Positions 1-64,000 of a stretch of 64,000 nt of DNA are shown here, piece by piece. Within the stretch, counting starts at the first letter, position 1, and the number at the start of each line of letters is the position of its first letter. The notes beneath the pieces were generated by a model. The model saw nothing but the letters and a program-made list of their open reading frames with translations, had not been told where the DNA came from and did not search any database. This DNA is from Nemertoderma westbladi (Eukaryota; Animalia; Xenacoelomorpha), in the NCBI GenBank assembly GCA_032718475.1, contig JAUCBJ010004643.1, forward strand, positions 1-64,000. The letters run 5' to 3'. The position numbers and the translations under genes were made by a program.

Positions 1-313
1 GATCTAGTTAAGGTTCAATATGGTACCGAATTACCTTAGGTTACCTGGGATATTAACTTAACAGTACAGTATGTAAACTGTAACTTCGTTGTTCTGCTGT
101 ATATACTTATTAGTTTGTTTATTTTTCTCGGTATTCATCCACTGTCGAAATTTCATCGGAAATATGATAAACAGTGATCTCAAGATTAAGAGCCTGTCTG
201 CCGCCAGGCAGTTTCATTGGATTCTTTCAAAGAACAACTTCTCGGTTCCTAATAACGGCAATAAAATAATTATAAGAAGGGCATACGGCGCGGTTCTTAC
301 CACAGTGATAGAT

Positions 314-541
314 GCGTAACACATTTATCGTAGCGTAACACATTTATCGTAGCGTAACACATTTATCGTAGCGTAACACATTTATCGTAGCGTAACACAT
401 TTATCGTAGCGTAACACATTTATCGTAGCGTAACACATTTATCGTAGCGTAACACATTTATCGTAGCGTAACACATTTATCGTAGCGTAACACATTTATA
501 GTAGCGTAACACATTTATCGTAGCGTAACACATTTATCGTA
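314..541. repeat. 19-bp minisatellite, 12 copies (GCGTAACACATTTATCGTA)
   Basis: Near-perfect tandem unit read directly; 228 bp = 12 x 19, one C>A variant. Confidence 0.95.
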
Positions 542-951
542 ATGCGCTTTAGGTGCTCTACTTCTACTTGAAAAAGTTGTACAGTATAGTAAGGGTTTGT
601 ATATAAATCCTATTTTACTTACCGGTTTACATTATTAATAGTAATATAATGCACAATATGGTACACAATTTACATGATTAAATTAACATAATAAATTTGT
701 ATTTATAATTTAAAATAGATTAGGCCTACATACTGTATTTATATATTTATTAGAGGCCCTATAATGTAAGCTAATAGTTTCCTCCCAGAGTAAGAAGGTA
801 AGATGTCTATCGCGTCTCTATCAAAATGTAGACCTTAATAATTAATTGTTAAATATAATAATGGTGGGAAATTATGTTTATTCAGATTATTTTGTTTGTG
901 CATTATATACTGCAGCTTAATATAAGTTTTGTAATAATTTCATAAATTCTT

Positions 952-2409
952 TCAATAATTTTGCTTCAATTCCTCTAAAACGCTAGAGAATTTCTCTAGA
1001 AATATTTCCACATGATATTCCTGGAATGTGAGTGAGGGTCTCGTCCTAATAGCCCGCGGCCCACTAATTCCAACGTAGATTCCTTTCCCTCGAAGTTGAG
1101 TCGTAATAATGGTTCTAAGCGCGGGTGTGGCGATATCGACTGCACATAAAGTTCCTGCTCCTCTTACATTAGATAGAAAGTTGGGGTACGTCACCGAAAG
1201 TTCAAACAATCCCTTCTGGAGAATTTCACCAACTTTTCGAACATTATTCAACAAATCCTTGGACTTCATTTCTTTCAAGAACGCTTCAAGAAGGATAACT
1301 TTCGATGGATCTCCAACCCAAGGCTTGTGAGATTTGAATCGATTATCCAGTGCGCTATTACGTTTGGAATAAAAACCGCCAGTCATCATTTTCTTGCTGA
1401 ATGTCACCATGTCTGGCGATTCAGGGAGATCAAACAGTTCGTGCATCCACATCGCCCCAGTTGCGCCACCACCTGTCTGAACTTCATCAATAATCAACGC
1501 AACATTGTTTGATTTACATATACGTTGAATAGAGCGAAAGAAATTACCAGAGGCGTGGTTATCACCCCCTTCAGACTGAATTGGTTCTATAATCACCCCG
1601 GCAACAGGGCAGTGATGACTCCACCTTTCAATAAGATCTTCGACCATCGCTAAACACCGTTCTTCTTCTTTCTTATTCTCAACAACGTGCTCATCAAGGG
1701 GGTATTGTAGTTGCGGAAAATCCGCAATTGGCCAATCGAAAGCAGGTAAATCTAATTTATGGATTGGACTTGTGTGGGTGGTACTTAACACCGTAAAAAG
1801 TCTCCCGTGGAATGCGTTTGCGAAGGATAGAATGGATCCTTGATGATCTGGCTTGTTTCTATCTGGTTCGGAATTTTCGTTACCAGCTACGCCTCTCATA
1901 AATATTTGTTTGACAGCACTTTCATTAGCTCCAGCTCCACACTCAGTTTGCGAAACTTCATTCAAGCCACATGGCGCCACTGACATCAACGTGTTTACCA
2001 GACGGTTCTGGAAATTACTTGGTGGGAACGTGGATAGATCTGGCCGGTTCACAAAGAAGCTCGCATTTTTCGGATCTGTGATGGCCTCGATAATAGCTGG
2101 ATGATTATAACCCAGGGCAACTGAGCTGATCTGCATGAACATGTCGAGAAGACGGTTGCCGTCTGCGTCGACTATAAAGTTCCCATGACTCATCTCGTAA
2201 TCAACGAAGAAGTTTACCGCACCCGGGTTCTGTAATTTGGTAATTTCTTCGAGTAAGATGTTCGATTTGGGCCCTGGGCATTCTGATAACATGTATATTG
2301 AATCGTGGTCGTTAGGAAATAGTTTCCGCTCATTAGATTGGCATCGATACGACAGTTTCGACGATTTTCCCAGGCGATGTACATTTCGACTCAATAGATT
2401 CGCTAACAT
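952..2409 (-). CDS. ABAT: 4-aminobutyrate aminotransferase-like paralog (divergent copy 1), intronless, 485 aa
   Basis: Class-III PLP aminotransferase motifs DADGNRLLD, FHGR, EPIQSEGGD, DEVQTGGG, TFSKK (PLP lysine); Arg/Ser-rich N-terminus resembling a mitochondrial transit peptide; colinear with the copy at 59468-60994. Confidence 0.9.
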   Translation of the reverse strand: MLANLLSRNVHRLGKSSKLSYRCQSNERKLFPNDHDSIYMLSECPGPKSNILLEEITKLQNPGAVNFFVDYEMSHGNFIVDADGNRLLDMFMQISSVALGYNHPAIIEAITDPKNASFFVNRPDLSTFPPSNFQNRLVNTLMSVAPCGLNEVSQTECGAGANESAVKQIFMRGVAGNENSEPDRNKPDHQGSILSFANAFHGRLFTVLSTTHTSPIHKLDLPAFDWPIADFPQLQYPLDEHVVENKKEEERCLAMVEDLIERWSHHCPVAGVIIEPIQSEGGDNHASGNFFRSIQRICKSNNVALIIDEVQTGGGATGAMWMHELFDLPESPDMVTFSKKMMTGGFYSKRNSALDNRFKSHKPWVGDPSKVILLEAFLKEMKSKDLLNNVRKVGEILQKGLFELSVTYPNFLSNVRGAGTLCAVDIATPALRTIITTQLRGKGIYVGISGPRAIRTRPSLTFQEYHVEIFLEKFSSVLEELKQNY

Positions 2410-2819
2410 TTTGTCATTCGAAGAAACTGTATTATCCCTTGATGAATGATTTAATATTGATTGAATGAATGTTTATTTACCATAATCTAATTTGAAACAA
2501 AAAGATAATATTATAATAATATACTAAAAAAATCACTGATCCCAAATGAAATGTAGTACACAAGTAACTTTTATATCAAACAGTCAGGGCCGCCGGACAC
2601 ACTATCTCGGGGCCGACCTAGAGTACAAACAACTAGGCCCTATATTAAATTTAGTGCAATTTCAATATATAAGTTATGGTAAATATACAATCATTCCATA
2701 ATGTATTATCCCATGTTCTTCCTACAGTAATACCTACAAATAAACACATAGGTCTGAAGCTGTAGTTATTTAAGAACACCTAAAACGGGGAACCAAAACA
2801 ATAAACTAAAGCCAAATAT

Positions 2820-2900
2820 AACAGGTTACAGTTTTATTTTTGAGAGTAATCAGCTGTTATTTGCGTCGAATTTCCCCTGGAGAGGGATGAATTTTTATTG
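2820..2900 (+). repeat. ~80-bp dispersed repeat, also at ~32115-32210; possible LINE/SINE 3' end remnant
   Basis: aatcagctgttatttgcgtcgaatttcccctggagagggatgaattttt matches aatcagctgattttagcgtcgactttccccaggagagggataaattttg, which is followed by a TTTGAA-like tail. Confidence 0.45.
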
Positions 2901-2949
2901 CTTCCAGTTTCCACCTCTATTTGCCAGGTTGGTAATCCTACAGTATTAC

Positions 2950-3043
2950 ATGACCTCGGCGTAAAGGTGTATTCGCCATAAAGGGGATCTCGTGTATTAT
3001 GCAATAAGAGCCCTACATTGATTGCCATATAACAGCACAGGCT
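2950..3043 (-). pseudogene. Degenerate RTE-like LINE ORF fragment continuous with the satellite monomer
   Basis: Minus-strand translation ...AAVQPVLLYGNQCRALIA*YTRS aligns with AAVVPVLLYGSPCWALTAEDTKS of the RT ORF at ~63630-63700. Confidence 0.75.
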
Positions 3044-6000
3044 GTACTGCAGCCGGGAATAAACTTACCTACAGATAATGTTTGATTCCATGTGATTTCC
3101 TTAACCTTGTAATTACTGCAGCCCGGAATAAACTTACCAACGGATAATGTTTGATTCCATGTGATTTCCTTAGCCTTGTAAGTACTGCAGCCCGGAATAA
3201 ACTTACCAGCAGATAATGTTTGATTCCATGTGATTGTAATTCTGCAGCCCGGAATAAACTTACCTACAGATAATGTTTGATTCCATGTGATTTCCTTAAC
3301 CTTGTAAGTACTGCAGCCCGCAATAAACTTACCAACGGATAATGTTTGATTCCATGTGATTTCCTTAGCCTTGTAAGTACTGCAGCCCGGAATAAACTTA
3401 CCAGCAGATAATGTTTGATTCCATGTGATTGTAATTCTGCAGCCCGGAATAAACTTACCAACAGATAATGTTTGATTCCATGTGATTTCCTTAACCTTGT
3501 AATTACTGCAGCCCGGAATAAACTTACCAACAGATAATGTTTGATTCCATGTGATTTCCTTAACCTTGTAAGTACTGCAGCCCGGAATAAACTTATCAAC
3601 GGATAATGTTTGATTCCATGTGATTTCCTTAACCTTGAAAGTACTGCAGCCCGGAATAAACTTACCTACAGATAATGTTTGATTCCATGTGATTTCCTTA
3701 ACCTTGTAAGTACTGCAGCCCGGAATAAACTTACCTACAGATAATGTTTGATTCCATGTGATTTCCTTAACCTTGTAAGTACTGCAGCCCGGAATAAACT
3801 TACCTACAGATAATGTTTGATTCCATGTGATTGTAATTCTGCGGTCCGGAATAAGCTTACCTACAGATAATGTTTGATTCCATGTGATTTCCTTAACCTT
3901 GTAAGTAATGCAGCCCGGAATAAACTTACCTACAGATAATGTTTGATTCCATGTGATTTCCTTAACCTTGTAAGTACTGCAGCCCGGAATAAACTTACCT
4001 ACAGATAATGTTTGATTCCATGAGATTTCCTTAACGTTGTAAGTACTACAGCCCGGAATAAACTTACCTACAGATAATGTTTGATTCCATGTGATTGTAA
4101 TTCTGCAGCCCGGAATATACTTACCTACAGATAATGTTTGATTCCATGTGATTTCCTTAACCTTGTAAGTACTGCAGCCCGGAATAAACTTACCTACAGA
4201 TAATGTTTGATTCCATGTGATTTCCTTAACCTTGTAAGTACTGCAGCCCGGAATAAACTTACCTACAGATAATGTTTGATTCCATGTGATTTCCTTAACT
4301 TTGTAAGTACTGCAGCCCGGAATAAACTTACCTACAGATAATGTTTGATTCCATGTGATTTCGTTAACCTTGCAAGTACTGCAGCCCGGAATAAACTTAC
4401 CTACAGATAATGTTTGATTCCATGTGATTTCCTTAACCTTGTAAGTACTGCAGCCCGGAATAAACTTACCTACAGATAATGTTTGATTCCATGTGATTGT
4501 AATTCTGCGGTCCGGAATAAGCTTACCTACAGATAATGTTTGATTCCATGTGATTTCCTTAACCTTGTAAGTAATGCAGCCCGGAATAAACTTACCTACA
4601 GATAATGTTTGATTCCATGTGATTTCCTTAACCTTGTAAGTACTGCAGCCCGGAATAAACTTACCTACAGATAATGTTTGATTCCATGTGATTTCCTTAA
4701 CGTTGTAAGTACTGCAGCCCGGAATAAACTTACCAACAGATAATGTTTGATTCCATGTGATTTCCTTAACCTTGTAAGTACTACAGCCCGGAATAAACTT
4801 ACCTACAGATAATGTTTGATTCCATGTGATTGTAATTCTGCAGCCCGGAATATACTTACCTACAGATAATGTTTGATTCCATGTGATTTCCTTAACCTTG
4901 TAAGTACTGCAGCCCGGAATAAACTTACCTACAGATAATGTTTGATTCCATGTGATTTCCTTAACCTTGTAAGTACTGCAGCCCGGAATAAACTTACCTA
5001 CAGATAATGTTTGATTCCATGTGATTTCCTTAACTTTGTAAGTACTGCAGCCCGGAATAAACTTACCTACAGATAATGTTTGATTCCATGTGATTTCGTT
5101 AACCTTGCAAGTACTGCAGCCCGGAATAAACTTACCAACAGATAATGTTTGATTCCATGTGATTTCCTTAACCTTGTAAGTACTATAGCCCGGAATAAAC
5201 TTACCAACAGATAATGTTTGATTCCATGTGATTTCCTTAACCTTGTAAGTACTGCAGCCCGGAATAAACTTACCTACAGATAATGTTTGATATCATATGA
5301 TTTCCTTAACCTTGTAAGTACTGCAGCCCGGAATAAACTTACCTACAGATAATTTTTGATTCCATGTGATTTCCTTAACCTTGTAAGTATTGCAGCCCGG
5401 AATAAACTTTCCTACAGATAATGTTTGATTCCATGTGATTCCCTTAGCCTTGTAAGTACTGCAGCCCTTTTAATAAACTTACCTACAGATAATGTTTGAT
5501 TCTATGTGATTTCCTTAACCTTGTAAGTACTGCAGCCCGGAATAAACTTACCAACAGATAATGTTTGATTCCATGTGATTTCCTTAACCTTGTAAGTACT
5601 GCAGCCCGGAATAAACTTACCTACAGATAATGTTTGATTCCATGTGATTTCCTTAGCCTTGTAAGTACTGCAGCCCGGAATAAACTTACCTACAGATAAT
5701 GTTTGATTCCATGTGATTTCCTTAACCTTGTAAGTACTGCAGCCCGGAATAAACTAGATACAGATAATGTTTGATTCCATGTGATTTCCTTAACCTTGTA
5801 AGTACTGCAGCCCGGAATAAACTTACCAACAGATAATGTTTGATTCCATGTGATTTCCTTAACCTTGTAAGTACTGCAGCCCGGAATAAACTTACCAACA
5901 GATAATGTATGATTCCATGTGATTTCTTTGACCTTGTAAGTACTGCAGCCTGGAATAAACTTACCTACAGATAATGTTTGATTCCATGTGATTTCCTTAG

Positions 6001-9000
6001 CCTTGTAAGTCCTGCAGCCCGGAATAAACTTACCTACAGATAATGTTTGATTCCATGTGATTTCCTTAACCTTGTAAGTACTGCAGCCCGGAATAAACTT
6101 ACCTACAGATAATGTTTGATTCCATGTGATTTCCTTAGCCTTGTAAGTACTGCAGCCCGGAATAAACTTACCTACAGATAATGTTTGATTCCATGTGATT
6201 TCCTAAACCTTGTAAGTACTGCAGCCCGGAATAAACTTACCTACAGATAATGTTTGATTCCATGTGATTTCCTTAACCTTGTAAGTACTGCAGCCCGGAA
6301 TAAACTTACCTACAGATAATGTTTGATTCCATGTGATTGTAATTCTGCAGCCCGGAATAAACTTACCTACAGATAATGTTTGATTCCATGTGATTTCCTT
6401 TACCTTGTAAGTACTGCAGCCCGGAATAAACTTACCTACAGATAATGTTTGATTCCATGTGATTGTAATTCTGCAGCCCGGAATAAACTTACCTACAGAT
6501 AATGTTAGATTCCATGTGATTTCCTTAACCTTGTAAGTACTGCAGCCCGGAATAAACTTACCTACAGATAATGTTTGATTCCATGTGATTTCTTTAACCT
6601 TGTAAGTACTGCAGCCCGGAATAAACTTACCTACAGATAATGTTTGATTCCATGTGATTTCCTTAACCTTGTAAGTACTGCAGCCCGGAATAAACTTACC
6701 TACAGATAATGTTTGATTCCATGTGATTGTAATTCTGCAGCCCGGAATAAACTTACCTACAGATAATGTTTGATTCCATGTGATTTCGTTAACCTTGCAA
6801 GTACTGCAGCCCGGAATAAACTTACCTACAGATAATGTTTGATTCCATGTGATTTCCTTAACCTTGTAAGTACTACAGCCCGGAATAAACTTACCAACAG
6901 ATAATGTTTGATTCCATGTGATTTCCTTAACCTTGTAAGTACTATAGCCCGGAATAAACTTACCAACAGATAGTGTTTGATTCCATGTGATTTCCTTAAC
7001 CTTGTAAGTACTGCAGCCCGGAATAAACTTACCTACAGATAATGTTTGATATCATATGATTTCCTTAACCTTGTAAGTACTGCAGCCCGGAAAAAACTTA
7101 CCTACAGATAATTTTTGATTCCATGTGAATTCCTTAACCTTGTAAGTACTGCAGCCCGGAATAAACTTACCTACAGATAATGTTTGATATCATACAGTAT
7201 GATTTCCTTAACCTTGTAAGTACTGCAGCCCTTTTAATACACTTACCTACAGATAATGTTTGATTCCATGTGATTTCCTTAGCCTTGTAAGTACTGCAGC
7301 CCTTTTAATAAACTTACCTACAGATAATGTTTGATTCCATGTGATTTCCTTAACCTTGTAAGTACTGCAGCCCGGAATAAACTTACCAACAGATAATGTT
7401 TGATTCCATGTGATTTCCTTAATCTTGTAAGTACTGCAGCTCGGAATAAACTTACCTACAGATAATGTTTGATTCAATGTGATTTCCTTAGCCTTGTAAG
7501 TACTGCAGCCCGGAATAAACTTACCTACAGATAATGTTTGATTCCATGTGATTTCCTTAACCTTGTAAGTACTGCAACCCGGAATAAACTAGATACAGAT
7601 AATGTTTGATTCCATGTGATTTCCTTTACCTTGTAAGTACTGCAGCCCGGAATAAACTTACCAACAGATAATGTTTGATTCCATGTGATTTCCTTTACCT
7701 TGTAAGTACTGCAGCCCGGAATAAACTTACCTACAGATAATGTTTGATTCCATGTGATTTCCTTAGCCTTGTAAGTACTGCAGCCCGGAATAAACTTACC
7801 TACAGATAATGTTTGATTCCATGTGATTTCCTTAACCTTGTAAGTACTGCAGCCCGGAATAAACTTACCTACAGATAATGTTTGATTCCATGTGATTTCC
7901 TTAGCCTTGTAAGTACTGCAGCCCGGAATAAACTTACCTACAGATAATGTTTGATTCCATGTGATTTCCTTAACCTTGTAAGTACTGCAGCCCGGAATAA
8001 ACTTACCTACAGATAATGTTTGATTCCATGTGATTTCCTTAACCTTGTAAGTACTGCAGCCCGGAATAAACTAGATACAGATAATGTTTGATTCCATGTG
8101 ATTTCCTTAACCTTGTAAGTGCTGCAGCCCGGAATAAACTTACCAACAGATAATGTATGATTCCATGTGATTTCTTTGACCTTGTAAGTACTGCAGCCCG
8201 GAATAAACTTACCTACAGATAATGTTTGATTCCATGTGATTTCCTTAACCTTGTAAGTACTGCAGCCCGGAATAAACTTACCAACAGATAATGTTTGATT
8301 CCATGTGATTTCCTTAACCTTGTAAGTACTGCAGCCCGGAATAAACTTACCTACAGATATTGTTTGATTCCATGTGATTTCCTTAGCCTTGTAAGTACTG
8401 CAGCCCTTTTAATAAACTTACCTACAGATAATGTTTGATTCCATGTGATTTCCTTAACCTTGTAAGTACTGCAGCCCGGAATAAACTTACCAACAGATAA
8501 TGTTTGATTCCATGTGATTTCCTTAACCTTGTAAGTACTGCAGCCCGGAATAAACTTACCTACAGATAATGTTTGATTCCATGTGATTTCCTTAGCCTTG
8601 TAAGTACTGCAGCCCTTTTAATAAACTTACCTACAGATAATGTTTGATTCCATGTGATATCCTTAACCTTGTAAGTACTGCAGCCCGGAATAAACTTACC
8701 TACAGATAATGTTTGATTCCATGTGATTTCCTTAGCCTTGTAAGTACTGCAGCCCGGAATAAACTTACCTACAGATAATGTTTGATTCCATGTGATTTCC
8801 TTAACCTTGTAAGTACTGCAGCCCGGAATAAACTTACCTACAGATAATGTTTGATTCCATGTGATGGTAATTATGCATTCCGGAATAAACTTACCTACAG
8901 ATAATGTTTGATTCCATGTGATTTACTTAACCTTGTAAGTACTGCAGCCCGGAATAAACTTACCTACAGATAATGTTTGATTCCATGTGATTTCCTTAAC

Positions 9001-12000
9001 CTTGTAAGTACTGCAGCCCGGAATAAACTTACCAACAGATAATGTTTGATTCCATGTGATTTCCTTAACCTTGTAAGTACTGCAGCCCGGAATAAACTTA
9101 CCTACAGATAATGTTTGATATCATATGATTTCCTTAACCTTGTAAGTACTGCAGCCCGGAATAAACTTACCTACAGATAATGTTTGATTCCATGTGATTT
9201 CCTTAACCTTGTAAGTACTGCAGCCCGGAATAAACTTACCTACAGATAATGTTTGATTCCATGTGATTTCCTTAACCTTGTAAGTACTGCAGCCCGGAAT
9301 AAACTTACCTACAGATAATGTTTGATTCCATGTGATTTCCTTAACCTTGTAAGTACTGCAGCCCGGAATAAACTTACCAACAGATAATGTTTGATTCCAT
9401 GTGATTTCCTTAACCTTGTAAGTACTGCAGCCCGGAATAAACTTACCTACAGATAATGTTTGATATCATATGATTTCCTTAACCTTGTAAGTACTGCAGC
9501 CCGGAATAAACTTACCTTCAGATAACGTTTGATTCCATGTGATTTCCTTAACCTTGTAAGTACTGCAGCCCGGAATAAACTTACCTACAGATAATGTTTG
9601 ATATCATATGATTTCCTTAACCTTGTAAGTACTGCAGCCCTTTTAATAAACTTACCTACAGATAATGTATGATTCCATGTGATTTCTTTGACCTTGTAAG
9701 TACTGCAGCCCGGAATAAACTTACCTACAGATAATGTTTGATTCCATGTGATTGTAATTCTGCAGCCCGGAATAAACTTACCTACAGATAATGTTTGATT
9801 CCATGTGATTTACTTAACCTTGTAAGTACTGCAGCCCGGAATAAACTTACCTACAGATAATGTTTGATTCCATGTGATTTCCTTAACCTTGTAAGTACTG
9901 CAGCCCGGAATAAACTTACCAACAGATAATGTTTGATTCCATGTGATTTCCTTAACCTTGTAAGTACTGCAGCCCGGAATAAACTTACCTACAGATAATG
10001 TTTGATATCATATGATTTCCTTAACCTTGTAAGTACTGCAGCCCGGAATAAACTTACCTACAGATAATGTTTGATTCCATGTGATTTCCTTAACCTTGTA
10101 AGTACTGCAGCCCGGAATAAACTTACCTACAGATAATGTTTGATTCCATGTGATTTCCTTAACCTTGTAAGTACTGCAGCCCGGAATAAACTTACCTACA
10201 GATAATGTTTGATTCCTTGTGATTTCCTTAACCTTGTAAGTACTGCAGCCCGGAATAAACTTACCAACAGATAATGTTTGATTCCATGTGATTTCCTTAA
10301 CCTTGTAAGTACTGCAGCCCGGAATAAACTTACCTACAGATAATGTTTGATATCATATGATTTCCTTAACCTTGTAAGTACTGCAGCCCGGAATAAACTT
10401 ACCTACAGATAATGTTTGATTCCATGTGATTTTCTTAACCTTGTAAGTACTGCAGCCCGGAATAAACTTACCAACAGATAATGTTTGATTCCATGTGATT
10501 TCCTTAACCTTGTAAGTACTGCAGCCCGGAATAAACTTACCTACAGATAATGTTTGATTCCATGTGATTTCCTTAGCCTTGTAAGTACTGCAGCCCGGAA
10601 TAAACTTACCTACAGATAATGTTTGATTCCATGTGATTTCCTTAACCTTGTAAGTACTGCAGCCCGGAATAAACTTACCTACAGATAATGTTTGATTCCA
10701 TGTGATTTCCTTAGCCTTGTAAGTACTGCAGCCCGGAATAAACTTACCTACAGATAATGTTTGATTCCATGTGATTTCCTTAACCTTGTAAGTACTGCAG
10801 CCCGGAATAAACTTACCTACAGATAATGTTTGATTCCATGTGATTTCCTTAACCTTGTAAGTACTGCAGCCCGGAATAAACTAGATACAGATAATGTTTG
10901 ATTCCATGTGATTTCCTTAACCTTGTAAGTGCTGCAGCCCGGAATAAACTTACCAACAGATAATGTATGATTCCATGTGATTTCTTTGACCTTGTAAGTA
11001 CTGCAGCCCGGAATAAACTTACCTACAGATAATGTTTGATTCCATGTGATTTTCTTAGCCTTGTAAGTACTGCAGCCCGGAATAAACTTACCTACAGATA
11101 ATGTTTGATTCCATGTGATTTCCTTAACCTTGTAAGTACTGCAGCCCGGAATAAACTTACCTACAGATAATGTTTGATTCCATGTGATTTCCTTAGCCTT
11201 GTAAGTACTGCAGCCCGGAATAAACTTACCTACAGATAATGTTTGATTCCATGTGATTTCCTTAGCCTTGTAAGTACTGCAGCCCGGAATAAACTTACCT
11301 ACAGATAATGTTTGATTCCATGTGATTTCCTTAGCCTTGTAAGTACTGCAGCCCGGAATAAACTTACCTACAGATAATGTTTGATTCCATGTGATTTCCT
11401 TAGCCTTGTAAGTACTGCAGCCCGGAATAAACTTACCTACAGATAATGTTTGATTCCATGTGATTTCCTTAACCTTGTAAGTACTGCAGCCCGGAATAAA
11501 CTTACCAACAGATAATGTTTGATTCCATGTGATTGATTTCCTTAACCTTGTAAGTACTGCAGCCCGGAATAAACTTACCTACAGATAATGTTTGATTCCA
11601 TGTGATTGTAATTATGTATTCCGGAATAAACTTACCTACAGATAATGTTTGATTCCATGTGATTTACTTAACCTTGTAAGTACTGCAGCCCGGAATAAAC
11701 TTACCTACAGATAATGTTTGATTCCATGTGATTTCCTTAACCTTGTAAGTACTGCAGCCCGGAATAAACTTACCAACAGATAATGTTTGATTCCATGTGA
11801 TTTCCTTAACCTTGTAAGTACTGCAGCCCGGAATAAACTTACCTACAGATAATGTTTGATATCATATGATTTCCTTAACCTTGTAAGTAATGCAGCCCGG
11901 AATAAACTTACCTACAGATAATGTTTGATTCCATGTGATTTCCTTAACCTTGTAAGTACTGCAGCCCGGAATAAACTTACCTACAGATAATGTTTGATTC

Positions 12001-15000
12001 CATGTGATTTCCTTAACCTTGTAAGTACTGCAGCCCGGAATAAACTTACCTACAGATAATGTTTGATTCCATGTGATTTCCTTAACCTTGTAAGTACTGC
12101 AGCCCGGAATAAACTTACCAACAGATAATGTTTGATTCCATGTGATTTCCTTAACCTTGTAAGTACTGCAGCACGGAATAAACTTACCTACAGATAATGT
12201 TTGATATCATATGATTTCCTTAACCTTGTAAGTACTGCAGCCCGGAATAAACTTACCTACAGATAATGTTTGATTCCATGTGATTTCCTTAACCTTGTAA
12301 GTACTGCAGCCCGGAATAAACTTACCTACAGATAATGTTTGATATCATATGATTTCCTTAACCTTGTAAGTACTGCAGCCCTTTTAATAAACTTACCTAC
12401 AGATAATGTATGATTCCATGTGATTTCTTTGACCTTGTAAGTACTGCAGCCCGGAATAAACTTACCTACAGATAATGTTTGATTCCATGTGATTTCCTTA
12501 ACCTTGTAAGTAATGCAGCCCGGAATAAACTTACCAACAGATAATGTTTGATTCCATGTGATTTACTTAACCTTGTAAGTACTGCAGCCCGGAATAAACT
12601 TACCTACAGATAATGTTTGATTCCATGTGATTTCCTTAACCTTGTAAGTAATGCAGCCCGGAATAAACTTACCAACAGATAATGTTTGATTCCATGTGAT
12701 TTCCTCAACCTTGTAAGTACTGCAGCCCGTAATAAACTTACCTACAGATAATGTTTGATATCATATGATTTCCTTAACCTTGTAAGTACTACAGCCCGGA
12801 ATAAACTTACCTACAGATAATGTTTGATTCCATGTGATTTCCTTAACCTTGTAAGTACTGCAGCCCGGAATAAACTTACCTACAGATAATGTTTGATTCC
12901 ATGTGAGTTCCTTAACCTTGTAAGTACTGCAGCCCGGAATAAACTTACCTACAGATAATGTTTGGTTCCTTGTGATTTCCTTAACCTTGTAAGTACTGCA
13001 GCCCGGAATAAACTTACCAACAGATAATGTTTGATTCCATGTGATTTCCTTAACCTTGTAAGTACTGCAACCCGGAATAAACTTACCTACAGATAATGTT
13101 TGATATCATATGATTTCCTTAACCTTGTAAGTACTGCAGCCCGGAATAAACTTACCTACAGATAATGTTTGATTCCATGTGATTTCCTTAACCTTGTAAG
13201 TACTGCAGCCCGGAATAAACTTACCTACAGATAATGTTTGATATAATATGATTTCCTTAACCTTGTAAGTACTGCAGCCCGGAATAAACTTACCTACAGA
13301 TAATGTTGGATTCCATGTAATTTCCTTAACCTTGTAAGTACTGCAGCCCGGAATAAACTTACCTACAGATAATGTTTTATATCATATGATTTCCTTAACC
13401 TTGTAAGTACTGCAGCCCGGAATAAACTTACCTACAGATAATGTTTGATTCCATGTGATTTCCTTAACCTTGTAAGTACTGCAGCCCGGAATAAACTTAC
13501 CTACAGATAATGTTTGATATCATATGATTTCCTTAACCTTGTAAGTACTGCAGCCCGGAATAAACTTACCTACAGATAATGTTTGATTCCATGTGATTTC
13601 CTTAACCTTGTAAGTACTGCAGCCCGGAATAAACTTACCAACAGATAATGTTTGATTCCATGTGATTTCTTTGACCTTGTAAGTACTGCAGCCCGGAATA
13701 AACTTACCTACAGATAATGTTTGATTCCATGTGATTTCCTTAACCTTGTAAGTACTGCAGCCCTTTTAATAAACTTACCTACAGATAATGTTTGATTCCA
13801 TGTGATTTCCGTAACCTTGTAAGTACTGCAGCCCGGAATAAACTTACCTACAGATAATGTTTGATTCCATGTAATTTCCTTAACCTTGTAAGTACTGCAG
13901 CCCTTTTAATAAACTTACCTACAGATAATGTTTGATTCCATGTGATTTCCCTAACCTTGTAAGTACTGCAGCCCGGAATAAACTTACCTACAGATAATGT
14001 TTGATTCCATGTGATTTCCTTAACCTTGTAAGTACTGCAGCCCGGAATAAACTTACCTACAGATAATGTTTGATTCCATGTGATTTCCTTAACCTTGTAA
14101 GTACTGCAGCCCGGAATAAACTTACCTACAGATAATGTTTGATTCCATGTGATTGTAATTCTGCAGCCCGGAATAAACTTACCTACAGATAATGTTTGAT
14201 TCCATGTGATTTACTTAACCTTGTAAGTACTGCAGCCCGGAATAAACTTACCTACAGATAATGTTTGATATCATATGATTTCCTTAGCCTTGTAAGTACT
14301 GCAGCCCGGAATAAACTTACCTACAGATAATGTTTGATATCATATGATTTCCTTAGCCTTGTAAGTACTGCAGCCCGGAATAAACTTACCTACAGATAAT
14401 GTTTGATTCCATGTGATTTCCTTAACCTTGTAAGTACTATAGCCCGGAATAAATTTACCAACAGATAATGTATGATTCCATGTGATTTCTTTGACCTTGT
14501 AAGTACTGCAGCCCTGAATAAACTTACCTACAGATAATGTTTGATTCCATGTGATTGTATTTCTGCAGCCCGGAATAAACTTACCTACAGATAATGTTTG
14601 ATTCCATGTGATTGTAATTCTGCAGCCCGGAATAAACTTACCTACAGATAATGTTTGATTCCATGTGATTTGCTTAACCTTGTAAGTACTGTAGCCCGGA
14701 ATAAACTTACCTACAGATAATGTTTGATTCCATGTGATTTCCTTAACCTTGTAAGTACTGCAGCCCGGAATAAACTTACCAACAGATAATGTTTGATTCC
14801 ATGTGATTTACTTAACCTTGTAAGTACTGCAGCCCGGAATAAACTTTCCTACAGATAATGTTTGATTCCATGTGATTTCCTTAACCTTGTAAGTACTGCA
14901 GCCCGGAATAAACTTACCTACAGATAATGTTTGATTCCATGTGATTTCCTTAACCTTGTAAGTACTGCAGCCCGGAATAAACTTACCAACAGATAATGTT

Positions 15001-18000
15001 TGATTCCATGTGATTTCCTTAACCTTGTAAGTACTGCAGCCCGGAATAAACTTACCAACAGATAATGTTTGATTCCATTTGATTTCCTTAACCTTGTAAG
15101 TACTGCAGCCCGGAATAAACTTACCAACAGATAATGTTTGATTCCATGTGATTTCCTTAACCTTGTAAGTACTGCAGCCCGGAATAAACTTACCAACAGA
15201 TAATGTTTGATTCCATGTGATTTCCTTAACCTTATAAGTACTGCAGCCCGGAATAAACTTACCTACAGATAATGTTTGATTCCATGTGATTTCCTTAACC
15301 TTGTAAGTACTGCAGCCCGGAATAAACTTACCAACAGATAATGTTTGATTCCATGTGATTTCCTTAACCTTGTAAGTACTGCAGCCCGGAATAAACTTAC
15401 CTACAGATAATGTTTGATTCCATGTGATTTCCTTAACCTTGTAAGTACTGCAGCCCGGAATAAACTTACCTACAGATAATGTTTGATTCCATGTGATTTC
15501 CTTAACCTTGTAAGTACTGCAGCCCGGAATAAACTTACCAACAGATAATGTTTGATTCCATGTGATTTCCTCAACCTTGTAAGTACTGCAGCCCGGAATA
15601 AACTTACCTACAGATAATGTTTGATTCCATGTGATTTCCTTAACCTTGTAAGTACTGCAGCCCGGAATAAACTTACCAACAGATAATGTTTGATTCCATG
15701 TGATTTCCTTAACCTTGTAAGTACTGCAGCCCGGAATAAACTTACCAACAGATAATGTTTGATTCCATTTGATTTCCTTAACCTTGTAAGTACTGCAGCC
15801 CGGAATAAACTTACCAACAGATAATGTTTGATTCCATGTGATTTCCTTAACCTTGTAAGTACTGCAGCCCGGAATAAACTTACCAACAGATAATGTTTGA
15901 TTCCATGTGATTTCCTTAACCTTATAAGTACTGCAGCCCGGAATAAACTTACCTACAGATAATGTTTGATTCCATGTGATTTCCTTAACCTTGTAAGTAC
16001 TGCAGCCCGGAATAAACTTACCAACAGATAATGTTTGATTCCATGTGATTTCCTTAACCTTGTAAGTACTGCAGCCCGGAATAAACTTACCTACAGATAA
16101 TGTTTGATTCCATGTGATTTCCTTAACCTTGTAAGTACTGCAGCCCGGAATAAACTTACCTACAGATAATGTTTGATTCCATGTGATTTCCTTAACCTTG
16201 TAAGTACTGCAGCCCGGAATAAACTTACCAACAGATAATGTTTGATTCCATGTGATTTCCTCAACCTTGTAAGTACTGCAGCCCGGAATAAACTTACCTA
16301 CAGATAATGTTTGATTCCATGTGATTTCCTTAACCTTGTCAGCCCTTTTAATAAACTGACCTACAAATAATGTTTGATTCCATGTTATTTCCTTAACCTT
16401 GTAAGTACTGCAGCCCGGAATAAACTTACCTACAGATAATGTTTGATTCCATGTGATTTCCTTAACCTTGTAAGTACTGCAGCCCGGAATAAACTTACCT
16501 ACAGATAATGTTTGATTCCATGTGATTTCCTTAACCTTGTAAGTACTGCAGCCCGGAATAAACTTACCAACAGATAATGTTTGATTCCATGTGATTTCCT
16601 TAACCTTGTAAGTACTGCAGCCCGGAATAAACTTACCTACAGATAATGTTTGATTCCATGTGATTTCTTTAACCTTCTTAAGTACTGCAGCCCGGAATAA
16701 ACTAACCTACAGATAATGTTTGATTCCATGTGATTTCCTTAACCTTGTAAGTACTGCAGCCCGGAATAAACTTACCAACAGATAATGTTTGATTCCATGT
16801 GATTTCCTTAACCTTGTAAGTACTGCAGCCCGGAATAAACTTACCTACAGATAATGTTTGATTCCATGTGATTTCCTTAACCTTGTCAGCCCTTTTAATA
16901 AACATACCTACAGATAATGTTTGATTCCATGTGATTTCCTTAACCTTGTAAGTACTGCAGCCTGGAATAAACTTACCTACAGATAATGTTTGATTCCATG
17001 TGATTTCCTTAACCTTGTAAGTACTGCAGCCCGGAATAAACTTACCTACAGATAATGTTTGATTCCATGTGATTTCCTTAAACTTGTCAGCCCTTTTAAT
17101 AAACATACCTACAGATAATGTTTGATTCCATGTGATTTCCTTAACCTTGTAAGTACTGCAGCCCGGAAAAAACTTACCTACAGATAATGTTTGATTCCAT
17201 GTGATTTCCTTAACCTTGTAAGTACTGCAGCCCGGAATAAACTTACCTACAGATAATGTTTGATTCTATGTGATCTCCTTAACCTTGTCAGCCCTTTTAA
17301 TAAACTTACCTACAGATAATGTTTGATTCCATGTGATTTCCTTAACCTTGTAAGTACTGCAGCCCGGAATAAACTTACCTACAGATAATGTTTGATTCCA
17401 TGTGATTGTAATTCTGCAGCACGGAATAAACTTACCTAAAGATAATGTTTGATTCCATGTGATTGTAATTCTGCAGCCCGGAATAAACTTACCTACAGAT
17501 AATGTTTGATTCCATGTGATTTCTTTGACCTTGTAAGTACTGCAGCCCGGAATAAACTTACCAACAGATAATGTTTGATTCCATGTGATTTCCTTAACCT
17601 TGTAAGTACTGAAGCCCGGAATAAACTTACCTACAGATAATGTTTGATTCCATGTGATTGTAATTCTGCAGCCCGGAATAAACTTACCTACAGATAATGT
17701 TTGATTCCATGTGATTTACTTAACCTTGTAAGTACTGCAGCCCGGAATAAACTTACCTACAGATAATGCTAGATTCCATGTGATTTCCTTAACCTTGTAA
17801 GTACTGCAGCCCGGAATAAACTTACCTACAGATAATGTTTGATTCCATGTGATTTCCTTAACCTTGTAAGTACTGCAGCCCGGAATAAACTTACCTACAG
17901 ATAATGTTCGATTCCATTTGATTTCCTTAACCTTGTAAGTACTGCAGCCCGGAATAAACTTACCTACAGATAATGTTTGATTCCATGTGATTTCCGTAAC

Positions 18001-19098
18001 CTTGTAAGTACTGCAGCCCGGAATAAACTTACCTACAGATAATGTTTGATTCCATGTGATTTCCTTAACCTTGTAAGTACTGCAGCCCGGAATAAACTTA
18101 CCTACAGATAATGTTTGATTCCATGTGATTTCCTTAACCTTGTAAGTACTGCAGCCCTTTTAATAAACTTACCTACAGATAATGTTTGATTCCATGTGAT
18201 TTCCTTAACCTTGTAAGTACTGCAGCCCGGAATAAACTTACCTACAGATAATGTTTGATTCCATGTGATTTCCTTAACCTTGTAAGTACTGCAGCCCGGA
18301 ATAAACTTACCTACAGATAATGTTTGATTCCATGTGATTTCCTTAACCTTGTAAGTACTGCAGCCCGGAATAAACTTACCTACAGATAATGTTTGATTCC
18401 ATGTGATTTCCGTAACCTTGTAAGTACTGCAGCCCGGAATAAACTTACCTACAGATAATGTTTGATTCCATGTGATTTCCTTAACCTTGTAAGTACTGCA
18501 GCCCGGAATAAACTTACCTACAGATAATGTTCGATTCCATTTGATTTCCTTAACCTTGTAAGTACTGCAGCCCGGAATAAACTTACCTACAGATAATGTT
18601 TGATTCCATGTGATTTCCTTAACCTTGTAAGTACTGCAGCCCGGAATAAACTTACCTACAGATAATGTTTGATTCCATGTGATTTCCTTAACCTTGTAAG
18701 TACTGCAGCCCTTTTAATAAACTTACCTACAGATAATGTTTGATTCCATGTGATTTCCTTAACCTTGTAAGTACTGCAGCCCGGAATAAACTTACCTACA
18801 GATAATGTTTGATTCCATGTGATTTCCTTAACCTTGTAAGTACTGCAGCCCGGAATAAACTTACCTACAGATAATGTTTGATTCCATGTGATTTCCTTAA
18901 CCTTGTAAGTACTGCAGCCCGGAATAAACTTACCTACAGATAATGTTTGATTCCATGTGATTTCCGTAACCTTGTAAGTACTGCAGCCCGGAATAAACTT
19001 ACCTACAGATAATGTTTGATTCCATGTGATTTCCTTAACCTTGTAAGTACTGCAGCCCGGAATAAACTTACCAACAGATAATGTTTGATTCCATGTGA
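3044..19098. repeat. 69-bp tandem satellite array, ~16 kb, roughly 230-235 monomers, with 57-bp deletion variants
   Basis: Consensus GTACTGCAGCCCGGAATAAACTTACCTACAGATAATGTTTGATTCCATGTGATTTCCTTAACCTTGTAA repeated head-to-tail with few substitutions and no unique spacers. Confidence 0.98.
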
Positions 19099-22000
19099 TT
19101 GATATTACTAATACTACTACTAGGTCGAGCGAACTCGGACAGTGGAAATGAGATCCTTCCAGGCTTCCCGATTCTCCATAGTTGTCGCAATTTCGTTTCT
19201 CCCAAGTTCAGTATCCCTTTCAAGTTGATCTATATATGTTATGGCCGGTCGTCCACGACTAGGCTTTCCATGAGTTGGTTGCCAGAGAAGTAGATCTGGT
19301 ATGACCTCGTCTTTACTTCGCCAACAGTGCCCACTGAATCTTAATCTGCGTTCACGGTGGGTGGTTAATACAGGTGGTATTGTACCATAAAGCTCGGCGT
19401 TTGTCATGTGTTGTCTCCAGCTGATGTTTAGGGCTGCTCTTAGTAGTAGTCTTGTGTAACAACCATCAATTCGTTGTTCAAGTGATTTAGTCAGTGTCCA
19501 GGTCTCACACCGTATAAAAATACACTTTCCACTGTGGCTCGAAAGAACTTAGTCTTTAGGTGCCTGGAGAGATCTGATTTCCAGATGGTATCCATTTTTG
19601 ATAGACCTACACAAGCCTTTGCTTTCCTAACTTCTATGTCCTTTTTGCTACTCTCTATCCATGATCCAAGGTACTGGAAGACATCGACCTTCCTTAGTTG
19701 ATTATTATTAATGGTTGTCAAGTTTTCATCAACATTAAAGGTCATGAATTCGGTCTTGGTAGCATTTATATGCAATCCAACCTCCTTAGCAGCCCTCTCC
19801 ACTTTATTTAGTAGAAGCTGTGCATCTGCTAGCGTATTAGAGAGCAGGGCGATGTCATCCGCAAAGTCGGTGTCTGTGACTGTAGTTGCCGGATATCTAC
19901 TACTTCTGCGTTCTTGAAGTGTGAATCACAGATCTTCACCCTTTGTGGCCGTCCTCATTGCGTAATCCAGCACAATTACAAATAGTAATGGTGCTAATGT
20001 GTCACCTTGCAGTACGCCAGCCAGGATTGAGAAAAACTCAGTTTCACCATCTGGTGAGAATACCTGTGCTTCTGTGTCACAATATAACAATCCAATGCCA
20101 GCAACAATTACTTCTTGTATTCCATAAGCTCTTAGGATTTTAAGCATTTTACCTCTATGGATGGAGTCGAATGCCTTCTTGAAGTCCACAAAAGTCATGA
20201 CTGCGGGGAGATTCTTTGACTTAATTCCTTCAATCAGTCTCCGTAGCGCAAGTATCCGAGCTATTGTTGATCTACTTGGTCGAAATCCGTTTTGGCTCTT
20301 ACGCAGTATTTTCTCTATGTGAGGCCTAATCCTATATAGAATCATTTTATTGTATATTTTGGCAGCTACCACAAGCAGACAGATCCCACTATGATTTGTT
20401 GGTATGCCGAGGTCTCCTTTCTTGGGGAGAGGCTTTAGTTGACCTTTAGTCCAAATTGGTGGTGGCTTTCCCCTTTTAACATCCGGTTGCAAACATTCAA
20501 TAATGGTCTGTTTAGCACTCCGGTTTTCCATACCTCCGCTGGGATTTCATCTAATCCACTCGCTTTATTATTGGACATGCTTTTAATGCTTCTTTGGAGT
20601 TCGACAGGTGTGAAGTCCCCTGTTTCTATAGGTAGTGTCTTGTCATATATTTTCCTTGTAGGGCTGACCTCGATGTTTGGTGGCTGCCCAAGCAAGTTGC
20701 TGAAGTGATTTTTCCACTTCCCAACACGTTCTTCAGGACTATCGGCTTTGAGGCGCCCATTGCATAACTTTTCCGACCAGATACCTCATTTACAGTTTGC
20801 CAGGTAAGTCTTGTTGTTGCTGTATATGAGCAGTTGTAATTGCTTCAGTTTTATCCTGTATGTACTTTTCCTGGCTGATGTTGTAGGCCAATTTAAGATC
20901 GTCCTTAGCGTTCTCAACCTTGTTAATGTTTTCAGTTGTTCGGTTTTAACTTTGTAGGCTATCTTAAGATCTTCTCTCTTACAAGTAACCTTAGAGTTTT
21001 GCCATGGCACATACTGTTTTCGTTTGGGTTTCTGGGGGATATGCCTCTTAGCTGATTCCTTGTGGGCTGTTATTATATTCTGGTATATTGAATAGGTGGA
21101 TTGGTCTTCATCAATTGACTGAAGTGCTTCAAAGCGGTTTTGAACTTCTACTGTATAAGCATCCTTTACAGCATTGTCAGTTCTGAGTTTCTCCCAGTCA
21201 TAGTTGATTTGCTTGCTTGTCCTGGGTTTGCTGGCTCTCAAACTGAGTCTGATCTCTGCAGTCACAATTCTGTGGTCCGAACCAATTAGGTTGAACGAGC
21301 TGTATGCCTCGCAAGTTGATCATGCTGTTTCTCCACTTTTTGTTTATAAGGATGTAATCCAGTTGTGCTTTGGTTCCATTAGGGTATTGAAAGGTCCATA
21401 GCTTCCCCTTACTCTTTTCGAATGTGTTGTTTGTTGGTATCAATTCACATTCGTTCCATTAGGTCTAAAAGTAAGTACCCATTTCTGTTAGAACTGGTGT
21501 TATAGGTGTGACCCTTGATGTCTTCTGGGCCAATTTGCGCATTCAGGTCACCAGCAATGACTTTAACATTGTGTTTCGGAATGTCCTTTATAAGTCCAGT
21601 CAGTTCTTCATAAAACTTGACTGCTTGTTCTGGCTCTGAGGCATTGGTTGGACTGTAGCAACATATAACTGTTGCCTTGGGATTCCCATCAAATGTTGCG
21701 ATCATAACCCTGGAATTTATAGATTCGATGTTGTTTAGGGTCTTAAGTGCAAATGGGCTTAGCAGAATTCCTACTCCACAAATTGATACATTGGCCGAGT
21801 TTCTTACTGCTGAGCTTGTTACTAACGTCCATCCATTTCCAATGTCATTGTACTTCATGGCAGTGTCTTCATGACAAATCCGATGTTCTTGGATGCAGAT
21901 GATGTCGATGTTATATTCCATTGCCAGAGCGACCATGTCACCCTGTTTGGTATGTGCTTTCAGCGTGCGTGCGTTCATTGTAGCAATCTTTAGTGTCTTT

Positions 22001-22250
22001 TTACATTTCAACAGGTTGGTTCTTCTTTCTTCTCTGTCTTCTGTATCTTGTATTTGGATATTATCCGCATCTTATTTGGTGTCCTCAGCATTTAGACCCC
22101 CGTATTGACTCTCATAGGAGCACTGGTTCTACAACTCTAGATTTGAGACATGGGGGGGGGGGGGGGGGGGGGACTCGACGCAAATCCAAATTGACCCTTT
22201 TTTGGCGACTAATGGTCTCACCCAGTCGGCAGGTCGCTGCCTATCACAAG
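19099..22250 (-). mobile_element. Near full-length RTE-like non-LTR retrotransposon (APE + RT), frameshifted
   Basis: APE motifs at 21445-22011 (IATMNART, ICIQEHR, CYSPTN, AGDLNA) and QLDYIL; RT motifs QNGFR, FVDFKKAFDS, GVLQGDTLAP, DFADD (~19855), FQYLGS, RLRFSGHC; very short 3' UTR with TAG/TAA-type simple tail at 19099-19120. 5' end approximate; no TSD found. Confidence 0.9.
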
Positions 22251-22436
22251 CCTAATTATCTAATTAACTATAACTCATCACGTTTTAAGCAATATGATTG
22301 GTGTAAAGCTCATTGTACGTCTAAATAATAATTTCGTAATAAAGTACTAAATGTAATATAAGTAATACTATTTATATGATAATTATATTATTCTTATATA
22401 TGTTATATAGATATAATCATAGGCCTACCTATATAG

Positions 22437-22710
22437 AGACTATAGGTGGAGCCGACTTTGCCGACCAAATCGACTATTCCGACCACCCCTGTATATGATA
22501 TATGTAAGCCGACCAGCCGACCACTGTAACTTACTCTCAGTTCACTGGGTCGAAGAGTCGCTTATTGTAGACCTATGATGATATGTAAACCGACCAATTG
22601 CGACTTACCCTCAGTTTACTGGGTCGAAAAGTCAGTCGCCTTTATTAACGGCCCAAGAGGTGGTCGGAAGAGTCGATTTGGTCGGTAAGGTCGGCCGCAC
22701 CTATAGTCTA
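22437..22710. mobile_element. MITE-like element with ~50-bp terminal inverted repeats
   Basis: agactataggtggagccgactttgccgaccaaatcgactattccgaccacc is the reverse complement (few mismatches) of ggtggtcggaagagtcgatttggtcggtaaggtcggccgcacctatagtct. Confidence 0.75.
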
Positions 22711-22799
22711 CATCAATAAACGATGTTGTTACCAATTGAGGGAAATGAGCAGGTTACAGAGACGGGTTTTTCAAGTCAAGTCTCCCTCTCTCTATAAAA

Positions 22800-23125
22800 C
22801 TATTAGACACAGTGAACTGAGTGTAAGTCGCAAGAGTGATCGGCTGTTAAGCTTACATATAATCATATATACTATATAGACTATATGGAGGGTCGTTAAA
22901 AGTCGCAAAACTTTATATGTAGACTATAGGTGGAGCCGACCTTGCCGACCAATTCGACTATTCCGACCACCTCTGGGGCCGTGTATAAAGGCGACTATTC
23001 GATCCAGTGAACTGAGGGTAACTCGCAAGTGGTCGGTAGTTCGCGGCTAACCTAAATACTCTCCATGTAAACAAGCCGACTTCTAGCGATCCCCCTGTGG
23101 TCGGCTGGTCGGCTTTCATGTACTG
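22800..23125. mobile_element. Partial, inverted relatives of the same MITE family
   Basis: 22920-23040 restarts with tagactataggtggagccgacc and is the reverse complement of ~22585-22710; CCGAC motifs are shared. Confidence 0.6.
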
Positions 23126-23599
23126 TATAATAGTTAACACATACACAATAATTCAAATAGACATTAAATATATAATTAATAGTAAATAGTAATAACTGGC
23201 CAACTAATATATATAGTACGTAGTTATACCAATTAACCAATCAAATGCTGTACATGATAATGAGGGACAGCAATTAGGGTAGACGCATTGTTATTGGATT
23301 CATATAGCCGACCATTGCGTCGATAAAATTTTTACTAAGAAGAATATTCTATATATTCTATATTGTATAATCTTTATTAAGAAAATAATACTGAATAGTT
23401 TACATAATACATACATTAATGTTTCTGCTTTTCTTGCTAAGATGATCGGTTCTTAAACACACTTAGTAGGCCTACAATAATAATTATGGTGAATACTAAT
23501 ATTAAGCAAATGGACCTTTGCCCATCAGGTTTGCCATATGGTAGATTGATTTAATATTAAATTGCCTAGGTAAATCTACTGAAATATAAAACTACAGAA

Positions 23600-24913
23600 T
23601 ATTGGCATGTGGGGCGAGCCACGAAGTTGGCGGAGCCTTAGCGAATTGACACTGTTAGGGGGTGGGTCAATTTATGCAAATAGTTGTCGTCGTCGTCGTT
23701 GTCGTCGTCGTCGTCGTCGTCGTTGTCGTCGTCGTCGTCGTTACGATTTTGACATGCTAATAACTTTGTCGGATTTAAAGCTGCCAAGTTGAAAATTTGT
23801 AGGTATCAATATGAGCAAAAGTTGAGATTTTTGAGAGACTTTCAGACACCATCAGTGCAATGGTCTCCCGCTAGAGGGCCACATGTCTAAACATTAAATG
23901 CCCTCCCATTTCTTTGCTTTTAATCCGTTTAAGCTGAAACTTGGCAGATATGTATTAGACCATTAGCTGTGACTTTCAAAGGAGGCGAATCCATCTGCAG
24001 TTCTCCAGTCTGCCGCTAGAGGGCCAAAGGTCTGAAAGTGAAATCGTTGTCGTCGTTACGATTTTGACATGCTAATAACTTTGTCGGATTTAAAGCTGCC
24101 AAGTTGAAAATTTGTAGGTATCAATATGAGCTAAAGTTGAGATTTTTGAGAGACTTTCAGACACCATCAGTGCAATGGTCTCCCGCTAGAGGGCCACATG
24201 CCTAAACATTAAATGCCCTCCCATTTCTTTGCTTTTAATCCGTTTAAGCTGAAACTTGGCAGATATGTATTAGACCATTAGCTGTGACTTTCAAAGGAGG
24301 CGAATCCATCTGCAGTTCTCCAGTCTGCCGCTAGAGGGCCAAATGTCTGAAAGTGAAATCGTTGTCGTCGTTATGATATTGACATGCTTATAACTTTGTC
24401 GAATTTAAAGCTGCCAAGTTGAAAATTTGTTTTGTTGAAAATCAGTTCAACAGTCACCCGCTATAGGACTACTTTATGCCTGAAAGTGAATAGATTCTCC
24501 CGTCTCATTGATTTTAATCAGTTTAAGCTGAATCTTGCCATATATTCTGGACCACATGCTGCGTCTTTGTGGGGGGGGGGGAGGGGAGATTTAATCGGTC
24601 TGCCGCTATACGACGAAATTTCTGAAAGTGAGATCCGTCTCTCATTTCGTTATCCGTTATTCAAGATGAAACTTGGCCGATGTACGTATGTACTATTCAT
24701 CCATAGGTTGTGTCTTTGTGGGGCTGGAGACCCTAATCCATCTTCAGTTCTCACTATACCGCTAGAGTCAGAAATGTCTGAATGGAAATGAAAGAGGTAA
24801 AAAGTGATTAGGCGAAATCTGCTTAAAATTTGCTAATACAGTAATACTTTCGAATTAGTACTTAAATTAAATTTAAGTCACGTGCTGCGCGAAGGCCCCA
24901 CTTCGTGTATGGT
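23600..24913. mobile_element. Non-autonomous element with (GTC)n microsatellite and internal 315-bp tandem repeats; HINE/Helentron-like architecture
   Basis: Subterminal inverted motif cacgaagttgg (~23620) / ccacttcgtg (~24898); (GTC)n at 23683-23740; repeat starts at 23739, 24054, 24369 (period 315), decaying to ~24790. Family assignment and ends are inferred. Confidence 0.55.
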
Positions 24914-24921
24914 AGTATGGA

Positions 24922-26657
24922 CAGTGCCGGATTAACCAAGGCATATAAGGCACGTGCCTTAGGGCCAGCCGAAAATACGGGCCATTTTTTCTCAGTGATT
25001 CAGCATTTCATTCAGCATTCCTTTGAAAAAAATTTTCTTATCTGAAAAGTCCACATTTTTTCCCATTACAATTTGTAGTGCATCTTTCGACTACTTCCTA
25101 TCATTAAATTTGTGGTAGAAAGTGCAATATTCCAGCTGTTATTATTTACTGGGTTCGAAACCAGACGGTAGGGAAATAAAAAAACATGGGCAGTAAAAGC
25201 TTTAAAGTGCTAATTATGAACAATGGAGAATCTAATTTTATTTACGGTATTTGTGGGAAATTATTTGTAGTCATGCACTTAAACTTTCTAGAACAACCAA
25301 ATAATGACGCGGTGACTTTGTCTGGATATACTGGAAATACATACCGTAGTATATGTATGGCGTAGGGTGTATGGACATACTGAGAAATAATATCGCACTA
25401 CGAATTAAAGTTGGAAAATATGTCGCCCTGGAGAGTAGGCAGTGCGAAATTATTATTTTTTTTTTTACCGGAAACTAGTTATATAAATATAGACCCTAAT
25501 AGATAAAAAAGGATTAATTAGTTGTAGATAAAATAGTTGTCGATAGAAAAAACGCGTAAATAACTCCATGTCACTAATTTAATTTAACCGAAATTCAGAT
25601 GTTCTGTCGCCGTGTATTGCATTTTGCACTCGATTGCATCACTAAATTCCCTACTACAGTACTTTAGTATTTTTTACTCAGTTGTCATCGTACGCAGCAC
25701 GCAGTCACAGTACGCAGCTTTAGGACTACTATCGTTGGTTTTGTAAAACATGGCCATTAGGATCTCCTAGAACCGATTTTGTAACTGCTACCCTTCGTCT
25801 ATCACAAAATATTTGATTCCAAAAATATAGCTCGGACATACTAAACTCTAAGGGAAAAAGCAGTCGGGGAGAAGTTCTATTTTCAACTGAGTTGAAATTT
25901 CAACTTTATTTTTTAAAATTCAACTTTTTATTAAAATTCAACTTTTGGAGTAGAGTTTAAAATTCATCTTTTTTTTAAAAATCAACTTTTGGAGTAGCTT
26001 TGGAAATACTGAAATATGGAATTGGAATCCATTACTGGTATTCCATTGTATAATAATTATGACATTCAGCGGTAATTAAATACATCGAATAAATTCCCGT
26101 AGTATCTCAGCTAATTTGAAAATGTAATCACTTAAAATGTTTTAAAAAAAAGTGTTCCCGATGGCGACGGTGAAGGTTGTTATTCCATCGGTAATGAGGG
26201 TTAATTTTTCGAGTTACATTCATAAAAACAATAAAAACACCCCTTCTGTCACGTCTTGGGGGCCTTCTGTGCCTCCTGCCATTTTAGAGTTGAATTTACA
26301 ACTTAAAAGTTGAATTTAAAAAAAAAGTTTTAAATTTCAAACTCAGTTGAAATTTGAACTTCTCCCGACTGAAAAGAGCAACTTTTTCTCCCGATTTTGG
26401 TCTAAATTCGAGCGAAAAAGTAACAATTTAGGAATAAAAACTATTTTTGCCAAGTACTTATTGAAAGTACTTAGTATTTATTTACACGCAGTCATCCAGC
26501 GAAAATACTTTATATTTCCTTCGCAACATTTTCACAATTTCTGTTGTTTTTAGCAGCTTTTTCATTTGAAAGATATGTGGAAAATATCAATTTTCGGGCC
26601 ATTTATGGAAATTACTAAAATGTGCCTTAGGGCCACCAGATGCTTAATCCGGGACTG
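24922..26657. mobile_element. Non-autonomous hAT-like DNA transposon
   Basis: 14-bp TIRs CAGTGCCGGATTAA / TTAATCCGGGACTG (1 mismatch); perfect 8-bp TSD AGTATGGA at 24914-24921 and 26658-26665; subterminal gtgccttagggcca at both ends; no transposase ORF. Confidence 0.9.
25861..26371. mobile_element. MITE nested in the hAT-like element
   Basis: TIRs cagtcggggagaagttc...ttcaactgagttgaaattt / aaatttcaaactcagttgaa...gaacttctcccgactg; AAAAG on both flanks (candidate 5-bp TSD). Confidence 0.8.
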
Positions 26658-26936
26658 AGTATGGAAGATAGTGATGGTTGTATTCTCAGAATTTAACTGC
26701 TACCGGTACTGTAGAGAGCCAGTAAACAGGCTCTAAGAAGAAAGGAACCACAAAACTTAGTAGATCTTCCTTTGTAATTGATTTTAGTCTGAACTGGTAA
26801 TATTAATAATAATTAATTCATCACCAACAATTAATTACACCAGCTATTAAACCAATTATATAAACCAGCATGTCCGTCCATCTCGCTTTGCGCGCCGTCC
26901 TTTTTTGCTTTTTACACCGCATCTGAGTCTGGAGTA

Positions 26937-28115
26937 CAGTCCGTATCTCATTCTAGATACTGTTTCTCAAACTGGGTACCTTTTCTCTTACCTCACTCTT
27001 ACTAACTCAAACCTGTCTGGTTTACTCAAACCCAACTCAAACTCGCGTAACCCCCCATTGTGCACTGCGTAGCATTCATACAACAAGCTGTCTGTGCTTA
27101 ATGGTCCACTCGCTTCTGTTATACTCTGCCTACGGGTAATTGATGGTCTCCTGCTGTTATAACATTCCCTAAACTTGATTTGTTTGTGTGTAATTAACTC
27201 CGGTAGACAGCGAGAATTAACTTGCAGACTCAGTGACTCAATTTATTTTTAAATTTCAGAATAAAAAAAATTATATGCTAAATTATTAAACTGAAGATTT
27301 ATTAATTTTTTATTACATTTTCTGTTAGTATTACATCGTCAATGTTGTTGAATGTTTCTAATGTTTAACTTTAATGTTTTACTAATGATTTACTAATGTT
27401 TAATTATCTATTACATCGTCAACACAATTATTCGCAATACATCCGGGTGTGGGTATCCCGGGCAAAGGGGTCAAAGGAAACCTCTGTAATTATAGACAGG
27501 GCCATATTTATGAGAGGGGGGGGGGGGGGGGGGGGGGGGGGTAGTGGGTTGGTGCGAGGTCCCCTATGTACTAATAATTCTTAATTAACCATTATATTTT
27601 TAAACTGATATGTCTTGTAAGGCACCAATTGACATCAAACAGACAGACAACAGAGCACCAATTTCCCCCAACAATATTCCCAGAATTAAAACTTTCTCTA
27701 CAAACAGACCGAGCCAGTGTGGTTTAGTTAACAACATACATTTAGTAAAGCCCACAAAGGAACTGCGTGATTGACATGTCTTTTATGAGACACACGCAAG
27801 CCGGCCTGCCCAGCTTACCGGTCGGCCAAGCAGCAGACAGAGGCCCCTTCCCCATGTGGTGCCTCACTCAACCAGAGTAATTATCCATCCCGTACAGGAA
27901 GAGTAATGCTGAGTATGGCACAGTTGGAAGTCAACCTAACTCAAACCATGGCGCCAGACTCTAGTTTGAGTTAGATTGAGCTGGCTGCATCTTTCTGATT
28001 TCTCAACTCTTACCCCAGTCTTACCTACTGAAATTCTCCGTTGACTATCATTAGTAAAAGGTTTGAGAAATGATACCCAGTTTGAGAAATAATATTCAGA
28101 ATGAGATAGGGACTG
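26937..28115. mobile_element. Non-autonomous Tc1/mariner-like element (TA-CAGT...ACTG-TA)
   Basis: Imperfect ~45-bp TIRs cagtccgtatctcattctagatactgtttctcaaactgggta / tacccagtttgagaaataatattcagaatgagatagggactg, flanked by TA at 26935-26936 and 28116-28117. Confidence 0.75.
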
Positions 28116-28249
28116 TAGGCTACATAACCAACCGAGTGATTCCCCGAACTTATATATTTTATTCTAAGTTTATTAGGAGGTGGAGGAGGGGGTGGTAACC
28201 TAAACGGAATTTTAATTTACTATGAGAACAATGCCCCGTTTATAAGTGA

Positions 28250-30330
28250 GCATATAATTAATGCTGTGAACCCTCGGTAACTTCTTGATGTACAGTTCAG
28301 TATAAAACATCAGGAATTAGGATTCCCCTGCTCTAAGAGCCCAAGGGACTGGCATATAACAGTACGGCTACTGGCTCTACTGCTGCCTGGTATAAACTTA
28401 CTTTCACAGGTCTGATTTCAGGTTATTTCCACTCCCTTGATAGTTTATTTAAGGGGGGGGGTAGCGCATTTTCTGACCAAAAAGTCGAATTTTTGAAACA
28501 TATCCTATCTGATGCAGAATTTTATGCTGAATCCAAATATGGAAACCGTTTCCCTATATCTTGCTTACTTTTCGAGATATCTGGGATAGAAGAGACTGGC
28601 TCCGATATATCGCGATATCGGTAAGGCGATAAAGTTTGGGGTTTGCATTCAATTTCTGCAAATTTCTGTGCTCATTGGTGCTAATTGGATGTCTCCACGA
28701 GAAAGAGCACAAAATTTTAATTGAGAAGGTATTCTTTTATGATTATTGGACCTACTGATCAGTTTATAAGACAACTTCATGTCTACGGAATGAAGACGGG
28801 ACTCAAATAAGCGACTCTGTGGTCTTTGAGGGATGACACGGAATAGACTTATCGGTCATCAGAGATCTTCAAAATGTATAATCTCCAGTTCTAGTGGTCG
28901 TACGGAGTTCGTTTAGGGCTCATTCGAAAGCTCTTTTCTCAGAGACCACTTCTCAGAGACCATTTCTCAGTTACCATTTGGTTTGGCAAACTCTTGAAAG
29001 CTGCCTGAGCAATCATAACTTGTACAAAATTTGCAAGGCATATTTTACCCAAATTCATGTTATGTTGCTTTAGAACCATTTTGTCTTAAATCAAATGGTA
29101 ACTTTGTTCTCTAAGAAAAGAGCTTTCGAATGAGCCTAAAACGAACTTCGTACGACCACTAGAACTGGAGATTATACATTTTGAAGATCTCCGATGACCG
29201 ATAAGTCTATTCCGTGTAATCCCGCAAAGACCGCAGAGTCGCTTATTCGAGTCCCGTCTTCATTCCGGAGACTTGAAGTTGTCTTATAAACTGATCAGTA
29301 GGTCCAATAATCATAAAAAAATACTTTCTCAATTAAAATTTTGTGCTCTTTCTCGTGGAGACATCCAATTGGCACCAATGGGCACAGAAATTTGCAGAAA
29401 TTGAATGCAAACCCCAAACTTCATCGCCTTTACCGATATCGCGATATATCGGAGCCAGTATCTTCTATGCCAGATATCTCGAAAACTAAGCAAGATATGG
29501 GAAAACGGTTTCCATATTTGGATTCAGCATGAAATTCTGCATCAGATAGGATATGTTTCAAAAATTCGTCTTTTTGGTCAGAAAATGCGCTACCCCCCCC
29601 TTAATGTAGACCATACCTTGCCCATCTAAGATCCTGCAGTCTATGTAGCAGAAGTCAAGCATGACTAAACAGGCCATACAATGACTGACGGTGGACAGAC
29701 TTACTTTCTGGTGTCTGACTGGTGATAGACTTAGGTCTTTTCACAAATTGACCAACATCGGATGCTGTTTGATCTAGACTGCTGAGCAGTCTTTGTGAGT
29801 CATCAAATGTTTCTTATAATAAATCCAAATCATCAGCAACGTGAAGGCCCATAAAGTGTATTGGTGGTTTTCCTCTATTTTTACTACCACCGGCTGGTTG
29901 TATTTCCGTCTATACAGTATAATGTTCTTTAAGAGACATTCGCTGTATAATCCGGCCCAATAATGAAGAGAAAAGGAGCACGCGTGTCACCTTTATGGAC
30001 ATCTCACGATACTTCAACTGGGTCGGTTTCTCCATCTGATGTAGAGATAAATGTTGTTAGTGATTGATTCCAGCATTTACATCATCAGAAACCCCACAAG
30101 CCGGAAGTATCTTAAACATGCGTGGACGGGAGGCACAATCATAGGCCTTAAGGAATTTTACAAAGTTGACGGCTAGATGCCTCGTAGACAATTCTTCAAT
30201 GATCCGACGAAAGTGAAAAAATGGGCTCCAGGGTATTTTTACCTATGAAACCCATATTGGTTGTCACGCAGGAACCTTTCAACAGAATCCTTATGCGGTT
30301 CTACATTATTCTGTTGAAACCGCAACCTTA
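28250..30330 (-). pseudogene. Highly degenerate RTE-like LINE RT, split by the TTAA element
   Basis: Removing 28453-29604 restores GKVWSTLNKLSREWK*PEIRPVKVSLYQAAVEPV; further RT remnants (NQYGF, HLAVNFV, GDT, VADD) at 29830-30280. Confidence 0.75.
28453..29600. mobile_element. Palindromic non-autonomous DNA transposon with ~500-bp TIRs and TTAA TSD (Kolobok-like)
   Basis: TTAA (28449-28452) GGGG...tagcgcattttctgaccaaaaag ... ctttttggtcagaaaatgcgcta CCCC TTAA (29601-29604); arms stay complementary to ~28985/29088. RR...YY ends with TTAA fit Kolobok rather than piggyBac (CC...GG). Confidence 0.85.
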
Positions 30331-30619
30331 ACTGCAACCGAAATCAGGCAACAATACATTTTTAAATAATTAAAACGGATCAGTTTTATTAAGATTAACA
30401 GAAGGACCGATGAGCCATGAAACATCTGAAATGAACTCATTCATTTTATCCATGAACTACAGTACATATTTAACCAAAAATTAACTGAAGGAACTCCGGC
30501 AGAGCGGGCTTTGTGTTGTTATGGCAAACTCCCTAAGATAGCAGGTATTCTAACATTATGAAAATACCACCGATTTCGAATAGTGATAGTCGAATGAACA
30601 CAGATTTGGTATAAAAATA

Positions 30620-31320
30620 AATAAAAATGATAAAACAGAACAGAACAGAACAGAACTTAACAATACTATATTTAAGAATATAACGTGTTTAAATTTTAAC
30701 AAAAATAAAATAAAATAAACCACCATTGACAATCTTGACTTTCACAATCTTAACATTCACAATCTTAACATTCACAATAGCAACGTCCCAATATCATTTA
30801 TTGCATAAATAGACATAATAGTAAAGAACATCGTAATAGGAACAGTTCCTTTAAAAATAGAAAGATTCACCCAATGAAAGAGGTTTGTTAATATTTTCCC
30901 CTCTACTAAGAATTAAGTAGTACCAATTATTGTACCTTCAAATTGAAAACGTGAACTAAATCCATTGGTTCAGCCCATTGTCACTTTAAAGCAGTTACCA
31001 TCAAAAATCGCATAAAGAACTACAGTATATAAGGCTACTGTATTTCTATTAGTAGGCCCTACTACAGTATATAACATATTGCAAACGTTATCGTATAGTT
31101 TTACTTCAGGCCAAATACGTATATTATCCAGTGTGAAACCTCGGGTAAACCTCTCTGTGTGAAATTGGCTGTAATTCTCAAAACTTCCTATTGCAACACG
31201 AATAACAAATTTCACCGACCAGTTGAATACCGGTAATAGCTGAGATACTAAGCTTGATAAAATATTAAGACTGACTGACAATATAGATTTGTTGATGGCG
31301 ACGTTCATTACTAAACTGTA
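30620..31320 (-). pseudogene. Possible degenerate CR1/L2-like LINE 3' remnant
   Basis: Weak similarity of minus-strand translations (LNILSSLV; FSSRFQ..GTII) to LINE ORF2 C-termini; simple (CAGAA)n tail at ~30636-30656. Confidence 0.3.
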
Positions 31321-33625
31321 TGAAGGGTAACTGTGTGTAAACTGTAGAAAACTGTACGTGGTTTGCCCTTCATTACATATCTTAAGAACATGCTAGTACA
31401 CTATTGTAGGCCTATTTATATTTTCTATTGCGCCTCTAAAGATACAGTATCATACGCTTGTCTTCAAATGCCATTGTACAATAATTAATATCGTAAATAA
31501 ATACTCCAACTGGCACCTTAAACAAATTTTCTCTACGGCAATAATAGAACCTGGCAATAATATGAGCTTACCTGACACACAGCCTTCGAAACGTAATGAC
31601 TGCTAAAATATTCACTAAACTAAGAGAACTCTACTGAAATAATACAACGCAAATAATCGAACGCAAATATAAAAAAGAATTACACAAAAAATACGACATA
31701 TAAATAAAGTAACTCCCGTGATATTTCCCGACCTCTAACACTATCCCCCAGTCGCTGTTGTGAATAAATACCTCGCGTGTCCAGCCAGACAGAGTAATAC
31801 AGTAGGACTTAAACTCTACCGATAACACCACTGACTAGTTTAGTAGTTAGTCAACGCGTTATCCAGAGGTAGGTAATCCGATTCTGGAACGTAAGCGAAA
31901 GAATGTAGAGCGCACGCGTCGGCCAGGAGTCGAAGTCGGAGAAATATATACATAGTTCCGGTTCCCACGGTTACTGGTGTTGGGTAAGGCAGATGGGGTG
32001 GGGGGGGGGGGGGGGGATTGAGCAAATCCCTCCTCCACGAATAATATCTAGTTTAGTCTAATTAACTATGTTAATTATTAATTAATACAAAAAAGTTAAT
32101 AGTAGCAACAGCAGAATTGTAGTTTAATTTTTGGAAGCAATCAGCTGATTTTAGCGTCGACTTTCCCCAGGAGAGGGATAAATTTTGATATTGAAATTTG
32201 AATTTTGAAATAGCCCCACCCTACCTGGGTCGGAAGGGATAGTTGCAGGGACGGCAGAGTTTGATGTGGGGTTCCACGAGTGGTCAGTTGAGTTGCTCAG
32301 TTACTGGTAATTATATATTAACATCATGGGACTAGTGCCCTGAACGTCGCGAGTGAGTTTTACTCTTTACACACTGGGTCTCGACTGCCAACCAACCACC
32401 CTGACGTCAGTTACGTAATAGACAAAGCGGCGCGGCTGCAATTCAATAGTTCAAGTAATTAAATATAAACTTCTGTTCGTTTATAGACAGCACATACATT
32501 ACAGTACCCATCGCACACTATATAAAGCAGTTACATTGTCACATCAGTGTACATCAGCGTCTGTAATACGCGACACATAAATAGGCCATACTTGTCCCGA
32601 ATCGAATTCTATACAGTAACGAAACTACAGTACAGTATAATGTACATATAAATTGGTAATGTGCGTTATCGATATGTTTGTGTCAATAAAAAACACAGAC
32701 ACAGTGTATGTGTTATATTTCAATTAGCCTGAAAAGTAATGCACAAATACACAGTATATTTTTATTTCACTATTTTCTATAGTACAGTATTAGTGGTTAT
32801 GCAGTTATGGTAAATGGCAAATGAAGAGAACAAGCAAAACAACTCAATCGTACATTCTGTACAGTAGAATTCTACATGTATAGTAACGTGCATAATACAT
32901 ATTAAAAAGTACAAATTAAATATTTCACAAGTTGCTTTCAAAATTTAAAGTAAATTAAAAGGAATTAATAGTAATCAATTTATTAATTTCAGTAAAATGA
33001 TAATAAAATAATTGAAACACTTATGATTCGTTGATTCGTTATTTTTCTATTTCCTGTAACAGAATAATAATTATTTTTATATAATTAATGTAATGGGTTG
33101 CTAAAAAATTAAATATGGAAATCAAGATTAGGGAAGAAATGGATGGCCACGAATTTATAAAATAAATTCGTGCCAATCCATCAATATTGGTTAGCATTGC
33201 GTGTTATTGTTTAATTAATTGGAATGCGAATGTAATTATATTGCATATAAGTTATATAATATTGAATCATAATTGATATCTATCTCACACAAATATTTAA
33301 CATGATTACAATCAAATACATCTAGATATGAAATAATAACATTTTGTTATGATTTCACAATTATTGTTTTACTTTTCCATAGTGTAATAATCACTTACTG
33401 TTGTGTCGGGAATGCAGGGGGTGGGGGTATCAGTTCCAGATGTATGAAGGCCAGAGAGACAATACAATAGCCTGGAGGTGGGCGTTGTAGACTAAACTGA
33501 CCTACTGTATGTTTACTTAGTAATTATAAATATACTGTACAATATCGTACGTAAAAAAAATACAGAAATACAGTATGTTCCTATTTCGCGGTAATTCTAT
33601 CCACTGTATAAAGAATGAAAATAGA

Positions 33626-34801
33626 CTAGGATGATGCAGAAGTGCCGGTAGTAGTAGCGGATGTGGTACTCGTATTAGTCGAAGTGGTAGTAGAAGTAGT
33701 AGAGGTGGTGGTAGCCGAAGTGGCCGCAGCAATAGCCCGGGCTCTGGCAGTGGCAGAATCTGCCGGGCTCACAATCACGGTTCGTGGTTGGACCGCAATA
33801 ACAGGAGTAAAGGAAGGCGCAGCTGGCAAATACTGCATCGACAAGTTTGTCTGCTGGAGGGCAACGGATGGTGATATAGCAGCTATGTGCATATCGTGCA
33901 CAGATAATATAATATCATCTGTGGCAGCTTTGCCACACTTGTACCACCCCGAGATGGTGAAACCCCCCTTGCTCATTGATAGCCGTAGCCATTTTAGTTA
34001 TGTTCTCACGCAGGTTATTGCTATCGAACCGTGAGCGGGGCAGTGACAAAGCCTGACTTGACAAAAACAAATTTGTCAAACCCAAGCTCTGCCACAAATC
34101 ACCATTCTCGAATGGTATCAGATGATCGCTGGTTAGAGCAACCACCACAGCAGCCAATGCCCATCCTTCTGTAGACACCTTGTCGATGCAGCAGCACTGC
34201 ATCGTTGCCTTTCTCCTATCACAGAGAAATCCGGAGCAGGTAGGTCCCACTATCTGGGGGATGTCAAACCGCAGTTTCTCCCCCACCAGGCGAAAATCGT
34301 GGTACGCCATTTCTTCCTTGGAGGACATATCTAGAGGCAAAGAGTATAGACACTGACTTTGAACAATAGCAGGAAGTAGTGGGGAATGTGTATTTATAAT
34401 AGGATTATCCAAAGAGTGGTGGAGGTAATCTCCTGTAAATATAGGATCACAGATTTGGACCACCCCTCCAAGTTTTACCTCGCGATGGAGAAATAGATTG
34501 CGAGAATGGTTAGAATCGCGGGTAAAGATTGTAAAACATAGGTCTGAGTCTAGATCTCCAAGCACTACCTCCCGGTCAAAGGCTCCCTCTTTCTTGGCCT
34601 GCTTAGGTGGAGCAGACCCACCACCTCCGAACCCTGGCATTCGCCCCACACGTACAGTACGTAGGGGAGGAGGCGTTCTACCCGGGCAATCATAAGAATA
34701 ACTCCCATCAGTACCGTCTGATTAGGAACATACAGTTTCGATTGGTACCCTTGTACCACTTCTTGTATAGAAACCCGACGCCGATTGTTTATTCGATCCA
34801 T
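33626..34801 (-). pseudogene. Accessory gene divergent from the Rep-helicase; ~390 aa after repairing two frameshifts; Cys cluster and Thr/Ser/Ala tail
   Basis: ORFs 34565-34807, 33915-34649 and 33626-33976 join after removing a 5-bp insertion at 34653-34659 and one base in the C run at ~33963-33968 (gives ...PYVRVGRMPGF... and ...INEQGGFTISGWYK...). GC-richer island; motif CSGFLCDRRKATMQCCC. Confidence 0.7.
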
Positions 34802-37800
34802 CCTCACTACTGAATGAATTATTTAATCTTTAATTACTGCAGTAATTAATGGTTATATTACATTAATACCAAAATATTTAGTCACTTTAGAAAATAATTA
34901 AACGCATTAACTGCTTAAGTAATACATCATTTAATATACAGTATCTATCTAATTTAATATTTATTTGAATTATTTGAATGAACTGTTCATACTGTAGTCG
35001 TAAAATTTAATTACCGGTAGCTTACTATTTCTGATTTCAATCTAAAATCCATTACGCTTGTACTTACACTTGTTTATAACCATTCGGTTATTTAAAGAAT
35101 AAATATGAATATTATATGACGGTTGCCGTGGGATATTAAATTGAAACATATTTTCCACTACCGCAACAATAATATGTCAGTGGTATGTGTCACTACCAGC
35201 TAAGCCAAGGTGTACAGTATTGAATAACTAGTTCACTTTGAGATAGGAAAATACCTAACCGGTATTAGAAGACTACTACTCAAATAAATACCGGTAATTC
35301 ATTTTCTGGCTACTGTAGTTTTCATTATTTTCACTAAGAATTAACTTACCTCTAGCCAGTCAGGTATACTAAAGTTTAATTTAGTTCAGAAGCGTTTGCT
35401 GTTTGACTTAACTGGGTGTTTTAATAGGCCTACCCGCGGTATCGGAAACGCTTGACTAAACAGTTATGACTTAAAACTGAAAGTTTTATACCGGTACTAA
35501 ACATGACTGGTGAATACAGCTATAGCGGTACAAACAGTACAGTTGACTTTTAATACTGAAAGTATTTCTGGCAATCTGGTAGCGCTACTTGAATACCAGT
35601 ACCAGTAACTGATATACTGAAACAGGGGCCTGAACATTGATTAGTGATTACAGTAACATTTGTCAGGCTGTACAAACAGTGGAAATTATAATACTGGAAG
35701 TATTTATGGTTGGGATACTTAACCTCCATCTTACCAATGTCTGATAGTAGCATAACTGATATAAGTGGACTAACAGATGGTCAGATAGTTGATGACCGGT
35801 TCCTGGTAGGCCTATAGGACCAAGCCGGTGGCATTTACTACCGCAGTACTAAAAGTATTTTAGCCTGCCTGACAGTCTGGCCGTATGATTTTGGTAGCGC
35901 TTACCGGTAACGGTACCGGTCTGCCGGTGTAGTTGCTGCAATCAGTAGTTACTGTATGTACAGTATCTTTTACTTTGGCGCCCAAAAGGGTTGGATACGT
36001 TTTGTTTCTTAAATTTTAAGTGTTTTTAACCTGAATTATTATTTAAGATAGGCAATTAATGAGTTTCGCTATCGGTAACATCTGTTGTCATTGTTTTACT
36101 TAGTACTACAGTCAGACAGTATCACTTGGCCAATTATACCTGATGACAAGGGTTAACAAACAGACAAATTAATCAAACAAATTGATTGGTCATTGGTAAG
36201 AAGTATAGCGGTCGCGGACGATTTAAACGAATTCAGTATGTCGTAATGTCGATTAGCGTACTACGTCTCATCGCTTACTCTTCGTCTCTCCGCCCATAAC
36301 GATTACAGATACAGAAACAGATGATTATAGAAACAGATGATAGATTATTGTAACAAAGTATAACAAACAGGTTTGTTAATCACGTTTAGTTTGTTATTGT
36401 ACCTTATGCCAACTGGTACTGTCTTTCAACAATATCGTAGGTCTCCCATACAGTATCTTAATAATAATTACACACATGTGGGTGGAATCACATTGAAAAG
36501 TTGTTTTACTAAATATAAACTCATACTAGGCCTATAACTAATACCGAACTCGAACTGTAATTTAGGCCTATGTTGTACTTTATGTAATAAATTACAAAAT
36601 TTCAAGGGGTAAAAATATCGTGACAATAAATTATTAGATTTTATTAATTGATGTACGCAGTTCGCTATGATAAATGCTTGCGATACAGATAACATTAACC
36701 TGCATATTCGATGGTATAATACTGTATAAGCCTATGTATTATACTGTAGGTCGACATTTATTTCGTCACTTTCCATTTATTCTGTATACTGTATAAGTAC
36801 TGTATTGTGCAATATTTTCCTTTCAGCCTTAATAATCACACAGTGTTTATAAGGAGGTTGGACCTAACGTTGAACCTAACAAGGAGGTTGAACCTAACCT
36901 AAAGATTCTTCGGATGATTCTTCAACGAAATAAAAGTTTACCACCAACGTTGTGTAAATGGCCTGCTGATTTATTCTGCATAATAAGCTGATACCGTTAG
37001 TACAGTCTGACAGTAGTATATAAATAAATTATTATAACACGTAATATTATTATAGTTATCATCAACGCATAACAAACATTAGGTCTACCGGTAATTATCT
37101 TATCAATTAAAACTCAGTATCTATTAGCGACGGGAACAACATTTTCGCTGCGAATTACGTCGACTCAATTAGACGGAAATCAATTTATTTGAATACGCCA
37201 ATAATAAATTACAGTACGTACCGTAGGCCTACCTACTGTACCGGTAAAATTACTTTCATTATACAGTTGGTATATACTGCCTTTTAATCCTTAACTAGTT
37301 AATCTAATTAACCTTTTACTGTTCCACCATCGTTTAATCGTTTACATTAATTTTATTTACTTTTCAGATATATTCATATTTCCACGACGAACCTGTTATA
37401 CAGTAAGTCTGTTAAAGATAAAGTTTAAATTCTGCTTGGATCCAGTTAAGTCTGCTGTGGGACAAGCGTGGAACTTTACTGAATATATCGAATATTCAAC
37501 TGAATATAAATAAGTATACGAATTATTTAACTAAATATTGGAAATGTTTGTTTATTGTTAATGTTTATATGTTTATGTTTATTGTTACTGTTTAAAAGTT
37601 TGAATGTTTATGTTTATTGTTACTGTTTAAATGTTTATTTGTAAATGTAAATGTTTGTTTGTACTGTAGGATATTTACTTGGATCAATTGGGTTAATTTA
37701 GCCTTATTTGTTGTTAATTGCAATATAAAACATATATGTGTAGGCGTACTGTAAGTCTAATATTACATTAAACTATTAAATCTGAGTATCTGTGGTGAAG

Positions 37801-37825
37801 GGTCTAAATCCTTTCTAAAATCAAA

Positions 37826-40800
37826 ATGCCTTTCGTGTCCAAAAAACGTAAGCGACATATAAACAAATGTTCCAAATGCCAATGCATTATATCGAACGAA
37901 CGGTCGGGTTTATCCGAAGTTTGCGACCGCTGTGAATTGTCTGCTGTTGGTACGTCATCCATCAACAGTGAGATTCCTCTATCAAACGCCAACGATCCCC
38001 AAATTATCACTAGTAGCCAGATAGTACCACCTGAGGTACAGGTCATGTTACCAACAGACACTAACTCTGGTGAAAACGTAAGTACTAACCAGATTGAAAC
38101 ACACGACTCATATTGTAACTTGTACAATAATGGATTCGAGTCGGAATCCAGTTTAGAATACCCCGACAGTGACGAGGAGGAATCCATCCTCATGTCGTCC
38201 CAAAATGAGTCTCACACTTCAAGAACCCGTGTTAACCGACAAAGGTGCCAGGTATGCCGTCGAATTTGTAGAACAAATAGCTTATATTGCAATGCTCATC
38301 AAATGAGTTGGAGTAGACGCAACCCTGAAAGTAATACCAGTCGTAGTGCAGCGTCAGCTAACATAGAAAGCAGTGATAGTGACGTGAGTGGAATAGAAAA
38401 ATCATCAGCTGGTGATTCATCGTCATCATTTGATTTATCAGATGATGATGATATTGACGACTTTGCGTCGGATGGAGAGGTAATTCCAGGTGAATCACAA
38501 TTATCCAACCAGCCTCTAGAAAGGCGTAAATATTGTATAATATGTAACAATACACTCGTTTCACATAATTCTATGTATTGCACGTCACATAGAGCCATCC
38601 AAACAGTGCGCTCTATAACCACATTGAACACAAATGAGTCAGATATTGCGATGGTACAGCAACCATTAACATACAGCACAGAAATTTTAATGTGCCAGAA
38701 TTGTTTTCGTTGGGCTCTACCTTCCAATGATATAGACCTCGGGTATATACTCAGAAGTTCCGTGGCATTTACTAAACATTTCCGCCATATTCATAAACAT
38801 TCTGCGGACGCATATACAATATTATGTACATTATGCGCTGTATATTTGACCACAAAATATAATAAATCCTCCGCCCGCCAATGGCAGTTCATGTGGCCCT
38901 CTGTTCTCTGGCACCTCCTTTCCGTTAAAGGTATTGTTGATGATTTTCATCCGTGGAAATTCATCACAACATCCTTGCGGGAATCGTGGTTGCCTTCAGT
39001 GTCCCAAATGCACCACACATTAGTTGATGTCACCATAGAAACGCCGCCACCATATTTCAGAGATATTACCACTGATATCTCGGTGTTTCTAGATGACATC
39101 AAATCGATGAAACTCGTGAGACTCATAGCCGCACTTAATCGACACCCAAGTTGTTCGGTTAGATGTGTTTATGGTTGTCACGAGTTTCTAGAATACTCCA
39201 AACCAATATCATTGGCGGCGATATTAAATGAAGTCGTCCCCGACTTCACTGTGTACTGCTCTAAACATCTGAAATATATGCGTCCTGATTGGATGGAGAC
39301 AGTAAGTTTCCTCGAAATTTTCCAAGTTGCGCCGTCAGTTACGATATCCAACGAAGAGGGATTGTGTATCCGTGTGTGTAAACTACATAAGGGTGGCAAT
39401 ACCCTTCGCTACGTACACGTCCCACCAAACCCTGTTGTAGGGAGTTTCCCCTGCACAATTCCCGACCGCCTTGGCTCTGCAGTCTTTGTTCCGAGAACAT
39501 TTCGGACAGCCAAAGCCGGATACGCTTCCCACACCTACCAGATGTGGGAGGAACAGGGAGCGTATTCCGGTATGACCAGCTTCACTCTCTCGACTGATCG
39601 ACGTTTTGATGTCACAGACGAGAGAGTGGGGCAGTTAGAATCATTATTGCTCCAAACTCGCCCAGATTGTCTGGCCCTACTTTACAATCTTGTAAATAAC
39701 GGTCAGTTGTCTGAGCAGACAATGGAGCAATTTATTAATGTTCTTAAACCTTTGGATTTACAGGGACTGTTCTCCGCCCTATCCAAAGGTACTGCAGTAC
39801 CTCTATCAAGTGCTTTAGCACTACGGGACCAGTTAGGGACTGTGACTGTTCCTAATCTGGAACATATTCAGGAAAATGATCCGGAACATATTGGATCACT
39901 TCCTGATGATCAGATTGACCAGGTTTTAGAGCAAGTTTCTCTGGGGAACGTAGTTTGCGACCGCGTTCAGTCACCAGTTTTGTTGGCTGACCAGGGTGAT
40001 GCCGTTGTTGAACCACTTAACAACCATCCAAATATACCCGAACCTGTAATAGGTACTGTAGTTGGAAATCCGGTACAGTTCAACTCGTCCCAAATGAGAT
40101 TGTGGCCGAAAATTATCCCAAACGTACAAAATTGCGACGGCTACGGCGCTATGCCCTTAGTACCTATCATAAAAGATACTAGCAACTTGGTACTGTATCT
40201 TTGTTCTTCCATTTCACTTAACGTGGATGCAGTGTGGAAGTCATTACAACTTTCAGTCAATGACGGAAACTTCAAATGGTGTGGCTATCTGCTACGCTAT
40301 TTGTCTAAGTATATTACACCCTTCACTGCGTCAAAAAATAGTAATAGAAATATACCATTCATTAAACGACCAACTGATTTACAAATTAATGAAGTTTTAC
40401 GTAACATCCCATCAACAGCAGCGCCAGTGCAGCAGCAAGTTGCTACTATCTTCTCCAACTTGAACAAAATAGAAAATATTCGGATTGAACATAGATCCAT
40501 TATTTCTAATGAAAATGTGTCTGAATTTGTTCAGAATCTCCCACCATCTTCAGAAGTGAATGTCGTATTTATATCGACAGTAGAAAGGCCATCACCGGCC
40601 TTTTCCACTCCATTTGTCCCGGCAAAAATTATTTCCGTAAACAATATCAATACCTGGCAATTGCGTTTTCTTGCCACTTCGTTCTCCACTGCCGCCATTA
40701 TATACCAGTCATATCCTTTCGGGGTTAATGGCTGGTATATAGAGTCTAACAAGACTCCAACAAAGTCGCCAGTGCTGCCGACTGACATACTGCGGAAATG

Positions 40801-43800
40801 GTCTCTCGCAGTCTATACAACTATATATACTGTAGACGGCTCCCTTTTGAGGGACCAAACCTTACAATCAATGGGTGGCCAATCTAAAGTCAAATGTGCC
40901 ACACACCAGCTTCCCTTTATTAGGGAACTGCGCAATAATATATTCAAATGTGGAGAAACATTAGAAAATGGGTCGAGGTGCAAAAGGGTGGCTGCTTGGA
41001 GGTGTCCAGCATTTACTGCGCAACCCTGCAAGCAATGCCCAGCTGCACTTTGCAGGAAGCACTGGCAGTCATGTTCTTCAAATCGGGGTAGTTTCATTGT
41101 TCCTCCACCGGAAGATGAGGCCATCCTGACTGTAGAGCATGATGAGCCATTTAGTGACGATGACGTCATTGATGACGTATATTGTGACGTGGCCCCGGAA
41201 GTAGAGGTCATCTCTCAAGAACCTCTAGATTACACAGACGATCTAGATTTTGCAATGAACGCCGGTGTATTTTCTGATGACACTGGCCATGACCCGGCAG
41301 GTGCTGTTCCTCAGACTGACAGTGGTCTGTCGAGCCTTTCTTTTAATGTTGAAAGAAAGATGGTCCCTGGACATGTTATTCTTAACCACGGGATGGGACT
41401 CTTACAACGAAGGGGACATGTGGTAGACACGCCAGCATCGTTTAAGAGATGGCTGGAAAATCTCGTAGCCACTACACCAACAAAGTCCGTATCATTAATG
41501 TACCCCGAGTCAATTCTTTTCCCTTCCATTTTTTGGCAATTAATGGAGGATGGTTCAATTCCGGGTGCCATACCTCATCCCCTTTGGGGAAATTCCAGCG
41601 CCCGGAAAATGTTGGGTTTTGAAACTCTTAGTAAACAATTGCAAGTGCGGGTTTTAAACCAAGACCTTTTAACCTCCACCGACCCTACTGCTGATAAACT
41701 GCTACTTGCAGTTTATTTTCGATGCTTTATTAAATATTTTATTAAGAAATACGGACACCAGATTTGTTTCCAACCGTGGTTGGGAAGACATACTAAATTT
41801 TGCTGGAACCCTGCCAAAAGGAAATCAGACAGGGTTATTAAACCTGGATGTTACTGACAGTAACACCCGGGTCATTGAATTGGCTAGTTGCCTAGCCGAG
41901 AGGGGTGAGCCTACATATTTTTATACTCACTCCTTCTCCATGGACAGCCACTACGGTGTGAAGCCTATATTTCACCAGGTAGAATGTATTGTCGAGAAAC
42001 ACCGCCAACAATACATCTTAGATAACGGACTTCCCTGTGTTGGGGAAACTTACACTTGTAAGATGGCAGAATCGATCCGCCAGTCAGCCATGATCCAGCT
42101 CCTCCGGTCCGTCCAAAGAGCTGGATCTTATCATATGAATTACATTAGATTTTCAGCTGAGCAGCCTCTTGGTGAGGTTGACGATATGTGGTACACCTGG
42201 GAGTTCCAGGACACCAAAGGGAATGTACCACATATACATTCTCTAATCATAGTAAAGAATGCCGACAAAGAGTCTGATGAGGTATTTCTCCGCATCAGAG
42301 CCTCCGAACAGACATTCTTTACTAAGGATGAGATTGAGGAGTTCCTTGCTGAGGGTCTCATTCGAGACAGAGACCACCTGGATGAGATTTACCGCAATCT
42401 GGTACGTCTCATCCACGATTGTGAGAAATCGGGGTTTACCTGCCATAAGAAGGTAGACTCTTCTGGACAGCGTATTTGCCGCAAACACGTGAACCCGCCA
42501 TCGCATGGACATTATTATGAAGAGTTACCAAACAATCATTCCAAGGAAGCGTTACAGGTCTACCAACGACGGTATGGCCACAATCAATGAATACGGCACC
42601 TTCCAATTGCATGCCCCAATCCGTGCTGGGAAACATTTCTACGCCTCAGAGTATACCTATCCAATATTCTCGCCCTGTAACAACAGATTATTTGCGGCCA
42701 CACAGTGCAACGACAACCTATTGGTGTGCGATGGTTGCACCAGTTCACGTTATTGCGTCAAATACGCTGCCGGTGCTGAGGAGAAACGGGACGTACGATT
42801 TACCGCAGGCCAAGCATCGGCCAATGTAGTTCACGCACAGGAGGATGAGCTGAAGAACATTAAAATTTCAGGTCCCGCCATTCTGCGCAAGGAGGAATTG
42901 GAGAAACAAGCTAGTAAACAAAAGACCGTGTTTGCTCGGCTTGTTGGTGCTCCTGAGTTGGGGTGGCACATTTTGCACCTCCCCGTGACTGTCCCGTCGT
43001 CAGAATTTATCCATATTCCAACCACCTCCATAGAAAATAGGGCTGGGGTTGTTATGCCTTGGAAGAACCAAAATCCAAAGCATCCAGCCCATACAGAATG
43101 CGAACGTGTTCGCTCACAACTGCTGTATCTACCATCCCATCGTCATTTCACATCAAACCAAACTATGACGATGGTAGATCAACAGGATTCCATCATATCA
43201 GTTGATCTAATGACGGTGTTTTGTCTGCGGCCACCAGAACTCTTGTTTGTTTTACGACCAAAGTTATATTTAACTTGGTTTGCCCAAATTAAATTGCCAT
43301 CCAAAAAATCTGAAATTAAATCTATACACGAAAGGAAATTAAGAACAAATATACGGGAGTCAATGTGGGTAGATGGTACCAACCATATAGTACAACTACG
43401 ACCATCTGCGGTAAATGAATTAAAATCATATTGTACAAATTATAATTGTAAACATGCCAACGATTCAGAACGCGTTACTGATAATATGCTCTCCATAATA
43501 CATCTAATAGAATTAAACGACAAGCAGGTTACTAATAATTACATATACCAAAATTGTATATTCAAAGACAAAATTCCAATTGCTTGCGACCGAACCATCA
43601 CACCAATGAACCCTGTTAAATTCTTAGTCCACTTATTGTTGAGTATGGGGGAGTTCATAACTGAAATAGACCTGTTCCTCGTTCCAACAATGAGGGACTC
43701 GTTTATTAGAGCGGGACTTTTACCCGCTGCTGGTCCTTACACGCAGGAGAATGTAGACCAAATCCTCACCAAATACCAGTGGGAGCAACTGCGACACGTT

Positions 43801-46065
43801 CCAGGTGGGGTGAGAATGTCCGATAAGTATAATATTGTGGCAGCGGATCATGTGCTGCAAAACCTCATACTCAACAATGAGGTGACTACTTATGACACAC
43901 CTACTGTACTCCTAAGTACACTGCAAGAGGAAAATACCATAAAAATTGCAGGAATGCTGCATGATCTCAAACTGGCCACAATAAGAGCATTAAAGTTCGA
44001 CGTAGCCATCGTCAACATGCCGTCATTAGATGAACTGATGGCGGCCACTTTAGAACGGCCTCTTCCATGGAAACCCCAATTGGGAATGGCCCCCGGACAA
44101 TCCCAGGAATCCATGGAGGAACAGAAATATGCCATAGAGTGCATAACTCGGGCAGTTGATAGACTTCTTTCGGGGCACCACAGTTATTCAAAATTCCCCG
44201 TGATCCTTGGACCACCAGGCACTGGGAAAACTTTAGTGATGTGCTATGGTGCGGTTTATGCCATCGCAGGTGGCGCTAATATTATATTCACATCATTGGC
44301 CGCCGAGCGAGCAGTTAAATTTGGTGGAATACACATCCATCAATTACTGCCAATTCCTGTGATTGACCACGAGGGTGGCATCACTAATGTTACAGTTAAC
44401 TCGGAACAAACGGTACGAAAATTACATAACCACAAGGAGAAGTTGGCCTATCTGCGAAATTTACATGTACTTTTCGTAGAAGAAATAGGTACAGTGAGCG
44501 CGGAGATGTTCGCTGTACTGGATCAGGTTCTCCGCCATGTTCGTGAGAATGACTCTCCATTGGGCGGTGTACTAATGATTGCCACTGGCGATACAAAACA
44601 GCTGCCCCCAGTAAAAGGTCATCCAATATGGGTGTCAACCCATATGTTTACTACCTTCAACATCATTTTATTGAACCATTTTGTCCGTTCCGCCCTTGAC
44701 CCCGACCTTATTCGGGTGAACACACTTATCAGGAAATTGCACCTTTCCGAGGATGAGATTATAGAGTACACCTCTATTCTCTCTAGGAAGTGCAATTTCG
44801 TACGAACTTGGGACGCGGTTGACTCCTCTACCTTGAGGGTTTTTGGTAAGCGAAAGGCCGAACGGCAGAGCGTTAAACATATGTTGCATGTCGTTGGAAG
44901 CAGTGGAAAGGAGTGCATGGCAGTCACTGCAGAAGATGAAGAGTCAGTAACTGGTCAATCTGCATGGAAGTCTGCTTCAGCTGCTACAAGGCTGCTACAG
45001 GTCCTCAATAATCGAACCGATGAGCAAGTACTTACACTATTCTGTGGTGCTGTCATGCGGGTCACACGAAATGACCTCTCCCGGAAAGGCTGCTTCCAAG
45101 GCCAACTATGTGTAGTAACCTCTCTGCCTACTCAACCACTCGGGCCATTTAAAGTAATGGTGGCTCCACCCGGTCAAAGGACGGTTCCAGACGACCTAGA
45201 AGGTAGTGGTTGGAAGGAATATACAATACGTAAATTCCAGTCATTGTCTTATTCCGTAGGTCGTGGAATTAGTGGCCGTCGAACACAATACCCGTTGCGA
45301 CATTTTATAGCGGCCACTATCCATCGTATCTTAGTAGATACAATATTAAAATTAGCCACCGCTATTAGTGAGGTTGAGAGCGAGTACCACCTCTGGCTCC
45401 GCTCTCAATTAATCGTCTTGATTAGTAGACTAGAACTTCTAATTAACCTGACCTTCGTAGGAAACAAGGACGACATTCTCCTTGCTACATCTACTTTACT
45501 ACGTCAGGTAAGTCAGTACGACGTGTACATTGAACATGTGTTGTCTGTTGTGGCAACCAATGCACAACGACTACCTTCCGACCTCTACCCCGTAGTCGAC
45601 ATGAGTCTCCACCCCTTCCGGCCAGGTAATGTGACCCTCCCACAAACAACTTCCGGTTACGTATATTGCCTGATCTCTAGACCCTGTCCCAACGTCACTT
45701 ATATAGGGGAGTCACAGAGTCTGGTATCTGCCCTAAAGAACCACAACCAAGGGGGTACATTTGGCACTAGTGATGATTTTACATCCAACATTTCACTAAG
45801 ACCATGGGCAGTGCTCGCCTTCTTCACTGGGTTCGACTATCAACTTGGAACCAGTTACCAACGGCAACAGGTCATAGCTGGTTGGAAACTTCGGATAAAC
45901 GAGCTGTACGATTGGACCAATGCTCCCCCAAAGGAAGTATTGGTCGCAGCTCACGACACGTTGCAAATCCACAAACCCTTCCATCCAGACTTAAATCTCG
46001 TAGTTTGTGGAAGCCTTAAGGATCCTCCTGATTTTTTAAAGAGACCTACCGATAAACAAAACTAA
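37826..46065 (+). mobile_element. Helitron-like Rep-helicase gene (Zn fingers + HUH Rep + Pif1-like SF1 helicase + C-terminal GIY-YIG), ~2,740 aa, two frameshifts (~41690, ~42570)
   Basis: Three overlapping ORFs (1343, 294, 1186 aa). Rep motif I PTYFYTHS (~41910), II EFQDTKGNVPHIHSLI (~42200), III YCVKY (42751); helicase GPPGTGKT (44209), FVEEIG, GDTKQLPPV, QYPLR..AATIH, QLIVLISR; GYVYCL...TYIGES...HNQG...RPWAVLAFFTGF from 45655. Confidence 0.85.
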
Positions 46066-49000
46066 TACCCTTTTAATTAAATTATAATATTATACTATTT
46101 TTGAACTAGGCCTACTTCACGGCTATTATAACTTTTAAAAATTTTCAATTTATATTTCAATATTCAATATTATATTCAATATTTATAATATTATTTACAA
46201 CAAAATTACGCATTGGGCGCATCACGACAGATACTCAGAGTATATTTCAATATATACTCAATATATATTGATATATAAATCAATTTCAATATTAATCATA
46301 CTGTAGGTATGATAGTACTTATATGTGTACGTACAGTGTGTATGTATTTTTGTAAATATATGTACTATCATTTTTTGTATTTTTCGTAAGCATCGCATTA
46401 TAGTATAGTGTCCTATACTTTTAATGTAAGAGCGCATAAACAACCTCAAATGGTTATAAACAAATACAGTAAACAATACTGCGGGGGATGTATATAGTAA
46501 ATATATACTACTTAAAGAATTTGGTGTTTGTATTACTGTACATTTGTACATTAATTTATTGGATATGTTTTATTATATATTTTACATTGTACTGTACTGT
46601 TCGATCATTAATGAGCCACGCAATATCGAACATAATTTTTTCGAGTTATTTAATCTATTATAGCCAAGACTTGCTATATTATTATAATGATATGATTATA
46701 CTGTAGCATACTGTATAATGCCGAACAATACTGTACGGAGCTTATACAAAAAGCTACTGTACGGTTGTACTGTACTGTATAATATTTTCAAATAAAAACA
46801 AACTCGTTGAATTCGTAAGAAATTATTTTAGGCCCTATATTTTTCCTTCTTACAACTACTTACTGTACTGCATTATTAGAGGATTCTTCTTTAGAATATT
46901 AAAAAAGCTCCATATTTTGAGAAATTATTAACATTTGGGGTAACCAACACAAAAATATGATCTTTTGGGATTCAACTTTTGGGATCTCTGCCAATTTATA
47001 AATATAGATTTTATATAAATATATTAATTCAATGTGGTATGTTTCTGCAGTAAATAATATAATATAATAATATAAAACAATGGTATTCGAGCATAAATCA
47101 AACCCAATTGATCCACCACTTACTGTAAAATTAATTATTATATGTTATGATATTTAGTAGGTATATTTTATGATTATCAATAATAAAGCGATAACATTTC
47201 CAACCTTATATTTTAATATATTATTTACAAAACTACCCTCCCCGGCACTCTCCCGAAATAAATAAATCCTCCTCAGAGTCAGTTTATCCAGGTGGCGGGT
47301 CTCTTACATCCTGGAAGCGACGGTATAAGAACAATAGAATGAAATTGAAATAAACAAGCAGTGTGATATGTGTGATATCGGTGGGTTCGGTTCCATTTGA
47401 ATGAATCCATTCCTTTATTTTGCCTCATAATTAAAATCAGACAAGGTATGAATTTCTACAGTATCATACAGGGGGGGGGGGGGGGGGGGGGGGGAATAAA
47501 ATCAATACTGCACAACGATGTTCCGAAAGATTTATTAACATACTGTAAATCATCAACATGGTAACAAACAACGAATGTACGTACAGTATATATATGATGT
47601 TTCTTTACATTACAGTAATAATAATATGTACTTTAGGATAATACAGCGGCACTATTATTGTTATAAAATCGTGTGCAAAAGGGGAATTGATTTTGCGAAC
47701 GGGAATTACGGAATTTGATCACACCCGTCTTCAGTGTAAAATATATGTATCAGTATATAATTGCAATGACGTGTGCGACGCGAAAGACTAGAATAAATAA
47801 GAGGCAGATTTCTGAATGTTATCTAATAACAATTAATATTTGTGTTATCGTTACTAATGTAATAATCATTAATACGTATTTGTCATTCTATAAAGTGGGT
47901 GCGATATACAAAATACGTGATTAATCTACTGCAAAAAAATATTTCTACTGTAAAAAATAAAACTGCAACCTATTCTATTGTGTTTAGTTTATTGTTTTGG
48001 TTAAAATAACGTGCCGCTTCTTCGCGCTTTTAGACCTTAAACAGTTTAACCTGTTAATTTACGTGTCTCATGCTGTCTGACTGCCCGCACAAAATATGAC
48101 CACAGCAGAAGCCAGTCTAGCGCGGCGTATGACCCACCGTGTGTGGGAGACTGAATTCTATGGCCAGAGAGAGGGGTAGGCTACTTTGTATTATTCGACT
48201 GATCTCTATAATCTCCAAAAACTATGTTTATTTTCAGGGAAATACCAGCAGTTCCTCTAGATACTGCGCTTTAAATACTGCACAGAGTTATGACTTATAC
48301 TAATTACAATGGATGGTCATGAGACTGCACAGTGTTTACATCCTTTAGGAATGTGTAATTATTCTCTCACACTCACGTCACTAACAATAGTACTGAAATG
48401 CGCTATTTTGCCGACTGTCACCAATTTTACTCACATAAAAGGAGAAATTTAGCTCACGTACGTTGTGGGCTATGAAACAGCATGAACTCATGCAAACCAC
48501 TGTAATTAGAGCCAAGCAATTTTTACTAGTGTTCCCCTCTGCTTACCTCAATAATCAAGAAAACTAAGAGAGTTATCGGTTATTCATAGTATTCTCCAAA
48601 TATAAGCATCGATTAAATTAGTTACAAACCAAAATATATAATAACAGCATAAACAGTATAAATTATGCCATGCCGGTGGTACACAGTACAGCAATAGTGA
48701 AGTACAAGAGAGTACAAGAGATAATATACTGTGTTTTATAACACTCTGTTTATAACAGTCTGGCCACGGATGGTCTCGGGCAAGTTTAGAATATCAGAAT
48801 TAATGATTTTGTCATATTACCGTATACATATGTAAACAAAGAATTCGCAAAGTGAAAATCGCGCTGATTGGCTGAAATATAACATAGGCTCTACGCATAA
48901 AGAAACAGCTGGCTAATTTCATCATGGTAGCTCTGTACTAAAACAGAGGCTAGAGGACATAAGCTAATACTTTGAAATAATGCTGGCCTTTTTGGAGTAG

Positions 49001-49160
49001 TTCGCAAATTGCACCAAAACAACAAATTTTTGCCGCAAAAGCTTTAACACCGCTCCCAGAAAATGGGACTCAAGTCTATAATATATATATAGAGTCACAG
49101 TTTCTAATAAATTTACTACTCGAAACAATCAATCCTTTTTTCTAGAACAAGTTACTTTTT

Positions 49161-51590
49161 CTAGTTTTTTAAACTTTTGTATAGTCTTTTTCTCCACAGC
49201 ATGAGCCACTTTACTAGGAGGGCTGTAGGGCAGTAGGAGGGCAATACAATTGTATCAGAAGGGTTTGGGTTGTGGTCGGTGTATCCGCCGGTCGAGGTAC
49301 CCGGTTGATCAATATCCATAGGAGGTCCACTTCTCTCCTGTGGTGGAATTGCGATATCGACATATTTATCGGAGGACCCAAGGGATCGAGGGTGCATAAC
49401 CTTTAAGGCCCGTCTCAGGACAGCAGCTTGTACTGGTCCTGCTTTAGTCATTTGTGCGACTGCCATGGGTGGACCGTGAGTAGTGAGGAATTTTCGGGGT
49501 TTAACAGTTCTTTCTAATTCCCATTCCCTCTCCTTGTACTCATAAGGACATCTGTGGAATTTTTGCAATTCAGGGTGCTCATTTATAAATGTCTCACCAT
49601 ATTCAAGGTCTCGGTTAAAAAACCGATCAAGTTAGAAGAATCAAGATTATTTGGATTAATATTTCTCAAATATTTTCTGACATATTTGGTGGAAATACAC
49701 TCACCAACGCGTTTTATTAATTCGTAGTTGGGAACACGAGTTTTCTGTTCGACTTGGGGAAAGAGATAGGGGTGAAATGCATACACTCCTTCATAAGCTA
49801 GTCCTGGATAATATCAATGGCGCAACTCACAGTGAAGATCTGCGGTAGCTTCCCAAGCTCGTATGTATCGAAGTACAATCTACTCGTCTATGCTTTCGAT
49901 GTCTTGGCTAAAAGGGCAATCCCAACTAGTGTGTCCTTTTAGTTGGCAGTAATGACACTGTGTCATAAACTGGGGGCAGACAGCGAAGATATGCTTATTA
50001 TTAACGCGACAATAAGCACAATAAATCTCCAAGGACAGTTCTCTTACAGCTTGTACCTGCTGAGGTAATTTACGTTTGTCTAAAACATCGTCAGTTTCCT
50101 TTCTGATCTTTTGACGGATCGCTTCAAGTGCATTCCGTACTACACTTTCTTCCACTTCAGTAACAAATTGGATTGGTGCCAAACCAGACCGATTATACAG
50201 GTTGAATGGGGTAAGCATATGTCCTCGTCCCAATCCGGCTGGCTATATAGGGCGAATATCCAAAGAACCAACATCTGAGACACCACCGATTAGTTGTTCT
50301 GGTAAAACCAGATCTTTGAACAAAGAATATAACTCAGGAGGGTCAGTTATACTTTTAGGAGCGAGAGTTTGTGGTCGCACCGAGGGGTGAGGGGGTCTGA
50401 TGGAGTATTCTGGAACTCTGATCATAGGTTTACTCAAGGATCATTTGAGTTGAGCGATCATGGATTGCACGTCGAACAGATGTCGCTCAAAACTCCCGTA
50501 AGTATAGCGCGTGAAACTATGTTTAGTGCAATGTCTCCGCGGATGCTTATAGTGTTCCATTTTTTGATTGGGCATTTGTCACAATAATACCAAAGACGCA
50601 CATCTTGTAGGTGAAATGCTGGCAACCTTTCTCCCATTTTGCAGTATTCTTCCATCTGTTCAAAGCTGTCCAGTACAGCAGGTAGCGGTCGATTCGCTAT
50701 AAGGTACATCATAGTAAATTATAATCATTTAAGTTCGAACATAGGGCATACCTTGAGGATATTGAGTTTCCAAGTTCTGTTGACTAGCAATATTGGGATA
50801 AGTTTCTCGCAGGAACTCCAAATATTCATAAAAGTTCTTGCATTTGTCGGGCTCTTCCACATCTTCTCTTTCGAGACGATTTCTAATAGAGGTTTCATGT
50901 TCGATCTACAGCTTGTCATTCCGACTCCATTGTGCATGAAATTTGAATAGAATCATCTCCGTTTCTGTATCCAAATCATCAGTATCATGTAAATCGATAG
51001 GATGACCAGTAGTTAGGAAATCCATATACGTATCATTTTGATGCGTATAGCGCGAGGTGAATTTTCTATAATCGAATTCGGGCTTAAGCTGTTCCTCTGT
51101 CATCGGTGGTTTGATGTAACATCCATCATCGGCTGTTATAGGTTGACTAGTGTCACCACTCAACAAACTATCGGGAAGCGCTTGTAGAGGTTGCATATAT
51201 TTATCCTTAATACTAAGGTCTTCCTCTATCAATTCAGTCATAATATGTGTGGGAGTTTATCGATAATAATACAGGCTAGCGAGCGTCGCTGCCTATATCA
51301 GGCTTCCAACTGGCTCCCGGACAGCCTGAGATCCTCAGCGCTGATGTACTGTCGTCACTGTGCCTCTTGCCAATGTAGTAGCTATACAACGTCAACAATA
51401 ACCAGTGCGAGTCACTCCACTGTCCCTCCCAAGGGCTCCAAGATACCAGAGAGAGATAATTATCGCAGGTAAGGGATGACTTTCTCAATTGCGGCTCGCT
51501 ACTGTAAACACACTTTAGTAGTAACATTCACCTATAAATACCCAAATTCGACTTTCATGCCACAATTCGCACAATTTGGGGCCATTTGTC
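49161..51590 (-). pseudogene. Decayed ~2.4-kb ORF with CCHC zinc knuckles, downstream of the BEL/Pao pol on the same strand
   Basis: Chain of abutting minus-strand ORF fragments; CAYCRVNNKHIFAVC and CHYCQLKGHTSWDC at ~49920-50025; further CxxC pairs (CDKC, CSTC, CANC). Confidence 0.6.
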
Positions 51591-52739
51591 CATTAGTCAA
51601 ATGCCTTCCAGAATGTCACATTGTTGTTGTGTATCCTTAGATACTATACACTATGCATTCTATTCAATGAGGCAAGCTTTCTATTGTTCTCTGACCCTAT
51701 TTAATTCTAGCGTTGTTGTTGCTAAGGTGACATTATGCAAGGCTAGCAGTAGAGATTAGGGTATTTCTCATGCACCCAGATTTGGGATGCTATTTAATAG
51801 CGACTCTAGGGTTATTATTATTCCCTTTATATGTGATGTTTATGAATTTTGTCGGCTATTTAAATGCACACTAGGGGATTCTCTCACACTTGTTGCAATA
51901 AGGTGAATCTCCGCTCCCGTGATCTATTAATTGACTAATTTTGGGGAACATTTTAATAATTGTCTTAAATTGACAATTTTATTTAATTCATGAGAGGATA
52001 TGAATTTAATTTATTCCCGTGAATTTTATTATTTTAAATTAGGATGGGCACCGATTTATTCCAGAACATGTCTGGGGACATTAACCATTGATTCTATAAA
52101 TTTTGTCTTTTAAGTATATCAGTGGGTGCAATGATATATTAATAGACTAGAATTTCAGATAGTCAAAGGGTTTAACAGATTTGCTTAAGCAGATTTACTG
52201 TTAAATTGACATCTTCTACTATACGTATTACTTTAGGACTACGGTATGAGAGCAATATTGCAATAAGCAATGTCAGTGAGAAGAGGCAAGTCATTTCCAA
52301 GGTCTACCCAGAGCTTGGTTTAGCCGAGACACGAGGATCTGAACTTTGCATTCCTAATATACTCTACTTTTACCAATAATACCTAAAGTACAGTAGAACC
52401 AAGGTAGATTGTACTTTAATAAGTAATTCATCTTACTGTATTCACGTATTTATAATAATATACAGACAGTAAGGAAGGGAGAAAAAATGAAATTATTTCC
52501 TATCGTTAACTAAAATATGTGTATTGTAACACTAATTAATATAAACTACGTAAGGCATTGCACTCATTTACTGAATAAATTATAGAATTATTCTACTAAA
52601 TAAAATTAAATAAAATGATTATATTAATATAAAATTACATAGTAAGGCGTACATAAATATAAAAATAAAGACAAATAAAATAATTTAAAGGTTGTCACAA
52701 ACCCACTCCCATAAATAATGAATTATTTAGTACATAGAT

Positions 52740-55700
52740 GTTTATTGGATCTGGGAGGTAGTCGTCGGTAGAGTGTCTTGTTTACCGTAGTTCCTGGATA
52801 ACTCTCGGTCTCACTCTAATAGACATAGACGACCAACTGGGCGATTGAGTTGTTGCATCTCAAAGACTATTCCTTTTTTCTTATAATTATGCCTCATCAC
52901 TATGAGTTCTACCGATTGCACTAAACCGTCATCGGATATATGGGTCTTGATGATACGACCTATCTGCCACCTCTTGCGGGGAAGATCTGACTCGACTATT
53001 TGACCATGTCTCCGGAGCTGATATTTTCTTGCTGCTCAAACCATTTAGTTCTGAGTTGCAGCGTCGGAAGATAGTATTTCTTGAAGTGATCTGCGAAATG
53101 GTAGGATAACAACGGCATAAGTTGCCAAGTCTGTTTGCTGTATTCATCCCCATCATTAATATCTGAAGCGGAAAGCATGGCCACCGGCTTCTTGAGTAGA
53201 AAATGCGCGGGTGTTAATGCTTCAAGGGAATCTGGACTCGAGGAGACTGGCATAAGCGGTCTCTCATTCACTTAGGCGGCGATTTCTTCCAACAGCATTT
53301 GCAGGAGTTCATCAGTGAGATACGCGCGGCAGGGCACTACAAAGTCAAATGCAGTCTTGACACTGCGTATAAGTCTCTCCCAACTTCCTACCCACCAAGG
53401 AGCATCTTTGGCGTTGAAGGCCCAGCTGGATGCTGTCACTTTCAGCTGATTGTCTGCCTGTCTTTGGTTCCAGTCGTTGACATAAGCTTTAATCTCGTTG
53501 TTGGCTCCGATGAAGTTTGTACCTTCCGATCGCATGGTGTTGCTAATCCCAAAACGAGCGATTTGTCGGCGCAAACTGAGTGTGAAACTATTGGTAAATA
53601 AATCATTCACCATTGTCCAGATGAATCGCTCTACAAGTCATACAAACAAATATAATGCACCATTGCTTGACTATAGTTCTAGCGCGATACACTTCAATAG
53701 GGCCCAATAAATCCACACCGGTATTAGTAAAGGGTGGTTCATAACAGCTTACTCTTTCCCTAGGTAATTCTGCCTCTCGCTGGGTTAAAGGCCTACAAAA
53801 TGCTTTCCTACAGGGTATACAGTTCCTAAGAACTTGATTTAGCGCTTTCGTGGATTATTAAAATAATAGCGGGCTTTAACTTTGCTAAGAACTCGTTCCC
53901 TACCGGCATGATAAAGCCTACTGTGTACATCTACAATCATCTTGATTTGTATCTCAAGATTTCTAACTAGTATGGGAAAGAGAGGGGTGCATTGGTTAAT
54001 CTCCCTCCAACACATATTAATCCATCAGATATCATGCTAGAAAATGAATCCTTTAAGCGCATCTGCGGATTTCTCAACAACAGGAAATACTTCTCAGGAT
54101 CCTCATGATATTGTAGAAGTCTCAGTAGTTGCTTGTAGGTATCATCATGCTCCTGGTAAGTGATATTGTCAGCAAGAAACTTGTTAGATAGCCAATAAGT
54201 GGGAAGGTCTTTGATGGCATTGACCTCTTTGACTACTCCTGGGATGGCGTCACCGGTTGTCGTAGGCTTGGAATAGTGATGATGGAAACACAGTTTTAAA
54301 TAGGTTATGGCTTTACAAAGCCTATTCCAAGAACTATAATATGCCATTGCTCTCTGAATAATAGGAGAGATTCCTTCAGAGACATCAGGTATACCAGTCT
54401 TCCAATCTCGCTCTCGAGTACTAACAACCGCCTTACCTGGGACTCGCTTAGGATCTTTAGATATTTCCTCGTTATGATCCTTATTGGAGTCATCGGCCGA
54501 ATGCAGTACCAACAGATCTATCGCCGGTTTGAACAGTTTGGATTTACCTGTCCGAGTTTTTGGTTTAACGGTCTCCGCTTCCTTGGCTTGTCTGATCTCA
54601 GCAGCAGTAAGATGGGGGGGGGGGGGGGCATTCCTCCTTTTTACTTAGGATGTCAGGGCCACCTAACCAATCTGGCTATCTGTCAGTTCCTTAGGTGTAG
54701 CTCCTATGGAGGCAATGTCATCAGCTGGATTAATAGTCCCAGGGCAATGTCTCCATTGGTCTATATTCGTGCAACTAAGTATAACATCTACTTGGTTAGT
54801 GACAAAGGCGCTGAACTTGCAGACTTCGTTAGTAAGATATTCTAGAACGAGTAATGCATCTGTCCAATCTATCGTAAGAGCTAAGAGCTAAGAACTCTAT
54901 CGTAAGAGTTAGGTTCCACAGCCTCTTGGGTAAAGAATCGCAGTGCGTGTTAATCGCTCAGTTTAGAATTATATCGCTCCACTACCTCGTTTAGCTCGTC
55001 ATCCTCATAGACCAACAACTCTTTGTTCTGTTGTATTAAATTACGCAGTTCGGTTTGTTTTGTCCAAGTTTCATTCTCGGTGAGGGGTTCGATCGTATTG
55101 TCCTCATCGTACAACACTTGAATTTTGTCGTTATCTGATTAGCATGGAGTTTCCTCAGCTGAAATAACCTCATTGTTCACAGTTTCCACACTCTCACATA
55201 CCTGATTAATATGTTCGTTTTTCATCCTTTCTCGGAGAGTGCGTCCGGATGGTCCCGTGAAGTACCAACCCACCCTAGTTCGTCCCGCGTAGGTTTGTAG
55301 AGGCTGTGGTCGAGTAGGTCGCTTTTTCAGTGTCTCTAGCGCCTCATGCGCATTCTATCTGAGTAGCATCTGGACTCCAGGATAGTCAGTCTTGAATCTG
55401 GGGACTCTATACCGCTGGGCAAAGGTGTTCTCGTCCCAGTTATAAGGTTCTACCTGACTGGTGGCAAAGTTCTTAATAGCTACCATTTTAATAGACCTAA
55501 GATTGTCGTTACCAGATTTATCCTGTGGCTAGATAGTGATCCCACATAGAAGTCCGTCAATACTGTAGATTTCCATACCTGCATGATCCTGGAAAGGTTA
55601 AGCTTAATTTGAAATTTCTCCTGGCCTGCAAATATGTCCTCGGCTAAAACTTTGTTGATAAAGGTGCCTGTACTACCTGAATCTAGGAGGGCTTTAATAA

Positions 55701-58300
55701 TCAATCTCTTACCATGTCCATGTATCCTGAGCTGCACCACGGGAAATTCTCTTATGCCAATAGATGGTTGTGAGACCTTCCACGAGAAATGTTTATCTGG
55801 AATGGATAGTTGGATTTCCTCTCCATCGGTTGCCACCTCATGGGTAAGGGCTCTATATACGGCTGTGTTGATCATGTAACATGATTCGTTTTCATCAGAA
55901 AACTCGTCCATATAGAATCCTTCCTTCTCCGAACTCTGGTCAGTATCATTCACGTCACTGAACTGGAAGTGCAACTCTGCTTCACTCACCTTATCAAACT
56001 CGCTATGTAATAACGAGTGATGTTTAGCTCCACATTTAGCACACCTAGCGTCTGAATAGCAAGTTTTCCTCTGATCACCTCTACTCAAACAATTGTAACA
56101 TACCCTCTTATCCCAAGTTACACTATGCCTGTCCTTAAGGTCTTTTTTCAAGAATTCCTCTACTTACTTAAATGATGGGGCCCTTCGCATGACACAAACT
56201 TACGCTTAAGATTGTTTACCTTTTGTTGGACTGTGTTCTGTACACGAGTTATTTCTTTGGGCTTCTTACTAGTAATCCTCTTGGGTGACATCGGACGAGT
56301 CTTAAGTTGTTCTCCCTTTTTGTTATTATGCCGAACTTTGGGTTTTCCTATGTCCTTACCTTTATTTATTTGTGTAATAGCTGTCGGCAGTGTCTTGTAT
56401 ACTGTCCTCATCGTATGAGATATGACTCTCATACTCGGTGTAACATACAGGAGTTACTCTTTTCCTAGCAACTGGTTTCTTGCTTACCTTAGTTTCAGGA
56501 GTCTTCTCTCTAGACTGTTTAATTAGCTGTAATCTTACCTCTCCTGTTAGGAAAGACATAAGGTCTGCCATTGTAGGATTCCTGATTCCATTACTAGGGA
56601 ACCTCCTGGGCGCTACTAATTTCGCATACAAGTATCTAGCTATGTTAGTCCTATTACCATACCTGATATTGAGTGTATCCCAAACTTGTTATAATCTGTC
56701 ATGATATCCAATGAACTTTAATGCCATCAATTTGGGGGGACCTTCCAAGCACTCGATGAGGAATTGTAACTTTTCTCCGTTTGATAATACAGACGGCACA
56801 TAGCAGGCACATATGGGATATCATTATAAGTTGGTTTATTAAAACAATTAGTATGGTTTGCTGTAGGGGTTTCCACTTCACTAGCAGTATAGATGCGTAT
56901 AGGCTCTACACGATTCAGACCTAAGAGGTTGAAAAGCAGTTACAGGGGGTGGTTGTATACCCTTTTTTTTATGTTTACTAACTTATCGCTTTCTAGAGCG
57001 ATGCATTGCTGTTCTTCTTGCAACTCTAATTTATTATCTCGTACTGTTCCCTTCAGTGAGTTGACAGTACCTTCCAAATCCCTCAACTGCTCCACAGATT
57101 GGACTGGTCCGGGAGCCGCCAATGGATTGGCTGGATGGCCCGTTGGGGCGACAGGGGACAACCCTTTCCCGAACGATTTTCATTCTCTGGGCTTACTGCC
57201 AATCTGGGATACTGGCATTTGGCTACTGGTCAAGGGAGTATTTGTACTTTCTAAAGGGAATCCTAGAGTCAGGTTCAAACAGTATTGGAGTCTTCACTAA
57301 TGGAGTAGACTTAATAATAGGTGTAATTACTTCAGGCTTATCTAGAATAGTGGGAAGCCTATCAGACTCCACTACCTGGGTTATTAACCCACCAGTGTTT
57401 AGATCCGTGCTCACCAATTCTCTTCTCACTGGAGCAGCCTTTCTCTTTGCCTCAGCGGGTTCAACCTCTAATTTCGCCTTTGAGTCGATTAGTCTCTGCT
57501 TCACTTCTCTAGCATTCTCTAATGCTATGAGAGCTCCTTCATTTTCTTTAGCCTGCTCGGTGGCTTGCCTTTCTAAGTACAGTACGTCTAGTATGTGTTG
57601 GGCTGCTTCACTACGTGGGTGTAGACCAGCTAGATGTCTCCTTAACTCCTGGTCTCCTATGAATCGTTGGTAATCCAACAAATAAATGTCAACAGCGTCT
57701 CTCTTTGGTTGCCCTTCGGGTGCTGCCTCGCCTTCTTCATAAGAAAGAATGGTGTCAGTGGATTCCCCGTAAACGAGTTGATCTGCTAACTGAGCTTTCC
57801 ATGTGGTTGTTCCTTGAACTTTGTTCTTCACTCGTTGAAACAAAGTCTTTACTGCCACCTGCAGTGATGTATCTTGACTCCTCTTTGAGGCTTCTTCGAA
57901 TGCCGACAGAATTAATCTAATTCTTAATATCTGCTCCAGTCTTCCTAAGGTTTCCAGTCGCCCTAAGGAGTTAAAGAATCCCTGGACATGCCCTGCTGCT
58001 GACCTCTTCCATACCGCCGGATCTCAGGTATCTCTAACCACGCTCAGCTGATATAGATCTTCCCAGGAAACTTCCAAAAAGTTGAAAGGTATTCTGGGTC
58101 CGGGAAAGTCCCATTGAGTTTCCACAATGGACTCTGATTCTCCGTGCGAGTACCCGGCATAACTCTCCTTGGTCAATCGCTTATTCTGTATCCAATCTGC
58201 CAAGTATTCTTCTATGGCTAGAAGAACTTGAGTGAGCATTCTTCCAGGAAGAGAGAATAGTTGCCTTAGGAGGGCATTAATCTGTGATTCGAGCTACCAC
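52740..58300 (-). mobile_element. Degenerate BEL/Pao LTR retrotransposon gag-pol; RT apparently deleted; LTRs not found
   Basis: Triple gag knuckles (CYNCLSRG..C..RCAKCGAKHHSLLH), protease ALLDSGSTGTFI, linker RTRVGWYFTGP, YSSWNRL, DGLICVGGRL, integrase TGVDLLGP / GTNFIGA / APWWVGSWERLIRSVK / NERPL..LEALTPAHFL; many stops and frameshifts. Confidence 0.88.
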
Positions 58301-58648
58301 AAGCTATCTAGCTACAGTATAAGGACAACGACACTATTGTATGGATGCCCATTACAGTCACTAAACATCTCATTACACTTGTTGCTTCCTTGTACTCATA
58401 TAATAATGCCAAATTAAAACTAAATTGGGAAAAACAACGGTTTTTTTGCTTCTTTTATTCTTTTGACATGTCCATTAGTGTGACTGTGATCTACTTTATA
58501 AGGTAAAATTCCAGATTCAAATGTTTTCTGCGTTCATTTGTTTTCTTACAAACAATAATCGATAAAATTGAGTCATTCCAATGAGTTTGGTACATATTGT
58601 CTACTTGTCCAATGTTATTGCGCCAATAACAGATAAGTTATTTTCGGT

Positions 58649-59095
58649 ACTTATCATTCGAGGTTAAGACCCCTAGATCCCTTCCTATAATAAATGTATA
58701 ATAACAAACACCTCGAAAACACAGCTTGCCAACACATTGTCACTATCAATAGTAAAAATCAGGGGCTAATAAAATGGCAGCTGGCTTTGAAATTGGTACT
58801 CCATATCTCAAGAACCTGTGTCCTCTAGTGGTTATTGTCTCAGCTTCCACCTCGAGGTCCCAGGTTCAAATCCGACACCACGCTGAATAGACCCAGTAAT
58901 GTCGAAACGCGAATGTGGTTTGGAGAGATATGAGATATTAATTTCAATAAAAATTACGCGATTCCTAAATTTGTACACTACCCAGTTAAAAAGTACGCAT
59001 GTGGTGGGATTAGTGCATTAATCCTACAATTGGGCCAATAACACTTATCATTCGAGGTTAAGACCCCTAGATCCCTTCCTATAATAAATGTATAA
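58649..59095 (+). repeat. 53-bp perfect direct repeat (58649-58701, 59042-59094) enclosing a tRNA-like SINE head
   Basis: acttatcattcgaggttaagacccctagatcccttcctataataaatgtataa occurs twice; between them are A-box-like tagtggtta (~58826) and B-box ggttcaaatcc (~58863). Confidence 0.6.
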
Positions 59096-59467
59096 AAACT
59101 CGATATGGTATCCATTTGATAATATCGTTTATGTAATGAAGTAGAAAAGACCAATGTGTAAAGACGCCACCCGGGGTCTACAGTACCGTACTGAAAATGA
59201 CACTATTCAGCTTTTATAACCCTTGTAATTATGTATAAGACCCTATTATGTAACCCTCGTTCGGTGCATAAATACACTCGGGCCATAACCCTGAAAAGTA
59301 CCACTTTTCGCACAATTATATAAAATGCAAAGTCATTACTATTAGCATTGTTTATTATGTATTTGAATACATATAGTATATACCGGTACTATAGGCCTAT
59401 ATATTCTACAGCAAAATTAATAATAATCAGAAGGAAATCAATATCTATGAAAAATATGTCCAGGATT

Positions 59468-60994
59468 TCAATTTTTTTTACCACTCAATTTTTCCTTTAC
59501 AATGGTTGAGAATCTGTCCAGAAACATGTTGATGTGGTACTCCTGCAAAGTCAGTGACGGTCGTGTTCTAATCGATCGCTCACCGCATCCACCAACCACC
59601 ACGCCTTCTGAACGCAATTTAGCTATCACTGAGTCTTTAATCCCAGGTGTTACCATATCCACCGCACATAAAGTTCCTGCTCCCCTTACATTAGATACGA
59701 AGTTGGGGTACGTCACTGAAAGTTCCAACAATCCCTTTTTGAGAAGGTCCCCAGCTTTTCGCGCATTATTCAACAAATCCTTGGACTTCATTTCTTTTAA
59801 GAATGCTTCAAGAAGGACAACTTTCGATGGATCTCCAACCCAGGTGTTGTATATCCTAAACGGCAGATCAGGTCTGTAATCCTTTTTGTAATAATATCCT
59901 CCAGTCATCAATTTCTTGCTGAATGTCACCATGTCTGGCGATTCAGGAAGATCAAACAGTTCGTGCATCCACATCTCCCCACTGGCGCCACCACCTGTCT
60001 GAACTTCATCCATAATCAATGCAACATTGTTTGATTTACATATACGTTGAAGAGAGCGAAAGAAATTACCAGAGGCGTGTTTATCACCCCCTTCGGCCTG
60101 CATTGGTTCTACAATCACCCCGGCAACAGGACAGTGACAACTCCACCTTTCAATAAGATCTTCGACCATCGCTAAACATCGCTCTTCTTCTTTCTTATTC
60201 TCAACAATGTACTCATCAAGCGGGTATTGCAGTTGTGGAAAATCCGCAATTGGCCAATCAAATGCAGGCACATCTAGTTTGTGGATTGGCTTCGAATGAG
60301 TGCACGATAATGTACCTAGAAGTCTACCGTGGAATGCACCTGCAAATGATAGTATCGAGAGCTTTGGGCATCCAGGTGACTGATTAATCAGGGCAGAGTC
60401 CAGATCCTCCTTACTCGCAGGCTGATTGTCCCGTTTGTTAATCATATAGCTTATGAATGCTTGTTTCATAGCATTCTCATTAGAACATGTCCCACACGCC
60501 ATCTGTTGCACTTCATTTAGCCCATTTGGAGCTACAGACATCAAAGTATCTACCAAACGGCTCGGAAAACTATTTGGTGGGAACGATGATAGAGCTGGTC
60601 TGTTTGCAAATAAGGCTATGTTTTTGGGATCTATCACTGCTTCCAATAGGGCAGGATGGTTGTACCCCAACGGAATGGAGCTGATCTGCATGAACAGATC
60701 GAGAAGACGGTTACCATCGGCATCTACAATAAAATTTCCGTGGCTCTTCTCATAATCAACAAAAAAGGTCACGGCCCCAGCATTTTGTAATTTCCCGAGC
60801 TCTTTATGTAGTTGGTTTGTTTTCGGTCCTGGACATTCTGACACCATGTGAATGGAATCGTGGTCGTTTGGGAAGATTGTGTGATGAGTTGGATGATTGT
60901 TAGGGAATACGTTTCCTGTAGTTACTCGACGAGATGAGACAGTCAATGTCTTTCCAGGGCTACATATATTTCGGTACAATAGATTGCCAGACAT
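59468..60994 (-). CDS. ABAT: 4-aminobutyrate aminotransferase, mitochondrial (canonical copy 2), intronless, 508 aa
   Basis: All hallmark motifs present: QISSIPLGYNHP, MACGTCSNENA, INQSPGCPKLSILSF, FHGR, DEVQTGGG, TFSKK, RIYNTWVGDPSK, SIRTRP. Confidence 0.96.
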   Translation of the reverse strand: MSGNLLYRNICSPGKTLTVSSRRVTTGNVFPNNHPTHHTIFPNDHDSIHMVSECPGPKTNQLHKELGKLQNAGAVTFFVDYEKSHGNFIVDADGNRLLDLFMQISSIPLGYNHPALLEAVIDPKNIALFANRPALSSFPPNSFPSRLVDTLMSVAPNGLNEVQQMACGTCSNENAMKQAFISYMINKRDNQPASKEDLDSALINQSPGCPKLSILSFAGAFHGRLLGTLSCTHSKPIHKLDVPAFDWPIADFPQLQYPLDEYIVENKKEEERCLAMVEDLIERWSCHCPVAGVIVEPMQAEGGDKHASGNFFRSLQRICKSNNVALIMDEVQTGGGASGEMWMHELFDLPESPDMVTFSKKLMTGGYYYKKDYRPDLPFRIYNTWVGDPSKVVLLEAFLKEMKSKDLLNNARKAGDLLKKGLLELSVTYPNFVSNVRGAGTLCAVDMVTPGIKDSVIAKLRSEGVVVGGCGERSIRTRPSLTLQEYHINMFLDRFSTIVKEKLSGKKN

Positions 60995-61020
60995 CCTAAG
61001 AGAAGCATAATAAAAACTAT
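60995..61020 (-). promoter_or_regulatory. Candidate 3' splice acceptor 1 nt upstream of the ABAT copy 2 start codon
   Basis: Minus strand reads tttttattatgcttctcttAG|G ATG (pyrimidine tract + TAG/G). Confidence 0.45.
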
Positions 61021-61511
61021 TAATTCAAAGTGAATCATTTATACAAATGAATAAAGATTAAAAAATCCTTATAGCAGTAGAAGTTCAACTGCTGCTCTAA
61101 TAATCGATTCCAATGTATTCTACAGTATGTGACATACAAATCCAGACCAGCCCATTCAACACCTACTGTAGGTCTACCCTGCCTTTGACTTATTACCTAC
61201 GCATGTATGTAATTGAAAGAAAAGCAACGTATTTTCATAAAATATTTAGACATTTTATGTTCAAAGACACATCCATGGTGGATGTTCTAGGACAGTGTGT
61301 TTATACCCGCTGTCATATCGTCAGTCAGCATCGTAATTCGTTGATTTTCTGGTATTTAGGCTTACTGGTACTATCAGTCATTAGACATACCACTTCTCGA
61401 TAGAGGCGGCACGGTAGGCCTACTAACTGGAAGCCAAGGTGGGATCATCTACCCAGTACCGGTACTATATGGTATAATGTACGGCGAGCAATGGGGTACC
61501 TACTAAAATAT

Positions 61512-61812
61512 AAAACGACCTGAAACGATCTGAAACGACCTGAAACGACCCGGAAGGACCTGAAACGGGCTGAAACGTCCACGAAACGACCGGAAACGAC
61601 CACAAAAACGACCTAAGAAACCTGAAACGACGATCACAAAAACTGCCTAGAATGTGCTAAACCATGGTAAACTTAGTTCACGACCATGAAATGACCTGAA
61701 ACGAGCTCAAACGAACACAAAAATGGCCTACACTGTGCTAAACCATGGTAAGCTTAGATTACAACCTGAAACGACCATGCAACGTCCTGAAACGAGCACC
61801 AAAAACGACCCA
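61512..61812. repeat. Degenerate 10-bp tandem repeat (GAAACGACCT)
   Basis: aaacgacctgaaacgatctgaaacgacctgaaacgacc..., interleaved with a duplicated tgtgctaaaccatggtaa block. Confidence 0.8.
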
Positions 61813-62229
61813 GCAGGTAGTTTTCAGGTAACGTCCCGGCAGGTGATATGCTTTAGTATACCAGTCGCTCTATTGTATTGAGTATGTTGTTAGCGTATCC
61901 AATTCGCTGCACTTCCCAGCGGAAAGTGGGGAGAGTGGCTTTTTACCAATTATGGTTGATTAGGTGACATTACCAATATAATGTCACCTAACAATTGGCA
62001 CCTAGCAATATATAGTGCGAGCCACAGGGAGAGATGCCAGCACACAGCTCATCTCAGGGTAGAAGCTAGCATAGGAACAGGGGATAGATCGACCAATGGT
62101 GGGACAGCATGTGTCCAATTACAGCGCGTCCACTGGTTGGCCACACCTAGGTAATTAATGTGTCCCATGTAATATATAACCGTTACTCTGTCAATTGTAC
62201 TTTAGTTGGTATATTGGGGGTATATAACA

Positions 62230-64000
62230 GGCAGTACTCTGTTAATCTACAGGAGCTAATAAACCAACAGGTTGATGCCATCAATGATGCTGACGACAGC
62301 AGGCAATCATCCCAGGCATGGAAATCGATCAATCTGCTTACTGGGCGGAAAAGCCAACCAACCACCAAGGTTAAGGCTGAATCACCAGCCGATCGCCTCA
62401 ATGGTTGGAAAGCCCACTTTGAAAAGCTCCTCAATAATGACAGGGTATTGCCTGATAACTTTATAGAAGTAAAGGTGTCTGAGTCTGTACTCCCAGATAT
62501 TCCCATTGGCGATATCTCCTTTGCAGAAGTGAAGGCTGCTGCAAAGAGCATTAAGACCAATCGTGCCAGTGGAGTAGATGGTGTTCCCCCTGAGGTCTTT
62601 AAAATACCTGAGTGTTTAAAGCTCATCTATCCCATCATAGTAGACATGTACCGTACAACAAGAGTCCCACAAGAAATGAAAACAAATAAGTTGGTGCCAG
62701 TTCCCAAGAAGGGCAACCTAACACTCTATGGTTCTTTTCGGGGAATCTCATTGATCTCGATTGCTGCAAAGCTATACAATAGGATTCTATTAAATCGCAT
62801 CAGGGATCCCATTGAGAGACTGCTCCGTGGAAATCAGAATGGGTTCCGTAAAGGTCGTGGGACCATGGAGCCCATTTTGGCACTTAGAAGGATAATTGAA
62901 GAATTATCAAAAAAGAAAGACAGGCATCTGGCTGTTATCTTTGTTGACTTCTTCAAGGCCTTTGATTCAGTCTCTCGATCACGTATGTTCAGCATACTTT
63001 CATTATATGGGATTCCTGATGAAATTATTGCAGCAATCAGATCAGTATACGATGGTTCGACAACATTTGTGTCTACTGTTGACGGTGACACAGAACCATT
63101 TGAAGTGTTATGGGGCGTCCTCCAAGGAGACACACTTGCACCATTCTTGTTCATTATTGTGGTTGACTATGTTCTACGCATGTCCTTAGATCATCATAAT
63201 GATGATGGGGTGATGATAACTCCACCTACTGGCTCCAGAAGTCGAGGAAATCCTGCCAAGTACCTAACTGATCTAGACTTTGCTGATGACTTAGGAGTAC
63301 TCTCAGAATCATTAGAGGGAGCCCAACGGCTCCTCAGCTCATTAGAACATGCTGCTTCTAGTGTTGGTCTTTTTATTAACTCCAGAAAGACCAAAATTCT
63401 GACAGTTAACTTTGAACGTCCTCAGCAAGTCTCTGATCGGATGAGCATAAGCTCAAAGGATGGTATGCTTGAGCATGTGGACGACTTCTGTTACCTGGGA
63501 TCATGGATCCGGAAGTCAGGTGAGGACCTTCGAATACGTAAGGGAAAGGCATGGGCAGCCTTGAATAGGCTTTCCAGGATTTGGAAGTCACCGAGAATTA
63601 ATCGGAAACTTAAGGTCCGATTATTTAGAGCAGCAGTAGTTCCAGTACTCCTCTATGGGAGTCCATGCTGGGCTCTAACTGCTGAGGACACCAAATCTCT
63701 GGATGGCACATTCACAAGAATGCTACGCCGGGTTCATTGTGTCAAGTACAATGCACACATCTCCAACCAGACACTATATAACATTGGAGGTGTCTCATTG
63801 GTTCCCCCAAGCTTGACACTAGAACAAAATCGCCTCCGCTTTGCAGGACATTGCTTTCGCCGTGAGGACCAGCCAGTGCATAATCTTGTACTTTGGCAGC
63901 CTCATGGAGTGAATAAGCATGGTGGACAGCCCATGACTTTCTTGAGACGCATCTTAAAGGACACTGGCCTTAAAGATGCGGATGATCTAGCAAATGTCAT
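62230..64000 (+). mobile_element. 5'-truncated RTE-like LINE with uninterrupted RT reading frame running off the window end
   Basis: Manual translation is open from ~62240 to 64000: VPVPKKG, NQNGFRKGR, FVDFFKAFDS, GVLQGDTLAP, DLDFADD, FCYLGS, RLRFAGHC. No APE upstream. Absent from the ORF track because no stop codon falls within the window. Confidence 0.92.

Follow-up and report, generated by a model that had tools for sequence, protein, structure and literature searches.

A frame-broken copy of a likely Helitron-type transposon with an SLX1-like GIY-YIG domain in the genome of Nemertoderma westbladi

Introduction

In the xenacoelomorph Nemertoderma westbladi, a stretch of 64,000 nucleotides (contig JAUCBJ010004643.1 of assembly GCA_032718475.1, positions 1 to 64,000 of the forward strand; hereafter, the window) contains a long, interrupted gene for a Rep-helicase (RepHel) protein that ends in a GIY-YIG nuclease domain, and a second gene in divergent orientation. 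The question raised by this locus is whether the two genes represent a rolling-circle transposon and, if so, whether that transposon belongs to a known group. Helitrons have so far been divided into two clades (HLE1 and HLE2), to which a recent one from Paramecium has been added. Our analysis of the window and its relatives indicates that the locus is probably a copy, broken in frame, of what is likely a rolling-circle transposon of a distinct Helitron clade, with a linked gene for a predicted single-stranded DNA-binding protein and an accessory SLX1-like nuclease.

Structure of the RepHel gene

Three overlapping open reading frames are present on the plus strand: ORF1 at 37808-41857 (1349 aa from stop to stop, first ATG at 37826), ORF2 at 41673-42590 (305 aa) and ORF3 at 42493-46065 (1190 aa). 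The preliminary description of this DNA had joined them into one frameshifted protein of ~2,740 aa, and a tblastn search with an intact homolog (P0001, 2697 aa) bore this out; residues 356-1307, 1292-1554 and 1570-2692 of P0001 match ORFs 1-3 in order and in three frames. Because P0001 spans the ORFs colinearly in this manner, we regard them as a single gene of ~2,740 codons with two breaks. The gene had also been described as intronless; among its relatives, two loci (L003 and L033) contain spliceosomal introns. The features of the gene are as follows.

37826..46065 (+): RepHel-GIY-YIG gene, ~2,740 codons spread over three reading frames (ORFs and colinearity with 29 intact homologs)
38660..39847 (+): N-terminal domain peculiar to the family, in which nine Cys/His are conserved as likely zinc sites (36-homolog alignment; confident model)
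40124..40828 (+): USP-like (ubiquitin-specific protease) fold (VIA-align Z 11.9 to USP12; Foldseek)
40895..41062 (+): Cys/His cluster with eight conserved positions, likely zinc fingers (homolog alignment)
41690..41705, approximate (+): RepHel frame break 1 (frame switch relative to homologs)
41916..42765 (+): HUH Rep domain with motifs I, II and two-tyrosine III (end-to-end alignment with HLE1 and HLE2 Reps)
42568..42572 (+): RepHel frame break 2, within the Rep domain (frame switch relative to homologs; two contigs of sequencing run X2 read differently, in frame)
44209..45429 (+): Pif1-like helicase of the SF1B type, from Walker A to motif VI (Pfam PIF1; Pif1 matches in the PDB; conserved columns)
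45655..45885 (+): SLX1-like GIY-YIG domain (family profile matches SLX1 structures, E 1e-9)

Rep and helicase domains

The HUH Rep motifs I-III, the SF1 helicase motifs and the terminal GIY-YIG domain had been reported to occur in this order, and all of them were located. Motif I of the Rep lies at 41916, motif II (EFQDTKGNVPHIH) at 42201 and the two-tyrosine motif III at 42751. The Rep aligns with those of HLE1 and HLE2 across all motifs, and motif I of the window copy deviates from the family pattern. Motif II had been singled out as unusual; the family motif has at least three residues before GN. In the helicase, Walker A lies at 44209 and Walker B (FVEEIG) at 44473, and 36 of the 37 family-conserved columns are retained in the window copy. 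The Walker B sequence had been proposed as a distinguishing feature; it is present, but EE is not a mark of the family, because many members have DE at this site.

When the pieces of the window were compared with Pfam, PIF1 (E 2e-10) was the sole family past its curated cut-off; Helitron_like_N (E 0.004) and GIY-YIG (E 0.027) were both below theirs. On the Helitron profile of Pfam, no Rep of the family exceeds 40 bits, versus 78-198 bits for the HLE1 and HLE2 references, and the distance from motif II to Walker A is 636-785 aa in the family versus 466-572 aa in the references. The gene has the arrangement by which the Helitron superfamily is recognized, namely an SF1B Pif1-like helicase preceded in the same protein by a two-tyrosine HUH Rep.

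GIY-YIG nuclease domain

The GIY and YIG motifs are found at 45655 and 45697 in the window, and SLX1 is the closest to the family domain among solved structures when searched with the family profile (E 1e-9). The domain scores above the Pfam cut-off in eight of nine intact homologs. Its core is present in 78 of 91 full-length protein matches, the other 13 of which stop early or are degenerate in this region (as in P0012). A conserved Arg and a conserved Glu are catalytic in GIY-YIG enzymes; both are present in 79 of 83 homologs, and the window copy has neither.

Among loci picked by Rep motif II alone, GIY-YIG lies 3' of the helicase in all 45 testable loci, which represent 29 distinct elements. 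Loci were regarded as testable when at least 700 bases followed the helicase end (45 of 80 loci), and distinct elements were defined by clustering at 88% nucleotide identity; the remaining 35 loci comprise those that are too short, two non-family loci and three loci measured from a duplicate motif. Since all 45 were selected without regard to the nuclease, we consider GIY-YIG to be a trait of the clade. In five related pairs of one element group, the dN/dS ratio of the domain is 0.09-0.17, indicating purifying selection (the ratio is saturated for distant pairs). P0012 has a degenerate GIY-YIG domain, yet three near-identical full-length members were found. Because P0012 is still multi-member despite this degeneration, the nuclease looks accessory to the element as judged from sequence comparison.

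N-terminal region

Pfam detected no family in ORF1. A structure model of ORF1 residues 285-1100 was built from a 52-row alignment (pLDDT 78), in which ORF1 residues 773-1007 (model residues 489-723) matched USP12 with a VIA-align Z of 11.9 (rmsd 3.7, 203 aligned residues). For this region, 38 chains reached a Z of 8 or more, and Foldseek agreed in pointing to USP deubiquitinases. The fold is flanked by seventeen conserved Cys/His positions, and a search with the whole 285-1100 model gave no fold match for the N-terminal Cys/His-rich domain. No conserved catalytic Cys was detected in the homologs, as any column of the Cys box has Cys in at most six of 36 rows. Because the Cys of this box is not conserved among the 36 homologs, the modelled USP-like fold is likely to be a pseudo-enzyme.

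Partner gene

The second gene and the region that separates it from the RepHel gene are as follows.

33626..34801 (-): partner gene, ~390 codons with two frame breaks (33% identity to P0260; profile E 8e-20)
34802..37825 (no strand): AT-rich spacer between the divergent genes (sequence; read depth raised as over the genes)

The head-to-head gene that had been noted 3 kb upstream is real; its minus-strand ATG, at 34801, is separated by 3,025 bp from that of RepHel. However, this orientation is found in only one of the 14 distinct elements with a partner; the gene is downstream and convergent in eight, downstream on the same strand in four and upstream on the same strand in one. The two breaks of the window partner lie near 34652 and 33963, and the true start is upstream of the ORF listed by the program. 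P0260 is its single direct homolog (33% identity). A tblastn search with the window partner piece or P0260 matched 13 of 80 loci, and an iterated profile made from those loci detected the partner in 18 of 80 (the 14 distinct elements above). The partner is present in 12 of 16 elements with long flanks and was not detected in the other four, and the profile matched none of 236 control loci (1.39 Mb). A profile built without the window and P0260 recovered the window partner with an E-value of 8e-20.

A structure model was obtained for P0260 rather than for the window partner (18-row alignment, pLDDT 77). Its best match is TEBP-alpha (Z 9.3, rmsd 3.0, 101 aligned residues), and further matches include Teb1 (Z 9.1), MCM10 (9.0) and RPA70 (8.1), all of which are OB folds that bind single strands; the matches mainly cover the first OB domain. 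Foldseek matched the model to a chain of a telomerase-CST entry and to archaeal RPA (E ~3e-4), and the Atlas relates the partner to POT1, MEIOB and CTC1. The P0260 model has an OB fold (Z ~9), with no individual OB family being outstanding, and a Pfam search with the partner gave no family match, RPA included. In the single close pair of partner genes, dN/dS is 0.72, which is a weak signal. On the basis of the P0260 model, the partner is predicted to be an OB-fold single-stranded DNA-binding protein.

Size and distribution of the family

A search of proteins of 2,084-5,000 aa yielded 29 matches among 2,712 candidates, with 26-34% identity over most of ORF3; there are 29 intact homologs, of 2,090-2,891 aa, which are colinear with the window ORFs. 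Among 50%-identity representatives, 342 matches were obtained at E-values up to 1e-30 and 949 at 1e-10. The two best Atlas clusters consist of unnamed proteins with PIF1 plus GIY-YIG, and in the first of these diatoms are the commonest among four members with a phylum, which we take as a lead only. A degenerate pattern of the family motif II identified 81 metagenome stretches, and family proteins are encoded in 78 of the 80 that we examined. Three scans of the viral collection identified no family member in viral contigs, and the matches in phage and plasmid records were only Pif1/Dda-like helicases (22-35% identity).

One 90% cluster contains at least eight near-full-length members (among 15 of its 28 members listed) on contigs whose lengths range from 19 kb to 1.55 Mb, two of them being on contigs of equal length, and six members compared with the representative are 92.5-99.96% identical to it. 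The cluster may draw these members from more than one assembly of a single host. Dispersed multiple copies, as expected of Helitrons, were observed in the form of near-identical full-length members on many large contigs and of diverged paralog contigs in the sequencing runs of the Nemertoderma host; the copy number is low in this host.

Placement among Helitrons

HLE1 and HLE2 references were collected by motif scans of genome and viral collections and labelled here by motifs and Pfam domains. The HLE2 references are mostly Helentron-like, with HLE2 subgroups a, c and d not knowingly included, and the helicase outgroups are phages and giant viruses, without cellular eukaryotic Pif1. The Rep tree was constructed from 46 rows and 240 columns under a mixture model, 13 of 59 rows having been omitted for time, gaps or redundancy; the helicase tree comprises 41 rows and 372 columns, with 10 of 25 family rows and 18 of 34 outgroups.

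In the Rep tree, the family (support 100/100), HLE1 (96/81) and HLE2 (98/94) each form a clade, and the three are united (99/100) versus 14 prokaryotic Reps, whereas the grouping of the family with HLE2 receives only 81/44. In the helicase tree, the family is again supported at 100/100, on a long stem, and the HLE2 clade (100/100) does not include it. Under LG+G4, the helicase of the family joins HLE1 (96/84), and the topology test does not reject the alternative that unites the family with HLE2 (p-AU 0.32). Thus, the family nests within neither HLE1 nor HLE2 (nine sampled HLE2) in either tree, and these alignments strongly support a distinct clade outside the sampled HLE1 and HLE2, with a sister group that conflicts between the trees. 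The proposal of a distinct two-gene lineage is supported by this clade, recovered at 100/100 in both trees, together with the presence of the partner in 14 distinct elements. Because the genes appear to work in a Helitron-like manner and the Reps group at 99/100, we regard the family as a branch of the known Helitron superfamily and not as a new class.

Comparison with known systems

HELIANO reports, in the accessible part of the paper, an HLE2-labelled family with GIY-YIG in Sphagnum magellanicum, HelenSM92, which is 16-18.6 kb in length and has short terminal inverted repeats and a TT insertion, GIY-YIG being presented there as a captured domain (PMC11417382). GIY-YIG has thus been published for one Helitron-like family; the preliminary description had given APE as the endonuclease appended in Helentrons. 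As to whether our family nests in a described GIY-YIG Helitron, it falls outside the sampled HLE1 and HLE2, but HelenSM92, which bears the HLE2 label, does have the domain. HelenSM92 resembles the family in being a RepHel element with GIY-YIG, a likeness drawn from the available description and outside the trees. It may belong to the family clade, since a two-way classifier labels most family members HLE2.

Among other systems, HLE1 elements such as Helraiser (PDB 7LCC) share the Rep motifs and the helicase with the family. However, Helraiser-type proteins are ~1,500 aa in length and have no C-terminal nuclease, and the family profile gives Helraiser 64 bits, below bacterial (89) and yeast (77) Pif1. 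Plant, cnidarian and fish HLE1 members carry RPA, according to the portion of PMC6431247 consulted, whereas the family partner has no Pfam RPA match. The third clade, from Paramecium, lies outside HLE1 and HLE2, and its transposase is 3,052-3,592 aa in length (PMC13085455, in part). It is similar to the family in its very long transposase, in its position outside HLE1 and HLE2 and, by eye, in the EE of Walker B. In contrast, one copy of Hel01 compared by eye (and outside the trees) has the usual E-F-Q-x-R-G spacing of motif II and ends ~85 codons past helicase motif VI, which is too short a tail for this GIY-YIG; GIY is not mentioned in the text and readable supplements of that paper. Replitrons are likewise eukaryotic HUH transposons, but have one catalytic tyrosine and no helicase, as far as described in the part of PMC10288648 available, whereas the family has two tyrosines and a helicase. 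A literature search, which excluded most subscription journals, Repbase and Dfam, found no paper on this clade, and no further GIY-YIG Helitron appeared in the accessible parts of PMC6431247, PMC3627910, PMC10288648 and PMC8788227. The clade appears to be barely described in print.

Alternative explanations

The same mechanism would apply if the family were only a deep HLE2 subgroup that is already in print, either as HelenSM92 or as one of the four unclassified clusters of HELIANO. Apart from the label, nuclease and length of HelenSM92, the family resembles HLE2/Helentron elements, which frequently carry an AP endonuclease and OTU, in its Y2 Rep fused to a Pif1-like helicase, in an endonuclease after the helicase, in best profile similarity and in a weak OTU-like domain in some members. 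A two-way HLE1/HLE2 profile comparison calls HLE2 for 16 of 21 Reps of the family and for 17 of its 25 helicases, and one family profile aligns over 985 columns with an HLE2 protein versus 422 with an HLE1 protein. HELIANO lists RPA, Ssb-like OB, UCH and OTU as accessory domains and reports UCH and OB-type domains in HLE2 elements (PMC11417382, in part), and our HLE2 references are, as noted, mostly of the Helentron type. On the other hand, the sampled HLE2 clade excludes the family in both trees. DUF6570, an HLE2 marker, is absent from the window pieces and from all nine family proteins versus five of 10 HLE2 references with it; an AP endonuclease is found in none of the nine versus six of 10 references, with GIY-YIG in its place in eight of nine. 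The form of motif II, the longer Rep-helicase linker and the in-frame USP-like fold also set the family apart. We consider a deep HLE2 subgroup to be unlikely, although it deserves to be kept in mind.

The possession of an initiator, a helicase and a predicted protein for single-strand binding would also suit a virus- or plasmid-like replicon that persists as a free circle and integrates only sometimes, and many metagenome contigs with the family are 10-17 kb in length, some having extra large ORFs of no known family. However, viral contigs gave no family match and copies are embedded in megabase contigs; none of the 80 loci shows terminal overlap (some are not whole contigs), L003 and L033 have spliceosomal introns, and no capsid family scored above the cut-off in 47 neighbouring or partner ORFs, most of which have no family at all. 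Such a replicon is very improbable. Still less credible to us is a domesticated pair of host genes for DNA repair or telomere upkeep: the low copy number in the host, the well-kept helicase motifs and the cellular roles of SLX1-like, Pif1-like and POT1/RPA-like parts are in line with it, but the four frame breaks, the diverged paralogs in the same host, the repeat-rich setting, the variable position of the partner and the many near-identical copies in relatives all argue against it.

Proposed mechanism

Helitron-type rolling-circle transposition proceeds by nicking, covalent linkage, unwinding, circle formation and strand joining. An outline is summarized in PMC13085455 and PMC10288648. By analogy, the two-tyrosine Rep of a distinct Helitron clade, the reading that we prefer, would nick one element end and remain attached to it, the Pif1-like helicase would then strip off one strand, and a second nick would generate a circle, the strand of which would be joined into a new site. 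The OB-fold partner has a good chance of being what covers the displaced strand, a role presumed from the RPA genes beside other Helitrons. For GIY-YIG, there is about an even chance that it completes the event by cleaving flaps or branched DNA, whether at the target or at the donor, and the domain may be dispensable in some sub-lineages. From its model, the USP-like fold seems somewhat more apt to be a binding scaffold than a protease.

A bolder view, which we offer tentatively and hold to be short of an even bet, is that the family represents a major unnamed Helitron-like clade of animals and algae. Its members would have an SLX1-like nuclease fused to RepHel, a scaffold of pseudo-USP type and an OB-fold single-stranded DNA binder of their own; they would open or resolve their target with their own nuclease and would be overlooked or mislabelled by standard HLE1/HLE2 profiles. 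One more clade, with members that are diverse and number in the hundreds, would alter Helitron classification and annotation tools. Helentrons add an AP endonuclease at the same place where the family has GIY-YIG, and other Helitrons have RPA where the family has a different OB-fold gene. These counterparts suggest that the same two helper functions, a post-helicase nuclease and an OB-fold gene, may have been recruited repeatedly. With the family one could also test an unsettled point, namely how the displaced strand is protected and integration completed; as intact natural copies exist, these roles can be assayed directly.

Element ends and state of the window copy

Helitrons are marked by a terminal hairpin and insertion without target-site duplication. 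HLE1 elements have 5' TC, a 3' hairpin plus CTRR and an AT target, and HLE2/Helentron elements have terminal inverted repeats that are short and asymmetric, together with a TT target. In 29.7-37.8 kb and 46.1-49.2 kb of the window, we found neither a GC-rich terminal hairpin nor any terminal repeat that was convincing, and long-range inverted matches around the locus are AT-rich and out of register. The contig ends of related loci neither coincide nor share structure, and no target site was identified among them. As no element ends, hairpin, repeats or target site were found in these regions, we infer transposition rather than observe it.

The DNA of the window is present in three sequencing runs (X1-X3) from two samples and two studies. 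Over 33.4-43.0 kb, the reads are ~1.4-2 times as deep as over 44.2-46.4 kb (reads compared up to 46,950); depth drops past ~46,390 in X1 and X3 and not in X2, and since missing coverage proves nothing, this point was not taken as the right end. The window copy contains four frame breaks in total, two in each gene, and has probably lost its autonomy. We considered whether sequencing error alone might explain these breaks. One of them is in a homopolymer, but several of the positions at which the window and the runs differ are indels of more than one base. Because of these indels, a decayed copy or haplotype is at least as good an explanation as error. Both partner breaks are absent from the contigs of all three runs (among 12 of 149 indels listed), and contigs ~87-88% identical to parts of the RepHel gene occur in both samples. 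Since the run contigs lack the partner breaks, two X2 contigs read in frame at RepHel break 2 and the 87-88% identical pieces exist, a more intact copy or haplotype is probably present in the same species. The surroundings of the locus are repeat-rich and animal-like.

Frame breaks and duplication in related elements

The gene encoding the HUH Rep, Pif1-like helicase and GIY-YIG domains (RepHel) was also inspected in related elements, located on metagenome loci that were picked by the family form of Rep motif II. RepHel switches frame at L048:2586-2611, and the position of this switch is common to L002, L005, L036, L050, L052 and L067. The elements of this group share 89-99% mutual identity, and the switch may represent an intron or a programmed shift. 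An N-terminal break of RepHel is present at an identical position in L003, L010, L033 and L064; GT-AG intron signals were found at this break in L003 and L033, and the RepHel of the window has an acidic linker at the corresponding position. L030 contains a duplicated motif II region (3369-3529 and 9916-10076 in oriented coordinates; 161 bases, 84% identical), the copy being located 6.5 kb upstream of the genuine motif II region.

Neighbour genes of related elements

The genes neighbouring RepHel in related elements include those for Ulp1 protease, UCH, a MYND finger and a 3'-5' exonuclease (located at L016:1030-2550, L014:8752-10740, L019:11624-12667 and L024:8634-9314). Large ORFs of 1,050-1,465 aa also adjoin RepHel (L043:12253-16647, L066 and L072; L023:6315-9470 and L065; L008:463-4125). 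Some of these ORFs are common to related elements, and none yielded a match in the Pfam search.

Repeats and other ORFs in the window

The window contains the following additional features:
955-2472 and 59471-61024 (-), a pair of class III aminotransferase ORFs without introns
3044-19100, 16-kb satellite array (69-bp unit, ~236 copies, 92% matches)
19123-22071 (-), LINE remnant (endonuclease and reverse transcriptase)
28440-29614, foldback element (arms of ~510 bases, 93-95% complementary, spaced by 156 bases)
29958-30300, LINE remnant fragment resembling the remnant at 62151-63998
49161-51256 (-), three short ORFs
52932-58023 (-), ORFs resembling an LTR retrotransposon, all broken; DUF5641 is matched by one of them
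62151-63998 (+), LINE remnant (endonuclease and reverse transcriptase)

The two aminotransferase ORFs are 77% identical in DNA sequence over 1.2 kb. One of the three short ORFs contains Cys/His knuckle-like motifs, and the Pfam search gave no match for any of the three.

Beyond the 3' end of the partner gene, which encodes a predicted OB-fold single-strand DNA-binding protein, a short and very high-copy repeat is present at 32154-32190, where the bin depth reaches 2,100-3,000 compared with 50-250 alongside and where there are numerous loose ends. This repeat may represent one terminus of a non-autonomous element. Contigs from X1 and X3, two of the sequencing runs that contain window DNA, connect position 30386 to 33289, skipping 2.9 kb beside the partner 3' end.

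Helitron genes in prokaryote and giant-virus bins

Canonical Helitron and Helentron genes were found in prokaryote genome bins and giant-virus bins (L105, L117, L125, L136, L189 and others, from motif scans of genome and viral collections for HLE1/HLE2 references). It is most likely that these genes represent host contamination.
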